Source: a virus
Taxonomy: Duplodnaviria > Heunggongvirae > Uroviricota > Caudoviricetes
DNA: 40,878 nucleotides
IMG/VR virus record: IMGVR_UViG_2541047787_000006
Span: 1-40,878 of that record
Reading direction: 5' to 3' (one strand)
In this document: positions 1-40,878 of the stretch, one piece after another
Layout of the letters: each line of letters begins with the position of its first letter
Numbering within the stretch: position 1 is the first letter of the stretch
The notes under the pieces: model-generated
Seen by the model: the letters and a program-made list of their open reading frames with translations, nothing else
What the model was told of the DNA's origin: nothing
Database searches by the model: none
Translations under genes and position numbers: made by a program

Positions 1-516
1 ATGAAATTTAAAAAATGTCTTCTGCCTGTGGCAATGTTAGCGTCATTCACTCTGGCAGGATGCCAGTCAAATGCTGACGATCATGCCGCCGATGTTTATC
101 AAACCGATCAACTGAATACCAAACAAGAAACTAAAACCGTTAATATTATTTCCATTCTTCCCGCAAAAGTTGCCGTAGACAACTCCCAAAATAAACGGAA
201 CGCACAAGCCTTCGGCGCGCTTATTGGCGCAGTCGCTGGCGGTGTTATCGGCCACAACGTCGGTTCTGGCAGCAATTCCGGAACGACGGCAGGGGCAGTT
301 GGCGGCGGAGCTGTAGGCGCGGCAGCGGGTTCTATGGTGAATGATAAAACCTTAGTGGAAGGTGTTTCTTTAACATATAAGGAAGGCACCAAAGTGTATA
401 CCTCTACCCAGGTGGGTAAAGAGTGCCAGTTTACGACAGGTTTAGCCGTTGTTATTACCACAACGTATAACGAAACGCGTATTCAGCCAAATACTAAATG
501 TCCTGAAAAGAGCTAA
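1..516 (+). CDS. Host lipoprotein with glycine-rich (glycine-zipper-like) segment
   Basis: Signal peptide with lipobox LAGC; Gly/Ala-rich stretch GALIGAVAGGVIGHNVG typical of SlyB/Pcp-like outer membrane lipoproteins; lies outside the prophage. Confidence 0.6.
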   Translation: MKFKKCLLPVAMLASFTLAGCQSNADDHAADVYQTDQLNTKQETKTVNIISILPAKVAVDNSQNKRNAQAFGALIGAVAGGVIGHNVGSGSNSGTTAGAVGGGAVGAAAGSMVNDKTLVEGVSLTYKEGTKVYTSTQVGKECQFTTGLAVVITTTYNETRIQPNTKCPEKS

Positions 517-531
517 TAATCAGGAGGAGTC

Positions 532-1071
532 ATGAAGAAAGTTTTTCTTTGCGCCATCTTGGCCTCCTTAAGCTATCCGGCTATCGCCTCATCATTGCAG
601 GATCAACTCTCTGCTGTAGCAGAAGCTGAACAGCAAGGTAAAAATGAAGAGCAAAGGCAGCATGACGAATGGGTCGCGGAGCGCAACAGGGAAATCCAGC
701 AAGAGAAGCAACGTCGCGCAAATGCCCAGGCCGCCGCTAACAAAAGAGCGGCAACGGCAGCAGCAAATAAGAAAGCTCGTCAGGATAAACTGGACGCCGA
801 AGCCTCTGCGGACAAAAAACGCGATCAAAGTTATGAAGATGAGCTACGCAGCTTAGAGATTCAGAAACAAAAACTGGCGCTGGCGAAAGAAGAAGCCCGC
901 GTTAAGCGAGAAAACGAATTTATCGATCAGGAACTGAAGCACAAAGCTGCGCAAACCGATGTGGTGCAATCTGAAGCTGACGCCAACAGAAATATGACTG
1001 AAGGCGGTCGCGATCTGATGAAAAGCGTGGGCAAAGCAGAAGAGAACAAATCGGACAGCTGGTTTAATTAA
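532..1071 (+). CDS. Secreted coiled-coil protein, host, function unknown
   Basis: AGGAGG RBS at 522-527; N-terminal signal peptide; highly charged Q/K/E/A-rich body. Confidence 0.55.
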   Translation: MKKVFLCAILASLSYPAIASSLQDQLSAVAEAEQQGKNEEQRQHDEWVAERNREIQQEKQRRANAQAAANKRAATAAANKKARQDKLDAEASADKKRDQSYEDELRSLEIQKQKLALAKEEARVKRENEFIDQELKHKAAQTDVVQSEADANRNMTEGGRDLMKSVGKAEENKSDSWFN

Positions 1072-1111
1072 TCGATGTTAGTAACTTCAAGCCTATGATT
1101 CTTGAAGATAA

Positions 1112-1142
1112 AAAACCCTCTGTAGTAACAGAGGGTTTTGTT
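1112..1142 (+). terminator. Rho-independent terminator after the host operon
   Basis: Stem CCCTCTGT / ACAGAGGG with loop AGTA followed by TTTTGTT; preceded by an A-run, so possibly bidirectional. Confidence 0.6.
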
Positions 1143-1290
1143 CATTCATAGTGCAGGGATTAAAATCATTCCCACTCAATTATTTACGGCAGCCATAACC
1201 AATTGAGTGATAACATTTTTCCAAAACCTCATTTTTTTAGTACCGTTTTATATACCGTCACCGGAAATCAGTACCATGAAAAATGCCATG

Positions 1291-1773
1291 CTATCTTGTC
1301 AGGGTGTCATACTGTTTTTCGCAGACTCTTCCGGCTTCGGCTGCCCGGTCAGCATACTCTGCCAGTTGTCTGTTTCTCTCGAGAGATTTGCTGAGCACGT
1401 CGGCAAGCAAAACTCCGGTGTCTGCGGCTGACGTCCCAGCGCCGACAATGGCGTTATACTGCCTGAGCTGCTCACGGATGGCAAAGAGCTGTTGCTGCAA
1501 CCGGACAGCGCGAGCGGCAGCATCAAGAGCATCATTGCGCGCCTGGTCGATCCTCTGCTGAGCTTCACGTTCATTGGTCGTTTTCTCCTGTTCGTAGTGC
1601 TGACGAACTCTCTCATCTTCAGCTTTGCGGTCTTCCTTCGCCTGCGCATACCCGGCGTTGTACTGACGACTTCCGTGTACATTCCAGGCTGCAACTCCTG
1701 ATATGACCAGAACAGCAAGCATCACCATGATAACCAACTGTTTCCTGTATGCTTTTGCGAATGCCCAGATCAT
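1291..1773 (-). CDS. Rz-like i-spanin
   Basis: N-terminal transmembrane segment, coiled-coil charged periplasmic domain; directly downstream of and overlapping the endolysin gene. Confidence 0.7.
1299..1535 (-). CDS. Rz1-like o-spanin lipoprotein embedded in Rz in another frame
   Basis: Internal start [13 protein letters not shown] gives a lipobox signal peptide (LSGC) followed by a Pro/Ser-rich body; wholly inside the Rz ORF in the +1 frame. Confidence 0.5.
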   Translation of the reverse strand: MMLLMLPLALSGCSNSSLPSVSSSGSITPLSALGRQPQTPEFCLPTCSANLSRETDNWQSMLTGQPKPEESAKNSMTP

Positions 1774-2399
1774 ACCGCCAGCACCTTACTGGCAGTGATG
1801 TACCGCGCGCGCCGGTCGTCGATGCCGTTCCGGCCACCATTGATAATCAGAGTTACACGTGCAATATCGCCGGTATACTTCATGCAACCTTTGCTGGAGA
1901 AGAACCACGCCGCGCTACGAGCCGCGTATTCGTCCTGCGCCAGCAGTTCAGGATTCTCCAGCAAGTCCACTTTCAAGCCGTTTCCGCAGTCACGATAGTT
2001 ATTCAAACCAGTAATCTGGATAAGTCCGCGACCTCGGTAATTCCAGCCATCGCCGGGGGCATTGTTCCCCATGCGTTTGCTGTATACCAGATTTGCGATC
2101 GCTCGCTGGCGCTCGAGTGGCAATGGTGGCTCACCAGCACGGCGACCCAGTGCATTAGCCTGCCCCTGAGTGAGACGCCCAGCCCGAACGAAGTTATCCA
2201 GTCCGCTGACGCTGTAGTTGAAATTCTCCTGCAACCGGGTGAAGCCCCCAGACTCATGCCCGACTTGAGCAATAAACATTGCCTGATCTTCTGCTTTGCT
2301 GATACCAAACTCTTTCATCGCAGAAGTTATATGCGAGAACCAGCGAGCGGACAGCACCTCGCTAATACCAGCAGCTCGCTGGAATTGCTTAATCTCCAT
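1770..2399 (-). CDS. Endolysin, glycoside hydrolase family 19 (chitinase-like lysozyme)
   Basis: Motifs [24 protein letters not shown] and WFF typical of GH19 phage endolysins; position in lysis cassette. Confidence 0.85.
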
Positions 2400-2697
2400 C
2401 TTTAGACCTCGTTATTTTGAAAATCTGAACGACGTTACCGCGCGTTTTAATAACCGCAGCAAGCATGACAGCATTGATAATGACCTCAGATAAATCCACA
2501 GCCATTGGCGTGCGTAACCAGATTGCATAAACGACACGAACAGGAATACTGGCCGCAGCAACAATCAGGAAATAAGCAAGCCACCCTCCCCATCTTCGGT
2601 GTTGAGAACCGTTGCGCCGGAATGTGACAACGCGAATTGCTATACCAGTACAAATAACTGCATTGGTGATTAGCAAAAAAAGCTCATGAGTTACCAT
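2389..2697 (-). CDS. Small lysis-cassette membrane protein (second holin or antiholin-like)
   Basis: 102 aa with 2-3 predicted transmembrane helices; sits between holin and endolysin, overlapping both. Confidence 0.45.
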
Positions 2698-3100
2698 CGT
2701 CGTTTCTCCCAGGCATTAAGTCGCGTGGATTATCAGAGCGGTGATAGAGCCATATTCCAATACGCACTGCTACAATCGCTGACACAAATGCGCCAGCAGA
2801 GAAGACAACCCCGTTCTCGAAAGAATCCTGCGTAATGGTAGGGATTAGACTGGCTATTCCTATAAGAATTGATGCTGTCGCTTTGTAGAAGAGAAGACCG
2901 CAAAGGAAGCTGAGAATAGCCAAGAATAACCGCCGTTTTATTGGATACTCAACTGCAGAGGTAACAAAAATTACCGCACCAGCAAGAGCACCAAGCGCGA
3001 CTTCTGGAGGAACCCCGGCAACAACAGAAGCCAGCGCACCAAGGCTAATCCCCTGATTAAGTGACTCCGTTGTCAGCGTGGTTGCCATAGTGACCACCAT
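2684..3100 (-). CDS. Holin
   Basis: 138 aa, multiple hydrophobic helices, charged C-terminus; first gene of the lysis cassette. Confidence 0.6.
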   Translation of the reverse strand: MVVTMATTLTTESLNQGISLGALASVVAGVPPEVALGALAGAVIFVTSAVEYPIKRRLFLAILSFLCGLLFYKATASILIGIASLIPTITQDSFENGVVFSAGAFVSAIVAVRIGIWLYHRSDNPRDLMPGRNDDGNS

Positions 3101-3285
3101 TTATTGTGCATAATGAACCTCCCTTAGTTGGTGAGCTTATCATACACAACAAACCATATATGGTTAAAAAATATTAAAGATAATAGTAAAAGATTGCCTT
3201 CATGGACAGATTTAGGGATAGTTGCTATCCCTAAAAAATGTGATTTATGTATTGAAATAATAAGTACGGTTTTGCAGCATTATTG

Positions 3286-5532
3286 TTATGATATTTTCTT
3301 CCATGCAAATGCTGTAGTGCCAGTTGCTTTATACCACTCAAACTGACCAGCAGTTGTGTCAAGATATTCTTCTCCAATATATCTTGGAACTACATTGTTT
3401 ATTGGGTTTTGCGCCTGTTTCCTAACAAAGAAACGATCATCCCAAAGCTTTTGTGTTTCATAGTTTAGAAATGACATTCCAGCGATGGTTAATAATGGTG
3501 ATCCTGATGATTGATTTGAATTAATATACATACTAATCACATGCCATCCTCGTGATGCTATATGTATACGTGCCGATTTTTGAGTATCATACGATGAGTT
3601 TCTATCTATTGAAAGTGTATTATCTTTAACATTTAAGTTTAATGTTGCAGATGGTTTTGATTTAATATCACTATTAATAATTTCAACAACTCTATCATCA
3701 AGAGAATATTGTGATTGAGGAAGTCCAAAATCAAGCTCTATAGATAAAGCTGAATTTGCCACAATAATGCTTGGGGTGAAAATAAGATCATCCTCATCAG
3801 CGTAGAAGCATATAAACACTTTATTCCCATACTGGCTTGTTTCAACAACATAACCACCAGTGTAACTTGCTAACGGCGGGCTAACCATTGATGGTTTATT
3901 TAACTGAGTTCCCCATGCCCCATCCTTTAGCTTCATAGATGTTTCGAAAGTTCTTACATTAATATTTGTTCCTGATTTAACTTTCGTTGGGTTATTAAAT
4001 TTAGAAAGTAGAAAAGCAAAAACTTTTGCCGCAAGGTATTTATAACCTTCCTCACGAAAATGAACATTATCACTAAATCTTGTAGAGTCGATACCGTAAA
4101 AAACCTCTACACCGTCAAGAACTGGTATCCCGTATTGTTCTCCAATATTAAAAACAGCTTCTCTATAAGCATCAAGAAGCCTTACATTTGCACCATATTT
4201 TTTCTGTGGAGGTGGAGTTATCAAAATTACAGCAGCACCCTTTACAAGTTCTCTCGCAATTATTTTCTTATAATAAAAAATATAGTCTGATATTGACTGG
4301 TAAGGGCTGAATCCCTGTGCAGCATCATTTGTTCCGTACATGATAATAGTTAAATCACTATTAACATTTACATCCCAATCACCCCACCCTAATTTAGTAT
4401 TATCACCTGAATAGCCTTGGTTAATAACATTAATGGATGATGAAAATGCTTGCTGAAGATAGCCTTGCAACGCCTGAGGGTAAGTTGTCGCCGCCCTTGT
4501 TTTATTATGAACACGACCTGATGCTGTAGGAGTTGTATCTGGTGGAGTCGGTGCAATTATAGTGTCTTCTCCATATGTCAGGGAATCACCTCGGCAAACG
4601 ATGGTTATCGCGTCTGAATCACGTGCTACCTTTTCTGCATACTTGCTAAGATTTAGTCTCTGAAGCGCATGCAACTGCTTACCTGGAATTTTCTGGGTTC
4701 CGATATCAACTATGTCATTTTGAACAAGTTGAGAAGCGGAAACACCAGCAATACTTACATCACTGTTTACGTCAGAAAGATCACTGCGTAAAGACGCATC
4801 ACCCACACCTCTCCAAGCGCCAGGACCAACACCACCAGTAGTGGTAGGAGTTGATCCTGGAGGAACTACTTTGGGCAGTGGCCCGTCCCATCTGTAGTAT
4901 TCGCCGTTGCTTTCCCAGAGAAGAACATCGTTAAGATAGATGATGGTATTACCCAACTCAAAAGATTTCTTCGTGTTATAGCCATACAATCCATTTTCTA
5001 AGGTTTCAATAATGGTGCTAAGTATGGTACTAAATTTTGCATAAAGATCATCAGTATATTTTTTTGTAGCAGCATCTTGGGGAAGAGATGGATCACGAAG
5101 ATTTCTAATATAATTTGAAAGCGCGTCATAAAAAATTGCTACGTCATTTGGCTTTCTTAAAGCCAACTTATCATTTCTTAATGATTGTTGAATGAGCATA
5201 GTAAGTTTATCAAACGCATCCTCATGTACCTCAGCGAAGAACTTACCCTGATTACGTAAATCCGTTTCCTGAGTAGCTGGTAGTTCTCGTGATATAGATA
5301 TCTGATGACCGTTAGCCAACGCCTTCGAGAGAATTACATTACCGCCGTTGTACCCTCCTGCTCCGGTGACGATGTAATCTGTATCAAGAACCAGTACGTT
5401 TATATTCTCGTTAATGTCAACAACCTGTACTACCAGATCTGATTTTTTGAAGATCCTAAATTTGTAAGGGAATGTCGTCGTAACACCATTACCAGTGTAT
5501 TCGTTGTGGTTAACTTCGGTTGAGACCGTCAT
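3286..5532 (-). CDS. Tailspike / tail fibre with conserved podovirus N-terminal anchor and C-terminal SGNH (GDSL) hydrolase domain
   Basis: N-terminus EYTGNGVTTTFPYKF resembles the T7 gp17-type anchor; GDSLTYG, GTNDA and DNVHF motifs of SGNH esterases in the middle; AT-rich receptor-binding portion. Confidence 0.85.
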   Translation of the reverse strand: MTVSTEVNHNEYTGNGVTTTFPYKFRIFKKSDLVVQVVDINENINVLVLDTDYIVTGAGGYNGGNVILSKALANGHQISISRELPATQETDLRNQGKFFAEVHEDAFDKLTMLIQQSLRNDKLALRKPNDVAIFYDALSNYIRNLRDPSLPQDAATKKYTDDLYAKFSTILSTIIETLENGLYGYNTKKSFELGNTIIYLNDVLLWESNGEYYRWDGPLPKVVPPGSTPTTTGGVGPGAWRGVGDASLRSDLSDVNSDVSIAGVSASQLVQNDIVDIGTQKIPGKQLHALQRLNLSKYAEKVARDSDAITIVCRGDSLTYGEDTIIAPTPPDTTPTASGRVHNKTRAATTYPQALQGYLQQAFSSSINVINQGYSGDNTKLGWGDWDVNVNSDLTIIMYGTNDAAQGFSPYQSISDYIFYYKKIIARELVKGAAVILITPPPQKKYGANVRLLDAYREAVFNIGEQYGIPVLDGVEVFYGIDSTRFSDNVHFREEGYKYLAAKVFAFLLSKFNNPTKVKSGTNINVRTFETSMKLKDGAWGTQLNKPSMVSPPLASYTGGYVVETSQYGNKVFICFYADEDDLIFTPSIIVANSALSIELDFGLPQSQYSLDDRVVEIINSDIKSKPSATLNLNVKDNTLSIDRNSSYDTQKSARIHIASRGWHVISMYINSNQSSGSPLLTIAGMSFLNYETQKLWDDRFFVRKQAQNPINNVVPRYIGEEYLDTTAGQFEWYKATGTTAFAWKKIS

Positions 5533-5636
5533 GTTAAATCTCCAGATAGTCGCAGCACCCGTTGCGCCGCATATCTGGTTATTCTATTACCTGAAAAACC
5601 ACATATGGATAGAAAGACTGTAAATACGAATAGATA

Positions 5637-5651
5637 TTACCTTTCAGGTGA
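5637..5651. promoter_or_regulatory. Operator-like palindrome TTACCTTTCAGGTGA
   Basis: Matches the TTACC-N5-GGTAA family found in the immunity region; an extra TTACC half-site lies at 5587-5591. Confidence 0.45.
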
Positions 5652-5690
5652 TTTGCAAAACGTGCTGGATAGCAAACAAATTATTTGATA

Positions 5691-5706
5691 CTGTATAAAT
5701 ATACAG
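5691..5706. promoter_or_regulatory. LexA (SOS) box CTGTATAAATATACAG
   Basis: Perfect CTGT-N8-ACAG dyad with AT-rich spacer, flanked as TACTGTATAAATATACAGTT, about 20 bp upstream of the 5728 start codon and next to a TTGATA hexamer. Confidence 0.6.
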
Positions 5707-5727
5707 TTATTGCATGGAGAAGATAAG

Positions 5728-5985
5728 ATGCAGCAGTATCACTATCCACTGGAAGACGGATTTACCGAAAGGATTCACACGCCGGGAGGCGTCAGGTCAC
5801 TGGTGGAGGGATCGCACTTGATGAAATTACTCCGGGATCTCGATAAGGATGGATTTAATGTCGATGGCCCACTTGCCGAACTGACTGCACTGATTAACTA
5901 CGTCACCAGCTCACAGATGTCTATGCAGGATCTGCAAACACATCTCGACTATTGTGCCGAACAATTACGAAAACAAACCCGGTAA
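5728..5985 (+). CDS. Small protein homologous to the C-terminal domain of the antirepressor at 7373-8029; candidate SOS-induced antirepressor
   Basis: GGAGA RBS 7 nt upstream; product IHTPGGVRSLVEGSHLMKLL..DLQTH aligns with [25 protein letters not shown] of the 7373 protein; the ORF track start at 5710 is TTG without an RBS. Confidence 0.5.
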   Translation: MQQYHYPLEDGFTERIHTPGGVRSLVEGSHLMKLLRDLDKDGFNVDGPLAELTALINYVTSSQMSMQDLQTHLDYCAEQLRKQTR

Positions 5986-5992
5986 ATTTAAA

Positions 5993-6008
5993 GGCCGCAA
6001 GAGCGGCC
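5993..6008. terminator. Hairpin GGCCGC-AAGA-GCGGCC in the 24-bp gap between convergent genes
   Basis: 6-bp GC stem with tetraloop exactly between the stop codons at 5985 and 6010; no long T-run. Confidence 0.4.
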
Positions 6009-6009
6009 A

Positions 6010-6516
6010 TTAACAGTCGTAAAATTCCGGGTCCCACAAACTTGCATCGCGCGGCATGGATTCTAAATTTTTCAGCCGCAAAATTCTGTCACACTCGACA
6101 AGAAGTTTTTGTTTTTGTTCGTCAATTTCTACTTTTTTGTGTGCTGGCTCATCCCAGTAATCCAGAAGAAACGCATGTCGCTCAGACGTTACAAGATAAA
6201 TCACATACACATCACTGGTTGGTATTTTTTTATGCTTGTTGGTGGCCTTGTCTTTCTTCCCGGATGCCCAGTTTTTCCAGCATTGTTCCGTACCGCTCTC
6301 ACCAAACTTGTCAGTATAGTTTCCGATGTTTACGTGAACGTGGCGTATGTGATATTCCAGCATCTCTTTCGGTGGATCCCGAAACAGAGTGTCCTTTCCG
6401 AAATCCTTATGATGACCGTAGCGCCAGTGATCTATGAACGCGTTTTTGATAGGTATTAGCTCAGGGTCCTTCCCAAAAATTCCAGGGTGAACCAACCCCT
6501 GGAATTTATTCAGCAT
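6010..6516 (-). CDS. YafO-like toxin-domain protein (putative mRNA interferase-type toxin), module 1
   Basis: Motifs FGKD..F.DP, RHVHVN, IPTSD, VIYLVT and EPAHK resemble the YafO family as recalled from memory; paralogous to 8331-8876; start ATG at 6516 overlaps the upstream stop (ATGCTGAATAA). Confidence 0.45.
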   Translation of the reverse strand: MLNKFQGLVHPGIFGKDPELIPIKNAFIDHWRYGHHKDFGKDTLFRDPPKEMLEYHIRHVHVNIGNYTDKFGESGTEQCWKNWASGKKDKATNKHKKIPTSDVYVIYLVTSERHAFLLDYWDEPAHKKVEIDEQKQKLLVECDRILRLKNLESMPRDASLWDPEFYDC

Positions 6517-6925
6517 CGTCGTAGAGCTCCTGAGCCATATCTTCGGCAGTGCGTGCAAACATCCTGCGCGAGATTGCATGAGATTTCTCGACGGACATCT
6601 TTGGGACCTCATGCATAACATTTTTGGGAGTTGTGTAATAGCCTATTACAATTTTCACACCTGACTTATGATTAATATCAGCATAATATACTTCTTGTTC
6701 AGACGTTTCACGACGAACATAATCTGCCAGTTTTCCACATTTAAATTCCCCTCCCTGATGTTTTAAAATCTCCTCAACTGCACTATTTTCAGTGAAATAC
6801 CGAATAAGAAATTTCTGTCCAGTCTCTTCAGCATGAGGTATAACAGTATTATTGGAAGCCCGAACAATGGCCTTACTCAATATTTCATGGTCTTTATTTT
6901 TTTCTGATTTCCTCAAATGCTGCAT
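6506..6925 (-). CDS. Upstream partner of toxin-like gene (candidate antitoxin or immunity protein), no recognisable family
   Basis: 139 aa from the ATG at 6925; overlaps the downstream start by 11 nt; C-terminal tail KMSVEKSHAISRRMFARTAEDMAQELYDDAE resembles the tail of the 8177 small ORF. Confidence 0.4.
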   Translation of the reverse strand: MQHLRKSEKNKDHEILSKAIVRASNNTVIPHAEETGQKFLIRYFTENSAVEEILKHQGGEFKCGKLADYVRRETSEQEVYYADINHKSGVKIVIGYYTTPKNVMHEVPKMSVEKSHAISRRMFARTAEDMAQELYDDAE

Positions 6926-6961
6926 TACTGTAGCTCTCTTCGTGTTCACGGGCACCCCCAA

Positions 6962-6976
6962 CTACCTCTAGGGTAA
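6962..6976. promoter_or_regulatory. Operator-like palindrome CTACCTCTAGGGTAA upstream of module 1
   Basis: TTACC-N5-GGTAA family member about 40 bp upstream of the 6925 start on the minus strand; TTGCCA and TAGAAT hexamers immediately upstream on that strand. Confidence 0.45.
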
Positions 6977-7057
6977 ACATTCTATCGAAAGTATACGCAT
7001 ACTGGCAAAAAAATAGGCAGGTATTTTCTGAAATGGGATCAATCAAACCACATAGGG

Positions 7058-7101
7058 TTGAAATAACGTGAGTTATGCATTTATTATTACCTTTGCGGTA
7101 A
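7058..7101 (+). promoter_or_regulatory. Sigma70-like promoter (TTGAAA-N17-TTATTA) with overlapping operator TTACCTTTGCGGTAA at 7087-7101
   Basis: Hexamers read directly; perfect TTACC-N5-GGTAA dyad at the predicted transcription start. Confidence 0.5.
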
Positions 7102-7192
7102 ATTTACATCGCACTCCTCTTGTGCCATAGTAATCGGGCACTGGCAAAATCCAGTGCCGGGATTGGTCTCCCGGATTACTAAGTGGCGCATA

Positions 7193-7214
7193 CCACGCCA
7201 GACGTGGTTTTTTT
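7193..7214 (+). terminator. Rho-independent terminator inside the antirepressor leader
   Basis: Stem CCACG / CGTGG, loop CCAGA, followed by seven T; about 120 nt downstream of the 7058 promoter and 160 nt upstream of the 7373 start. Confidence 0.55.
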
Positions 7215-7372
7215 ATGCGTATAGCACAGTCATGCCAGAATTATGGTGGGCTGAATGGGGGTCCGAAAGGACGCCGGTACCACTTAGGCCGGTAAGACCA
7301 ACTCCGTTCAGTTCACCACCATCTGATTGGTCTCAGCGGTGGTGATGTAATTCGCTAAGTGGAGACGCCATC

Positions 7373-8029
7373 ATGAACGCTCAACTCATCCCCGTATTCA
7401 ACGGCACTATATCTAACGAAACAGCCCTACTTTGTAATGCCCGCGATCTGCACGCTTTTTTAGGTGTTAAAAAGGTGTTTGCAGCATGGATTACAAATCG
7501 CATATCAGAATACGAATTCATTGAAAATCAAGACTATATTTTGCTTTCCAATTTGGGAAAGCAAACATCTGGTAGAGGCGGCCACAACCGCAAAGAGTAC
7601 CACCTTACCCTTGATACAGCCAAAGAGCTGGCGATGGTCGAGCGTAACGAAAAAGGTCGCCAGGTGCGACGCTACTTCATTGAATGCGAGAAACGTTTAA
7701 GACAACAAGAAACAAAAGTGGAGAAGGTCTTGTCAGGCTTCATGCCCGCCATTATGGAGGCGATCAAGCTGGAAGACAAAAAAGAATACAGTGCCCCGCT
7801 GAAGCCCGGCTACCGCAGCCTGATTCATTCTCCGTCTGGTGTTCTCGGCCTGACGGAAAACTCACTGCTGATGAATCTGCTGAACCAGTTACAGGAAGAC
7901 GGGCACGACGTATCGGGCGCGGCGGCGGAGCTGACCACCATGTTCTGCTACATCGTCGGTGTGAGCAAATGCCTGCGTGATATCCAGACCCACGCGGAGT
8001 ACATCAACGACAAGGCTGGGTTCTTCTGA
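7373..8029 (+). CDS. Antirepressor, AntA/AntB-type N-terminal domain plus C-terminal domain shared with the 5728 protein
   Basis: N-terminal [34 protein letters not shown] matches the AntA antirepressor pattern; GGAG RBS at 7361. Confidence 0.7.
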
Positions 8030-8073
8030 CGGGCGGCGGCACAGGGATGTGCCTTTAAATAATTCTGTACAGA

Positions 8074-8116
8074 TTGCAGACTGTGGGTGAATAGCGTACT
8101 ATTACCTCAAGGGTAA
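8074..8116 (+). promoter_or_regulatory. Sigma70-like promoter (TTGCAG-N17-TACTAT) with overlapping operator TTACCTCAAGGGTAA at 8102-8116
   Basis: Same promoter-operator architecture as at 7058 and 35639. Confidence 0.45.
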
Positions 8117-8176
8117 ACGGATTGGTTTCATTTTTATTAATCCGTGTAATGAACTTATGAGATATGAGGTAATGTC

Positions 8177-8356
8177 ATGCGAAACGAAAAATTGCAGATG
8201 CGTAGAGCGCAAGCTGCCGCAAGACGTTCTTTCAATGGAAGCGTAGAGTACGTAAAAGTTACTATGACAAAAGATCACGCAAGTCGCGTATCCAGCGCTT
8301 TCTTTGATTCTCGTAACAATAAGGAAAATTATGAGTTCGTCTGCGTCGCAGAATGA
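8177..8356 (+). CDS. Small 59-aa protein overlapping the start of toxin-like gene (candidate antitoxin), module 2
   Basis: Not in the ORF track (under 60 aa); GAGG RBS at 8166-8169, ATG at 8177; overlaps the 8331 gene by 26 nt; tail KVTMTKDHASRVSSAFF...VAE resembles the C-terminus of the 6506-6925 product. Confidence 0.35.
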   Translation: MRNEKLQMRRAQAAARRSFNGSVEYVKVTMTKDHASRVSSAFFDSRNNKENYEFVCVAE

Positions 8357-8876
8357 TAAAAATCAAATTGTCAGATATAAGGGTCGAGTATTGCATACGC
8401 AAAATTTCTCGGCCCTTTGTGCATCTGATCTTGAGCTGAAGAAAGTATCTGATGCCTTTGCCCAGTATTGGAAAACGGGATACCATCCATCTCTTGGTAA
8501 AGATGCTGCATTTGCTCGTCCGACAGAAATGCTTAAACTAAATGTCAGGCATACTCATGTCGATAACCAAGACTATATTCCAGAAGATAGTGATAAAAAA
8601 CACACTGGTAAAAAATCATCTTGGGATGCATGGAAAAATATAGCGTCTGTACAAGTAAAATGCATACCAACAAGTGATTGCTTTTTAGTTTATTCGGTAA
8701 ATCACAATCGTGATGCGCTGGTTATGTTTTTTGTTGACGCAGATGCTCACAACATAACTGAGCAAGAAGAGTTTAAAGAGGCAGCAATCACTATCAGTTA
8801 TCAATTCTTTGAGAAAACAAAAACAGAACCAATGCCTTTAGAAGAAGATCTTTTTTCTGATAAATGGAAGGAATAG
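8331..8876 (+). CDS. YafO-like toxin-domain protein, module 2 (paralog of 6010-6516)
   Basis: AAGGA RBS 5 nt upstream of the ATG at 8331; shares W.TGYH, LGKD..F.RP.EML, RHTHVD, IPTSD, LVYSV and DAHN motifs with the 6010 product. Confidence 0.45.
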   Translation: MSSSASQNDKNQIVRYKGRVLHTQNFSALCASDLELKKVSDAFAQYWKTGYHPSLGKDAAFARPTEMLKLNVRHTHVDNQDYIPEDSDKKHTGKKSSWDAWKNIASVQVKCIPTSDCFLVYSVNHNRDALVMFFVDADAHNITEQEEFKEAAITISYQFFEKTKTEPMPLEEDLFSDKWKE

Positions 8877-8968
8877 CCCGCGGCGCGGGCTTTTTTGTGG
8901 ACGAAACAAAAGTCAGTGCTACACTCATTAACGCCACATTGAGGTGGCTTATAGATGGAAATTTCACA

Positions 8969-9130
8969 ATGAAAAAAGCATTTGCTGCACTGTTCGTTTT
9001 GTTGTCTCTGGTAGCTTCAACTCAGGCCTTTGCCGGTCGTTGTCAGCACGACAGCGATACTGCCGCTGACGGCTCCCGCTGCGGTGGGCGTTCTGCGGAT
9101 TCCCGCCCGGGCGGCGGTGGCATTCGTTAA
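8969..9130 (+). CDS. Small secreted Cys-containing peptide (53 aa), function unknown
   Basis: Internal ATG at 8969 gives signal peptide MKKAFAALFVLLSLVASTQAFA followed by a Gly/Arg/Cys-rich tail; terminator-like hairpin directly downstream. Confidence 0.35.
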   Translation: MKKAFAALFVLLSLVASTQAFAGRCQHDSDTAADGSRCGGRSADSRPGGGGIR

Positions 9131-9136
9131 AAACAA

Positions 9137-9152
9137 GGCCGCGAAAGCGGCC
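9137..9152. terminator. Hairpin GGCCGC-GAAA-GCGGCC between convergent genes, followed by palindrome GTGACATGTCAC (9154-9165)
   Basis: GC stem with GNRA-like loop; stem nearly identical to the hairpin at 5993-6008. Confidence 0.4.
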
Positions 9153-9166
9153 TGTGACATGTCACG

Positions 9167-9727
9167 CTACATTGATATATGATTCATAAAGTAGCTTAAA
9201 GATTTACTTCCCAGAAAAGAAATTTCTTTTCCTGGATATGTCGCAATAATTGAGCATGACTTATCCCCGTTAGAGGTAACAAATCCTGAATAACCTACTT
9301 GTTCTTTACCATTTTGTTGCTTGGCTAAAAAGTAGAGGTAGCTTATCTTTTTGCCCTCTGGGTAAAACTCTGCCAAACCAGTATCGGTGATTGAATATTT
9401 TATTCTCCCGCCTTGAGTAACGTTTTCCATCTCAAGTTTAGCTATGTCTTTTCTGTTGTATTCAGCATTGATTTTCCTTTCGAAATCAATATTGTTTTCA
9501 AATGAGTAGGAAGCAACAGTCTGAATAGATGGGAACACGTTTATCTGGATGCCTCCACAGTCGGCACAGGTATAAAGGTATGAATCAGATGGAATCCCCA
9601 TAAAAGAAAACTGAGTTACCTTAAATTTATCGCTATCTCCAAAGTATTGAAGTTCGCATTTAACATTTTGCCCTGCAAAAGAAAATGCAGACATCAATAT
9701 TGAAACAAAAAATATAATTGCCTTCAT
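9167..9727 (-). CDS. Secreted or periplasmic protein of unknown function (moron)
   Basis: Signal peptide MKAIIFFVSILMSAFSFA; 4 Cys; markedly AT-rich gene between core-protein gene and cargo island. Confidence 0.55.
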   Translation of the reverse strand: MKAIIFFVSILMSAFSFAGQNVKCELQYFGDSDKFKVTQFSFMGIPSDSYLYTCADCGGIQINVFPSIQTVASYSFENNIDFERKINAEYNRKDIAKLEMENVTQGGRIKYSITDTGLAEFYPEGKKISYLYFLAKQQNGKEQVGYSGFVTSNGDKSCSIIATYPGKEISFLGSKSLSYFMNHISM

Positions 9728-9729
9728 TA

Positions 9730-12282
9730 TTATTTACCTAGCATGAACTGCGATGGTGGGATCAGAAAGTCGTTACCCTGCTCACGCTCAACACGGCGCT
9801 GATAACGCTCAAGAGAGCCTGGGTCAAGGGCATCCTGTATCCGGTTCAATATTAAACCATTCATCGCCGTACGAAGCCAGAACACGTTGAGGAATGGCGT
9901 ATTGTCAAGTGCCGTGCGATACCAGTCACCCAAATCTGCATCCCCTCTCGTGGTCTGCTGGAGCAGCGTGATAATGCTGTCAGCGTTCGATGCTGCTGGC
10001 CCCATTAGCGACGTAACCGGCCCGGCCCCCATGCGGTTGACCTCGCCAAACATGAAGTCACCCAAGATGCCAAGACCGCCCCCCTGAGATGCGGCTGCGA
10101 GAAACGTCTTGGCATCTGCCGGGCGTGGTGTTTGCCCTTTCAGCATGAGTTTTGACTGCATGGAGATATAACCAAACATAGTCGCCCAGACAAAGAGGTT
10201 TGCAGCACCAAGGAAAGCCCCCTTCCCGTTACGTAGCAGCGCATTCGTCAGCGATCCGGTTTTCGACTCACCAAGCCCAGCAGGAATATAACCACGCCCG
10301 AATACTTCGCGTCCTAGTACGTTCTGCATGAAGCTTGCAGTGAACGATTTGTACTGACCAGCGAATCGTATTGCTTCCCCAGCCACCGTTCCTGGCACCG
10401 TGCCCATCTTCATAAACGCCTGCGTGCGATCGCCAGGCTCTGACATGGCGATATTCAGGCGGTCAAGGATGTAGCCGCGCAACTGCCCTTCCAATTGATC
10501 GCGTGCGTCAGCGATAGCGCGCTGCGTTGGTTTGATCCCCTTACTCTCTACATAACCGGCAATCACTTCGTCAGGCACGCCGCGGATGCCGCTGGTCGTC
10601 ATGAACTTACGACCTTCGCTATCGGCCATGTCCATGTTGCGAAAAATTTCCCACTCACGTTCGCCAATACCGTGCATATCCAGCACGCGTCGCAGGTCTT
10701 CCGGTAGACGCGCATGAGACTGGTCAGCATTCTTTGCAAGCCAGTTGGTTATCATCATGGCGTTGCTGTTGCGACCGCTCTCGGTCCAGAAGTTCATGAG
10801 GTTGTACTTAAAGAAAAGCTGCTGCGCGCGACCAAGCTTTCCATTCAGCGTGTCATCACCAGATATGCGTCGGATGATTTCCTGCGTCATGGAGTCGGAA
10901 TAAACTCCGATAGAGGAAAGGATCTCTTTCTGCTCCGCGCTGTTGTAACGCGTGAAGCGGCCTCTCATAGCACCAAGCAACGCCTGCATAAAATTCTGCC
11001 CTTGGTAGCGCATCTCGGTAGCGGCGATAGGCACGTCGTTAAACGATGAGATTACCGCGCCACCAAGTTGGCTCATACGCAACCAGCCGCGTACAGCCGC
11101 CGACGCATTGGCCCAGCCTACGCTGCCAGGAATATTTAGCGAGCCGTCAACCTGCGGCATTACGGTACGGTTAATGCGACGCACCTTCGTCATGTAGTCA
11201 GCCAACGCTGCCGGTCTTCCGGATTTGCTGATATCTTCAGCAATGGCGTCCGTCAGGTACTTAAACATGTTCTGTGGGTTAGTGCCCAGTACGCGCATCA
11301 TGCCCGTTGTGCGGGCAGCGCTGTTTAAGCCACCAAACAGCGCTTCTCGCAGGCTGCCGGTGCCGAATTGCTGGTTGTACTCGTGCCACGAGATACCATC
11401 TTTGAAGTGCAAAATTCGCTCTTGGCTGGCGCGTTTAGCTGCGTTCGCCGATCCCTTAAAGCCATTCATCCAATCGGGCTTTTCAGATGTAAGATGCACG
11501 CCGGAAGCCAGCCCGTTATAAATGTTACGCATGAACTGCTCGCGGTCAGCCACGCCGTCAAAAGTGCGCTCATCAAGGCGCGGGAGAATAGCATTTCGCC
11601 ATGCTTCATAACCTGCGGCGCGGATCTTCATGATGTCGTGTGACTGGCGCACTATATATCCCGGCTCTTTGCGTATCCATGCCCCGGCGCGGTTCTCATC
11701 AATGCGCGCAGTTTCCTGCCATTTCATGATGATTTGTGCAGCGCTTACGGATTGCTTTGTCATACCGTCAGTTGACTGCCCGCGCCCTATGCGCCACATT
11801 GCATCGGCAATTTCCCGGTCATTGCTGCCGCTGGCGATGAATTGCACCAGCCCGGCACGGTCAAAATCGTAGTTGATACCGGAATGATACTTGCCGCGCA
11901 GTTGCGCCACCTCCGAAGATACCGACCGGCGGGCGCCGGTACGCGCATCGTTGCGGCCAACCAGCATTGCTTCAAGCCCGATATCCGGGCGGTCTTTCCA
12001 GATAGTACGAAGCTCTCTAAGTCGTTGTGCGGCAATACGGGCGTTGATTGCCTTATTGCGAGCCTCAATCTGTTTTGCCAGCATATCGGCATTGCTCAGT
12101 TCTTCCGCTGCGCGCATCGCGGCCTCTTCCAGAGACAGCGCCTCATTGGTCGCCAGAATTCGCCTAGTGGTGTCGTTCATGTCACGCACCAGCGACTCCA
12201 TCTCATCGGAAGAAAGCTCGCGACCAGCGGCAGCATTTACACTGCGCTCGCACTGCGTCAAAAATTCGTTTGCTGCCATCAC
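9730..12282 (-). CDS. Large internal virion (ejection) protein
   Basis: 850 aa; last gene of the internal core block in T7-like gene order; no recognisable enzymatic motif. Confidence 0.55.
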   Translation of the reverse strand: MMAANEFLTQCERSVNAAAGRELSSDEMESLVRDMNDTTRRILATNEALSLEEAAMRAAEELSNADMLAKQIEARNKAINARIAAQRLRELRTIWKDRPDIGLEAMLVGRNDARTGARRSVSSEVAQLRGKYHSGINYDFDRAGLVQFIASGSNDREIADAMWRIGRGQSTDGMTKQSVSAAQIIMKWQETARIDENRAGAWIRKEPGYIVRQSHDIMKIRAAGYEAWRNAILPRLDERTFDGVADREQFMRNIYNGLASGVHLTSEKPDWMNGFKGSANAAKRASQERILHFKDGISWHEYNQQFGTGSLREALFGGLNSAARTTGMMRVLGTNPQNMFKYLTDAIAEDISKSGRPAALADYMTKVRRINRTVMPQVDGSLNIPGSVGWANASAAVRGWLRMSQLGGAVISSFNDVPIAATEMRYQGQNFMQALLGAMRGRFTRYNSAEQKEILSSIGVYSDSMTQEIIRRISGDDTLNGKLGRAQQLFFKYNLMNFWTESGRNSNAMMITNWLAKNADQSHARLPEDLRRVLDMHGIGEREWEIFRNMDMADSEGRKFMTTSGIRGVPDEVIAGYVESKGIKPTQRAIADARDQLEGQLRGYILDRLNIAMSEPGDRTQAFMKMGTVPGTVAGEAIRFAGQYKSFTASFMQNVLGREVFGRGYIPAGLGESKTGSLTNALLRNGKGAFLGAANLFVWATMFGYISMQSKLMLKGQTPRPADAKTFLAAASQGGGLGILGDFMFGEVNRMGAGPVTSLMGPAASNADSIITLLQQTTRGDADLGDWYRTALDNTPFLNVFWLRTAMNGLILNRIQDALDPGSLERYQRRVEREQGNDFLIPPSQFMLGK

Positions 12283-13976
12283 ATCCCCCGGTTAATCATA
12301 CAGGCGGCAAATGCCCGGAAAGCGTTGCTCATGCTATTGTCGCTGGCGTCGGCACGAATATCATTGAGTTTCTGGCGCAACGTGGTCGCAAGATCAGGGT
12401 TATCGACAGCGATATCGTCAAGCAGGGCGTTACTCAGGTTGAGCTCGTTATCAAGGTCTGCAGCGGCAGCGGTAATTTCATGATCTGCCTTTTGCGTTTC
12501 TTGATAAACCCGATCGGCTGTTTCGCTTGCTGGGCTGGCCGTTTCATCAACCTGCCGTGCCGGGTTCTGTATGCGATGGATGGCGCGTTCACGCAGTGCC
12601 GGTTTGTGCAGTTCATAGAAGGGCTCAACATCTGGGCTACGTCCTTCCATCATGTGTGCCAGCGCAGCGCGATACGCCTGCTGGTTCACGTTCCAGTCAG
12701 CATCCCTGATGGCGCTTGCGGCAGTGCGAACTGCGCCAGCGACCGGCGACATCTGCATGCCGTCCAGGATCTGCTGCGCACGCTCGGAAATGGTGACTTT
12801 CAGGTCGTCGGGGATCTCGCCGCGGGAAATCTGAGACTGGCGCCAGCGCGCCTGCTCTGCTGTCGCGTTCTGCTCCAGCGATGTGTTGATCTCCTGATTG
12901 CGTGCAGCGATGGCGTCTTTCTCGGCCTGAATCTCTTTCAGTGCCCTAGAGCGCGCATCCTTAAACTTCATCCGCTGCCCCTGATACTTTTTGGTGCGCT
13001 GCTGCAGCGTCGCATCAAGCGAGTCAGCATGACGTTGATTAGCCGCAAGCTCGGCACGCAGGTCGGCAACGTTACCGATCTGCCCGCTCTGTAACTCCTG
13101 CTGGCGCGCCATATAGTCAGGAACCACGTCGTCATAAGCCCGGCTGTATGCGTAGCTCTCCGCTTCACTGGAAATGGCCGCCGCCAGATCTGCGTTAGCG
13201 CCAACCTCAGGGATATTCACGCCCGCCGGAATGTTGTCAGGCGTTATCACCGGGGTTGGCTGCGCATCGACAGAAAACGCCGGGGACTCTCCCGTTGCAG
13301 CATCGGGAACGCGACGCGGTCGCACGATATCGGCGATAAGGCCGCCGCCGGCATGCATTAGACCGCCAGCCATCGTGTTAAAGAAAGTACTTTCCAACGC
13401 GTTGCTATAGGTGAAGTCGTCACCTTCCGCCGCCGCTGCCAGCCCGGTAAGCGGCACGGTCACCACCGCCTGCGCTGCCCCCATGCGTGCACCAGCAACA
13501 AATCGCTCGCCAAATCGGCCAAGCACAGAAGCCGCCTTTGCTTCTCCAGCGAACGGAACCAGCGCCAGCGCCACGTTACCAGGATCTGCCATTGAACCAG
13601 CTAGGCTGGCTGCGAAATTAAGCGGCGTGGCTACCCACCCGCTCGGTGACGACATCGCGATCTGCTGGCGTGCCAGAGAATCTTTGCGTTCGGCAATAAC
13701 ATGATCGAGAAAAGCCTGCGTAACGCCAGAATCTGGCACGTTTATGCTCTTTACGCCGTACTGCTTCAGGAGCTCATCCGCTTCCTGCTTACTGATAACT
13801 GTAGAGTTTGGGTCATTCGCCAGCGAGTCGGCCTGCGCAAAGCGGTAGCCGGACATGACCGGCCCCTCTTCAAATCCCTGCTTAAGGGAAGAAAGCAGCG
13901 ATTCGCCAAGCCCTGCTGGCGCGTTGCCAATTGGCTGGTTAATTCCCTGTCCCGGATCATCTGTGTAAATTGGCAT
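12279..13976 (-). CDS. Internal virion protein
   Basis: 565 aa, Ala/Gln-rich with coiled-coil segments; position within the core-protein block. Confidence 0.5.
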   Translation of the reverse strand: MPIYTDDPGQGINQPIGNAPAGLGESLLSSLKQGFEEGPVMSGYRFAQADSLANDPNSTVISKQEADELLKQYGVKSINVPDSGVTQAFLDHVIAERKDSLARQQIAMSSPSGWVATPLNFAASLAGSMADPGNVALALVPFAGEAKAASVLGRFGERFVAGARMGAAQAVVTVPLTGLAAAAEGDDFTYSNALESTFFNTMAGGLMHAGGGLIADIVRPRRVPDAATGESPAFSVDAQPTPVITPDNIPAGVNIPEVGANADLAAAISSEAESYAYSRAYDDVVPDYMARQQELQSGQIGNVADLRAELAANQRHADSLDATLQQRTKKYQGQRMKFKDARSRALKEIQAEKDAIAARNQEINTSLEQNATAEQARWRQSQISRGEIPDDLKVTISERAQQILDGMQMSPVAGAVRTAASAIRDADWNVNQQAYRAALAHMMEGRSPDVEPFYELHKPALRERAIHRIQNPARQVDETASPASETADRVYQETQKADHEITAAAADLDNELNLSNALLDDIAVDNPDLATTLRQKLNDIRADASDNSMSNAFRAFAACMINRGM

Positions 13977-13977
13977 G

Positions 13978-16599
13978 TTATCGTCCTGATTGCTGGCCGT
14001 TCTGGAAAATGTTAATCAGGTTGTCGCGCTGACTTTCTGCGCTGTATTCCTTAGACTGTCCGGGAGTATATTTCACCGGAGTATCAATGAACTTGGTAAT
14101 GCTGTTCCATACTGATCGGTTGGTTGTTCCCAGTTTCGCCAGATCGTTGAACGGCACCGTAATCGGGTTGCCGTCGGCACCGTTGACGATCAGCCCGTTG
14201 AGCATCAGGGTAAGTCCTGTTTCGTCGCTGTTGGTAACCCACTGCGCATTATCACGAATGCGGGAGATACTCTGCTCACGGTTGACCTCATCAGGTAGCC
14301 TTGGGTCACCAATAAGCGGCATAATCTGATCTGCTGACAGGTTTTTCAGATACGCATTGGCACCATCGTTAACGTCACGAATATCTATCCCTGCACGCTT
14401 AGGTAGCCGCCAAGTGCCATTGGTCTGGTACTGCTCGCCGAGGATGTCCTGATACGCCTGTTTTGCTGCATCAGACGCCGACATTCCGCGCTGCATGTTG
14501 ATGTAAGTAAGTCGTTTTCCCTGCTCGTTGAAGTTATTCCACACTGCAGTGCCACCAGGCTGAACAACCATCGTGCCAGCAAAATCTTTCGATTGGTCAT
14601 TCCATGACGAGTCGGCGCTATCCGCGTCAGTTTTCTCAAGACTGCCGCGTAAGTCAGCAGTTTTAACGCTACGGTTTTGCCAGAGCGCATTTGCCGCGCG
14701 CGGGTTCTCGGTAGCCATGACAACCTGCAACGCAGGATAAGCGCTCTTCTGAACCTGCTGCATCACCTGATCCGAGTATTTGCCGAACGACTGCGCCACC
14801 GACTGAATGGCCTTTACGCTAGATTCCTGCGTGTTGTCAATACGCTGCAGTACGTCGTTGACCATGGACTCCGGTAAAACTTTTTTGCTCATTATCCCCA
14901 GGCGGTCTTTTTCAGACTGTATGCGGGAAACTAGGTATTCACCAGATGAAGGGTCATTCAGGTACTGCTGGAATGCAGCCTGCACAACCGGAGAGTTTTG
15001 TTGCAGCCATGCCCCCGGATCCGCTTCCCGCGCCTTCAGTACCTGCCCAAGCTTGACCTTTGCCGATGCATAAAGCTCTGCTTTGTATTTAAAGTCAGGG
15101 TCGTTTTCCTGCGGTGCAATTGCCTGCACGGCGGCGGTACCCTGCTGAACGTTGCCCTGCATAATGGTCTGATAAACAGGTTGTAGCGTCATTGCCTGCT
15201 GGTATTGCTGGAAGGTTTTTTCCATCTGCAGGCGCTCGGCAGGCGCTGCCTGAAGCGGCATAACGGCGGCCCATTCGTGCGCTGAAATAGGCGTCACCTG
15301 CTTACCGGCCTCAATTTTGGATAGGTCGTCCTGCATTCGACTCTGTAGCGCAACGCGACCGGCTGAAGCCTGCATGTCGTACATGCCAGCAACCTTGCTC
15401 ATCATCTGCGACTTTTTGTCCGGACTCATGGCGTTCCAGAATGGCTGTGCGATGAGGTTTTCCATCGTCGCAGATCCAGGAATAGCTCCAGCACTGCCAG
15501 TTACTTTTGCCACATAATTGCGCGTCTCGTCGTATGGGATAGCTGCGGCAAACTGGGCGTTACTGACTTCGCCTGTGCGCGGATCGCCAATCTGTTTAAT
15601 CCAGCCGTCAACCTTTCCTGGGCCAGCGTTATAGGCAGCTACTGCCAGAACCGGGTTATTGTCGTATTTCTTCATCTGCGCGCCGAAATAAGCTTGCCCC
15701 AAGCGGGCATTATAGCGCGGGTCATTCAACCATTTATCTCGGTCCCACGGCACGCCAGCAAGGCGGGCAGCTTCGGGGCCAGTATCTTCCGTCACCTGCG
15801 CTACGCCAACAGCGCCTTTTGGCGACACCAGAGGTGTTCCGTCCTTTCCGTACTGATTTCCGCCACTCTCCTGCCAGATTATTGCAGAGAATAACTGCGC
15901 CTCACTCGGTGTATCGGTTACCTCAATCTTGCCGTTCGGACCCATCATCTGTTGATACATCGGCACATACCACGCCTCCGCCGCACCGTTCGCGGCATTC
16001 TCGCGCCACGAAACCCAGTTCTGTTCGATCTCTTCCTGACTTTGGCCGTGGGCTTCGCCGTAAGCGATGATGCTATGATATGCCTTCAATCCTGCCTGGT
16101 TTGCCATTGTCGGGTTACGGAACTGCATCGATAGGTTTTTTAGTGTCGCATCCTGCATATCCGCCTCATACTGGCGAACCTGTCCTATTTCGTACCTCCC
16201 GGCCTGCGTAGTGAACTGAATGCGCTGCTGCTGCGCCTGCTGCATGAAAGCATTACGAGCCTGTTCATCCGGCAGCGACATAGCCAGTTGTTCGACCTGA
16301 GCATCAAACTGCTGCGTATACTCCTGACCTTTTCCAATAGCATTTTTCCCTTTCAGGTTAAGCAAACCTGTTTCAGGGTTATTCAGCAGATCGCTGCCTG
16401 TCTGACTGAGTTTAAGGGATGCCTCCTGAACCAAGGCAATATTGGCACGCTGTTTTGCCTGACCCAGAACATCAATTGCCTCTGTCCCTGCCCGAACAAA
16501 AGCATCACTAATACCTGGCTGAGAAAACGTCTGCAAGCCTGCTGACTGAACTCCACGACTCTCAACCTGACGTCCCGATGTTGTTGGTACAACTGGCAT
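13978..16599 (-). CDS. Internal virion protein with soluble lytic transglycosylase (SLT) domain
   Basis: SLT motifs IWQESGGNQ, GAVGVAQV and AAYNAGPGKV; position equivalent to T7 gp15/gp16. Confidence 0.75.
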   Translation of the reverse strand: MPVVPTTSGRQVESRGVQSAGLQTFSQPGISDAFVRAGTEAIDVLGQAKQRANIALVQEASLKLSQTGSDLLNNPETGLLNLKGKNAIGKGQEYTQQFDAQVEQLAMSLPDEQARNAFMQQAQQQRIQFTTQAGRYEIGQVRQYEADMQDATLKNLSMQFRNPTMANQAGLKAYHSIIAYGEAHGQSQEEIEQNWVSWRENAANGAAEAWYVPMYQQMMGPNGKIEVTDTPSEAQLFSAIIWQESGGNQYGKDGTPLVSPKGAVGVAQVTEDTGPEAARLAGVPWDRDKWLNDPRYNARLGQAYFGAQMKKYDNNPVLAVAAYNAGPGKVDGWIKQIGDPRTGEVSNAQFAAAIPYDETRNYVAKVTGSAGAIPGSATMENLIAQPFWNAMSPDKKSQMMSKVAGMYDMQASAGRVALQSRMQDDLSKIEAGKQVTPISAHEWAAVMPLQAAPAERLQMEKTFQQYQQAMTLQPVYQTIMQGNVQQGTAAVQAIAPQENDPDFKYKAELYASAKVKLGQVLKAREADPGAWLQQNSPVVQAAFQQYLNDPSSGEYLVSRIQSEKDRLGIMSKKVLPESMVNDVLQRIDNTQESSVKAIQSVAQSFGKYSDQVMQQVQKSAYPALQVVMATENPRAANALWQNRSVKTADLRGSLEKTDADSADSSWNDQSKDFAGTMVVQPGGTAVWNNFNEQGKRLTYINMQRGMSASDAAKQAYQDILGEQYQTNGTWRLPKRAGIDIRDVNDGANAYLKNLSADQIMPLIGDPRLPDEVNREQSISRIRDNAQWVTNSDETGLTLMLNGLIVNGADGNPITVPFNDLAKLGTTNRSVWNSITKFIDTPVKYTPGQSKEYSAESQRDNLINIFQNGQQSGR

Positions 16600-17174
16600 C
16601 AGTAACCTCCTATTTTGAATCGGGAGTCAGAATTCATAAAACCTGAGTTAGATAACATTGGCGTCCCACCACTAGATGTACTTCCTTTAGAGAACGGACT
16701 CCACGTCCCACCAAACATCTGGTACGCACCGTATGCCTTCAGAGGCGCAGTGAGCAATGTTGTTGCTGCTCCCACATTCCCCTGTTTACGGGCTGAACTG
16801 GCTTCTGCTTTATAGTTGGCAGCCTGAACCTGATAACCGTAAGCCTCGCGTTGCGCGTTATTCGCCGTCGTCAGAGAATCAAGAGCGCCAAACTGAGCAG
16901 TGTCGCCAAATATATCCAGCGCATTACCTGTAGATAAATCAGCGCCGGTAGCCCCCATTGTCGCCGCCTGTGTACCAAGCCGCTGTCGGGTCTCTCTGCG
17001 CCGTTGCTCAGCTTCAGCGTTACCTCTGTTTATTGCATCATTTGCCTGAGCTGTGGCTATATCTGCGTTCGCTTCTGCAACCTTCGAGGCATACTTTCCC
17101 TGTTGGTACTGGGTGTATGCCTGAATGCCACTCATGGCGAGCATTGCGCCACCAGCAATAACCGGATCGCACAT
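16599..17174 (-). CDS. Internal virion protein (gp14-like position)
   Basis: 191 aa, Ala/Gln-rich; position and size match T7 gp14. Confidence 0.45.
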   Translation of the reverse strand: MCDPVIAGGAMLAMSGIQAYTQYQQGKYASKVAEANADIATAQANDAINRGNAEAEQRRRETRQRLGTQAATMGATGADLSTGNALDIFGDTAQFGALDSLTTANNAQREAYGYQVQAANYKAEASSARKQGNVGAATTLLTAPLKAYGAYQMFGGTWSPFSKGSTSSGGTPMLSNSGFMNSDSRFKIGGY

Positions 17175-17638
17175 TATTTTCTCTCCATGTGAAATCTGTG
17201 GAAATTAAGACCAAGAGCACCATAAGGCGCGGCTTCTTCAAGCCTGAATCCAAGCCAGTGCAGCCATGCTTTGGCAACATGGTTTCGCTCGTCGACATAG
17301 TTTTCCAGGCGCGGATAAACTGCCAGCATCTGCTGCAATACAGGGCGGCAGTGGCGAAGAAATGTCTTCTGATATTTTTCGATACGGCTGGTTCCGACCA
17401 GCCATGGCGTACCATTGCCACCGATCATTGACGCCGGAGATACGCCAAACATGGTTACCAGTTCTCCGTTCGCGAACCCTGACCAGGCCATAGTCGCAGT
17501 GCGAAGACCAACACGCAGCGCATCTTCGGTAGTCATCAGCGATACCGCATACAGTTCGTCAATATCAGCCTGACGAACATCCGGCAAAATCATCTGAAGA
17601 TGCTCTTCGGTGGCGGGAATAATTCGAACATCGATCAT
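17174..17638 (-). CDS. Internal virion or core assembly protein (gp13-like position)
   Basis: 154 aa immediately after tubular protein B; size and position match T7 gp13. Confidence 0.4.
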   Translation of the reverse strand: MIDVRIIPATEEHLQMILPDVRQADIDELYAVSLMTTEDALRVGLRTATMAWSGFANGELVTMFGVSPASMIGGNGTPWLVGTSRIEKYQKTFLRHCRPVLQQMLAVYPRLENYVDERNHVAKAWLHWLGFRLEEAAPYGALGLNFHRFHMERK

Positions 17639-20109
17639 CAGAATCCCCCAACAGTAAGACGAGGAATAACGGCAAGAACAGACAGCGGCAACGGATCGAG
17701 CTGACGGATTTTTACACGTCCGTTTTTGCCCCAGTTACTGTCCAGTTTCACTTCTACTTTTCCGGTAGCGTCATCAACAGGATCATCGTAGAACTCGAAT
17801 TCACGCTGTGGATATTCGTACCATTTACCGCCGGGCGTAGTCGCCCAGATGCCGCGACTGGCATTCACAACAAGAGTAACGGACGGGATCACCTGTTTTT
17901 TGTCCAGCAGCGTTTCCTGTCCGTTAATGTTGATATCCAGTGTTTCGAATTCAGCAGTTATTGGCAGGCCGATGTGCACAACAGCCCCAGGTGATTCCAG
18001 CGTGACGGCACCTCCGGAAACCACTTTCTGTGGTTCCACGTTCGCATCAGAGAGAATGTTTACGGTCTGGCCTTCAAGATGAGACAGGCCTCCAAATGTC
18101 CGGCGCGCCATCTGCCAGTACGTGGTGGCCACATTCCTGAGGGATGGCGGGACGTTCCTGTTAGCACGAACCACTACAGCGGTATTGCTGGTTACAGAAA
18201 TAATGTCGCAACGTAATTCTTTTGACACTTCATCGCCAGTATCAGGATCAGTTCCGGTATAAGGGAACTGTAGTTGCGCGCCGACATCACTACTGGTGAA
18301 GTACGCACCACCAGAAACACTGATTGTATATTCCGCACGGTAATCCCATTCACCAGAACCACCAGTGATGGTCATCGTTCTGTCAGACGTATTTCTTCCA
18401 TCATAGCTAAGGCCAGAATCAACAAAGAAAGCATCTTCATCGCTGGTAAATAAACGGCTGGACAGCCTCTCGATGTATCTCACTGTTTGCCCGTTAACGG
18501 TTCGGTTAACGACGAAATACACCGCATCTTCATTGCCTTCGCTGATACTGCATGTGCTTTCATATTTTCCGGTACTGGATTGTGGTGCCCATGCAAAAAC
18601 CTGCTGATCACGCAAATAGGTCATCACCAGTAATTTACCGTCATCACGAATGCAGAAGGCGCTGGAGTAAGGGACAATAGAGAAGCACCAGTCAACAATG
18701 CTGTGCTTCTGAAAAAGATGATTGGCAAGGATGGTCAGGTCGTTCCCCTGATAGCCGTCAACATCGAATGAGTAGGCCAGATCACGGACAACGCTGCCTT
18801 TCTCCTGGACGAACAGAGCAATATTCGCCACAGCAATTGGTGGGACGTTGCTTGAGCCATTTGATCCCTGAGAGCTGAATGCAAATGATGATGGGGTTAA
18901 CACTTTGTTCTGGTCGCCGGTGATGACGTACTCACCTCCGGAAGTCAGCGCCACCAGAGAACCAACATCAATCAGGTGACGGATCTCATTAACCTGACGC
19001 CCGGCATAGGTGTAGATAATTCTGTCGTCATCCTGCGTAGGATTGCTTTTGCCAAAATCCTTATAATCCCCGGTACGGCTGGCCCAGATAGTCTGAGGGA
19101 ACGCAGTCGATGCGGCGAAGTAAAGACGTTGTTGATAATAAACAACAGTGCCAGGATAACCATTAACACTGTTCCAGGCATATTTAGCCCATTTATAGCT
19201 GGCATTATCCTCGCCCACGACCTGCGAAGGGATATAGGAAATCACCTCGGCAGTTGCAGTAGTTCCATTTGCAGCAGTGATACGGGCAATGCCAAAACCA
19301 CTGTGCAGATATTCCCACTCAATGCCAGTATCATCATCACCGGATCCGCCCCAACCATCCCATGATGTGCCTTCTGTATGCGAAGGGCGCAAAGTACCTG
19401 TTTTGCCTGCTGTAACGGCGCGATAGTAGTTACTGTCTGCACGGCGAATATCGCCAATCGACGTACTCTTACTGGTTTCCCATACCGGCACAGAATCCAC
19501 TGCAGGCTGTTCCAGATAGAACAATTTGCCTGCCTGCTCCGCGCCAAAAATAGAGGCGCTTGCCGTTAACGTAATTGTCCCGGTGCTGGCGCTGGCATAA
19601 ACCGTCACTGACTCATCAATATTGATATCTTCAAATGGCCCGTTCTTCGTTACCACATCAACCAGTTGCCAGTTGTCATGCGCATAGCGGCGCAGCTCTT
19701 TCGGCGGGTATGCCGGGTGAACCAGCGTAAGCACGTCGGCGCTTTGCGTGAATTTAATTCGGAACAGATCGGCTTCAGTATATGGCGTGGCAATTTCATA
19801 AATAACATTGCTGCTGTTCAGCACCAACGCACCATCTTTGATAACGCGCATGTACTGGTGTCCGAACTCCAGAGCATAGGTCTGAACCGTCGAGAACTGG
19901 AACGGGATCAGGCGGCATTTCCGATTTGGGTATTTGGCGGCACCGACAAAACGCGTACCAGGTCGATTCTCAACGCCGCCATACTGCCGCACGATAAAGT
20001 TATCGCACTTGCGCAATGCCACCTGGTACTTCGCCATGTCGATACGACCGTACAACGACGGTCCAATCTCGCCACCGGCAAAGCTGGGCTGGATCCAACT
20101 GATAGCCAT
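17638..20109 (-). CDS. Tail tubular protein B (nozzle), T7 gp12-like
   Basis: 823 aa; N-terminal pattern ISWIQPSFAGGEIGP resembles the gp12 N-terminus; follows tubular protein A. Confidence 0.55.
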   Translation of the reverse strand: MAISWIQPSFAGGEIGPSLYGRIDMAKYQVALRKCDNFIVRQYGGVENRPGTRFVGAAKYPNRKCRLIPFQFSTVQTYALEFGHQYMRVIKDGALVLNSSNVIYEIATPYTEADLFRIKFTQSADVLTLVHPAYPPKELRRYAHDNWQLVDVVTKNGPFEDINIDESVTVYASASTGTITLTASASIFGAEQAGKLFYLEQPAVDSVPVWETSKSTSIGDIRRADSNYYRAVTAGKTGTLRPSHTEGTSWDGWGGSGDDDTGIEWEYLHSGFGIARITAANGTTATAEVISYIPSQVVGEDNASYKWAKYAWNSVNGYPGTVVYYQQRLYFAASTAFPQTIWASRTGDYKDFGKSNPTQDDDRIIYTYAGRQVNEIRHLIDVGSLVALTSGGEYVITGDQNKVLTPSSFAFSSQGSNGSSNVPPIAVANIALFVQEKGSVVRDLAYSFDVDGYQGNDLTILANHLFQKHSIVDWCFSIVPYSSAFCIRDDGKLLVMTYLRDQQVFAWAPQSSTGKYESTCSISEGNEDAVYFVVNRTVNGQTVRYIERLSSRLFTSDEDAFFVDSGLSYDGRNTSDRTMTITGGSGEWDYRAEYTISVSGGAYFTSSDVGAQLQFPYTGTDPDTGDEVSKELRCDIISVTSNTAVVVRANRNVPPSLRNVATTYWQMARRTFGGLSHLEGQTVNILSDANVEPQKVVSGGAVTLESPGAVVHIGLPITAEFETLDININGQETLLDKKQVIPSVTLVVNASRGIWATTPGGKWYEYPQREFEFYDDPVDDATGKVEVKLDSNWGKNGRVKIRQLDPLPLSVLAVIPRLTVGGF

Positions 20110-20717
20110 CAGGACAACCTCGCAATGGTAAACTCGTCAACCGGTGGCTGTGGTTCCTGTGATTCATTCTGGCTATGCGAGCCAGCACTAAGAATCACGC
20201 GATTGTACATATTGAGGGCAAACGTACCGAGGTCTGCATTCCCAGTCAGCGCCATGTTAATAGCTGCCGCAAGACGCCAGGCCAACGCCTCCATAAAAAT
20301 GGCATCAAACATGTTCACATCTGAAACGCGAGAGACATACTTGAGCCATGCCTGCGGCTGGTCTGTGTAGATCAACTTTCCTGTTCCGTTGGTGTCTGCA
20401 CCAACTTCGTACTGAACGCGCATTGCTGCTGTTGGATTGCGTACACCAGGAAGCATAATTTCAGTAATGCGCAGACAATCGGACGGGTACTGGTACGCAT
20501 ATTCCCAGTCAGGCGGTGGATTGCTCGTATCTGCAAGCGCCACGCGTTTGGTAGCAAAGTTCCAGTCAAAATCAGAAAGAACAGCATCACGGCAGGCCTC
20601 AAAGTGCAGCGAACATTCCCCCGCTTCCTTGCTGGCTTCCGTCAGGCTGTTAATGCTGCGGCTGTTGCCAATATTGGACAGCGCACGATTACAGATCTCT
20701 ACTACAGAGGCCATCAC
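20109..20717 (-). CDS. Tail tubular protein A / adaptor, T7 gp11-like
   Basis: 202 aa; N-terminal VVEICNRALSNIGNSRSINSLTEA resembles the gp11 N-terminus; position. Confidence 0.55.
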   Translation of the reverse strand: MMASVVEICNRALSNIGNSRSINSLTEASKEAGECSLHFEACRDAVLSDFDWNFATKRVALADTSNPPPDWEYAYQYPSDCLRITEIMLPGVRNPTAAMRVQYEVGADTNGTGKLIYTDQPQAWLKYVSRVSDVNMFDAIFMEALAWRLAAAINMALTGNADLGTFALNMYNRVILSAGSHSQNESQEPQPPVDEFTIARLS

Positions 20718-21043
20718 TCACCTCCGTTACCGTACAGAGTTTCAGCCGCTGATTTTTCTACATCCCTGGAAACAGGAGCGATCGCCATATCAGTGATCTG
20801 CAGATCGGCGCTGCGATTAACACCATCGTCAGTTTCTCTGGCAGACAGGCCTCGAATAACAGCCTTTGCAGTTATCATCACTTCTGTTCCGACGCCCTGA
20901 GGTTGCGCCTTCAGCTTATTCAATGTGTCGTTATTAAGAGTGATGCACAGCCCCCACGGGTATTCATCGCGAGTTCTGGTTTCTCCGCTCTCATCCTGGT
21001 AGCTGTCAGTGCCGGTTTTGAGGTTTACGAGTTCCATATACAC
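20714..21043 (-). CDS. Virion-module protein, unknown function
   Basis: 109 aa ORF in structural operon, overlapping the downstream start. Confidence 0.4.
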   Translation of the reverse strand: MYMELVNLKTGTDSYQDESGETRTRDEYPWGLCITLNNDTLNKLKAQPQGVGTEVMITAKAVIRGLSARETDDGVNRSADLQITDMAIAPVSRDVEKSAAETLYGNGGE

Positions 21044-21087
21044 TCCTGCAATAAAGGGGCCGAAGCCCCTTGTCTGATTCGCGAGGC

Positions 21088-21432
21088 TTACACGCCCAGT
21101 TCTTTACGCTTATCTGCGATCTTCTCGCGGAGCGTTTCGGCTTTGGCGTTATGGTGTGGCTTCTCGTTAAAGAGCAATTCGTACTCTTCACGGAGCTTAT
21201 CCAGTTCACCATCATCTGACACATCGTTGATGATTTTGGTGCTGGTTGCTGCCATAGTCACCTTTCCTGCTACCTTTGCTTTTGCCTGTCTGGCTGCATC
21301 GTTAACAGGTTCCAGTGCGCTACCAGGCTCACCTTCGTATTCGATTTCTGCCCCCTCCGGCCACAGTGTGTTATGGATATGAGAGAGGCGCAGAACGCGG
21401 TATCTTGGTTTCTCACCTGACATCGAAATCAC
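21088..21432 (-). CDS. Virion-module protein, unknown function
   Basis: 114 aa ORF between the decoration-like protein and tail genes. Confidence 0.4.
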   Translation of the reverse strand: MISMSGEKPRYRVLRLSHIHNTLWPEGAEIEYEGEPGSALEPVNDAARQAKAKVAGKVTMAATSTKIINDVSDDGELDKLREEYELLFNEKPHHNAKAETLREKIADKRKELGV

Positions 21433-21433
21433 C

Positions 21434-21871
21434 TTAACCAGTTACTTTTGAGCGGATCGGGTACGGTGTATTGGCATCAACATCCAGACTAATACCCGCA
21501 GTGAATTTGCCGGCCGTTAGTGGGCCAGTTGCGACGGAGTAGTTAACACGCAGATATCGCTGAACACCGGCAGGCACCTTTGCAGAAACAACTCGTTTAC
21601 CTGCTGTCAGGGCGGTCTTTGCCAGTGCGCCACTATCATAAATAGTGGTCCATGAGCTGTTATTCTCACTCGTCTGCAACTGGATGTTTACAGTTGCATC
21701 ACCGCTTGCCGCGGCGGCTGTGTTAACCAGCGCCCAAAACTCAAGCGGGTAACCAACGCCGATATCACGACGCTTTCCGTCAATTGGACCGAGATCGATT
21801 ACGTCAGTAGAAGCCGCGGTATTCGTAACCGCCTGAGCTTCGGAGAACATCAACAGTTTGTCGGTGATCAT
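21434..21871 (-). CDS. Putative capsid decoration or minor head protein
   Basis: 145 aa, beta-rich Thr/Ala/Val composition, directly downstream of the major capsid gene. Confidence 0.4.
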   Translation of the reverse strand: MITDKLLMFSEAQAVTNTAASTDVIDLGPIDGKRRDIGVGYPLEFWALVNTAAAASGDATVNIQLQTSENNSSWTTIYDSGALAKTALTAGKRVVSAKVPAGVQRYLRVNYSVATGPLTAGKFTAGISLDVDANTPYPIRSKVTG

Positions 21872-21922
21872 CTTCTTTCTCCATTAGTGGGTCTGTTACG
21901 ACCCACAGGTTAATAACAGGCG

Positions 21923-22915
21923 TTACACCACGCGGGCTTCTGTTTCCAGAAGCGCATCAGTTTCACGGATTGGTACACCACGGAATGAAGTCCACCACTC
22001 GCCTTCTGTCTCTTTTACGCTGATCGCCAGAGATGTTTTCTCCAGAGATTGCAGATCAAGAGCCTGGCCTACAGTGCGGTTCATGTAGAACACCGGGCGA
22101 CCCATTCCACGGTTTGGAATGCGATGCAGTGCTTTAACCATCAACTTCGCAATATTTGCGGCAGAGGAAGGTTCTGAAAGATTGCTGACATCGATGTTTG
22201 CAATGCGAACAACATAACGCCAGTCACGCAGAGCAAGTCCGTTGTCCCATTTGTAATGGGTGCGATAGCCTTCGTACTTGCCGCCATTAGCATCTTCCAG
22301 TGTCACCTGGCCTTTATCTTCCATCTGGATGCCAGCCTTCTGCCCTTTCGGGAAGATGCCATGCACGGTGTTTTCGCCCCACACCACTAACCAGATTGAG
22401 GTGTTATCTGTACCCGTGCCACCAGCATCAATGATGTTCTGAGCATTACCCGCAGACAGGCTGGAATAGCGGGAGGACAGTCCCATAAACTGCTGAGGGT
22501 TAACGCTGGAATCACCATAAAACAGCGTCTGCGCCATCTGCTGATTCATCGCTTCAATAAATGCGCGGTCTTCAGACAGGCGGAATTCAGCGGTATTGCC
22601 GTTCAGATCTGCCAGTGATTTATCGACTTCAGCATAGGTTTCCAGCATGCCAACGGAATCGGTTACCTGCACTGTGGTTGATTTGCTTGGCTGTACGCCA
22701 TAGTTCAGCAAACGCCAGGTAGCTGAAGGTAAACCAGAACGAATGGTGGTTCGGTGTCCGGTAGGAAGGTTCCCTTCGACAAAAGGCATATCCTGAAGGA
22801 TCGGGTTAGTTTGACCGAGAAGCTCGATAATCTTATCGACTTTCCCGTTTGGATCGACGCGCTTACCCCAGTCAGCCAGCGTTAGCGCAGTTAAGCCTTT
22901 AACAGCCATTGTCAT
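21923..22915 (-). CDS. Major capsid protein
   Basis: 330 aa, follows scaffold-like gene; size and position typical of a podovirus major capsid protein. Confidence 0.75.
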   Translation of the reverse strand: MTMAVKGLTALTLADWGKRVDPNGKVDKIIELLGQTNPILQDMPFVEGNLPTGHRTTIRSGLPSATWRLLNYGVQPSKSTTVQVTDSVGMLETYAEVDKSLADLNGNTAEFRLSEDRAFIEAMNQQMAQTLFYGDSSVNPQQFMGLSSRYSSLSAGNAQNIIDAGGTGTDNTSIWLVVWGENTVHGIFPKGQKAGIQMEDKGQVTLEDANGGKYEGYRTHYKWDNGLALRDWRYVVRIANIDVSNLSEPSSAANIAKLMVKALHRIPNRGMGRPVFYMNRTVGQALDLQSLEKTSLAISVKETEGEWWTSFRGVPIRETDALLETEARVV

Positions 22916-22923
22916 TTCCTCTC

Positions 22924-23625
22924 TTATTTGCCATAGAGCACTTCGGCCGCACTACGCTGGCCTTCATTACCACCGGTGACCATGCCATCTTCAGACATCG
23001 CCTTTCCGATTTTCACGAACGTTTTGACCAGATCAGGGTGATTACCCAGCCCGGTGGTGTTCAGATATTCTTTGAGTTCAGGTGTCCCGAACTGGTCAAG
23101 CGCACGCTGTGCGGCGCTAAGGTTAGAAATCAACTTGTCGCCACCGATTTCTTTGTCAGCTTTTACATCCGCAGCCCACTGCTCGGTTGTTTTCTGCCAG
23201 GCTTCTGCCTGGCGCTGCTGAACACCTGCCAGAATCTTCGGATAAGCATCAACCAGCTTTTGCGCTTGCTCGTTGGTCAGGTTAAGTTCTCGCGCCACCG
23301 GCTCGAATTCCTTCAACGCTTCTGTATCCAGCTCTACGCCTTCGGCAGCCTGAAACTCGTACTTCTCAGGCGCACCCTCTGGTTTATCGCCGTCCTTTTT
23401 TTCATCCTGCTTATCGTTTTCAGACTTTTTGTCATCAGCAGGTTTATCGCCATCAGCAACAGGTTGTGGCTTATCACCTTCCTGTTGTGATGGATCACCA
23501 ACTGGAGCAGGGTTATCACCTGCAGGCGCTGACGGTTCTGACGCAGCCGGAGCTGCTCCACCATCGACTGGTTGCTCATTGCAAAGACGGCGATACAGCA
23601 AACGCTCAAATAAATTCATGATCAC
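22924..23625 (-). CDS. Putative scaffolding protein
   Basis: Acidic, Pro/Asp/Lys-rich low-complexity N-terminus followed by helical C-terminus; between portal and capsid genes. Confidence 0.5.
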   Translation of the reverse strand: MIMNLFERLLYRRLCNEQPVDGGAAPAASEPSAPAGDNPAPVGDPSQQEGDKPQPVADGDKPADDKKSENDKQDEKKDGDKPEGAPEKYEFQAAEGVELDTEALKEFEPVARELNLTNEQAQKLVDAYPKILAGVQQRQAEAWQKTTEQWAADVKADKEIGGDKLISNLSAAQRALDQFGTPELKEYLNTTGLGNHPDLVKTFVKIGKAMSEDGMVTGGNEGQRSAAEVLYGK

Positions 23626-23918
23626 TCCTGTTCACTGGCCTCTTTGGCCATCTTCAAATACTGTTCAGGGCAATGCGCCATAACGCGCTGAAACAGTTCC
23701 AGCGCCAGATTGCGTTGCCCCTCATTAAATGCCATTGCCATAGCGTCCATCGGCGAGATAGCGGAAAACACACGACCTTTCTCCAGCACCGACCAGACAA
23801 CGCGACGCCCCTGTTCACTGCTCATGACAAAGCGAATGTCATCAATTTCACGCTGTGCCATGTCACGTTGCTTACGGGCGTTTTCTTCTTTCAGTTGATC
23901 ATCTTCGTAATCTGTCAT
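23622..23918 (-). CDS. Small acidic protein between portal and scaffold genes
   Basis: 98 aa, overlapping starts and stops with its neighbours. Confidence 0.4.
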   Translation of the reverse strand: MTDYEDDQLKEENARKQRDMAQREIDDIRFVMSSEQGRRVVWSVLEKGRVFSAISPMDAMAMAFNEGQRNLALELFQRVMAHCPEQYLKMAKEASEQE

Positions 23919-25594
23919 TGTGATTGCCCACCCTGACCACTAACTGCATTCGCCATAGCTGACAAAACACTCGGATCCGAAGTTTTAGCTTCGCTTAGCG
24001 TCTTGGCACCCTGTGCCGCCGCCATCCCCATCGTCATCATTTGTTGCTGCTGTTGTTGCTGTGCCCGTTGCTGGCGAGCCTGCTCAACCTGTTCCTGCGG
24101 AACAATGACGGTTGGAGACACTCCGGACATATCAGCGAATGCATCGATCGCCTGATCAACATTGAGTTTGTCGAGAGCTTCTGGTTTCGCTTGCGCAAGT
24201 TGACCAATGAAGTTGACCGTAGACGCCAGACTGGACAGGCCGATAGACTTCTGCGCCTGAGCCATGACAGAAATGTATTCGACCTTCAGGGGCATACCTT
24301 CCATCGCGTCAGGCGGTGGCGGCAGCATGTTTTTACGCACCATCATCGAGAAAGCGCGGTCAATGAGAGGATTAAGACATTCGTCGTTCAGACGCTCCAG
24401 AACCGGCCCCAACATCAGAAGTTTTTCTTCTTTCATTTCGATCACCGCTTCAACAGGCATCGAGCGGGTATTGATGTTCTGCAACATCATGAACAGATCG
24501 ACAAAGTAGGCGCTGTTAATGATTTGACGAGTGTCCTGAATGTCTGCCACCAAATCTGCTGTACTGGGGTTAACCAGATAAGCAGGCCTGAAGCCATCCT
24601 GACCAGTAATCTGATCGATATACGTGATGTCGCCAGGAAGAAGGGAGGCGCGCTGATTCTTGAGGGAAGTCGGAGCAACCATCGGCGGATTGGTGGCTTT
24701 ATCAATCAACTGCGACTTGCGTTTCTGGAGAAGCTGCAATGCCTTAACAGGTCCAAGCGCCAGCATACCCGGGCATGATGATCCATAAACATCTTCGCCA
24801 TTAACTTCCCAGCGCGGAGCCATAATTGGAAACTCATCGAATCCGGACTCACGCAACAACTTGTCGTTATCGCCACCAACCTCGTAATAAACCGATTTGA
24901 ATGGCTTGTTCTTGCTATCCAGCTTCGATGTATCGCGGTCAATGTTCGGGTAAACCGAATGCATCACTTCAATCCACTTCTCGTAGGTGCCGCTTTCCCA
25001 CATGCTTTTTACGGATTCGCTGACGTTATTTAGTCCGAATTCCTGAACAAGCTGACGAACAGTCATAGAGAACTTGCGAAAACAGGTGTCCACACTGCCA
25101 CGAGGTGAGTTAGCCAGGTAGTAACTGCCTATCGGGAATGGCATTGTGCGAATGATGTCCTCGTCATCCTCCAGCACCGCCATTGCACCAGTGCTGTATG
25201 TGCCGAGGCTTCCGTATAACTGCGGAAGAGACTGGTAGAGATTCGACTTATTGAACATATCGTTCATGCGGTTCTGCACCGCCTCAAGCCACAACTTAAC
25301 AGGGCCATAATCCATCATTTCAGGATCTGGCGTAGCCAGGCGAAACCACGGACGCGCGGGGCTTGTGATGCCTGACATCATGCCGCTGGCGAGAGTGCGC
25401 GCCGCCATAGTCCCGGTCGAATCAATAATGCGTGTATTGCGTCGATCGTTACGGTTGACCTCAGAAGTCAGAAAGCGGGAACCACGCGGGTTGATGTAAT
25501 CACTCAACTCGCGCCAGTGCGGCTCGAACGACTGACGCTCGCTTTCAAGTTGTGCGAACTGTTTGTTCAATCGCTCTTTAGTTGTTTCCGCCAT
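23915..25594 (-). CDS. Portal (head-to-tail connector) protein
   Basis: 559 aa; follows terminase genes; poly-Gln C-terminal tail; size and position of a podovirus portal. Confidence 0.8.
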   Translation of the reverse strand: MAETTKERLNKQFAQLESERQSFEPHWRELSDYINPRGSRFLTSEVNRNDRRNTRIIDSTGTMAARTLASGMMSGITSPARPWFRLATPDPEMMDYGPVKLWLEAVQNRMNDMFNKSNLYQSLPQLYGSLGTYSTGAMAVLEDDEDIIRTMPFPIGSYYLANSPRGSVDTCFRKFSMTVRQLVQEFGLNNVSESVKSMWESGTYEKWIEVMHSVYPNIDRDTSKLDSKNKPFKSVYYEVGGDNDKLLRESGFDEFPIMAPRWEVNGEDVYGSSCPGMLALGPVKALQLLQKRKSQLIDKATNPPMVAPTSLKNQRASLLPGDITYIDQITGQDGFRPAYLVNPSTADLVADIQDTRQIINSAYFVDLFMMLQNINTRSMPVEAVIEMKEEKLLMLGPVLERLNDECLNPLIDRAFSMMVRKNMLPPPPDAMEGMPLKVEYISVMAQAQKSIGLSSLASTVNFIGQLAQAKPEALDKLNVDQAIDAFADMSGVSPTVIVPQEQVEQARQQRAQQQQQQQMMTMGMAAAQGAKTLSEAKTSDPSVLSAMANAVSGQGGQSQ

Positions 25595-25608
25595 TTCAAT
25601 GACTCCGG

Positions 25609-25815
25609 TTACTGACCAAGCAGCGTTTTACCGCTGGTATTAGCGGTTGATGTGTCGCCCTGAGAACCGGTAAGCAGCGTAGAACTACGACCAGCAGCAG
25701 CGCGACGGCGACGTGTTTCTTCGTCGCGGGCATCAACAACGGCGGCATCCTGCTCCTGTGGTGCTGCCTGAACTTCTGGTGTTGCAGGCACTGATGGTGA
25801 GCTACCCATGCACAT
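25609..25815 (-). CDS. Small low-complexity protein upstream of portal
   Basis: GGAG RBS upstream of the ATG at 25815; 68 aa; weak support. Confidence 0.3.
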   Translation of the reverse strand: MCMGSSPSVPATPEVQAAPQEQDAAVVDARDEETRRRRAAAGRSSTLLTGSQGDTSTANTSGKTLLGQ

Positions 25816-25904
25816 ATCAATGACTCCGTACGCAATTAAATTATTACCAATTTAACCACATATGATTTATTTATCGTAGATAGTTGACATTTAACGCACG
25901 AATT

Positions 25905-25919
25905 ATTACCTTTCAGGTA
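25905..25919. promoter_or_regulatory. Operator palindrome TTACCTTTCAGGTAA, with TTGACA hexamer at 25883-25888
   Basis: Perfect TTACC-N5-GGTAA dyad; nearly identical to the site at 5637. Confidence 0.45.
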
Positions 25920-26242
25920 AGCAAAGAGTTCATTCCGGTTATTAACCTGACTGGCTTGTCGTTAAATTGAACAGGTGGAGTGAGCTTTTATTTTGAGCAG
26001 TACGGCGTATGGCACATGCGCCGATAGCGGTCTGGATACGTTTAAGGGGCACCCTCCCTTGCTCGAGCAAACGAACCAGGTAGCCGGAATGTGCAAGTCG
26101 AGCGGTTTTATTCCGCGCACGGGGATTCACCATCCCGGCGATTCGGTGTGACGCCTCGGAAGAGACGAGGGTGCAACGATGAGAGCATTTATGGAGCCGC
26201 GACAAAGTGTGGCGCCTTAACAGGCTAAGTGCTCTCAGCGTT

Positions 26243-26319
26243 GTGGCATTAGCTCAGTTGGACAGAGCAACCGCCTTCTAAGCGGTTGGTCGCAGGTTCG
26301 AATCCTGCATGCCACGCCA
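26243..26319 (+). tRNA. tRNA-Arg, anticodon UCU
   Basis: Cloverleaf read by hand: acceptor GTGGCAT/ATGCCAC, D-arm GCTC..GAGC, anticodon stem ACCGC/GCGGT with loop CTTCTAA, T-arm GCAGG-TTCGAAT-CCTGC, discriminator G and CCA. Confidence 0.85.
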
Positions 26320-26362
26320 GAATCACGCCTAAGGACCGTGATGCCAGAAGTTCCAGGGGCTT

Positions 26363-26404
26363 GGCGGTGATGGTTTCCCTTGAAGGACTATCACCGCCCT
26401 TTTT
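26363..26404 (+). terminator. Rho-independent terminator downstream of the tRNA
   Basis: Stem GGCGGTGAT / ATCACCGCC followed by CTTTTT. Confidence 0.55.
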
Positions 26405-26482
26405 ACAGCAGGACGCCATTGCGATGACTTCATGCTGTAAACCAGTACAGCCACGGAAGGCATAACTCATTGCTTCCAGTTC

Positions 26483-26506
26483 GCCCGGTTCGCCGGGCAT
26501 TTTTTT
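26483..26506 (+). terminator. Second rho-independent terminator
   Basis: Stem GCCCGG / CCGGGC followed by seven T. Confidence 0.6.
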
Positions 26507-26522
26507 AAGGTGAGATTAGACT

Positions 26523-26894
26523 ATGAGTGACAAAGACATTGAATCTGAAATTCAGGCTAAAGGTTTAGCCGCGCCGCGCGTTACGCCAGACCATATCGAG
26601 AGCATTATTGCTCAGGAGGCATATTTCACAGCAGAAGATGGTGCCTTTGGCGTAGCCATAAAAGCGAAACATACTGGCGGAGAGGTAAACTACCAGCCGC
26701 ACGAATCACTTTCTCTGCTGACGTTCTGCGTCCTGGTGCTGCGCAACGGCTTCACCGTCACCGGAGAGAGCGCCTGTGCAAGCCCGGAAAACTTTGATGC
26801 AGAAATTGGTCGGAAGATTGCCCGACAGAATGCTGTAAACAAAATCTGGATGCTTGAAGGTTACTTGCTGAAGCAGAAGTTAAGCGAGCAATAA
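26523..26894 (+). CDS. Conserved phage protein, possibly N4 gp49 / Sf6 gp66 family
   Basis: AAGGTGAG RBS; 123 aa; family assignment is from memory only; oriented opposite to the flanking late genes. Confidence 0.5.
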   Translation: MSDKDIESEIQAKGLAAPRVTPDHIESIIAQEAYFTAEDGAFGVAIKAKHTGGEVNYQPHESLSLLTFCVLVLRNGFTVTGESACASPENFDAEIGRKIARQNAVNKIWMLEGYLLKQKLSEQ

Positions 26895-26913
26895 CACCGT
26901 GACATATCACAAA

Positions 26914-26941
26914 CAGCCAGCCTATGAGCTGGCTTTGTTTT
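26914..26941 (+). terminator. Terminator after the plus-strand insert
   Basis: Stem GCCAGC / GCTGGC followed by TTTGTTTT. Confidence 0.5.
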
Positions 26942-26984
26942 ATCCTCATCAGAGGATATCAACAACATTATCCCCTCAAGCGGA

Positions 26985-28460
26985 TTAAGCATAGGGATCG
27001 TAATCTGTGATGGCCTTGCCTTGCTGGTTCTGCTGCCCGGGAATTCGCAGACGCTTAGACACAGGGAACGCAAACGTCAGCAGTAGCGCATCGCCTTTAC
27101 CCGGTGAACGCCCAAGCCGCTCCTTGATATCTTCCTTCGGTTCGATAACGATTTTACCGTCCACTCGAACTTTGTACTCTGCCGCCGACAGGTCGTCTGC
27201 TGTTTCCTGGTCGTCCAGCGCGCCGCCTAGCTTCAGCCACGTCTTGCAGCTGTTGAACATCTCTCCGCGCTTATTTAGCATCTGGGGATCGGTCGAGCCG
27301 CCGCCGAACGGGATTAGCTGCCATGTCCTGCCCCAGCCGTCACCGATGGACTTCAGCCCGGTGCCGTAACCGAAGTCGATGAACACCGCGTCAGCCTGGT
27401 ACTGGTCTTCAAAGTCGGCGATTCGCTTAGCCATAATCAAATCGTCGGTGGTCTTGTTGCCGGTCCAGAGCACTTTGCTGTGCAGCCCCTGCCGCAGGTA
27501 TATCACCGCGTCATCAACTCCGGAATACGCCGGGTCGACGCCGATAATCACAGGAGCGTGAGCAACCTGCCCGGCGGTAACCACCCGCTTCATGGCCTCG
27601 TCTGTAAGGCCTGTTGGGATAAACTGGAGTTCTGACGCGTCAGGGAAGATCCCCCGCACGCGGACCTTCACGAAGTCGCTGTCTTCGCCGTAGTCGTCAA
27701 CCCATTTCTGCAGCTGCTGCTTGTTTGTGCCTTCCACGGTGCGGCTGTCAATCTGCGCGCACTTCCAGCGGTGCTTGTACTTGCGGAAGCATTCGCGGAA
27801 GCGCCCGGTGTTACGCGTCGGGTTCCCAAACGCCACCCAGATAATTTCCGTGTCTTCGTCCGTCAGCGCACCTTCAGCAACTTCCCACACCAGATCTGCA
27901 ATGTTGGACGCTTCATCGAATACCACGATGATACGCTTACGCTCGTTGTGCAGCCCGGCGAACGCCTCTGTGTTGTGCTCAGACCACGGTATTGCGTCAG
28001 CTCGCCAGCGCTTGTCGTGGCCTGGGTCATTGCTGTACATCGCCGTGGCGGTGCAGGTGAACCACTCTTTCGTGATAGCCAGATTCGACCATTTGATGAT
28101 TTCCGGCCATGTCTTGGTGCGCAGCTGGTTGTCGGTGTTGGCGGTCACCACGACCTTACAATCCTCGCAAGTGGACATGCCCCAGTTGATCAGCATTGAG
28201 ATGAATGCGGATTTACCAATACCGTGACCAGAAGCGCGTGCCAGCATAAGCGGCTGATATCGCGTCTCTGGATTCTGCAGGTGATCACGTATCTCTCGGA
28301 ACGCATCGGCCTGCCACTGACGTGGACCGGTGGCATGTGCCAGTTCAGTCCCCTCTTCCCCCCACGGGAACGCATAGAGGGCATAACCAAGCGGATCGTG
28401 AGTAAACCCTGCAATATCCTCGATCAACTGCTCTTCAGGAGATAACACTGTATCTGTCAC
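26985..28460 (-). CDS. Terminase large subunit
   Basis: 491 aa; Walker A-like GHGIGKS; nuclease-type C-terminal region; GTG start. Confidence 0.9.
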   Translation of the reverse strand: MTDTVLSPEEQLIEDIAGFTHDPLGYALYAFPWGEEGTELAHATGPRQWQADAFREIRDHLQNPETRYQPLMLARASGHGIGKSAFISMLINWGMSTCEDCKVVVTANTDNQLRTKTWPEIIKWSNLAITKEWFTCTATAMYSNDPGHDKRWRADAIPWSEHNTEAFAGLHNERKRIIVVFDEASNIADLVWEVAEGALTDEDTEIIWVAFGNPTRNTGRFRECFRKYKHRWKCAQIDSRTVEGTNKQQLQKWVDDYGEDSDFVKVRVRGIFPDASELQFIPTGLTDEAMKRVVTAGQVAHAPVIIGVDPAYSGVDDAVIYLRQGLHSKVLWTGNKTTDDLIMAKRIADFEDQYQADAVFIDFGYGTGLKSIGDGWGRTWQLIPFGGGSTDPQMLNKRGEMFNSCKTWLKLGGALDDQETADDLSAAEYKVRVDGKIVIEPKEDIKERLGRSPGKGDALLLTFAFPVSKRLRIPGQQNQQGKAITDYDPYA

Positions 28461-29089
28461 TGATTACCATCCTGACGTTCTTTGAGTCGCTTCCTGGCTG
28501 CTGCTATGCGATCAGCAATTGTCACATTCACATTAACATCCAGGCGTTCTTTGAATGCGTTGACGTCGACGTGCTTACCAATCAGTTCGAGGTTTTTCAC
28601 CTTGTCGGGCCATTTCACCTTCTTCAGGATATGCTCGACATCCTCAACAGAGAGATCCGCCTCGCCATTCTCTTTTTGCAGAGAGGCCTGAGTCGTCTTG
28701 ATAGTAGCGATATCCATCGCGCTGAGAGAGGTGCGCCATACCTTAGGCCACTCAGCGATCGGCTTCATCCCGCCGTCGTCGTTCAAGATATCCAGGACAT
28801 CCATCTGGTCGATCTCTACCAGGCGCATGAGGACGTAATCAGCGCTGACGCGCATTCGTTTGTTGCGCTCCTCCATCAACTCGGCAATCCGTTTTTGAAT
28901 GCGTTCATCGCGCATCATGACACTGGCTTTAACTGCCGCTGTATTTGGGGAGAATCCTGCGTTAATCGCTGCCTGAGTCTGGTTTTCAGGCGTTTTGATG
29001 TATGACTGGCAATAAGCCTCCTGCATTGCTGTTAGTGGCTTAAATTGCGTTGATTTGCGTTTATAGGTTTTAGGTTCAGCAGGCATCAT
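28457..29089 (-). CDS. Terminase small subunit
   Basis: N-terminal HTH-like region TAMQEAYCQSYIK...AAINAGFSPNTAAVKAS typical of small terminases; start chosen at the internal ATG with a GGTGG RBS rather than the ORF track start at 29185. Confidence 0.65.
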   Translation of the reverse strand: MMPAEPKTYKRKSTQFKPLTAMQEAYCQSYIKTPENQTQAAINAGFSPNTAAVKASVMMRDERIQKRIAELMEERNKRMRVSADYVLMRLVEIDQMDVLDILNDDGGMKPIAEWPKVWRTSLSAMDIATIKTTQASLQKENGEADLSVEDVEHILKKVKWPDKVKNLELIGKHVDVNAFKERLDVNVNVTIADRIAAARKRLKERQDGNQ

Positions 29090-29095
29090 AACCAC

Positions 29096-29128
29096 CGTGG
29101 TAATAGTTACCGTTGTGGTAATAGTACC
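29096..29128. repeat. Tandem direct repeat GTGGTAATAG(T)TACC x2 immediately upstream of the small terminase gene
   Basis: Two adjacent copies, each an everted GGTAA-N3-TTACC arrangement. Confidence 0.5.
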
Positions 29129-29132
29129 ATGC

Positions 29133-29158
29133 AAAATAAAGCCGCCATAGTTGGCGGC
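29133..29158 (-). terminator. Minus-strand rho-independent terminator separating the small-gene block from the late operon
   Basis: On the minus strand: stem GCCGCCA / TGGCGGC followed by TTTATTTT. Confidence 0.5.
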
Positions 29159-29206
29159 AGTATTCAAAACCATCAAATTCATCATGCATAATCTACTCGT
29201 GACATG

Positions 29207-29548
29207 TCACACTATTAATTTCGTTTCATGCCAGCCTTTAGTCACCCAGCATTGCGAGTCACCATTACACGGGCATGAATTAACTGGAACTCTCTCGCCG
29301 CACTTACCGCAACATTTTCTGCTGATCGATTTTATACGCCCGCGCACGCGTGCATCATCCTGGCGGATCAGTAACGCTATATACTCACCAAATTCGTAAG
29401 GCGCACGCCCGGGGCGACGCGTGGCACAGTTACTCTCCAGCATTTCAATTTCCTGAGCATCAAGCACAATTTCCAGCTTACGCACACCAGATGCAGCTTG
29501 TCTGGCTCTCTGAGCGGCTTTGCGCTCTGCTGCTGATTTAGCCATCAA
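29207..29548 (-). CDS. Hypothetical protein with basic helical N-terminus and Cys-rich (zinc-binding-like) C-terminus
   Basis: C-terminal CCGKCG...CPCNGDSQC cluster; last gene before the late-operon terminator. Confidence 0.45.
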   Translation of the reverse strand: MMAKSAAERKAAQRARQAASGVRKLEIVLDAQEIEMLESNCATRRPGRAPYEFGEYIALLIRQDDARVRGRIKSISRKCCGKCGERVPVNSCPCNGDSQCWVTKGWHETKLIV

Positions 29549-29822
29549 TATTTACCTTTATCGCGAACACCTTTACCGGCTTATCGCCGAAGTGCGGATG
29601 TGTGATTGTTTTCACTTCATATCCGTTATACGGGACGTCTATTCTGCGACTGGAATCGTCGCGCTTCGGATATCCCTTTGTGATAATCAGACGGTCATAC
29701 TCCAGGAGCATAATTCGCTTATTCCAGTAGTCATTACACAGGCGATACTCTTCTGTTTTCTCTCCGCGAATCATGGCATCGAAGTATTCACCTTTGACGG
29801 CAAGTTGCAGGTTAGCCATCAC
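29538..29822 (-). CDS. ASCH / DUF3850-like (PUA-fold) protein
   Basis: Pattern KGEYFDAMIRGEKTEEYR resembles the ASCH-type consensus. Confidence 0.45.
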   Translation of the reverse strand: MMANLQLAVKGEYFDAMIRGEKTEEYRLCNDYWNKRIMLLEYDRLIITKGYPKRDDSSRRIDVPYNGYEVKTITHPHFGDKPVKVFAIKVNIDG

Positions 29823-30046
29823 TCATCATCCTCATCCCAATCATCGTCGTTATCGCCAACCGACCATAACAGTGGGTTGGTAACTTTGCTTATCTGGCTT
29901 GCATATCCGCTACGTCCAAGGCTTCTCAGTACGTTGTATATTTCAAACATCTCAGTGCGTTCATCGCCAATGTCTAGCTGGCAGGCCAGTGCGTGACACT
30001 CTGAAGCGAGCGAGTCTAACTTTTGGAGGAATTCTGATTTACTCAC
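29819..30046 (-). CDS. Small acidic hypothetical protein
   Basis: 75 aa, acidic C-terminal tail; overlapping neighbours. Confidence 0.4.
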   Translation of the reverse strand: MSKSEFLQKLDSLASECHALACQLDIGDERTEMFEIYNVLRSLGRSGYASQISKVTNPLLWSVGDNDDDWDEDDE

Positions 30047-30588
30047 GGATTCACCTCCTGCGGCGGTTCTGGTAGCAGCATCCAGAACAAGGCGTTCCCT
30101 AACCAGGATAAAGTGCCGTCGCTCAACTCCACGTATTCCCCTTGCACCTGTCCTGCCATATACTCACCGTGCTTTGAATAAATTAAAATCCAATCATCTT
30201 GAGCGGGCATTCGCTCACTACAGCTTATCCAACCATCCGGAGTTACCGGAGTTGGTCCATCGAATTCGGGCATGTCAGGACCTTTTCTGATAGCTTTAGC
30301 CAGCTCCAGCGGGTCATCGTAAAGCCAGTCGCCAGTTTGTGGGTGATTTGCTTCTGCAAGCTGCGCAGCCCATTCAAGACCATCTTTTTGACCTTGGAGA
30401 TAATCAAGCGGCAACTCTTCATGATTACTTGCAGGTTCTGCACTATCAGCTTCGCGCCGCTTCTGTAGCTCTGCTGCCATCGCTCTCACGACTTCAACTG
30501 GTGCCCTTGCAGCAAACTCTATGTTGGTGATCAGCTCATTAAGATATTGCTCGCTGGGATACTGTTTCTTATCGGTTATAGTGGTCAT
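30043..30588 (-). CDS. DUF551-domain protein
   Basis: C-terminal DGWISCSERMP..WILIY pattern typical of DUF551 in lambdoid early regions. Confidence 0.55.
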   Translation of the reverse strand: MTTITDKKQYPSEQYLNELITNIEFAARAPVEVVRAMAAELQKRREADSAEPASNHEELPLDYLQGQKDGLEWAAQLAEANHPQTGDWLYDDPLELAKAIRKGPDMPEFDGPTPVTPDGWISCSERMPAQDDWILIYSKHGEYMAGQVQGEYVELSDGTLSWLGNALFWMLLPEPPQEVNP

Positions 30589-30590
30589 AG

Positions 30591-30803
30591 CTATTTCACC
30601 TTAATCTCAACATTTCGCAGCTTTAGCTCTACTGGCAGGTCTGACTTTCCGGTTAATGCTAATGCGAGATTTTCTGGAGTAATGAGAGCCGTTATTGTTT
30701 TCCCCATCGAGATACGAATGATTATTCGTATCTCGCGATCGTCACATGCTCCCGGTCGAACAATTGAGATTTGTCCGTTCATCTCACTCTCCTTTGATGC
30801 CAA
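30591..30803 (-). CDS. Small hypothetical protein
   Basis: 70 aa ORF, tightly packed with neighbours. Confidence 0.4.
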   Translation of the reverse strand: MASKESEMNGQISIVRPGACDDREIRIIIRISMGKTITALITPENLALALTGKSDLPVELKLRNVEIKVK

Positions 30804-31383
30804 TGTTTACAGCCTTGCAAGCCTCTTTGAGTACCCAGTCAACAGCGTCTTTCCATGCTCCGGTTTCGACTGGCGGATTTTCACGCTTAACCTGTTCATA
30901 GAAGCGCACTGCTTTAACCAGTCCTTCCGGTACTACTGGCGATGGCTGTTTAGCTTCTAAATCAGCAATTCTGTCAACCACGGCATCGACGGCATCTGAA
31001 AAACTGAAACAGTTACTCCACTCCGGCCTATCCCCGGTTGCTGCAAAATACATATCAGATAAAGCAGACTCAGCATTGTCACGCTCATTGATGAGTTGCT
31101 CTTCGCTTTCCTCCAGCTCTGCAATGAGTTTGCTTTGGGCTTCTCGTTCATCCAACAGCGCCTGCGCTACTTCAGGGTTGAAAGCTGCGATATAACGAGC
31201 GTTGTTCTCTGCGTTTTTCTGTTCGTCGAATCCTGGCCAGTCGACAATATCTCCGTGATGATTATCACCTGGTGTGTGCACGGCGTACGTGCCGTATTTG
31301 CCCGGCGAAATAAATGCGACCCATTCGCCTTGTGTTGCCTTTTCTGCCGCCTCACGCAGTGCCTGGTAATTAATTTCGCTCAC
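30784..31383 (-). CDS. Ead/Ea22-like protein
   Basis: N-terminus MSEINYQALREAAEKATQGEW matches the Ead/Ea22 signature. Confidence 0.65.
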   Translation of the reverse strand: MSEINYQALREAAEKATQGEWVAFISPGKYGTYAVHTPGDNHHGDIVDWPGFDEQKNAENNARYIAAFNPEVAQALLDEREAQSKLIAELEESEEQLINERDNAESALSDMYFAATGDRPEWSNCFSFSDAVDAVVDRIADLEAKQPSPVVPEGLVKAVRFYEQVKRENPPVETGAWKDAVDWVLKEACKAVNIGIKGE

Positions 31384-32090
31384 TGTTTGCCTCCTTTTCC
31401 AAGCTGGGCGGCGATATCTTCGAGAACGCCATCAGAGAATGAGCGGTCAAAATCGCCTTCCGGCGCATTAGCCATAAACTCAGTAGAGGTAAGAATCATC
31501 CGGGCAATATCCGCGGCGTTCTTCGCAGTATCATCAATAAAACCAGCTTCCCAGGCAGCCAGCATTCTGTTCGCCACAAAGTAAGCGCCCTCCTTGCGTG
31601 CTTCAGTCTTCACTTCAGCCAGGAAAGCATCGGTGGCTGGGGTTTCGACATTAGGTCGAAGCTCATAATCACAAACTCTTTCAATCCATGGTGATACTCT
31701 GTCGCATTTCCTCTTCTTGCGTTCACCGATCTTGGTTGCCTGCTGAATAATTACCCCCCAGCAAATGCTTTCGACCTCTTCGCTCCATCCATCGCAAGCA
31801 TCGCCTCTATAGTCGTCAATTGCAGCCTCAGCAGCAGCGATAGCCTCCTCAGCAGTTTTGTGACACTCGAAAATAAATTCAGAGCCATATGAGAAATACA
31901 TAGCCCCGGCCTTCAGCGCCGCATTCTCCGCTGCCAGCGCATTAGCACGCGCCAGTTGCACTTCCAGTTGCGTTGCCAAATCGCTGATCAGCTTTGCCAC
32001 GCTGCGCATATCAACGGCACCACATTCAGCTTTCAGTTCCGAAGCCATCTCATGCCCGGCGGAAACTAACCCTTTGATATTACCGTCCAT
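31380..32090 (-). CDS. Hypothetical early protein
   Basis: 236 aa, Ala/Glu-rich helical; shares only positional context with the adjacent Ea22-like gene. Confidence 0.45.
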   Translation of the reverse strand: MDGNIKGLVSAGHEMASELKAECGAVDMRSVAKLISDLATQLEVQLARANALAAENAALKAGAMYFSYGSEFIFECHKTAEEAIAAAEAAIDDYRGDACDGWSEEVESICWGVIIQQATKIGERKKRKCDRVSPWIERVCDYELRPNVETPATDAFLAEVKTEARKEGAYFVANRMLAAWEAGFIDDTAKNAADIARMILTSTEFMANAPEGDFDRSFSDGVLEDIAAQLGKGGKQ

Positions 32091-32151
32091 CTTTACCCTC
32101 GCTTATCCACATAACTTATTGATTACATTGATAACTAAAAAGATCGTCGAT

Positions 32152-32496
32152 TCAGAACTCTTCGATGTTCCAGCCACCACCTGCTTTCTTTGGCTTAACC
32201 GTTACCCCGATGATTCGGAACGGATACTGATCTGCGGCGACTTTGGTTTTCACCCTGGCGTCGTCGGTCCAGAAACCTTTCACTTCGTGCAGTTCCATCT
32301 CGCCGGTGGCGAGCATCACAGCAAAATCGGGCGTATAGAACGTGTTATCAGCTAACCGCAGCTTGATACCCTCGAATCGATACCAGGCGATTTCCCCTGC
32401 ACGTTTACGCTGCTCAAGGTGCTGGCAATACGCAGATTCTGTTTTGTTCATCTGTCCTGTTTTGAGTCGACCAAGAGCCTGTATCTGTTTTCTCAT
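32152..32496 (-). CDS. DUF1064-family protein
   Basis: 114 aa; pattern GQMNKTESAYCQHLE...YTPDF resembles DUF1064. Confidence 0.55.
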   Translation of the reverse strand: MRKQIQALGRLKTGQMNKTESAYCQHLEQRKRAGEIAWYRFEGIKLRLADNTFYTPDFAVMLATGEMELHEVKGFWTDDARVKTKVAADQYPFRIIGVTVKPKKAGGGWNIEEF

Positions 32497-32561
32497 GATT
32501 TACCCCTGAGGTAATTAAAAACCACATAAGACATGAAATCAATAGATTTTAGAATATTTTA

Positions 32562-32576
32562 TTACCAAACAGGTAA
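32562..32576. promoter_or_regulatory. Operator palindrome TTACCAAACAGGTAA
   Basis: Perfect TTACC-N5-GGTAA dyad in the gap between the P-like and DUF1064 genes. Confidence 0.45.
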
Positions 32577-32613
32577 TTATCGAGACGTAAAAAAATGCGC
32601 TATCGCGCTGGTA

Positions 32614-33414
32614 TTACTTGATAAATCCTGACGCCTTTCCCCGCCTGTATTCCTCCATCAGCCACTGCGCCGGTGTTATTCCCCCCAGGGTGGCGGCGTT
32701 AGGCATACACCCGAAACTTCGCCCTGGTGGATGGTAAACGTCTCTCCCTGTGTCCGGAGGCGTACTCATGGGTTCTGGCTTTGCCTGTATGCTGATCACC
32801 GGATCGGGTATCTGCTGTCCGGAAGCCACCTTTTTCGCCCAATCATCGAGCAGCCTGCGCGCGTGTTTCTCAACCTCAATCTCGCTAAGCTGGCGCTGAT
32901 ACATTGCACGGCGGGTATCACATACGACCCAGTACATAACCGGATGCCGCCACGGGAATCTTTCGGGACCACCAGGATATAAACTTTTTTCCTTGCTGTA
33001 CCGGTGAAACTCCGTCATCACATCGTCAATGGTGACGCCAAGAACCATCTTGCTGTCTTTACACCACTTGATAAATTGCCCTGGCGACGGCCAGAACGGA
33101 GATTCACTGGCGCGGGCGTGGCGCATACCAGCAGAAACCTGTTCACGGGTTCGGATCCCCCCTTCGGCAAACGCAGCAATCCACTGCTGTTTTGCAGCAA
33201 CTTCCTGCTCTGGCGTCTTCAGGTTGGTTACCACTGCCGCCGGAAACAGTTGTTTCAGCTGTTTGAAAAGGGCATCAACAAGCCTCTCTGCTGACATGTT
33301 CACCACATTGTCATTGTTGGTGTACTGATGCTCATAACCTGACATGCGAGAAAGGGCTTCTCCGTCACGGTTTTGTATCGCGGTAAAAACGTTGTTCACA
33401 AGAAATCCTCCCAT
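32614..33414 (-). CDS. Replication protein P-like (helicase loader)
   Basis: QWIAAFAEGGIRTREQVSAGMRHARASESPFWPSPGQFIKWC closely parallels the lambda P motif RQWVLAFRENGITTMEQVNAGMRVARRQNRPFLPSPGQFVAWC. Confidence 0.8.
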   Translation of the reverse strand: MGGFLVNNVFTAIQNRDGEALSRMSGYEHQYTNNDNVVNMSAERLVDALFKQLKQLFPAAVVTNLKTPEQEVAAKQQWIAAFAEGGIRTREQVSAGMRHARASESPFWPSPGQFIKWCKDSKMVLGVTIDDVMTEFHRYSKEKSLYPGGPERFPWRHPVMYWVVCDTRRAMYQRQLSEIEVEKHARRLLDDWAKKVASGQQIPDPVISIQAKPEPMSTPPDTGRDVYHPPGRSFGCMPNAATLGGITPAQWLMEEYRRGKASGFIK

Positions 33415-34211
33415 GCTTCAGGGCTGTTCCAGTGCGGAACGTTGTTATCAGGTAATGTTGATTGCTTCTGTCTGCTAATCTGCAGCCGCCTTGCCAGCTT
33501 CTGCTCCCACTGTGCCTGATGGTATGCCTTACCCTCAGCCATCCAGTAAATTCTGAACTCTGCAAGTTCCTGTGCCGTTGGCAGACTGTCCAGGTAGATC
33601 CCCTGCAATGAGCTTTTCCGAAGAAAGTCATCTGATGGCTGCCATTGTTCATGCATGACAAATTTGCCTAATTGCCCTGGCCCACCAGGAGGAACAAAGT
33701 TATTCATCACGGCGTTGTTTGCACCGGGGTCATGAGGCACAGAATCCCCGCTTTTTGTCCTGCTCTCCCTCTCTTGGTTAAATGACTGGTTATATGACTG
33801 GTTCTGGATCCCGTTTTTGGGATCATTCAACATCCCGTTTTTGGGATCATTCAACATCCCGTTTTTGGGTATATTCCCGTTTTCGGTAACATTACCGTTT
33901 TCGGGTTCATTGCCCCCCTCCCGGTTGCCTTTAATGTTCCCGTTTTTGGTTATATTAAGAGAGAAAACCCGCACTCTTTTTGTCGCTCCCTTTCTCTCTC
34001 CGGTATCTGAAATAAGCCCCATTTTCATGAGCGATATAAGCCCGGCCTGCACGGTTTTTTTATTCAGGCAAGTGTCTTTAACGAGGCGTTCTATGCTGGG
34101 GTAGCAGAGGTTATATTCATCGGCTCTGTCAGCTATCGAGAGCAGTATGAGCTTTAATGATGAGCTACCTGGATCTGTCTCCCAGGCCCAATCTGTTGCA
34201 TGTCTGCTCAT
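33396..34211 (-). CDS. Replication initiator, O-like winged-helix N-terminus, with iterons inside the gene
   Basis: N-terminal LKLILLSIADRADEYNLCYPSIERLVKD..GLI winged-helix pattern; internal repeated NG..N peptide encoded by the iteron DNA. Confidence 0.7.
   Translation of the reverse strand: MSRHATDWAWETDPGSSSLKLILLSIADRADEYNLCYPSIERLVKDTCLNKKTVQAGLISLMKMGLISDTGERKGATKRVRVFSLNITKNGNIKGNREGGNEPENGNVTENGNIPKNGMLNDPKNGMLNDPKNGIQNQSYNQSFNQERESRTKSGDSVPHDPGANNAVMNNFVPPGGPGQLGKFVMHEQWQPSDDFLRKSSLQGIYLDSLPTAQELAEFRIYWMAEGKAYHQAQWEQKLARRLQISRQKQSTLPDNNVPHWNSPEAWEDFL
33808..33956. repeat. Iteron array (candidate replication origin) inside the O-like gene
   Basis: About six copies of (T/A)(T/A)CCCGTTTT(T/C)GG; the first three have an exact 24-bp period, two of them identical ATCCCGTTTTTGGGATCATTCAAC. 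Confidence 0.7.
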
Positions 34212-34226
34212 GATTAATCTCCGCTA

Positions 34227-34463
34227 TCAGCTTGAATGTTGTGGGGAGGAATTAATCATGATCTGCTTAATCTCTGCCCTGATGCGACGGTTTGATTCCA
34301 TGGTGCACTCAACACAGTGTCCGTTGTAAACCCAGCGTTCACTGTCATGTCCGTGCTTACATTGTTTTCCGGTGTAATAGCGTTTAAGTCCGCGCTTTGC
34401 GGCATCAATACGTGTAATGATTTCCATGGTAAGCCCTGTTATTAGTATTGGGATTACGGTCAT
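34227..34463 (-). CDS. Small Cys/His-rich (zinc-ribbon-like) protein in the cII-equivalent position
   Basis: Motif KQCKHGHDSERWVYNGHCVEC; start uncertain (ATG at 34463 or 34427). Confidence 0.4.
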   Translation of the reverse strand: MTVIPILITGLTMEIITRIDAAKRGLKRYYTGKQCKHGHDSERWVYNGHCVECTMESNRRIRAEIKQIMINSSPQHSS

Positions 34464-34507
34464 TTTGTGCTGACACAAAAAAAAGATCAACCAGATTCGG
34501 TTTTTTA

Positions 34508-34522
34508 TTACCTTTGAGGTGC
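34508..34522. promoter_or_regulatory. Operator-like site TTACCTTTGAGGTGC
   Basis: TTACC-N5-GGTGc between the cro terminator and the zinc-ribbon gene. Confidence 0.4.
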
Positions 34523-34530
34523 GAATAGAT

Positions 34531-34557
34531 ATGAAAAGACCGCCGGATGGCGGTCTA
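34531..34557 (-). terminator. Terminator immediately downstream of the cro-like gene
   Basis: On the minus strand: stem AGACCGCC / GGCGGTCT with loop followed by TTTTCAT. Confidence 0.45.
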
Positions 34558-34577
34558 CAGAGGGTTGTGGCTGGATA

Positions 34578-34808
34578 TCATGAGTAGAAGAAGTATGCCA
34601 GTTCTGCTTTTGAGCGCAGCCATTGTCTTGATTTACAGGCTTTAAAAAGCCCATTCATCAATACCTTACCTGGCATTTTGCGCTTACCTGTTAAGTGAGT
34701 CTGGATATAGTGACTCGTCGTTCCGGCTTCCTGTGCGAAGGCTTCACGCTCATCCGGAGTAAGTGCAAGCCAGTGCTTTTTGAAATCGAAATGTCCGTTA
34801 TCGCTCAT
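34578..34808 (-). CDS. Cro-like HTH protein (YdaS/Cro-type)
   Basis: 76 aa; HTH-like segment LTPDEREAFAQEAGTTSHYIQTHLTGKR; divergent from the repressor gene across an operator-rich intergenic region. Confidence 0.6.
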   Translation of the reverse strand: MSDNGHFDFKKHWLALTPDEREAFAQEAGTTSHYIQTHLTGKRKMPGKVLMNGLFKACKSRQWLRSKAELAYFFYS

Positions 34809-34844
34809 AGCTATTGCCTGATATTTATTTCAGATAATAAATAT

Positions 34845-34907
34845 TCACCTATAAGGTAACAAAAATCAAGGATAGTTACCTATGGGGTGCATTTACCTGT
34901 TGGGTAA
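34845..34907. promoter_or_regulatory. Immunity-region operator cluster: TCACCTATAAGGTAA (34845-34859), TTACCTATGGGGTGC (34876-34890), TTACCTGTTGGGTAA (34893-34907)
   Basis: Three copies of the TTACC-N5-GGTAA dyad within the 154-bp gap between the cro-like and repressor-like genes. Confidence 0.6.
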
Positions 34908-34962
34908 TATTGCTTTAAATTGAATCATCTACTGATTCATATATGAGGCGATTTTCCAGAAA

Positions 34963-35547
34963 ATGAAAAGTATCCAGGACGTCCGCAGGCAAAATCTCAA
35001 CGACTTGATCGACCGTGAATTCAATGGTGTTCAGACGCGGATGGCAGAAAAACTTGGAACTCAGGCAAATCTGGTAAACCGCTGGGCTCTTGGCAAGAAG
35101 GTTATCGGCGACCAGGTTGCGCGAAAAATTGAAGCTGCCGCAAATAAACCCCGTAACTGGCTTGATATCGATCGCTCGCTTTCTCAGGAGGGTTTTCAGC
35201 CTGTCGGCCCAAGCGACATTGGTCAGCTGGCGGCTCACAACCTGGAACGCTGGATGAGCGAAAGCCGCGACCTTTCAACTCAGGGAAAACTTCACCGCGC
35301 ATCCGGCGTCGCCCAGGTGACAATCAGCCGCCTGTTAAACAATGAGGTCAGCGTTTCCATTTCCACCCTGGAGAATGTTGCATCCGCATTCGGGCGTCAC
35401 GGCTATGAATTACTGATTCACCCGCACGACCCTGCGACTATCAACTATGATCGCTCGCGCTACGCATTGTTACCCGAAACCGAGAAAGCAAAGATCGAAA
35501 GTTACATTGAATTTGTCATCAACCAGAACGAAAAAAACAAACAATAA
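34963..35547 (+). CDS. Prophage repressor candidate with two HTH motifs and no peptidase domain
   Basis: Two HTH-like segments (QANLVNRWALGKK and GVAQVTISRLLNNE); no recognisable S24-type cleavage module; divergent from cro. Confidence 0.55.
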   Translation: MKSIQDVRRQNLNDLIDREFNGVQTRMAEKLGTQANLVNRWALGKKVIGDQVARKIEAAANKPRNWLDIDRSLSQEGFQPVGPSDIGQLAAHNLERWMSESRDLSTQGKLHRASGVAQVTISRLLNNEVSVSISTLENVASAFGRHGYELLIHPHDPATINYDRSRYALLPETEKAKIESYIEFVINQNEKNKQ

Positions 35548-35569
35548 AACTATAGTTTTCAGCAAGTAA

Positions 35570-35591
35570 GCCGCCTCATGGCGGCTTTTTT
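35570..35591 (+). terminator. Rho-independent terminator after the repressor gene
   Basis: Stem GCCGCC / GGCGGC, loop TCAT, followed by TTTTTT. Confidence 0.6.
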
Positions 35592-35604
35592 ATTGCCTGT
35601 TAGA

Positions 35605-35626
35605 TTACCCGCCGGGTAATTTTTTT
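35605..35626 (+). promoter_or_regulatory. Perfect operator dyad TTACCCGCCGGGTAA followed by a T-run (operator and/or second terminator)
   Basis: TTACC-N5-GGTAA at 35605-35619 then seven T; dual reading possible. Confidence 0.45.
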
Positions 35627-35638
35627 AACTCATATCTA

Positions 35639-35681
35639 TTGACATCAAACCAGATACGCATAATTATTACCTCAACGGTAA
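35639..35681 (+). promoter_or_regulatory. Early rightward promoter (TTGACA-N16-TAATTA) with overlapping operator TTACCTCAACGGTAA at 35667-35681
   Basis: Consensus -35 hexamer, AT-rich -10, operator at the predicted transcription start. Confidence 0.55.
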
Positions 35682-35700
35682 CAGACCGAGGTAACAAGTT

Positions 35701-35853
35701 ATGCAGTGGAAAATCATCAACGGTTGGTACTGCGTTACTGCATGCGGATTCATGAGCTGGAAGTTCCGCACCTTACAGGAAGGCATTAAGTGGGCTTTCG
35801 TCAGCAAAGAAGCTCGCGATGTGGCCAACGATAACGAGATATGGGAGGGCTGA
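35701..35853 (+). CDS. Small 50-aa Trp/Cys-rich protein, first gene of the rightward early operon
   Basis: GAGG RBS at 35688-35691; not in the ORF track (under 60 aa); could be a small host-interaction protein. Confidence 0.3.
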   Translation: MQWKIINGWYCVTACGFMSWKFRTLQEGIKWAFVSKEARDVANDNEIWEG

Positions 35854-35855
35854 TA

Positions 35856-36155
35856 ATGAACGTTAATCAGCAGAAAAATCTTCAAAAAATCATGCTGGCA
35901 TTCGACAAGGACTACCGCCTGTCAGAACAGCTATATGACCGACAAGTTGAACTGATTGAGAGCATCCGACTTCATCAACTGTCCTCAACTTTCGACGTTG
36001 TAACAGGCAAAGGCGTTCGTCAGGAAGTGCTGGAAGCAGCTAAAGACAGCCCTGAGTTCGAAGAACTGATGGATGCCTATCGGCGCGAGGCAATGGCAAT
36101 TATCGCCCGCTGGGATCTGGCTGATCAGCTTGATGGGCAGAGGGACGCGGCATGA
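35856..36155 (+). CDS. Hypothetical protein upstream of the exonuclease gene
   Basis: GGGAGGG RBS; 99 aa helical acidic protein; position analogous to accessory genes of recombination modules. Confidence 0.45.
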   Translation: MNVNQQKNLQKIMLAFDKDYRLSEQLYDRQVELIESIRLHQLSSTFDVVTGKGVRQEVLEAAKDSPEFEELMDAYRREAMAIIARWDLADQLDGQRDAA

Positions 36156-37051
36156 TGCGGAACGCTGGAATCATGGATAGAACAAAATACATCGGAGGAA
36201 GCGATGTTGCAGGGATTCTTGGAATTAGCCCATGGCGCACCCCGCTTGAGGTTTATCTGGATAAGGTCAAGCCACGTGTCAAACCAGTAGACCCAAGCAA
36301 GCAGAAAGTTTTCACGCGTGGCCAGCGTATGGAGCCATACGTAATAGACCTGCTTTCTGAGGAAACAGGGATGGAAATCGTTCATCGCGGAAACCGCTAT
36401 ATCCACCGTGATTACGATTTTATTGCAGCTGAGATCGATGCAGAAGCAGCGTCAGGCGAGAACATTGAGATCAAAACAGTTAGTCCGTTCAAAGCCAAAG
36501 AATGGGGAGAAATCCAGACAGATGCAATTCCTGTGCATTACACGGCCCAGGCCATGCACGGGTTGATGGTTACAAACAAACAGGTATGCGTTTTCGGTGT
36601 GCTTATCGGTGGCGACGACTTCCGAATCTATCGGGTTGAGCGTGATGAAGAAACTATCCAGGCGATCTTAGAAAAAGAAATCGCTTTCTGGGACCGAGTG
36701 AAAAATCTTAACCCGCCGGAAGCTACCAGCGTAAGCGATGTATCGCTGATGTTTGAGAAAGATGCCGGGACAAGTATCGAGGCTGACGGAAAGGCACTCG
36801 CACTATTCAACGATCTACGAGACATGAAGTCACGCAGAAAATCACTGGAAGAAGAAATAGCTATATCAGAAGAGAAGCTGAAGATGTACATGCAAGAGCA
36901 CTCAGTCCTGACCCTGGACGGAAAGCCGCTCTGCACATGGAAATCTCAGATCAGCAACAGATTCGACCAGAAGCTATTCCAGTCAGTACACCCTGAGTTA
37001 TTCGAAAAATTCAAAACAACAACGACACAACGCGTCTTCAGAATGAAGTAA
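36152..37051 (+). CDS. YqaJ-like recombination exonuclease (PD-(D/E)XK)
   Basis: N-terminus YIGGSDVAGILGISPWRTPLEVY and overall pattern of YqaJ / lambda Exo-like viral recombinases; paired with recT. Confidence 0.85.
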   Translation: MMRNAGIMDRTKYIGGSDVAGILGISPWRTPLEVYLDKVKPRVKPVDPSKQKVFTRGQRMEPYVIDLLSEETGMEIVHRGNRYIHRDYDFIAAEIDAEAASGENIEIKTVSPFKAKEWGEIQTDAIPVHYTAQAMHGLMVTNKQVCVFGVLIGGDDFRIYRVERDEETIQAILEKEIAFWDRVKNLNPPEATSVSDVSLMFEKDAGTSIEADGKALALFNDLRDMKSRRKSLEEEIAISEEKLKMYMQEHSVLTLDGKPLCTWKSQISNRFDQKLFQSVHPELFEKFKTTTTQRVFRMK

Positions 37052-37060
37052 GGAGAAAAA

Positions 37061-38083
37061 ATGTCTATCAATGCACTTAAGGCAGCGGCTACCGGTAACC
37101 AAGTTGCACATCATAATGAGAAACCAACAACTCTGGCCGGACTTCTGGCAGACCCAAAAATTAAAGCTCAGATGGCTTTGGCACTTCCAAAGCACATGAC
37201 AGCAGACCGTCTGGCGCGCATAGCAACCACAGAGATCAGAAAGGTTCCAAAACTTGCATCATGCGACCAAGCCAGCTTCCTGGGGGCAATTATGCAATGT
37301 GCCCAATTGGGTCTTGAACCAGGCGGAGCTCTTGGACACGCTTACCTGATACCGTTCGACAAACGCCAGAAAGTAAATGGAAGATGGGAAACCGTATCTA
37401 CAGAAGCACAGCTGATTATCGGCTATCGCGGAATGATTGACCTTGCCCGCCGCTCTGGGCAGATCCTGAGTATCTCGGCTCGTACCGTACATACAAACGA
37501 CAAATTCAGCTACTCATACGGCCTGGAAGAAACGCTCGAGCATTTACCTTGCGAAACAGGTGACCGCGGAGAATTAACGCACGTTTACGCCGTTGCACGA
37601 CTGAAAGATGGCGGAGTCCAATTTGAAGTTATGAGCCGGGCAGACGTTGAGAAAGTTCGTGCACTGAGCAAAGCCGGTAGCAGTGGCCCATGGGTTGATC
37701 ACTTCGATGAGATGGCTAAAAAAACAGTAATTCGCCGACTGTTCAAATATCTTCCTGTTTCTATTGAAATGCAGAAGGCTGTTGTTATGGATGAGCGCGC
37801 TGAAGCTGGACTTAGCCAAGATAACGCAGCTGTTATCACTGGTGAATATTCCGTAGTTGACGATGAGCGTCAACACCTGTCGCCAATTTCAGATTCAGAA
37901 CGAGAAGAAGCTCGAGAATATATCATCGCGATACTTAATAGCCTGGATCCATCTGCTGAAGATGCAAAAACGATGTTCAAGCGCGCTGAAAATGAAATTA
38001 ACACCATGGCTGAAAAGCTCGGTGATGAATATCACCAAAAATTCATGATGACGCTTAACGATATGCGTCCAGAATTCGAGTAA
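37061..38083 (+). CDS. recT: RecT-family single-strand annealing protein
   Basis: RecT-like motifs (LGLEPGG..HAYLIPF, TVIRRLFKYLP); immediately follows the YqaJ exonuclease. Confidence 0.85.
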   Translation: MSINALKAAATGNQVAHHNEKPTTLAGLLADPKIKAQMALALPKHMTADRLARIATTEIRKVPKLASCDQASFLGAIMQCAQLGLEPGGALGHAYLIPFDKRQKVNGRWETVSTEAQLIIGYRGMIDLARRSGQILSISARTVHTNDKFSYSYGLEETLEHLPCETGDRGELTHVYAVARLKDGGVQFEVMSRADVEKVRALSKAGSSGPWVDHFDEMAKKTVIRRLFKYLPVSIEMQKAVVMDERAEAGLSQDNAAVITGEYSVVDDERQHLSPISDSEREEAREYIIAILNSLDPSAEDAKTMFKRAENEINTMAEKLGDEYHQKFMMTLNDMRPEFE

Positions 38084-38132
38084 CCACCACCGCGGCGCCA
38101 CGTGCGCCGCACTGCAACCAAGAGAGGTATTC

Positions 38133-38381
38133 ATGAAAGGTGCATTAGGTAAGAAAGAACTCCTGGCGGTGGTGCCACTGTCATGGAGCACTATCGACCG
38201 TATGGAGCGCGCAGGGGAATTTCCTAAACGCTGGTATATCACCGATAAACGCTGCGCATGGAACCGTGATGAAGTTGAGCGTTGGCTTGATGAACGTCAG
38301 GCAGCAAGCCCGGCAGAGTTCCAGGGTAAAAAACCTCCTGTTCAGCAACGTGTATATCGTCCTGTGAGCAACGCTGCATGA
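38133..38381 (+). CDS. AlpA-family HTH protein (regulator or excisionase candidate)
   Basis: LLAVVPLSWSTIDRMERAGEFPKRWYITDKRCAWNRDEVERWLDER matches the AlpA pattern. Confidence 0.65.
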   Translation: MKGALGKKELLAVVPLSWSTIDRMERAGEFPKRWYITDKRCAWNRDEVERWLDERQAASPAEFQGKKPPVQQRVYRPVSNAA

Positions 38382-38490
38382 GTGCGCTGCTAAGGCACTG
38401 GAGCAAATGGTCAGGATGGTACTTATTCCTGGCCTCTGTTTCAGCATGGCTTTATCTGCTGGCATTAATTTTCAGAGAGGGTTGGATTAA

Positions 38491-38790
38491 GTGAGAAAGT
38501 TAAGCCGACTTGAAAAATATCACATGAACAAGGTTTCAATGCGCAGTCCGTCAAAGATTGTCGCCGTTACTCCTGCGGCGATAGAGTTCGAAAAACGCGC
38601 AATTGAAAGAGAGAAAAAAGGACAGTTCCGCATTGCCGCTCACCTTTGGCTTCAGTGTATGGATGTTGCTTCTGGTGATGTTGAGCGTGCAAGGATCGCG
38701 GTTCGCAGGGACCAATGTATCACAAAAGGTAACGGCCTTCGCCGTGGCGACTATAGCGGCATAGGATGTTGCGGGGTGGTTTATGACTAA
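38491..38790 (+). CDS. Small basic protein, possibly PerC-like regulator
   Basis: 99 aa from a GTG start; weak resemblance only. Confidence 0.35.
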   Translation: MRKLSRLEKYHMNKVSMRSPSKIVAVTPAAIEFEKRAIEREKKGQFRIAAHLWLQCMDVASGDVERARIAVRRDQCITKGNGLRRGDYSGIGCCGVVYD

Positions 38791-39433
38791 GAAATACACG
38801 CTAATCTATGCGGATCCACCCTGGGTATACCGGGACAAAGCCGCAGATGGTAATCGCGGTGCCGGTTTTAAATATCCGGTTATGAGTGTGCTGGATATCT
38901 GCCGCCTTCCTGTGTGGGATTTGGCCGATGAAAACTGTCTGTTGGCCATGTGGTGGGTGCCAACACAACCACTCGAAGCACTAAAAGTTGTTGAAGCCTG
39001 GGGATTCCGTCTGATGACCATGAAGGGCTTCACGTGGATAAAATGTGGTAGTCGACAACCAGATAAACTGGTTATGGGTATGGGACACATGACTCGCGCC
39101 AATAGTGAAGATTGCCTGTTTGCGGTAAAGGGAAAACTACCTACGCGCATTAATGCAGGGATCGTTCAGTCATTTACCGCACCGCGGCTTGAGCATTCAA
39201 GAAAACCAGATATCGTTCGTGAAAAACTTGTGCAATTGTTAGGCGATGTTTCTCGCATTGAACTGTTCGCCCGCCAGTCGTCTCATGGCTTCGATGTTTG
39301 GGGTAATCAGTGCGAAGACCCGGCCGTGCAACTACACCCAGGATACGCGTTGGATATTGGCGGATTAACAAATTCATTCAGCAATGCTCCGCTGTCACCA
39401 ACAGACAACCAGGGGCGGGAGCGTGCAGCATGA
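38783..39433 (+). CDS. DNA N6-adenine methyltransferase (phage Dam / MT-A70-like)
   Basis: Catalytic DPPW motif near the N-terminus (LIYADPPWVY); 216 aa. Confidence 0.8.
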   Translation: MTKKYTLIYADPPWVYRDKAADGNRGAGFKYPVMSVLDICRLPVWDLADENCLLAMWWVPTQPLEALKVVEAWGFRLMTMKGFTWIKCGSRQPDKLVMGMGHMTRANSEDCLFAVKGKLPTRINAGIVQSFTAPRLEHSRKPDIVREKLVQLLGDVSRIELFARQSSHGFDVWGNQCEDPAVQLHPGYALDIGGLTNSFSNAPLSPTDNQGRERAA

Positions 39434-39624
39434 ACAGGGCATCACCAGCAGATTTAAGGAAATGCCTTGAAACTGCAAACATGCTTGCACACAGCGGGAT
39501 CAGGTTTGTTCCTGTTCCCGCTGTCACTGATGCTGAATTTGCAACACTGTCAGCAATATTCGCAGATAAAATTGAATCACTGGCAGCAGAAGCAGAGATG
39601 GAAGAAAATCAGCAGAACTATTAA
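39430..39624 (+). CDS. Small acidic protein convergent with the integrase
   Basis: ATGA overlap with the methyltransferase stop; 64 aa; function unknown. Confidence 0.4.
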   Translation: MNRASPADLRKCLETANMLAHSGIRFVPVPAVTDAEFATLSAIFADKIESLAAEAEMEENQQNY

Positions 39625-39627
39625 ACG

Positions 39628-40878
39628 TTATTCCCCCGCCATCCACTTCTCAAACTTCGACGGGGAGAACGGAATCAGATCCGTATGCTCCCCGTTAATC
39701 CAGGAATCAATCATATCGGCCCACTGCTGCAACATGTAGGCGCGCTGTCTGGCGTATTCCGCTTTGTTATATACGGCGCGCACACCTTTCTGCTCATGTG
39801 CCAGAGCCTTTTCAATCCAGTCTGAAGGATAACCAGCCTCATGCAACAACGTACTGGCTGTACGACGCATATCGTGTACGGTGAAGTCCTGAATATGCTC
39901 ACCATCTTCATTTATTATTTTCACCGTTCTGTCGATCAGAGAGTTCAGCGCGGCATTAGATAATGGCTTCCGGAAATTGTAACGACCAGGAACCAGATAT
40001 TCACTTCCACCAGCGCACATCTGCAACCCGACCAATATATCCTGTGCCTGTTTAGGCAGGTAAATAACGTGCGCCCGGCTTCCCTTCATGCGGTCTGAAG
40101 GAATTGTCCATGTCCATTTTTTAAAATCTATTTCATCCCACGTTGCATTGGTGAATTCGCCTTTACGAACCATAGTGATAAGCACCAGCCTTAAAGCCAT
40201 TTTCATAGTGCCCATAGCACCAATGGCATCCAGCGTACGGAAGAACAGGCCAATTTCTTCTGGTGTCAGTGTTCGCTCTCGTGGTTTAAATATGGCGATA
40301 GACGAAGGTTTAATGTCAGCCGCAGGATTAAACAAACCATGACCACGGTCATTGGCGTGACGGTATACGCTGCTGATGATCTCCCTTGCCTGTACTGCTG
40401 TTGCCCGACCACCGCGTTCGACAATCCGGTCACACAAATCACGAACCATCGATGTGGTAATTTCAGTCATCATTTTGTTGCCAAGAACTGGAAGTATGTC
40501 ACGGTCGATCACCGCCTGCTTCATTGCGCGGGTACTGTCAGCCAGGATGACGTGTTTCATATAACTGTCGGTATGTACCGTAAACGTCTCGGCACCACGA
40601 ATCTTTTTGATACCGTCACGTTTAGCCGCAGCCGGTGACTGGCCTGCTTTAAGCAGCTTCTTTGCAGCAATCAGTTCTTCTCGCGCTTCTGCCAGGCTGA
40701 TACCGTCACGCCCATACTGCCCGATTACCAGTGTTTCGCGGCGACCGTTGATACGGTAGTCATAGCGAAACGAGACCGTGCCTGACGTAAGCACAGCTAC
40801 ATACAGCCCGTCACGATCGGAGACCTTGTACAGTTTGTCCTGCGGCTTGAGGTTTTTTAATTTTGTATCGGTAAGCAC
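39628..40878 (-). CDS. int: Tyrosine integrase, P4-type; N-terminus truncated by the window edge
   Basis: N-terminal LTDTKLKNLKP arm-binding signature; C-terminal catalytic region with HDMRRTA and the tyrosine-containing segment VRAVYNKAEY; ORF runs to the last base of the window. Confidence 0.85.
   Translation of the reverse strand: MLTDTKLKNLKPQDKLYKVSDRDGLYVAVLTSGTVSFRYDYRINGRRETLVIGQYGRDGISLAEAREELIAAKKLLKAGQSPAAAKRDGIKKIRGAETFTVHTDSYMKHVILADSTRAMKQAVIDRDILPVLGNKMMTEITTSMVRDLCDRIVERGGRATAVQAREIISSVYRHANDRGHGLFNPAADIKPSSIAIFKPRERTLTPEEIGLFFRTLDAIGAMGTMKMALRLVLITMVRKGEFTNATWDEIDFKKWTWTIPSDRMKGSRAHVIYLPKQAQDILVGLQMCAGGSEYLVPGRYNFRKPLSNAALNSLIDRTVKIINEDGEHIQDFTVHDMRRTASTLLHEAGYPSDWIEKALAHEQKGVRAVYNKAEYARQRAYMLQQWADMIDSWINGEHTDLIPFSPSKFEKWMAGE

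Follow-up and report, generated by a model that had tools for sequence, protein, structure and literature searches.

The stretch directly upstream of the tRNA-Arg gene in this phage genome is a copy of a conserved, pseudoknotted, structured phage RNA family that is new in the sense of being absent from the databases and papers searched. Members of the family span ~175 to 240 nt and share a fold built from five conserved helices and a pseudoknot, with one further hairpin (P3) that varies. In the window, by which we mean the whole 40,878-nucleotide stretch of DNA that was analyzed, this non-coding RNA is the first product of a single early transcription unit (25,884–26,934) controlled by the prophage repressor. 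A reading made from the bare sequence had described a plus-strand block between the portal and large terminase genes, and the unit indeed has minus-strand genes on both sides: the portal gene (23,915–25,594) and a gp3-like gene (25,609–25,815) on one, and the large terminase gene (26,985–28,460) on the other. The promoter and operator, tRNA-Arg(UCU), tandem terminators, and small gene that this reading had assigned to the block were each located at or near the positions that it gave. Moreover, a terminator scan revealed a bidirectional terminator, detected on both strands (26,915–26,934), which separates the small gene from the end of the large terminase gene and has an annotated equivalent in phiV10.

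The conserved core of the RNA occupies positions 26,002 to 26,173 of the plus strand and, together with a further helix termed P6, extends to 26,243. The P1 hairpin is formed by pairing of 26,003–26,010 with 26,016–26,023 around the loop GGCAC and is followed by the junction AGCGGUC. P2 (26,032–26,035 with 26,076–26,079) has a variable tip and leads into a nearly invariant 19-mer, GGUAGCCGGAAUGUGCAAG (26,079–26,097), after which comes the variable hairpin P3 (~26,102–26,116). The loop CACC (26,128–26,131) of P4 (26,122–26,125 with 26,133–26,136) pairs with GGUG at 26,145–26,148 to create the pseudoknot, and P5 (26,154–26,158 with 26,166–26,170) closes the loop GAAGAGA. In addition to these paired elements, ~60 nearly invariant nucleotides of the core are unpaired. 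A candidate contact links the P1 loop with the 19-mer, and both of these partners are invariant.

The structured stretch, which the sequence-only reading had left unexplained, is real and far beyond chance, and it is conservation with compensatory changes, not folding energy (a modest z = −2.1), that establishes this. Across 112 distinct copies, which come from unrelated phages, 95.7% of cells pair, compared with 27 to 47% in slid controls, and 13 of the 25 pairs show compensatory changes with both sides altered. None of 500 shuffles reached the observed structure score. One pair of the pseudoknot is C–G in 89 copies and A–U in the other 23, with zero exceptions, and the A–U form occurs in at least three separate lineages, namely the mEp460-like phages, a Kosakonia copy (L133), and a Buttiauxella copy (L149). 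P2, P4, and P5 were also predicted independently by RNAalifold, and the window copy reaches 174 bits with the covariance model built for the family (R1). Many G–U pairs of the fold would become A–C mismatches on the opposite strand, indicating that the plus strand is the one transcribed.

The earlier suggestion for 25,920–26,242 had been a second, degenerate tRNA or another small RNA, and of these only the latter stands. ARAGORN and the Rfam tRNA model find no tRNA in this interval even at E ≤ 10, and the covarying fold is not a cloverleaf, so a decayed tRNA was rejected. When Rfam 15 was run over 25,800–27,000 on both strands at E ≤ 10, no family matched within 25,920–26,242; likewise, none matched the core in the window at gathering score, in the mEp460 copy, or in six further loci. 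The absence of RNA family hits had been put forward as grounds for dismissing an RNA here. The Rfam null holds, but the dismissal does not follow from it, as the comparative analysis reveals a conserved structured RNA. Resemblances noticed by eye to 4.5S RNA domain IV and RNase P RNA, as well as to the ops element (GGCGGTAGnnTG), boxA, and CsrB-type GGA motifs, failed on inspection and have no Rfam support. A search of the open-access literature that included the conserved sequence strings returned no description of the RNA.

It is very improbable that the stretch is a mere remnant, either of a tRNA or tRNA array, or a coding region represented by small annotated ORFs. It does adjoin a tRNA, and ORFs of 45 to 87 aa can be drawn over it, some of which depositors have annotated (mEp460_037 and Ayreon SJJBTUD_0037). 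However, the tRNA signal is zero and covariation is strong in a fold other than the cloverleaf; the length changes in the variable hairpins show no bias toward multiples of three, so that no ORF across the core stays in frame; and on either strand the ORFs have no Pfam match and only marginal PHROG matches. With frames that are not conserved, the stretch lacks a credible ORF, as had been proposed, and the ORFs annotated over the RNA are spurious.

Transcription of the unit is directed by a plus-strand promoter at 25,884–25,912, which, as read from the sequence, combines a perfect −35 (TTGACA, 25,884–25,889) with a weak −10 (TACCTT, 25,907–25,912) across a 17-nt spacer. A strict consensus scan did not accept this promoter and found no promoter-like site anywhere in 25,780–27,000. 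Its position is that of a promoter annotated by the depositors of phage Ayreon, who placed a terminator and a promoter exactly there. The −10 is overlapped by the operator palindrome TTACCTTTCAGGTAA (25,906–25,920). Its motif, TTACC-N5-GGTAA, turns up nine times in the window, where 0.02 occurrences would be expected. Copies of the operator lie on both sides of the ORF at 34,963–35,547, which probably encodes a helix–turn–helix repressor, judging by its sequence, and a "repressor, lysogeny" site is annotated in epsilon15 at the place equivalent to the window operator. From a putative transcription start, a leader (25,921–26,001, plus strand) leads into the core, and its segment GUCGUUAAAUUGAACAGGUGGAGUGAGCUUU (~25,955–25,985) is kept in epsilon15, Tyrion, PAT1, and many IMG/VR copies.

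Expression in the lysogen, analogous to rexAB in its position after cI, was considered and dropped because OL-type operators lie between the cI terminator and the RNA and an operator covers the −10 in the window. In mEp460, cI is followed by a terminator, two operators, and then the RNA, and these operators belong to a TTGC-N7-GCAA family that is also present between cI and cro.

Downstream of the core, the strands CAACGAUGAGAGCA and UGCUCUCAGCGUUG form the long helix P6 around a variable tip (26,174–26,243, plus strand), and the last P6 pair includes G1 of the tRNA. In duplex folding, all 26 distinct P6 strand pairs form a helix, with 13 to 16 pairs in 24 of them, and compensatory variants such as GGUAAGAGCA/UGCUCUUUCC and GGAAAAGGCG/CGCCGUUUCC are found. 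Directly adjoining P6 is tRNA-Arg (26,243–26,319, plus strand) with an encoded CCA, whose predicted identity was upheld by ARAGORN (anticodon tct) and by the Rfam tRNA model (RF00005, 73.3 bits, where the gathering score is 29). As cargo of the leader, this tRNA would provide a decoder for the rare AGA codon. E. coli uses AGA at ~2 per 1000 codons, and the long ORFs of the window use it at 6.35 per 1000, about three times that figure, which fits the rare-codon role suggested earlier.

The junction between P6 and the tRNA recurs. P6 ends at position −1 of tRNA-Arg in 27 of 129 copies, and in most of the others a tRNA-shaped module takes the place of tRNA-Arg. A hairpin, AUCACG-CCUAAGGAC-CGUGAU (26,322–26,342, plus strand, after the tRNA), is conserved in unrelated copies, whether it is tRNA-Arg or a tRNA-like module that precedes it. 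GUUG and CAAC segments allow alternative pairing, either within P6 or in an extended acceptor stem, and one copy has a hammerhead-like ribozyme in its P6 tip, after the core and before the module that follows. The classical P1 copies are without P6 and have no tRNA-like module after the core, which leads straight into ban; here a tRNA-Ile2 lies upstream of the core. Furthermore, the tRNA-shaped module is also found without an adjoining core: in some P1 variants it lies ~2 kb from the core, and phage IME207 has the module alone.

Such arrangements would suit a processing or stability scaffold, in which the core and P6 form a structured 5′ leader that shields the non-coding early transcript from Rho or RNases and could help the neighboring tRNA or tRNA-like RNA to mature, while neither affecting polymerase nor acting on a target in trans. 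That the core recurs with tRNA-Arg downstream of it, with tRNA-Ile2 upstream of it in P1, or beside tRNA-shaped modules speaks for this explanation, and the GUUG/CAAC alternative pairing hints at a folding or processing pathway. We nonetheless regard it as quite improbable, as the tRNA-shaped module occurs apart from the core in those P1 variants and in IME207, and a mere protective leader would need neither a pseudoknot nor so many nearly invariant unpaired nucleotides.

The unit continues with two plus-strand intrinsic terminators, which confirms the tandem arrangement noted earlier; a scan of the region yielded six terminator-like sites against 1.2 expected. Terminator t1 (26,363–26,404, called at 26,363–26,398) consists of a 14-pair stem followed by CTTTTT. 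A conserved spacer of ~80 nt then leads to t2 (26,405–26,506 together, with t2 at 26,483–26,498 plus its T-run), and both spacer and t2 are conserved in epsilon15. As had been remarked, the next gene starts right after a terminator, with the T-run of t2 abutting its Shine–Dalgarno sequence, AAGGTGAG. This cargo gene (26,523–26,894, plus strand, 123 aa) belongs to the N4 Gp49/Sf6 gene 66 family, matching Pfam PF13876 (Phage_gp49_66; E 2.4e-35, 121.3 bits against a cut-off of 27) and PHROG 322. The PF13876 gene was rejected as an obligate partner of the RNA: among the 123 loci with at least 1.5 kb of downstream sequence, just 13 have this gene behind the RNA. Terminators themselves are a general companion of the RNA: a stricter scan detected an intrinsic terminator within 700 nt downstream in 107 of 134 copies (80%), compared with 19 of 121 control stretches (16%).

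The RNA family is present in 1840 of 5426 complete E. coli genomes, and the RefSeq annotation of these 1840 carriers lists no feature at the RNA. Its carriers are phiV10-like phages, N-less lambdoid and Stx phages, and P1-like phage-plasmids, as well as Klebsiella, Salmonella, Enterobacter, and Stenotrophomonas phages. Whatever its function, a pseudoknotted RNA of 180 to 240 nt that every third complete E. coli genome carries unannotated, as does phage P1, merits an Rfam family. Copies are placed behind early, repressor-controlled promoters and before terminators followed by co-oriented genes, and the next gene is co-oriented without exception in the annotated contexts of phiV10, typing phage 9, epsilon15, Tyrion, PAT1, mEp460, Ayreon, Stx2a_WGPS2, BUCT708, SopranoGao, and P1. 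The lambdoid order is OL/PL, RNA, tRNA or tRNA-shaped module, strong terminator, and early genes without N, and in these carriers the early-left genes apparently have no promoter of their own. A CI-type repressor gene lies just upstream on the same strand in ~60 of 153 loci. No N-family protein was detected by a Pfam scan of 10 early ORFs in Ayreon, and the annotations of mEp460 and WGPS2 list no N. Within ~4 kb of the RNA, no protein cluster recurs across the phiV10-like, lambdoid, and P1-like contexts. Each locus has one copy, with no second, PR-side copy in the ~5 to 15 kb around the RNA; L027 alone has a second copy, which is decayed. In epsilon15, the core has been lost by deletion, and the phage is viable.

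We tentatively propose, at somewhat less than an even chance, that the core is a cis-acting processive antiterminator, similar in action to the put RNAs of HK022 and unrelated to them. The put RNA needs no protein factors to suppress pausing and termination, and it binds the β′ zinc-binding domain. By analogy, the core would act in cis, rendering the RNA polymerase from which it has just emerged termination resistant; we infer that it does so by binding RNA polymerase, with or without Nus factors, and so suppresses termination. Polymerase starting at the window promoter would then pass t1 and t2 and express the PF13876 gene. In the lambdoid relatives, the whole early-left operon would be read in the same manner, and in P1, ban and the following genes. 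This proposal is based on the location of the RNA right after OL/PL and before terminators and co-oriented genes, and on the lack of a recognizable N protein in the lambdoid carriers examined. Moreover, a near-invariant 19-mer shared by unrelated phage groups, in the absence of a recurring protein partner, fits a conserved host machine as the target. A 2025 study of lambdoid phages with an early-left operon of this type (yfbR, yfdQ, yfdP) reported that no N homologue exists and guessed at a put-like RNA, although none was identified there (PMC12315714).

Several observations cast doubt on antitermination. The operon of the phiV10-like phages contains one small gene, for which a 240-nt antiterminator seems excessive, and epsilon15 remains viable despite the deletion. 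The stem of t1 is long, and in one Gram-positive system, long-stem terminators are reported to resist processive antitermination (PMC10325885). Unlike putL and putR, the RNA has a single copy per fetched locus and none behind PR. In addition, the mEp phages were isolated as Nus dependent, whereas put is factor free, so the RNA, if it is an antiterminator, may work differently from put.

The order of promoter, RNA, and terminator also equals that of an ordinary stand-alone RNA gene, and the recurrent exact abutment of P6 on the tRNA or module suggests RNase P processing, which would be superfluous for a cis-acting antiterminator. The main rival explanation, somewhat less likely than antitermination, is a stable RNA that acts in trans. 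Cut by RNase P at the 5′ end of the tRNA or tRNA-shaped module, or ending at t1, such an RNA would accumulate early in infection and serve as a decoy, sponge, or inhibitor by binding a conserved host factor, which could be a nuclease, an RNA-binding protein, or a defense protein, and the terminators would merely end the RNA gene. Phages often put anti-defense functions at early promoters, and the RNA is the first product of such promoters. The end of P6 at −1 of the tRNA or tRNA-shaped module, the hammerhead-like ribozyme in one P6 tip, the strong terminator close downstream, and junction sequences as extremely conserved as those of protein-binding RNAs all agree with this explanation. However, polymerase must cross the unit anyway in the lambdoid carriers if the early-left genes are to be expressed, the classical P1 core stands directly before ban with neither P6 nor a tRNA-like module, and no candidate target is known.

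A rather unlikely but broader proposal is that the core serves as the unchanging "head" of a modular phage device that is made of RNA alone and manipulates host tRNA biology or tRNA-targeting defenses. Such a device could be made first in infection. Its slots could hold swappable tRNA-shaped RNAs in which Watson–Crick kissing replaces the D-loop/T-loop contact, one of them with a Lys-like anticodon loop, and other slots could hold T-arm mimics, the hammerhead-like ribozyme, or an RprA-like 3′ end. If true, this device would have no counterpart among the systems described to date and would be more than another antiterminator.

GOLLD, ROOL, and the T4 stable RNAs C and D are structured phage RNAs that often lie beside tRNA genes and have conserved junctions. 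However, GOLLD and ROOL are much larger, T4 RNAs C and D are unrelated in sequence, none of them was matched by Rfam, and to our knowledge none is tied to early promoters and terminators as this RNA is. EAR RNA of Bacillus eps operons and the antitermination elements of rRNA leaders are RNA elements in long operons that make polymerase processive, and the mid-operon place of EAR resembles that of the P1 copy before ban. These elements belong to different bacteria and match the RNA in neither sequence nor structure, Rfam scans gave no family match at the core, and rRNA antitermination needs boxA and Nus factors. Lambda uses N and nut, and nutL (boxA/boxB) has the same map position relative to OL/PL; in contrast, the carriers examined have no N-family protein, and no boxA/boxB pair was recognized by eye.

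HK022, which uses put, offers a further parallel. In both cases, the RNA is transcribed directly behind PL, an early promoter under repressor control, and the lambdoid phage has no N; terminators follow that the early operon must pass, and no shared phage protein partner is evident. Homology to put was rejected, as R1 has no match in the whole HK022 genome, nor in lambda. putL lies just downstream of PL, and a put RNA has ~70 nt with two stem-loops and a triplex and no pseudoknot (PMC9378689), whereas the RNA described here is ~175 to 240 nt long, adds a variable hairpin and a pseudoknot to its five conserved helices, and occurs once per fetched locus instead of as an L/R pair. If it is an antiterminator, it would explain expression of the early-left operon in a large class of N-less lambdoid phages, Stx2a- and Stx2c-converting phages among them. 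As a phage RNA able to reprogram RNA polymerase unaided, it would be only the second one known, and, being much larger than put and differently folded, it could reveal a new mode of binding RNA polymerase.

The plus-strand unit lies amid genes of opposite orientation, as the sequence-only reading had described, and every element named there is present at the locus. It is bordered by the portal gene (23915-25594) and a small gp3-like gene (25609-25815) on one side and the large terminase gene (26985-28460) on the other, all on the minus strand. A tRNA-Arg(UCU) at 26243-26319 (plus strand) was identified by both ARAGORN and Rfam, and it is followed on the same strand by a conserved hairpin (26322-26342), the intrinsic terminators t1 (26363-26398) and t2 (26483-26498), and a 123-aa gene (26523-26894; Pfam PF13876, N4 Gp49 / Sf6 gene 66), here called the cargo gene. 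A bidirectional terminator (26915-26934), serving both strands, comes last. The tRNA had been taken for a decoder of the rare codon AGA; AGA is used 6.35 times per 1000 codons in the long ORFs of the window, or ~3 times its frequency in E. coli, and this supports the ordinary rare-codon reading. The cargo gene had been described as starting directly after a terminator, and the T-run of t2 indeed runs straight into its Shine-Dalgarno sequence. Since a scan of the region found no promoter-like site between t1 and the cargo gene, this arrangement implies that the gene can be expressed only by terminator read-through. By BLAST, the region is 98.6% identical to Escherichia phage phiV10 and the O157 typing phages 9 and 10, members of the genus Uetakevirus and relatives of epsilon15.

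Upstream of the tRNA, the stretch 25920-26242 had been suggested to hold a second, degenerate tRNA or another small RNA. ARAGORN found no second tRNA upstream of tRNA-Arg, and only the idea of another RNA was upheld. An Rfam search of both strands gave no match, even at E ≤ 10, and the folding energy of the stretch is unremarkable on its own (z = -2.1). BLAST revealed that 26002-26245 is common to phages otherwise unrelated to phiV10 around the element, with ~83% identity in the lambdoid phages mEp460, cdtI, 2H10, Ayreon, and Stx2c- and Stx2a-converting phages, ~79% in P1, P7, and D6, and 70-74% in Enterobacter, Salmonella, Klebsiella, and Stenotrophomonas phages. The element is present in 1840 of 5426 complete E. 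coli genomes, in which RefSeq annotates nothing at its position, and in 591 non-mobilisable plasmids of ~80-100 kb, a size and type expected of P1-like phage-plasmids.

The most conserved part of the RNA is the 19-mer GGTAGCCGGAATGTGCAAG. A scan with it returned 119 viral contigs and 24 species-representative genomes, mostly of Enterobacteriaceae and close relatives; two are MAGs labelled Bacillota/Oscillospiraceae, at least one of which (L138; L-numbers denote fetched loci) was rejected as a chance match. A second scan, started from another segment of the RNA, recovered nearly the same loci and added 11, in which the 19-mer is intact (four), altered by single-base variants only (five), or deleted (two). 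The search method therefore does not account for the near invariance of the 19-mer. According to a covariance model of the core, the RNA is absent from lambda and HK022, and each fetched locus has exactly one copy. The sole exception, L027, carries a second, decayed copy (7440-7627, element-oriented) ~800 nt downstream of the intact one and behind an inserted opposite-strand gene, which looks like the remnant of a mosaic junction.

The core (26002-26173, plus strand) was folded by hand into helices P1, P2, P4, and P5, a variable hairpin P3, and a pseudoknot between the P4 loop CACC and GGUG 13 nt downstream. P1, the base of P2, P4, the pseudoknot, and P5 were tested in an alignment of 112 distinct copies. 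Standard pairs fill 95.7% of the cells, a share that falls to 27-47% if the 3' partners are shifted by 1-3 columns. Both sides vary in 13 of the 25 pairs (302 cells), and the observed covariation score was reached by none of 500 shuffles. One pseudoknot pair is C-G in 89 sequences and A-U in all of the other 23, and the A-U form is found in at least three separate lineages. RNAalifold independently recovered P2, P4, and P5, and it replaced the P1 hairpin by pairing GCACAU, which lies in and beside the P1 loop, with AUGUGC of the 19-mer; both segments are invariant in the alignment. Because one pair of the P1 hairpin also covaries (G-C in 75 copies, A-U in 35), this modelled long-range contact may represent either a further pseudoknot or another conformation of the RNA.

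P6 (26174-26243) forms a helix in all 26 distinct strand pairs by duplex folding, with compensatory variants. Read from the opposite strand, the frequent G-U pairs would become A-C mismatches, indicating that the RNA is plus-strand. Length changes in the variable hairpins are not bound to multiples of three; thus, the ORFs drawn across the core, some of them annotated by depositors, were rejected as not real. Hypothetical proteins annotated over the tRNA or the structured RNA in public records (L002 1950-2201, PhiV10p04; mEp460, L003 2943-3311, mEp460_037; L166 7061-7180; L007 2711-2872) are very probably spurious.

A candidate plus-strand promoter precedes the RNA, with a perfect -35 (TTGACA, 25884-25889) and a weak -10 (TACCTT, 25907-25912); a consensus scan does not accept it (25884-25912). 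The operator palindrome TTACCTTTCAGGTAA (25906-25920) lies over the -10. Its pattern, TTACC-N5-GGTAA, occurs in nine exact copies in the window (7087, 8102, 25906, 29107, 32500, 32562, 34893, 35605, and 35667), compared with 0.02 expected by chance, and copies flank the ORF 34963-35547, whose sequence is probably that of a helix-turn-helix repressor. The unit would thus be under a repressor-controlled, i.e. early, promoter, and the nine copies likely map the repressor regulon of the phage. One copy lies upstream of the small terminase gene. Another (7087-7101) lies just upstream of isrK (7138-7214; 67.7 bits) and C4 antisense RNA (7239-7323; 61.2 bits), both above the Rfam gathering score, which form a P1-type immI immunity RNA pair (7138-7323).

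The RNA has three main settings: lambdoid phages, phiV10-like phages, and P1-like phage-plasmids. In the lambdoid setting, a repressor gene of CI type (HTH plus peptidase S24) ends just upstream on the same strand, as seen in ~60 of 153 loci. In mEp460, cI is followed by a terminator and two operators (TTGC-N7-GCAA, a family that recurs between cI and cro); next come the RNA, a tRNA-like module, and a strong terminator, ahead of the early-left genes, which extend to xis and int. In Ayreon, the depositors annotated a terminator and a promoter exactly at the spot of the RNA. In phiV10-like phages, the unit lies between gp3/portal and terminase in 45 loci, with varying cargo genes behind the terminators, and in P1-like phage-plasmids the RNA lies within the C1-controlled ban operon. 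Across all settings, a stricter scan predicted an intrinsic terminator within 700 nt downstream of 80% of copies and 16% of control stretches, and wherever the locus is annotated, the gene that follows is co-oriented. No N-family protein was found in the early operons of Ayreon, nor N in the annotation of mEp460 and Stx2a_WGPS2, and no protein partner is common to the settings.

The best-supported reading, held tentatively and by analogy, is that the core is a cis-acting processive antiterminator RNA. A polymerase leaving the early promoter would transcribe the core, which, once folded, would by itself or with Nus factors make that same polymerase resistant to the terminators insulating the early genes. 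The position of the RNA, the terminators, the absence of N and of a common protein partner, and an extreme conservation such as a host machine would impose on its ligand are all observed, whereas such binding and its effect on termination are inferred. Several points speak against this reading. The phiV10 operon contains just one small gene, and epsilon15 is viable although it lacks the core. The stem of t1 is long, no copy lies on the PR side, and the mEp phages are Nus-dependent, whereas the put antiterminator RNAs of HK022 are not. The model also assigns no function to the exact junction with tRNA-like modules. It is there that the main rival, possible but rather unlikely, would have RNase P or a ribozyme release a trans-acting RNA.

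The constant part runs from P1 to P5 (~175 nt), usually followed by P6 and then by modular sequence. The tRNA-Arg(UCU) starts exactly at the end of P6 in 27 of 129 copies; otherwise there are several tRNA-shaped modules, and a conserved hairpin and a terminator follow either. The commonest module, GUGGUGA-AU-GCGC-AGGCUGAU-GCGC ... GCCGG-AGAUCAGCA-CCGG-CACCAC-AAC, has an acceptor-like closing helix and Watson-Crick complementary D-loop and T-loop analogues (GCUGAU/AUCAGC; compensatory GCUAAU/AUUAGC in one copy, L085). Modules of this shape (L003 3240-3375, L016, L139, L077, and others) have a large variable insert in place of the anticodon arm. That of L016 has a Lys-like anticodon-like loop, CUUUUAA, and two modules have canonical GGUUCGAnUCC T-arms; neither ARAGORN nor the Rfam tRNA model calls any of them. 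The P6 tips of L013, L100, and L104 contain hairpins with canonical T-arm sequence (GGUUCAAUUCC, GGUUCGAUUCC). In L062, the variable P6 tip, between the RNA core and the tRNA-like module, matches the type I hammerhead ribozyme (384-430; 28.7 bits, E 0.005, under the gathering score of 34) and has every nucleotide of the ribozyme core. The modules are separable: some P1 variants carry one at a distance from the core, and phage IME207 has one without the core. The core of classical P1 lies 3' of tRNA-Ile2(CAU), lacks P6, and runs into ban. A third reading, the core as a protective or processing leader, seems improbable.

Many copies (L077 5260-5370; L009, L014, L047, and others) end with GCUGUGUGUAGUCUU plus a terminator. 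This end, which the window copy lacks, is similar to the 3' portion of RprA, an sRNA of the host (Rfam 37.4 bits, E 0.54), and may be an RprA-mimicking 3' module. In epsilon15 (L005 1557-1640; L162), the promoter, leader, P1, and half of P2 are kept, and the P2 tip is fused to the terminator loop. This phage is a deletion derivative, the loss apparently occurring between two CCCUUGAUGCU repeats; an annotated 'RNaseIII processing site' overlies the remnant on the opposite strand. The ~80-nt spacer between t1 and t2 (26405-26482) is also kept in epsilon15. It might be a small RNA, or it might serve the PF13876 gene as an attenuator leader; its sole Rfam match is a chance-level RyhB-like one on the terminator.

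We found no published description of the RNA or its conserved strings in a search of openly accessible literature. The RNA forms a new family whatever its function, and it would be an RNA-based antiterminator if the hypothesis holds. On these results, several of the best-studied phages carry a common structured RNA that has gone unannotated and whose proposed function is specific and cheaply testable. In lambda, the N-protein site nutL occupies the same place as the RNA in the lambdoid carriers; a nut site was rejected as its identity. Likewise, HK022 putL lies just downstream of PL (PMC9378689). The core covariance model has no match in HK022, and the RNA is not a member of the put family. 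Under the antiterminator hypothesis, the two would be alike in mode of action but different in size, fold, and sequence.

Follow-up and report, generated by a model that had tools for sequence, protein, structure and literature searches.

Sequence analysis of a predicted repressor-controlled promoter upstream of the small terminase gene in a Uetakevirus prophage

Organization of the terminase locus

The stretch of DNA analysed here (the window; 40,878 nucleotides, IMG/VR record IMGVR_UViG_2541047787_000006) contains genes for a small and a large terminase (terS, terL) which, together with the genes upstream of them, showed 94-96% identity to those of epsilon15/phiV10-like podophages (genus Uetakevirus). 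By these sequence similarities, the window is a Uetakevirus (epsilon15/phiV10-like) prophage. Late genes are carried on the minus strand, on which the stop codon of a gene for a 113-aa protein is followed by a terminator, operators, terS, and terL. The following features were assigned:

26985-28460, minus strand: terL, large terminase, with its own terminator near 26910-26935
28457-29086, minus strand: terS, small terminase (Terminase_2; Pfam PF03592, E 5e-28; start codon chosen by conservation)
29092-29096, minus strand: terS Shine-Dalgarno sequence GGTGG, conserved and annotated as a ribosome-binding site in phage Tyrion
29089-29103, unstranded: O2, operator with one mismatch (TTACC ACGGT GGTTA), covering the Shine-Dalgarno sequence
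29107-29121, unstranded: O1, exact operator (minus strand TTACC ACAAC GGTAA)
29121-29129, minus strand: predicted extended -10 element TGgTACTAT (TG at 29129-29128, hexamer TACTAT at 29126-29121)
29097-29128, plus strand: direct repeats as first parsed, GTGGTAATAGTTACC (29097-29111) and GTGGTAATAGTACC (29115-29128)
29131-29158, minus strand: intrinsic terminator closing the early-right (replication/nin-like) gene block

From this arrangement, terS and terL are predicted to form a two-gene transcription unit that ends at its own terminator; a terminator after terL is annotated in the phiV10 record. The terS start codon kept among relatives is the ATG at 29086-29084, and an additional in-frame ATG is present at 29089-29087. 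A terS reading frame reaching 29185, like one beginning at the TTG start of phiV10, would cross the terminator and is unlikely to be real. Upstream starts (TTG or ATG) are given in several records (phiV10, CDS 41..715; PAS61; VB_ST_E15) and carry the frame through the terminator and both operators, which yields a spurious '...HGTITTTVTITTVV' N-terminus (window 28457-29185, minus strand). In the Tyrion, TL-2011b, epsilon15, and SPC32H records, terS begins at the conserved ATG behind the GGTGG ribosome-binding site. For annotation, the terS start codon belongs after the operators, while some records place it upstream, across the terminator.

The gene directly upstream (29207-29548) is conserved throughout the genus and carries the PHROG label 'transcriptional regulator' (phrog_536). 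Its 113-aa product has distant homologs in Vibrio and Yersinia phages and gave no match in Pfam, NCBIfam, or PDB.

The terminator, read on the minus strand from 29158 to 29131, consists of GCCGCCAACTATGGCGGC followed by TTTATTTTG (entered in the feature table as TTTATTTTGC). Its hairpin has seven stem pairs, six of them G-C, and a loop of 4 nt, and the predicted fold of -15.8 kcal/mol corresponds to a z-score of -5.6 relative to shuffled sequences. Positions 29131-29158 thus combine a G+C-rich hairpin with a U-tract, as is characteristic of rho-independent terminators. The element is kept in relatives without a umuD-like insert (see below), and the equivalent stem-loop of epsilon15 is annotated as a rho-independent terminator (39646-39672). 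A minus-strand intrinsic terminator at the end of the early block had been proposed in a preliminary description of this DNA, and the strength of the hairpin, its z-score of -5.6, and its conservation bear this out.

Some relatives carry a umuD-like gene between the 113-aa gene and terS, equipped with a LexA box and a strong promoter of its own. This insert takes the place of the terminator, and the extended -10 motif and O1 are kept right after its stop codon. It was seen in loci L007 (BUCT554; 1150-1640) and L008 (Klebsiella phage ST11-OXA245phi3.2; 1870-2330), as well as in L015, L017, and several IMG/VR loci.

Direct repeats and the operator motif

After the terminator, the minus strand reads CA TGgTACTAT TACC ACAAC GGTAA CTA TTACC ACGGT GGTTA TG ATG. 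Within this sequence, the 11-mer GTGGTAATAGT occurs twice (29097-29107 and 29115-29125; spacing 18 bp; 11/11 identical), and the repeat lengthens to GTGGTAATAG(T)TACC when one indel is allowed. Exact 11-mers repeated within 12-30 nt are expected by chance 0.18 times per window, and the only other short-range 11-mer repeat in the window is found in the replication-origin iterons (33808-33869). Taken alone, the repeat has only modest significance, and the case for it depends on conservation and on how often the motif described below occurs in the genome.

The presence of two direct repeats before terS, built from operator half-sites, was thus correctly recognized in the preliminary description. 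Its further interpretation as an everted element with a 3-bp spacer was not upheld, as this arrangement is a by-product of an exact and an imperfect TTACC-N5-GGTAA operator that stand 3 bp apart. In the window, the everted form GGTAA-N(0-12)-TTACC occurred only three times. The direct repeat arises because the segment formed by the -10 element and the left half of O1 resembles the segment formed by the right half of O1, the spacer, and the left half of O2. The direct repeat was not accepted as an independent element, since its two units are no longer alike in diverged relatives in which the central palindrome is still exact. The outer half-sites on which the everted reading depended decay across relatives, and the O1 palindrome is kept in 95 of 96 loci.

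The iterons mentioned above lie within the gene for the replication initiator (33396-34211, minus strand), which contains perfect 24-bp tandem repeats (2.6 copies, 33808-33869). Repeats of 12 and 18 bp neighbour this array (33775-33803 and 33857-33911), and these repeats within the initiator gene probably represent iterons of the replication origin.

A search for the half-sites in both arrangements showed that they recur genome-wide in the form TTACC-N5-GGTAA. The window holds nine exact copies of this 15-bp palindrome, compared with 0.28 expected, and the spacer is 5 bp in every one; none of 100 shuffled sequences reached even three copies. Exact copies start at 7087, 8102, 25906, 29107, 32500, 32562, 34893, 35605, and 35667, and copies with one mismatch at 5637, 6962, 9351, 29089, and 34845. 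Outside the terminase locus, operators are arranged as follows:

7087-7101, plus strand: exact operator in register with TTGAAA-18-TATTAT, upstream of a Bro/Ant-family gene (7373-8029)
8102-8116, plus strand: exact operator in register with TTGCAG-17-TACTAT
25906-25920, unstranded: exact operator where the tRNA-Arg/gp49-66-family unit and the portal/head operon diverge
32500-32514 and 32562-32576, minus strand: operator pair 62 bp apart, bracketing TTGATT-17-TTTAAT of the resolvase/DUF1064 operon
34845-34907, unstranded: operator cluster between rep and a divergent cro-like gene, with copies at 34845 (one mismatch), 34876 (two mismatches), and 34893 (exact)
35605-35619 and 35667-35681, plus strand: operator pair 62 bp apart, bracketing TTGACA-17-AATTAT of the leftward-early (recombination) operon

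Each of the two pairs frames a clear sigma-70 promoter. The pair at the resolvase/DUF1064 operon stands directly after a terminator, and the operator at 25906-25920 is orthologous to epsilon15 protein_bind 2931..2947. In the three genomes tabulated (the window, phiV10, and Tyrion), TTACC-N5-GGTAA was by far the commonest palindrome of the 5-N5-5 form. It occurs 8-11 times in each of phiV10, Tyrion, VB_ST_E15, BUCT554, SPC32H, and epsilon15, and in these six genomes it takes equivalent positions at terS, the portal block, the tail-fibre/ant region, both sides of rep, and the resolvase gene. Judged from its presence on both flanks of rep, its location over promoters, and the epsilon15 annotation, TTACC-N5-GGTAA is the operator of the phage repressor.

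Between terL and the portal block, the tRNA-Arg gene (anticodon TCT; 26243-26319, plus strand) runs opposite to the late genes and adjoins the gp49/66-family gene (26523-26894); SPC32H also has a tRNA-Arg. In the window it is apparently driven by a predicted, operator-overlapped promoter (TTGACA-17-TACCTT, ~25885-25913). A further sequence, TATGTGGTT, has four exact copies on the minus strand (5597-5605, 7046-7054, 25854-25862, and 32520-32528), always on the late-gene strand, intergenic, and near an operator. The genes that follow are the tail fibre gene, the gene at 6506-6961, the portal block, and the resolvase gene, respectively. In two of the four cases GGTAATA is found 5 nt beyond TATGTGGTT, which may be a second regulatory motif.

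Conservation at terS was analysed in upstream regions from 96 loci (nine phage records including the window, seven GTDB genomes, and 80 IMG/VR loci), which yielded 36 distinct sequences when aligned by anchoring on O1. The O1 site was exact in 86 of 87 metagenome or genome loci and in all nine phage records, and the sole exception differed by a single mismatch. Its distance to the terS ATG is about 35 nt (26-37 nt). Among the 36 distinct sequences, the O1 half-sites were invariant except for one sequence with AGTAA (35/36 at that base), an invariance that in part reflects the shared ancestry of the compared sequences, all of which are related; all five positions of the spacer varied. The repressors found across the loci, which were 42-100% identical, all accompany the same motif. 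In the epsilon15 RefSeq record, the feature 'protein_bind 12..27, repressor, lysogeny' is TTACCAAAACGGTAAT, orthologous to O1; it stands directly before terS (47..643) and directly after the terminator stem-loop at the end of the record, which holds six further repressor protein_bind features, located at other copies of the motif. The SPC32H genome has the same operator before terS, at positions 12-26.

In the window, O1 spans the junction of the two direct repeats, and O2 starts 3 bp later and ends 2 nt before the conserved ATG. Among relatives, 26 of 34 distinct forms have O2 as an operator with one mismatch. The gap to O1 ranges over 3-5 bp, and the end of O2 always falls 2 nt before the ATG; conservation of O2 cannot be separated from that of GGTGG, the ribosome-binding site. 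It has been lost in a Klebsiella-like clade. Function of O2 as an operator is tentatively considered probable on these sequence data. A partner operator at 62 bp from O1, as present at two other promoters, was not found within two mismatches.

Two mosaic IMG/VR genomes, L104 (IMGVR_UViG_651053022_000007, 1-9260) and L037 (IMGVR_UViG_3300045988_054982, 1-9350), have DNA upstream of the ASCH and 113-aa genes that is unrelated to the window and encodes a DnaC-like loader, RusA, and HNH. In both, this upstream DNA contains no TTACC-N5-GGTAA, and no Rep homolog is present within the 10 kb analysed, the immunity region lying outside. The O1 and O2 sites and the portal-block operator are intact, and these mosaics may serve as a natural experiment on the identity of the protein bound at the late operators.

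Predicted promoter and repression of the terminase genes

The upstream end of O1 overlaps a sequence with the characteristics of an extended -10 promoter. In the 36 distinct sequences, T-8, G-7, T-5, A-4, T-2, A-1, and T0 were invariant, again partly as a matter of common descent, and positions -6 and -3 each showed three bases; that is, the functionally critical TG (-15/-14), T-12, A-11, A-8, and T-7 of an extended -10 element were all retained, and the two remaining positions were free. The motif TGnTAnTAT was kept in two unrelated upstream contexts, the terminator or the 3' end of the umuD-like gene (14 distinct sequences). A TGnTAnTA flank was exclusive to terS-proximal operators (9 of 136 operator flanks) and is therefore not part of the general operator flank. 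The -10 hexamer of this motif shares its final T with O1, where it is the initial T of TTACC, and four other promoter/operator modules in the window show the same register. On this basis, transcription is predicted to start in the middle of O1, near 29114, with a leader of ~28 nt.

The four other promoters in this register have recognizable -35 hexamers at 17-18 bp. At terS none was found, and the DNA 16-18 bp upstream is terminator stem (TATGGC and similar). Promoters of the extended -10 class do not require a -35 hexamer. The hexamer TACTAT itself matches the -10 hexamer at only four of six positions, and a consensus promoter scan made no call there. Neither the scan nor inspection by eye revealed a classical -35/-10 promoter in the DNA from the terminator to the ATG, and only the extended -10 class fits. 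Its pattern of conservation indicates that TGnTAnTAT is probably an active small promoter for terS-terL.

The candidate ligand of these operators and the gene proposed to control it were assigned as follows:

34963-35547, plus strand: rep, prophage repressor of 194 aa with two HTH domains (Pfam HTH_3 and YdaS-like HTH)
5689-5708 and 5728-5985, plus strand: LexA box TACTGTATAAATATACAGTT (one mismatch to the 12 specified bases of the LexA-box pattern) and ant

The Rep protein gave a full-length match to Rep of SPC32H (PDB 5D50, E 4e-42). Its HTH regions comprise residues 21-61 (YdaS-like) and 106-147 (HTH_3), and it has no LexA-type cleavage domain, which fits inactivation mediated by an antirepressor and not by RecA. 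Operators flank rep on both sides (34845-34907 and 35605-35681). The repressors of the compared phages are 43-78% identical, and segments such as NLVNRW, which are invariant in the HTH regions, are candidate recognition segments. Rep has been described as a tetramer on palindromic sites that is disassembled by the antirepressor Ant (PMC9638917). In the window, ant (5728-5985) shares 88% identity with its SPC32H counterpart, which carries the annotation 'ant, anti-repressor protein', and by sequence the induction route probably runs from LexA via Ant to Rep. Another gene, of the Bro/Ant family (7373-8029), follows a promoter under operator control. Binding of Rep to the O1 copy is inferred from the motif, its conservation, its orthology to the epsilon15 site, and the homology of Rep.

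The preferred interpretation, with an estimated probability of about 0.75, is that the Rep operator O1, together with the weaker O2, silences a small terS-terL promoter located directly after an insulating terminator. In a lysogen, Rep at O1 (and O2) would block RNA polymerase from starting the terS-terL transcript, and bound Rep would also obstruct polymerase leaking from upstream; O2 would cover the DNA that encodes the terS ribosome-binding site. The upstream terminator would insulate the packaging genes from the long early-right transcript. During the SOS response, LexA-controlled Ant would strip Rep from all ~10 operators together, upon which the terminase promoter would fire. Where relatives lack the terminator, bound Rep would also be a roadblock for polymerases arriving from the SOS-controlled umuD-like gene.

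It is also conceivable, if unlikely, that the Rep operator acts as a roadblock only, without a promoter, where Rep at O1/O2 would halt polymerases that got past the terminator or, in relatives, came from the umuD-like gene, and that terS is expressed after induction solely by read-through from upstream, as with stoperators, which are a documented precedent (PMC9283540, PMC6550527). The identity of the operator is equally strong under both explanations, the -35 hexamer is absent, and four relatives lack the terminator and have an SOS-controlled upstream gene reading into terS, for which a roadblock would be needed. However, a roadblock alone would leave unexplained the invariant TG and TA..AT in two unrelated contexts, as well as the -10/operator register common to four bona fide-looking promoters. 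Moreover, the strong terminator would leave terS untranscribed unless an antiterminator acted, and neither phiV10 nor epsilon15 has one annotated. That the palindromes fold in the terS leader RNA, so as to hide the ribosome-binding site (translational control) or to serve as an anti-terminator or attenuator, appears very improbable. A 96-nt RNA folds at -34 kcal/mol (z -4.9), with a predicted hairpin that pairs ACCAC with the Shine-Dalgarno sequence GGUGG, but the RNAalifold consensus reached only -4.9 kcal/mol, with compensatory change at 0 of 12 pairs and a covariation term of about zero. The half-sites are invariant and never co-vary, the pairing register is not the same between relatives, and the motif occurs in both orientations and in non-leader positions.

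In the preliminary description, the region was regarded as a dedicated late-control site, a target of either an activator or antitermination. Part of this view stands, in that a protein-binding control site composed of operator half-sites heads the first late (packaging) operon, after the terminator. Its geometry is not distinct, however, as an exact canonical operator spans the repeat junction. Binding of an activator such as the 113-aa product of 29207-29548 could be argued from the genus-wide conservation and regulator label (phrog_536) of this neighbour, from the position at the head of the first late operon, and from the missing -35 hexamer, which is frequent among activator-dependent promoters. 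Against this, the conserved element is a standard operator and not an everted arrangement; the same motif flanks the repressor gene and overlaps the -10/+1 region of early promoters; no sequence is conserved upstream of the -10 element in the two unrelated contexts; and searches of Pfam, NCBIfam, and PDB with the 113-aa protein returned no match. With its location past the terminator, on top of the predicted -10/+1, the site is placed for repression, its epsilon15 ortholog is annotated 'protein_bind: repressor, lysogeny', and RNAalifold returned a consensus without covariation, so that an activator or antitermination target is considered highly improbable. Features of Q-type or put/nut-like antitermination were not found, as the site is located past the terminator and no antiterminator is annotated in phiV10 or epsilon15; the observation in the preliminary description that no Q-like antiterminator was recognized in the window agrees with the annotations of these two phages. 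Scarcely credible, finally, is the idea that the repeats form a pac/cos-type site recognized by the small terminase at the head of the terS gene itself. The site does lie immediately before terS, and the phiV10, epsilon15, SPC32H, and Tyrion records were opened within ~100 bp of it. The motif has ~10 copies per genome (8-11), located at promoters, where a unique site would be expected; record starts vary by phage and look conventional (after a terminator or the stop codon of an upstream gene), and nothing ties the site to DNA ends.

For annotation, the sequence before terS is thus best described as a Rep operator with a probable promoter, and not as a late activator site or a pac site.

Relation to known phage systems and a second palindrome

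The terS-proximal operator is already known in kind, since its epsilon15 ortholog (NC_004775.2, 12..27, one of seven sites) is annotated. Both sites occupy the same place, after the early-right terminator and ~35 nt before the terS ATG, and share the palindrome TTACC-N5-GGTAA; the other sites also coincide (portal, tail-fibre/ant, beside rep, resolvase). The O1 spacer is ACAAC in the window and AAAAC in epsilon15, and the O2 mismatch lies in the right half-site (GGTTA) in the window, whereas it is in the left half-site (TTACT) in epsilon15. The epsilon15 record, whose features look like predictions, has neither a promoter nor a second site annotated. The additions made here are the extended -10 reading, the promoter/operator register, the candidate second site, and genus-wide statistics of conservation.

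With the Rep/Ant switch of SPC32H, also a Uetakevirus, the window shares a full-length Rep homolog, ant behind a LexA box, and an operator before terS; its Rep is ~43% identical to the epsilon15/SPC32H type. The work on SPC32H reportedly concerned the immunity-region and ant promoters. In the ZX5 paper no operator is defined.

Dispersed repressor sites are also known for the C1 operators of phage P1. The stoperators of mycobacteriophages L5 and Bxb1 likewise combine one immunity repressor with many dispersed sites, including sites in front of late and structural operons. With many dispersed sites, a prophage is silenced directly at many points and not at one switch only. Stoperators are asymmetric, orientation-dependent sites of 13-14 bp, ~20-30 in number, at which a monomer binds and elongation is affected (PMC9283540). 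In the window, by contrast, the ~10 sites are palindromic and most keep a constant register with a -10 hexamer, as in classical promoter occlusion, and O1, a perfect palindrome in promoter register, does not have the characteristics of a stoperator. In lambda, late control involves PR', qut/QBE, tR', and the antiterminator Q. No Q-like gene is annotated in phiV10 or epsilon15, and the site in the window lies after a terminator instead of at a promoter before it and is an operator for the immunity repressor. Prophages of the phiV10 type, which serve as reporter phages, are widespread in E. coli O157 and in other enterobacteria, and the present assignments bear mainly on their correct annotation. 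Uetakevirus provides a tidy case of a prophage silenced at ~10 dispersed operators, which is of use in engineering inducible or reporter derivatives and in asking how late timing works without a Q-like factor.

If late and early genes were derepressed together, their temporal order would lack an explanation. A tentative and rather doubtful proposal is that there is no late activator or antiterminator step, that the tetrameric repressor gates every late unit via -10-registered operators, and that a termination-modulating factor acting at the palindrome GTGACATGTCAC, possibly the 113-aa protein, supplies the order. If this were so, the terminase unit would be the extreme case, with an extended -10 promoter that lacks a -35 hexamer placed between a terminator and a start codon.

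The 12-bp palindrome GTGACATGTCAC occurs exactly at 29199-29210 and 9154-9165 and with one mismatch at 26899-26910. These are the 3' ends of three late-direction transcription units, and each copy stands beside an intrinsic terminator: over the stop codon that ends the 113-aa gene, immediately past the last structural gene, and immediately past terL, respectively. The palindrome is conserved genus-wide, and the same three positions are occupied in phiV10, Tyrion, epsilon15, SPC32H, BUCT554, and most IMG/VR loci. A protein that modulates termination, or some other regulator, could bind at GTGACATGTCAC, within which the phiV10 and Tyrion records begin.

Follow-up and report, generated by a model that had tools for sequence, protein, structure and literature searches.

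We report that the window analyzed here (the whole 40,878-bp stretch of DNA, from a phiV10-like Uetakevirus) likely contains a lambda-type replication origin at about 33750–33955, made up of iterons, (G/T)AACC 12-mers and a purine run inside the coding sequence of a replication initiator. The repeat units of the array are dyads, and all six are very probably binding sites for the protein of the gene that contains them. The layout is lambda-like with an initiator of a different family, and we regard it as a well-supported and fairly ordinary feature. It would supply a concrete predicted origin for the phiV10-type O157 and O-antigen-converting phages and for their many prophage relatives in E. 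coli; its position should be useful for dv-type vectors, marker-frequency data and annotation. Public records of phiV10-type phages have nothing annotated there. The literature on phiV10, epsilon15, Uetakevirus and HTH_36 yielded no origin description and no binding or origin-activity experiments for this phage or initiator family, and a paper on the replication regions of non-lambdoid Stx phages mentions neither repeats nor DnaT.

Table 1. Features of the predicted origin and of the genes and signals around it (positions in the window).
Feature	Coordinates	Strand	Sequence or basis
Initiator gene, 271 aa	33396..34211	-	ORF list; Pfam; phrog_1032
Iteron 1	33937..33952	-	TAACCAAAAACGGGAA; first in gene orientation, farthest from second element
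Iteron 2	33892..33907	-	AACCCGAAAACGGTAA; core ACCG, not CCCG; like phi80 iteron TTCCCGAAAACGGGAA
Iteron 3	33874..33889	-	TTACCGAAAACGGGAA
Iteron 4	33856..33871	-	TACCCAAAAACGGGAT
Iteron 5	33832..33847	-	ATCCCAAAAACGGGAT; 5-bp dyad arms perfect
Iteron 6	33808..33823	-	ATCCCAAAAACGGGAT; last in gene orientation, adjoins second element
Second repeat element	33775..33804	-	GAACCAGTCATAT-AACCAGTCATTT-AACC; three (G/T)AACC units, one every 12 bp
Purine run	33751..33775	-	AAGAGAGGGAGAGCAGGACAAAAAG; 23/25 purines on coding strand
Lambda-P-family helicase-loader gene	32614..33414	-	Phage_lambda_P (PF06992), 1.5e-56; phrog_109 'P-like helicase loader', 6.6e-92
Promoter-like site	34862-34834	-	Consensus scan only
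Cro-like gene	34578-34808	-	phrog_35 match
Terminator-like hairpin	34556-34537	-	Consensus scan only; phiV10 has an annotated terminator at the equivalent place

A first-pass annotation had noticed six copies of a short core within the initiator coding sequence, the first three of them 24 bp apart, and had proposed that they encode a repeated NG-type peptide. A pattern scan and a repeat finder recovered the same six copies. The motif CCGTTTTYGG matched six times in the window, always on the plus strand between 33811 and 33949 and nowhere else (dinucleotide shuffles averaged 0.14 matches and never had more than 1), with start-to-start spacings of 24, 24, 18, 18 and 45 bp on that strand; in the orientation of the gene, on the minus strand, the dyads are spaced 45, 18, 18, 24 and 24 bp apart. 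Each unit is a 16-bp dyad of the form ATCCC-N6-GGGAT, reading ATCCCAAAAACGGGAT on the coding strand. The 16-mers extend from 33808 to 33952 rather than to 33956 as originally described, and the core given for them holds for five copies (CCCG) and not for iteron 2. All six lie within the 271-residue reading frame and encode residues 87–135; since every spacing is a multiple of three, the array yields the peptide ...KNGN/ENGN/PKNGMLND..., in agreement with the proposal. Allowing up to three mismatches, the full 16-mer was present at the array locus only, and Tandem Repeats Finder returned four arrays in the window, three of them at the initiator-gene locus. No other repeat cluster or candidate origin was found in the 40.9-kb window.

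The initiator comprises a winged-helix N-domain (aa 1–86; nt 33954–34211), a linker (aa ~90–210) and a DnaT-type C-terminal domain (aa 184–252; nt 33456–33662). The HTH_36 profile (PF13730) matched aa 18–67 (1.9e-10; 40.8 bits, cut-off 25), as it did all 73 homologues examined, and the DnaT profile (PF17948) matched the C-terminal domain (1.2e-15; 57.4 bits, cut-off 25), which also matched the DnaT C-terminal domain structures 9zbt, 6aep and 4ou6 in the PDB (E = 6e-21 to 4e-20). The match to phrog_1032, 'replication initiation protein', reached 5e-108. In an AlphaFold2 model the pLDDT exceeded 88 for aa 1–90, fell below 50 for aa 91–210 and lay between 76 and 88 for aa 211–250; the roughly 120-residue linker that holds the repeats is predicted to be disordered, and the C-domain that follows it to be helical.

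The name 'O-like' that had been given to this protein applies only loosely: the layout is indeed that of lambda, but the initiator showed no match to Phage_rep_O (PF04492), to which lambda O scores 5.7e-36 and phi80 gp15 6e-25, and carries HTH_36 and DnaT domains instead. BLASTP of the initiator against lambda O and against gp15 gave nothing significant. Its residues 1–86 alone matched phrog_678 (4e-9) and phrog_345 (1e-6), and lambda O aa 1–115 matched both in the same profile regions, which is transitive evidence only; a comparison of small N-domain alignments by hhalign returned a probability of only 14%. The lambda design, with the origin inside the initiator gene, appears to occur with another Pfam initiator family too.

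Absence of the repeats from homologues, which the first-pass annotation had named as telling against an origin, was not what we found: 73 of 76 distant N-domain homologues carry their own dyad array (at least three sites each) at the same position in the gene. Across the homologue genes the general pattern NNNCC-(AT-rich N6)-GGNNN occurred at 12.6 per kb in nt 241–620 versus 1.0 per kb elsewhere, and an exact 8-mer was present at least three times within 260 nt in 57 of 72 diverse homologues versus 4 of 360 shuffles. (A second protein search with the N-domain profile gave mostly truncated fragments and served only as alignment depth.) These arrays bear directly on whether the repeats could be a tandem expansion in a disordered, NG-rich linker, kept or tolerated as protein and with no function as DNA. 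The window itself fits such an expansion, with six copies in one frame that encode PKNG/ENGN-type peptides in a region predicted to be disordered. The homologues do not: in 47 of the 57 arrays the core falls in two or three reading frames, giving unrelated peptides, as in Vibrio salinus, where one core is read as SPKNG, IPKTE and PSQKR, and spacings of 17, 22, 25, 41, 46 and 56 bp are common; the lambda iterons, too, have spacings of 20, 24 and 23 bp. It is therefore the DNA rather than the peptide that is conserved, an argument that rests on the homologues, as the six copies in the window share a single frame.

Most natural variants have 5–9 cores and encode proteins of 263–311 aa from genes that are otherwise about 99% identical, and copy number shifts freely by steps of 18 or 24 bp, as a linker expansion would allow; iteron number also varies between lambda, with four, and Stx phages, with six (PMC7466680). 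Among some 45 near-identical relatives, one divergent 816-nt gene being left out, variable sites numbered 6 of 96 in iteron cores versus 6 of 49 in spacers, so that cores are not significantly more conserved (p = 0.22) in a set with too little variation.

The dyad symmetry of the units, and the way in which their arms follow the protein, argue further against a peptide-level explanation. Residue 51, in the recognition helix, tracks the outer dinucleotide of the half-site: arginine accompanies GT in 46 of 48 genes, glutamate CC in 4 of 5, valine or isoleucine CA in 7 of 9, and lysine AT in 4 of 8 (raw gene counts, with shared ancestry not corrected for). The initiator of the window has K51 together with ATCCC arms. 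A single recognition-helix residue appears to set iteron specificity, which we consider a lead worth following, and expansion of the linker as protein alone is very unlikely.

The same co-variation would be left unexplained by pairing in RNA, which is a further way in which dyads could act, either as hairpins that alter how the initiator-P transcript is translated or how stable it is or, on the opposite strand, as weak antisense terminators. The coding strand of 33745–33965 does fold better than its shuffles (z = −2.7, with 1 of 200 shuffles as good), and a terminator scan picked out hairpin-plus-T-run shapes on the plus strand that form from adjacent half-repeats (33818–33837 and 33842–33861). 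The possible stems are only 3–6 bp, however, the dyad arms are imperfect in three of the six copies, palindromic protein sites are expected to give some excess structure in any case, and no relevant Rfam family was matched. We consider a role in RNA extremely improbable.

Immediately beyond the array, beginning exactly 3 nt past the last iteron, lies a second repeat element, to which Tandem Repeats Finder assigned a period of 12 and 2.4 copies; the phiV10 counterpart has a third 12-mer. Chains of at least two GAAYC units occurred in 65 of 77 genes of the family versus 40 of 1540 shuffles, and chains of at least three in 49 of 77 versus 0 of 1540. Of 75 genes, 58 have an offset of exactly 3 nt from iteron to (G/T)AAYC, and because the units are read in different frames they would be conserved as DNA. 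We regard this element as a candidate for unwinding or for a second kind of binding, and as a lead to where the duplex may open. The idea that the GAAYC units are degenerate iteron half-sites was dropped, the match being too weak (2–4 of 5–6 bases).

The purine run follows the second element, and the region 33750–33999 has a strong AT skew. No pronounced AT-rich unwinding tract of the lambda kind was seen: by nearest-neighbor stability the minimum next to the array is weak, the 40-mers of lowest stability in the initiator gene reaching only z = 2.0 (33928–33968) and z = 1.5 (33769–33809), with an AT content of 50–60%. In many homologues, though not in the window, an A-run sits promoter-distal to the array.

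The lack of a strong AT-rich unwinding element beside the array would also suit repeats that bind the initiator mainly for regulation (by blocking or autorepressing the initiator-P operon as a roadblock or operator would, by handcuffing copy control, or by excluding related phages), with the true origin elsewhere. The evidence for binding, namely the arrays in 73 of 76 homologues and the co-variation with residue 51, applies equally to that explanation; good binding in Stx phages is limited to the four iterons closest to the AT-rich tract, with a modulating role for the distal ones (PMC7466680), and plasmids carrying lambda iterons are reported to inhibit related phages (PMC3349717). Against it, the window offers no alternative site, the array sits where the proven origins of lambda and phi80 sit, and the second conserved element keeps its fixed register, often with an A-run as well, which gives the locus the look of the core of an origin and not of an operator. 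We therefore judge a mainly regulatory role to be unlikely.

The lambda-type arrangement proposed by the first-pass annotation was supported by comparison with the origins of lambda and phi80 in layout, polarity, P-family gene and cro/repressor context. Both oriλ, which lies in gene O of a phage whose P is the DnaB loader, and the window have dyad units repeated directly midway through the initiator gene, in the part that separates the regions for the N- and C-terminal domains. The oriλ unit ATCCCTCAAAACGAGGGAT, which like the phi80 iteron has been defined by experiment, resembles the window unit ATCCCAAAAACGGGAT and points the same way along the gene, the coding strand being the A-rich one in each. 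Promoter-distal to the repeats both have purine-rich sequence, with the purine run of the window in the place of the purine-rich AT tract of oriλ. The window differs from lambda in its shorter and more numerous units (16 versus 19 bp; six copies versus four), in having a DnaT-type rather than an O-type C-domain, in lacking an 80% AT tract, and in having the extra (G/T)AAYC 12-mer element. In phi80, the origin is inside gene 15 (proteins gp15 and gp14), and the annotation marks its iterons, TTCCCGAAAACGGGAA, as binding sites of gp15; they are nearly identical to iterons 2 and 3 of the window (AACCCGAAAACGGTAA and TTACCGAAAACGGGAA) and have the same placement, but gp15 belongs to the Phage_rep_O family and there are four copies about 21 bp apart.

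The surrounding genes are likewise arranged as in lambda. The P-family gene comes next downstream, its reading frame overlapping that of the initiator; upstream are a cro-like gene and a divergent repressor. Transcription from the promoter-like site upstream would traverse the array, by analogy with pR transcription in lambda. An 8.46-kb circular E. coli plasmid record is made up of a homologous segment of the same order (repressor, cro, initiator and P, with iterons inside), which is circumstantial support for replication in cis; the record is a single-cell assembly, and its homologue is only 36% identical. No DnaA boxes were found near the array; a single perfect box, at 32103, is no more than chance would give.

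Taken together, these parts suggest how the origin might work. Dimers of the winged-helix N-domain would bind the 16-bp dyads, and several initiator dimers would coat the array to form an O-some-like complex, destabilizing the neighboring segment. The tethered DnaT-type C-terminal domains might then act by capturing single-stranded DNA, by contacting the P-like loader or in both ways, and the loader would deliver host DnaB; transcription from the upstream early promoter may assist, as it does in lambda. The C-terminal domain of E. coli DnaT is homologous to that of the initiator (E = 6e-21) and forms a filament on single-stranded DNA (PMC13377028). E. coli DnaT differs in having its own N-domain and in being brought to forks by PriA and PriB; tethered instead to a sequence-specific winged helix, the DnaT domain of the window would be origin-specific.

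Iteron plasmids provide a further parallel. The winged-helix initiators RK2 TrfA, F RepE and pPS10 RepA are reported to bind repeats beside 11–13-bp repeats that become single-stranded, and plasmid Rep proteins also to contact one strand of the 13-mer unwinding element (PMC10602881, PMC4980987). These origins differ in lying outside the rep gene, and their Rep proteins, each with a pair of winged-helix domains, bind iterons as monomers, as opposed to the single winged helix and dyad sites of the window. The initiator model lacks a tandem WH1-WH2 pair, with one winged helix (aa 1–86) followed by disorder; neither Rep_3 nor a related Pfam family matched the protein; and a Foldseek search of the model against the PDB returned generic winged-helix regulators and weak matches to the N-domains of staphylococcal plasmid Rep proteins, none better than E = 4e-3.

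The Edwardsiella phage GF-2 joins features of both phage systems. Its 'replication protein O' (phrog_391) has an N-domain of the window type (50% identity over aa 1–140), with ATCCCAAAATTGGGAT three times at 24 bp, then a GAAYC element, and a P gene downstream; its C-domain and the distal part of its origin (…TCCGAGAATTCTGACG…) are instead of the lambda/phi80 type. The GF-2 initiator is a natural hybrid, with window-type N-domain and iterons and a lambda-O C-domain. The DNA-binding domain thus moves together with its sites as a unit, and the C-terminal recruitment domain is what varies. The Uetakeviruses SPN1S and Tyrion, with another N-domain and the same DnaT domain, have no array.

We also entertain, as a tentative and rather doubtful extension, that the window carries one member of a widespread, undescribed origin module in which (G/T)AAYC serves, much as DnaA-trios or plasmid 13-mers do, to unwind the duplex or capture a single strand in a sequence-specific way. 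The module would consist of an HTH_36 domain, its own dyad iterons in the linker and, 3 nt later, two or three (G/T)AAYC units 10–13 bp apart; it would be hosted by prophages of Gamma-, Beta-, Alpha- and Deltaproteobacteria, and the recruitment domain fused to it at the C-terminal end would be exchangeable (DnaT, lambda-O C-domain, DnaA_N or Phg_2220_C). For phages of the phiV10 type, this would mean that DnaT C-terminal domains, clustered on the iterons as a template, filament on the exposed strand, which, if true, would amount to a DnaA-like mechanism built from a restart-primosome domain.

The motif CCGTTTTYGG occurs six times in the window, always within a single short segment (see table), whereas dinucleotide-preserving shuffles gave a mean of 0.14 copies and at most one. 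A repeat finder returned the same six copies in register, at spacings of 24, 24, 18, 18 and 45 bp, and three of the four arrays reported by Tandem Repeats Finder for the 40.9-kb window fall at this locus. On the coding (-) strand each unit is a 16-bp dyad, which is perfect in two copies (ATCCCAAAAACGGGAT); the remaining four units read TACCCAAAAACGGGAT, TTACCGAAAACGGGAA, AACCCGAAAACGGTAA and TAACCAAAAACGGGAA. Allowing up to three mismatches, the 16-mer had no further occurrence in the window beyond the array. All six copies lie inside the initiator ORF, and because every spacing is a multiple of three they encode a repeated NG-type peptide. The first-pass annotation had described six copies of one core, the first three exactly 24 bp apart, encoding such a peptide within the coding sequence; the number, spacing and coding all held, except that one core reads ACCG rather than CCCG.

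Features of the initiator locus and its surroundings (iterons numbered in gene orientation)
Feature	Position	Strand	Remarks
Initiator ORF	33396-34211	-	271 aa
Codon of residue 51	34059-34061	-	recognition-helix start, just before invariant K52-T53
CCGTTTTYGG copies	33811-33949		six copies
Iteron 2	33892-33907	-
Iteron 3	33874-33889	-
Second element	33775-33804	-	GAACCAGTCATAT-AACCAGTCATTT-AACC; period 12, directly after last iteron
Purine run	33751-33775	-	23 of 25 bases; follows second element
Terminator-scan match	33818-33837	+	iteron-arm hairpin
Terminator-scan match	33842-33861	+	iteron-arm hairpin
Antisense ORF	33817-34104	+	95 aa (MGSFNIPFLGSFNIPFLG…)
Lambda-P-family helicase loader	32614-33414	-	next gene downstream; PF06992, 1.5e-56
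Initiator/P overlap	33396-33414	-	19 nt, longest P ORF
DnaA box	32103-32111	+	TTATCCACA, perfect; 1.7 kb from array, near DUF1064 gene end

The gene is 99.8% identical to that of Escherichia phage EC.W1-9 and 97.5% identical to that of phiV10 (genus Uetakevirus), and is annotated in related records as ‘primosomal protein I’ or ‘replication initiation protein’ (the latter also being the description of its top PHROG, phrog_1032). No origin or repeat is annotated within it in the public phage records retrieved, and we found no description of this origin in the searchable literature. Its product contains two Pfam domains, HTH_36 (aa 18-67) and a DnaT DNA-binding domain (aa 184-252). Among solved structures, the C-domain aligns with the C-terminal domain of E. 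coli DnaT (E=6e-21), which forms a filament on single-stranded DNA (PMC13377028). An AlphaFold2 model, built from an alignment of 36 sequences, comprises a confident winged helix (aa 1-86; the ‘N-domain’), a stretch with pLDDT below 50 (aa 91-210) and a helical C-domain (aa 213-251), so that the iterons (aa 87-135), the element that follows them and the purine run fall in a part of the protein without predicted structure.

The main rival reading of such an array is that the peptide, rather than the DNA, is conserved, and the window alone cannot decide between the two. We therefore turned to 80 diverse genomic homologues of the N-domain (40-86% identity) from Vibrio, Acinetobacter, Pseudoalteromonas, Marinomonas, Providencia, Sulfuricella, Burkholderiaceae, Desulfovibrionaceae, Sphingomonadales and others. 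In 57 of the 72 full-length genes an exact 8-mer recurs at least three times within 260 nt, as it does in just 4 of 360 shuffles; the median position of its first copy is nt 300. The copies do not keep to a single frame in 47 of these 57 genes, and of 155 spacings just 67 are divisible by three (17, 22, 41, 46 and 56 bp being common). A Vibrio salinus prophage illustrates this: its consecutive CCCAAAAACGG copies yield, in turn, SPKNG, IPKTE and PSQKR in the protein. The dyad NNNCC-(AT-rich N6)-GGNNN (consensus GTCCCAAAAACGGGAC) reaches a density of 12.6 per kb within nt 241-620 of the genes versus 1.0 per kb over the remainder of the loci, with the coding strand as the A-rich strand in 92% of oriented sites. 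Absence of the repeats from homologous genes, which the first-pass annotation named as grounds for refutation, was not what we observed, as at least three dyad sites are kept in 73 of 76 homologue loci. The presence of the arrays, their mixed frames and the dyad enrichment together indicate that the conserved object is the DNA and not the peptide.

Among 80 near-identical relatives from IMG/VR, the exact core is present six times in 59 loci and five times in 12 (range 3-9; the lowest counts may be due to incomplete loci). Both 18-bp and 24-bp units have been gained and lost, with phage BP9 missing one 24-bp unit, and database proteins of 263-311 aa differ almost only by PKNGMLND units, with ∼99% identity elsewhere. 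Sequence variation in this set was too low for a comparison of constraint on cores and spacers. Lambda has four iterons and Stx phages six, and the extra iterons affect replication (PMC7466680); the gain and loss of units seen here parallels that difference.

The array is followed by a second element, which contains a third 12-mer in phiV10. In the homologue loci (L094-L173) the counterpart, directly after the last iteron, was scored as GAAYC units forming a chain with steps of 10-14 bp: two or more units are present in 65 of 77 genes versus 40 of 1540 shuffles, and three or more in 49 of 77 versus none of 1540. Written as (G/T)AAYC, the units lie 10-13 bp apart. In 58 of 75 genes exactly 3 nt separate the chain from the last iteron, and the A-run AAAAATAAAAAA then follows in many homologues. 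The usual spacing is 12+13 or 13+12 bp, so that the units are read in two frames. The second element is a feature of the DNA, and its register with the array is fixed; the ‘QNxS…EPxxEP’-type peptides that follow the N-domain in homologues could be a consequence of it. It occupies the place of the AT-rich unwinding tract of lambda, and would be the likely site of opening or single-strand capture.

On three lines of evidence, the N-domain is the predicted reader of the repeats. The array follows the N-domain and not the C-domain, and Salmonella phage SPN1S and Tyrion, Uetakeviruses that share only the DnaT domain, contain no such array. Edwardsiella phage GF-2 combines this N-domain and ATCCCAAAATTGGGAT iterons at 24-bp spacing with a lambda-O-type C-domain, and the C-domains of 73 homologues, all of which contain HTH_36, were classified as DnaT (7), Phg_2220_C (5) or DnaA_N (2), the rest being unclassified. 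Fusion of one N-domain and iteron cassette to such different C-domains suggests that the latter are interchangeable modules that recruit the helicase or its loader. The residue that aligns with window position 51, where the recognition helix starts, varies together with the two outer bases of the half-site (counts uncorrected for kinship, with each class spanning several genera): the commonest dinucleotide is GT in 46 of 48 genes with arginine, CC in four of five with glutamate, CA in seven of nine with valine or isoleucine, and AT in four of eight with lysine. The window has K51 and ATCCC arms. This residue is a candidate specificity determinant for the iterons. The SPN1S replication protein (1048-2328 of its locus) contains a DnaT domain behind a different N-domain; with neither an iteron array nor a P-family gene following it, the arrangement of origin and loader in that phage must differ from that of the window.

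The array might instead act as an RNA structure or through antisense hairpins. Its RNA folds somewhat better than shuffles (z=-2.7), and its + strand contains hairpin-plus-T-run shapes, but both are expected by-products of closely spaced palindromes and neither explains the protein-DNA co-variation. In the two + strand terminator-scan matches, an iteron's right arm pairs with the left arm of its neighbour as a 6-bp hairpin, with TTTTT after it on the antisense strand; these matches are probably incidental. The antisense ORF is a shadow of the repeats, and its equivalent in phage YDC107_2 is annotated as a ‘putative membrane protein’. Single-base changes in the A-runs, probably sequencing errors, also disrupt the initiator gene in that record.

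Lambda contains four annotated iterons (ATCCCTCAAAACGAGGGAA and variants) in mid-O, at spacings of 20, 24 and 23 bp, with a purine-rich AT tract after the last; phi80 contains four annotated gp15 sites (TTCCCGAAAACGGGAA and variants). The latter sequence is nearly that of window iterons 2 and 3, and both phages share with the window units the format of CCC, A-rich centre and GGG, as well as their orientation within the gene and their placement relative to the protein domains. BLASTP detected no similarity of the window initiator to lambda O or phi80 gp15, which are members of Phage_rep_O, a family without a Pfam match in the window protein. The N-domain alone (aa 1-86) matches phrog_678 and phrog_345, and that of lambda O matches the same ‘O-like’ families over the same profile regions, which suggests that the two may be remotely homologous; comparing their profiles directly gave a weak result. 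Unlike lambda, the window initiator belongs to HTH_36 and carries a DnaT-type C-terminal domain, and a conserved second repeat element stands in place of a marked AT-rich tract; the instability of this segment is mild (z=1.5), which sets the window apart from lambda most clearly.

The surroundings also resemble lambda. The P ORF is adjacent; phiV10's annotated P start gives a 4-nt overlap, so P may in fact start a few codons later. Its strand carries two genes upstream of the initiator, one small and of unknown function and one cro-like, with a divergent two-HTH repressor gene, and consensus scans alone place a promoter-like site and a terminator-like hairpin where lambda has pR and tR1. DnaA boxes are at chance level in the window. 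With the same format, polarity, domain position and adjacent P-type loader gene, the lambda-type interpretation of the first-pass annotation is supported at the level of sequence: the array is very probably the replication origin of this phiV10-type phage, on the lambda plan of iterons within the initiator gene, but built on an HTH_36 initiator with a DnaT-type C-terminal domain. The same sites may have a regulatory role, possibly alongside origin function.

Many family proteins in the database (P0121-P0240) are 90-175-aa fragments from short contigs, of a length that would put their ends just past the ∼86-aa N-domain, roughly at the iteron-encoded stretch; this might arise if the array interrupts assemblies and gene calls. 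Two 41,027-bp circular E. coli ‘plasmid’ records from two duck isolates (NZ_CP079771.1 and NZ_CP079768.1) encode a protein 99.3% identical to that of the window (tblastn) and, being of phage-genome size, are probably the phage genome in an episomal, circular assembly. The circular E. coli plasmid record NZ_CP148379.1 (8,461 bp) is made up of a prophage repressor-cro-YdaT-initiator-P segment and a few other genes; its initiator, a homologue at 36% identity, has iterons and two GAACC units within its gene. The record may represent a natural dv-like plasmid or an artefact of assembly from a single-cell sample; if the assembly is right, it represents a natural counterpart of lambda dv.

Follow-up and report, generated by a model that had tools for sequence, protein, structure and literature searches.

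TTACC-N5-GGTAA dyads mark almost every transcription unit of a phiV10/epsilon15-like prophage and are likely operators of its Rep repressor

Our analysis of a 40,878-nt stretch of prophage DNA (hereafter the window, meaning the whole stretch) revealed that a single palindromic element, TTACC-N5-GGTAA, marks nearly all of its transcription units, namely the cro/replication, PL-like, DUF1064, terS, portal/head and tail-fibre units as well as three accessory cassettes. We consider it likely that these dyads are the operators of Rep, the product of the gene at 34963-35547 and a member of the SPC32H/epsilon15 Rep family. An earlier note on this DNA had proposed that many promoters of the prophage are controlled by a single DNA-binding protein, with the repressor as the simplest candidate, and this proposal is supported as far as computation reaches. 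The early, replication-side, antirepressor and toxin promoters that it placed under this control do carry dyads, but its list was incomplete and must be extended to terS, portal and DUF1064.

The window is a phiV10/epsilon15-like (Uetakevirus) prophage. Its immunity region is 97-98% identical to that of Escherichia phage phiV10 and its relatives (genus Uetakevirus) and was found in 563 of 5426 complete E. coli genomes (~10%). Host DNA and the lysis genes occupy the left end of the sequence and the start of the integrase gene its right end, in inverted orientation relative to the phiV10 record, and the prophage adjoins guaA in the one genome whose flanks were examined.

We enumerated all 5-mer inverted repeats of the window with spacers of 0 to 10, and TTACC with a spacer of 5 was the leading dyad by a wide margin. 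The exact dyad is present nine times against 0.02 expected in dinucleotide-preserving shuffles, and 14 copies are found when at most one mismatch is allowed (0.68 expected); zero shuffles equalled either count. The claim that the dyad is far more abundant than chance is thus borne out. It had also been described as almost always intergenic, and this holds as well: with a gene map built from the ORF list and annotated related records, and assuming an epsilon15-like terS start (29086) rather than a phiV10-style start that would place both terS dyads in the first codons, the dyad centre is non-coding for all nine exact copies and for 13 of the 14 copies with at most one mismatch (binomial P of 1e-10 and 6e-14, respectively, with 7.9% of the window non-coding). 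The remaining match, at 9351, is probably a chance hit, because about one such hit is expected at one-mismatch stringency. The 15.6 kb of adjacent host DNA contain zero exact matches. The dyads are listed below without strand.

5637 to 5651: ant/tail-fibre dyad, one mismatch; in the divergent ant/tail-fibre control region
6962 to 6976: one mismatch; leftward promoter 7008-6979 drives phrog_9503 and YafO-like module A
7087 to 7101: exact; promoter 7058-7087 drives an isrK-like RNA, a C4 RNA and AntA
8102 to 8116: exact; sits at TTGCAG-17-TACTAT (8074-8102) and is followed by phrog_6685 and YafO-like module B
9351 to 9365: one mismatch; within a coding region
25906 to 25920: portal-operon dyad, exact; upstream of the gp3-like and portal (head) operon
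29089 to 29121: terS dyads, 18 bp apart (29089 with one mismatch, 29107 exact); upstream of terS
32500 to 32514: downstream dyad of the DUF1064 pair, exact; abuts a TTGATT-17-TTTAAT element and overlaps the DUF1064 ribosome-binding site
32562 to 32576: upstream dyad of the DUF1064 pair, exact; precedes the DUF1064 gene
34508 to 34522: weak dyad, two mismatches; flanked by the cro terminator on one side and by the gp42-like and replication genes on the other
34845 to 34859: O1, TCACCTATAAGGTAA, one mismatch; in the spacer of a leftward cro-like promoter match
34876 to 34890: O2, TTACCTATGGGGTGC, two mismatches
34893 to 34907: O3, exact; overlaps a conserved TTTACC-17-TTAAAT element
35605 to 35619: upstream dyad of the PL-like pair, exact; spaced by 62 bp from the downstream one
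35667 to 35681: downstream dyad of the PL-like pair, exact; starts on the last -10 base of promoter 35639-35667

This list largely confirms the positions proposed earlier and refines several of them. The copies at 7087, 8102, 32562, 34893, 35605 and 35667 are exact, and so is the one given as 25905, although its true position is 25906. Those at 5637, 6962 and 34845 are present but carry one mismatch each, and those at 34508 and 34876 carry two (both read TTACC-N5-GGTGC). Consequently, all three dyads described between the cro-like and repressor-like genes do exist, but only O3 is exact. Both weak dyads are backed by better copies at the equivalent position in related phages: one-mismatch copies stand at the position of 34508 in phiV10, Tyrion and BUCT711, and epsilon15, SPC32H and BUCT711 each have an exact dyad where O2 stands. 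The dyads at 29107 and 32500 (both exact) and at 29089 and 9351 (one mismatch each) were absent from the earlier list. Outside the window, close to its right end, a further one-mismatch dyad, ATACCTTTAAGGTAA, stands upstream of the integrase gene, and it is kept in phiV10, epsilon15, Tyrion, SPC32H and BUCT711.

Two of these sites present additional local features. The dyad at 35605 possesses a GC-rich spacer (CGCCG) followed by a T run, and the scan scored 35602-35622 as terminator-like; this segment lies just past the rep terminator (35568-35587), and its GC-rich spacer is not kept in phiV10. At terS, a start chosen after the phiV10 annotation makes both dyads intragenic (window 29084-29185), and the in-frame start equivalent to that of epsilon15 (29086) lies directly 3' of the second dyad, whose GGTGGT could act as a ribosome-binding site.

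The dyads frequently overlap promoter-like elements. In five dyads of the window, the first base is also the last of a -10-like hexamer, and another three dyads are located in a promoter spacer or just past a -10, with promoter calls here being consensus matches that are no more numerous in these regions than in shuffled sequence. In the promoter scan, the last base of the -10 hexamer is also the opening T of the dyad at 7087 (TTGAAA-18-TATTAT) and 35667 (TTGACA-17-AATTAT), each with 10 of 12 consensus positions, and the same junction was recognized by eye at 8102 (TTGCAG-17-TACTAT), at 32500 (TTGATT-17-TTTAAT) and at 29107 (TGgTACTAT, extended -10-like). Of the three sigma70-like promoters at which the dyad had been reported to sit on the -10/+1, those starting at 7058 and 35639 are therefore recovered by the scan, but the one at 8074 matches only 8 of 12 positions and falls under the scan threshold. 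Among the other three sites, O1 is located within the cro-like promoter match (minus strand, 34862-34834, TTGTTA-17-TATTAT, from the scan), the dyad at 6962 follows the -10 of the leftward promoter match 7008-6979 at a distance of 3 bp, and a leftward tail-fibre promoter-like element (TTGCAA-16/17-TATCTA, by eye) has the dyad at 5637 in its spacer. The TTTACC-17-TTAAAT element at O3 could be the rep promoter, an assignment made by eye only. No convincing -10 was found adjacent to the dyad at 25906, and the promoter-like element of terS has no -35. Finally, the dyads of each pair (35605/35667 and 32562/32500) bracket a promoter, and the two regions share the sequence 'atctaTTGA' around the -35.

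The placement of dyads before late operons (terS, portal and tail fibre), which usually need an activator, raises the possibility that the sites are read by a host transcription factor or by another phage regulator, such as the gp55-like regulator (29207-29548), the PerC-like activator or the AlpA-like protein, for instance as activator sites of late genes. A terS promoter without a -35 and a motif common to phages from four host genera would both fit such a reader. Nevertheless, the motif is also found at the early promoters and in the rep-cro interval, in the classical tripartite position, an overlap with the -10/+1 is the position of a repressor rather than that of an activator, and the 15.6 kb of adjacent host DNA are devoid of exact copies; we therefore regard this explanation as very unlikely.

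We compared the window to five complete relatives, phiV10, Tyrion, BUCT711, epsilon15 and SPC32H, which together represent four repressor classes. The identity of their Rep proteins to Rep of the window is as follows.

phiV10: 100%
Tyrion: 78%
BUCT711: 44%
epsilon15: 43%
SPC32H: 43%

TTACC-N5-GGTAA is the top dyad in each of the five relatives, with 8 to 11 exact copies apiece, and its copies stand at equivalent locations, as listed here.

Before terS, a pair 18 bp apart: window, phiV10, epsilon15 and Tyrion; a single copy in SPC32H and no copy found in BUCT711
Before the portal operon, one dyad: six of six genomes
Divergent ant/tail-fibre region, one dyad: six of six genomes
Between rep and cro, three dyads: six of six genomes, the third copy being degenerate in some
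Before the PL-like operon, a pair 62 bp apart: six of six genomes (63 bp in BUCT711)
After the replication genes, a pair 62 bp apart: six of six genomes
Past the cro terminator, the weak dyad: window, phiV10, Tyrion and BUCT711
Before the lysis genes, one dyad: phiV10, epsilon15, Tyrion and SPC32H; absent from the window
Before int, one dyad: five genomes; just outside the window

The O1 position in particular is occupied by a dyad in all six genomes. In the 62-bp pairs, the centre-to-centre length is kept and the intervening sequence has diverged.

Part of this family was already known. The GenBank record of epsilon15 (NC_004775.2) annotates seven dyads as protein_bind features labelled 'repressor / lysogeny', which may be predictions, and all seven contain TTACC-N5-GGTAA and read (A)TTACC-N5-GGTAAT. 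These annotated sites include counterparts of one terS copy, of the portal site at 25906 and of the site at 5637 (19895-19911 in epsilon15). Both the dyad family and its attribution to the repressor are thus on record for epsilon15. Beyond this, our search of the literature on the epsilon15 motif and Uetakevirus operators returned nothing useful but a study of phage ZX5, which defines no operators (PMC9782041).

Across the six genomes, the half-sites are invariant and the spacers and flanks vary, a pattern that would be expected of a DNA site recognized by a protein. The palindrome might instead act as RNA, by forming a 5' hairpin or by sequestering a ribosome-binding site. Indeed, many dyads are located at or just past the +1 and would hence be transcribed, those at 32500 and 29089 overlap a Shine-Dalgarno-like sequence, and 35602-35622 is terminator-like. 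However, both arms are invariant in ~55 exact sites from six genomes and show no compensatory changes, which is the signature of recognition by a protein; the 5-bp A/T-rich stems are weak, and the upstream partners at 35605 and 32562 as well as the dyads in promoter spacers are outside the regulated transcript. A role as RNA is accordingly hardly credible.

The composition of the 5-bp spacer, taken from the exact dyads of the six genomes, differs markedly between phages (percentage of GC).

window: 44%
Tyrion: 40%
phiV10: 33%
epsilon15: 15%
SPC32H: 12%
BUCT711: 4%

The values follow the repressor class, with 33-44% in the phiV10/Tyrion class, 12-15% in epsilon15 and SPC32H and 4% in BUCT711. 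The difference is significant by Fisher's exact test for the window against epsilon15 (P of 0.0015) and for Tyrion against BUCT711 (P of 7e-5), with P values that make the case look stronger than it is, given that sites at equivalent positions are not independent. The flanking A...T is near-universal in the epsilon15 class only. These observations suggest that immunity specificity, if there is any, would reside outside the core half-site.

The candidate reader of the dyads, its antirepressor and a second regulator of the immunity region are encoded as follows.

34963 to 35547, plus strand: Rep, candidate master repressor, 194 aa; full-length match to SPC32H Rep (5D50_A)
5728 to 5985, plus strand: Ant, SPC32H-type small antirepressor, 85 aa; match to 5D50_E
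5691 to 5706, no strand: LexA box CTGTATAAATATACAG, perfect; 22 bp before the ant start codon
34578 to 34808, minus strand: Cro-like HTH protein, 76 aa; phrog_35, transcriptional repressor

Residues 1-190 of Rep align to SPC32H Rep (5D50_A, E of 4e-42) and residues 89-190 align to its C-terminal fragment (5D4Z, E of 4e-20), with conserved columns spread over the N-terminal, middle and C-terminal regions. SPC32H Rep has been described, in secondary accounts, to bind palindromic sites as a tetramer that is disassembled by Ant (PMC9638917; PMC9986798). It comprises an N-terminal DNA-binding domain, a middle HTH-like dimerisation domain and a C-terminal domain for tetramerisation and Ant binding (PMC9986798), and the DNA mechanism of this type of tetrameric repressor has been called not extensively characterised (PMC9986798). 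For the repressor class of the window, operator binding as a tetramer and release by Ant are predictions drawn from SPC32H. The Pfam HTH_3 match of Rep (residues 106-147) falls in the dimerisation domain and not in the DNA-reading one, as indicated by the domain order of SPC32H. The earlier designation of the reader as a tandem-HTH repressor therefore points to the likely protein and is structurally fair, but it is mechanistically misleading, since DNA binding is assigned N-terminally (PMC9986798). For Rep, Pfam returned only HTH-type families, with no Peptidase_S24 domain of the kind associated with RecA-dependent autocleavage.

Additional support for Rep comes from phage ZX5, whose repressor is identical to Rep of the window: its overexpression abolishes free phage and reduces lysis-gene transcripts by >99.9% (PMC9782041). 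Moreover, the Rep helix NLVNRW is invariant across the four repressor classes despite overall identities of 43-78%, and this invariance fits that of the core half-site.

It is also conceivable that the Cro-like protein is the main reader of the dispersed dyads, shutting off the early and accessory promoters in lytic growth, and that Rep acts only in the immunity region. The Cro-like protein is more conserved than Rep across repressor classes (59-86% against 43-78%) and its putative recognition helix is invariant (AGTTSHYIQ and HLT are invariant), which fits an unchanging core motif. Judged from sequence, it would be an equally good candidate for sharing these sites, and at least O1, O2 and O3 are probably recognized by it. 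We looked for a motif shift accompanying the diverged repressors, but the core is identical in all four classes and only the composition of the spacer is class-dependent; therefore, this covariation test cannot separate Rep from the Cro-like protein. Other evidence argues against Cro as the main reader: the epsilon15 record attributes the sites to the repressor, the tetrameric architecture of Rep suits paired sites, and overexpression of Rep by itself is sufficient for the loss of lysis-gene transcripts in ZX5 (PMC9782041). Since Cro and repressor share operators in known switches, a Cro role would be more of an addition than an alternative, and we judge it unlikely as a replacement for Rep.

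With Rep as the reader, the regulation of the prophage can be pictured as follows. The centres of the half-sites are 10 bp apart, or one helical turn, and at this spacing each dyad would fit one pair of N-terminal HTH domains, of which a Rep tetramer would have two on offer. In the lysogen, Rep bound to the dyads would keep RNA polymerase off almost all promoters of the prophage simultaneously, so that repression would be direct and global instead of passing through a cascade of the lambda type. Induction would proceed as in SPC32H: once DNA damage has removed LexA from its box (5691-5706), the small Ant would be produced, and its binding to the C-terminal domains of Rep would break the tetramer and free all operators together. 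The alignment of Ant (window 5728-5982) with 5D50_E supports this part of the scheme (E of 4e-47 over 83 residues), and its length of 85 aa is close to that of the small Ant of the SPC32H/epsilon15 switch (~86 aa). Work by Kim and Ryu from 2013 is said to place ant of SPC32H under the control of LexA.

We tentatively put forward three linked readings that go further, which taken together remain rather doubtful. First, one Rep tetramer may clamp both dyads of a 62-bp pair (~six helical turns) and trap the promoter in a small loop; if true, this looping would explain why Rep works as an unusual tetramer. Second, the spacer might be sensed by indirect readout, through which immunity specificity, if any, would be achieved. 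Third, the accessory cassettes might occupy a Rep-controlled slot, in which case their toxin-like genes would be under lysogenic repression and not under lysogenic expression. The 62-bp pairs and the class-specific spacers offer testable leads on how SPC32H-type tetrameric repressors engage DNA.

The accessory cassettes comprise the following features.

6010 to 6961, minus strand: YafO-like module A with phrog_9503
7138 to 7214: isrK-like RNA (Hfq-binding), 67.7 bits
7239 to 7323: C4 antisense RNA, 61.2 bits
7373 to 8029: AntA (AntA-domain protein)
8177 to 8876: YafO-like module B with phrog_6685

The genes at 6010-6621 and 8304-8876 both belong to phrog_1651, the latter with a borderline match to Pfam YafO_toxin, and NCBI labels relatives of these proteins as YafO-family toxins. 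The earlier label of two toxin modules is thus a reasonable one. These paralogues reside in oppositely oriented cassettes and are preceded by unrelated partners, phrog_9503 and phrog_6685. No NCBIfam or PADLOC match was obtained for the proteins of the accessory cassettes, and their placement comes from PHROGs and the borderline Pfam YafO match alone. Between them, the isrK-like and C4 RNAs stand in tandem between promoter 7058-7087 and the AntA gene. The prophage therefore encodes two distinct antirepressor modules, the small Ant (5728-5985) and AntA (7373-8029). The antirepressor had been placed under the control of the repressor: the AntA promoter does carry a dyad, but AntA constitutes the second, accessory module, and the module of the characterised type, linked to the SOS response, is the small Ant.

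The segment 8030-8117 is homologous to other Uetakeviruses and this homology stops directly after the dyad at 8102-8116. Past this dyad, a YafO-like module is found in the window and in TL-2011b, and unrelated small ORFs are found in phiv142-3. Because homology ends after the dyad and the downstream genes differ, the promoter and operator appear to form a conserved backbone element with variable cargo. The antitoxins of toxin-antitoxin systems normally autoregulate their own promoters. Cassettes resembling toxin-antitoxin systems that are repressed in the lysogen would thus be unusual, and this counts against the explanation of the dyads as Rep operators.

Among known systems, epsilon15 is similar in presenting the same ATTACC-N5-GGTAAT core at the same places (terS, portal operon, ant/tail-fibre, PL-like and post-replication promoter). 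It differs by its Rep, which is 43% identical to that of the window, and by its spacers, those of the window being GC-richer (44% against 15%) and accompanied by weaker flanking A/T. Seven of the 11 exact sites of epsilon15 are annotated, none of these between rep and cro, and the window carries additional sites on accessory cassettes which are absent from epsilon15. The Rep-Ant switch of SPC32H (PDB 5D50, 5D4Z) is shared in most respects: full-length Rep, a similar Ant, palindromic operators, a LexA box before ant and a Rep without a RecA-type autocleavage domain. However, SPC32H belongs to another repressor class (43% identity) and lacks the isrK/C4/AntA operon of the window.

More distant systems share part of this logic. 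The primary repressor C1 of phage P1 controls many scattered operons through asymmetric 17-bp operators, and the P1 immI region is arranged as Op51-c4-icd-ant. The window resembles P1 in presenting a repressor-controlled promoter followed by a C4 antisense RNA and an antirepressor gene, but its sites are symmetric dyads and the domain organisation of C1 differs from that of Rep. The likeness to P1 is therefore one of regulatory logic and C4-ant layout, and the prophage is not a member of a C1-type operator regulon. As in the tripartite OR of lambda and P22, three sites separate the divergent rep and cro-like genes in all genomes, with O1 in the cro promoter-like match and O3 on the likely rep promoter (by eye). 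In lambda, however, only PL and PR are repressed and later genes depend on the N/Q cascade, whereas late and accessory promoters carry dyads in the window; lambda repressor undergoes RecA-stimulated cleavage, whereas Rep would be inactivated by an antirepressor. Two other comparisons were rejected. The stoperators of mycobacteriophages (L5 gp71 type) are asymmetric sites inside transcribed regions that are oriented with transcription and block elongation, in contrast to the symmetric promoter and intergenic sites of the window (zero of the nine exact sites are intragenic). The LF82 'Gally' prophage, which is P22-like and uses C2/Mnt regulators, has no bearing on the window.

Overall, the system of the window represents the phiV10 immunity class, a further member of the known epsilon15/SPC32H Rep-operator family, and no new kind of system is revealed. 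The phiV10 record is without operator annotation and our dyad map fills this gap; with ~10% of complete E. coli genomes carrying this immunity region, a correct map of the regulon is useful for annotation. The map also indicates which genes are likely silent in the lysogen, including the two YafO-like toxin modules and the second antirepressor operon. As a minor observation on the gene content, a tRNA-Arg (anticodon TCT) is located at 26243-26319, between the head and terminase operons, where it shares sequence with an 83-aa ORF on the minus strand (26249-26500); phiV10 annotates the counterpart of this ORF as a hypothetical protein.
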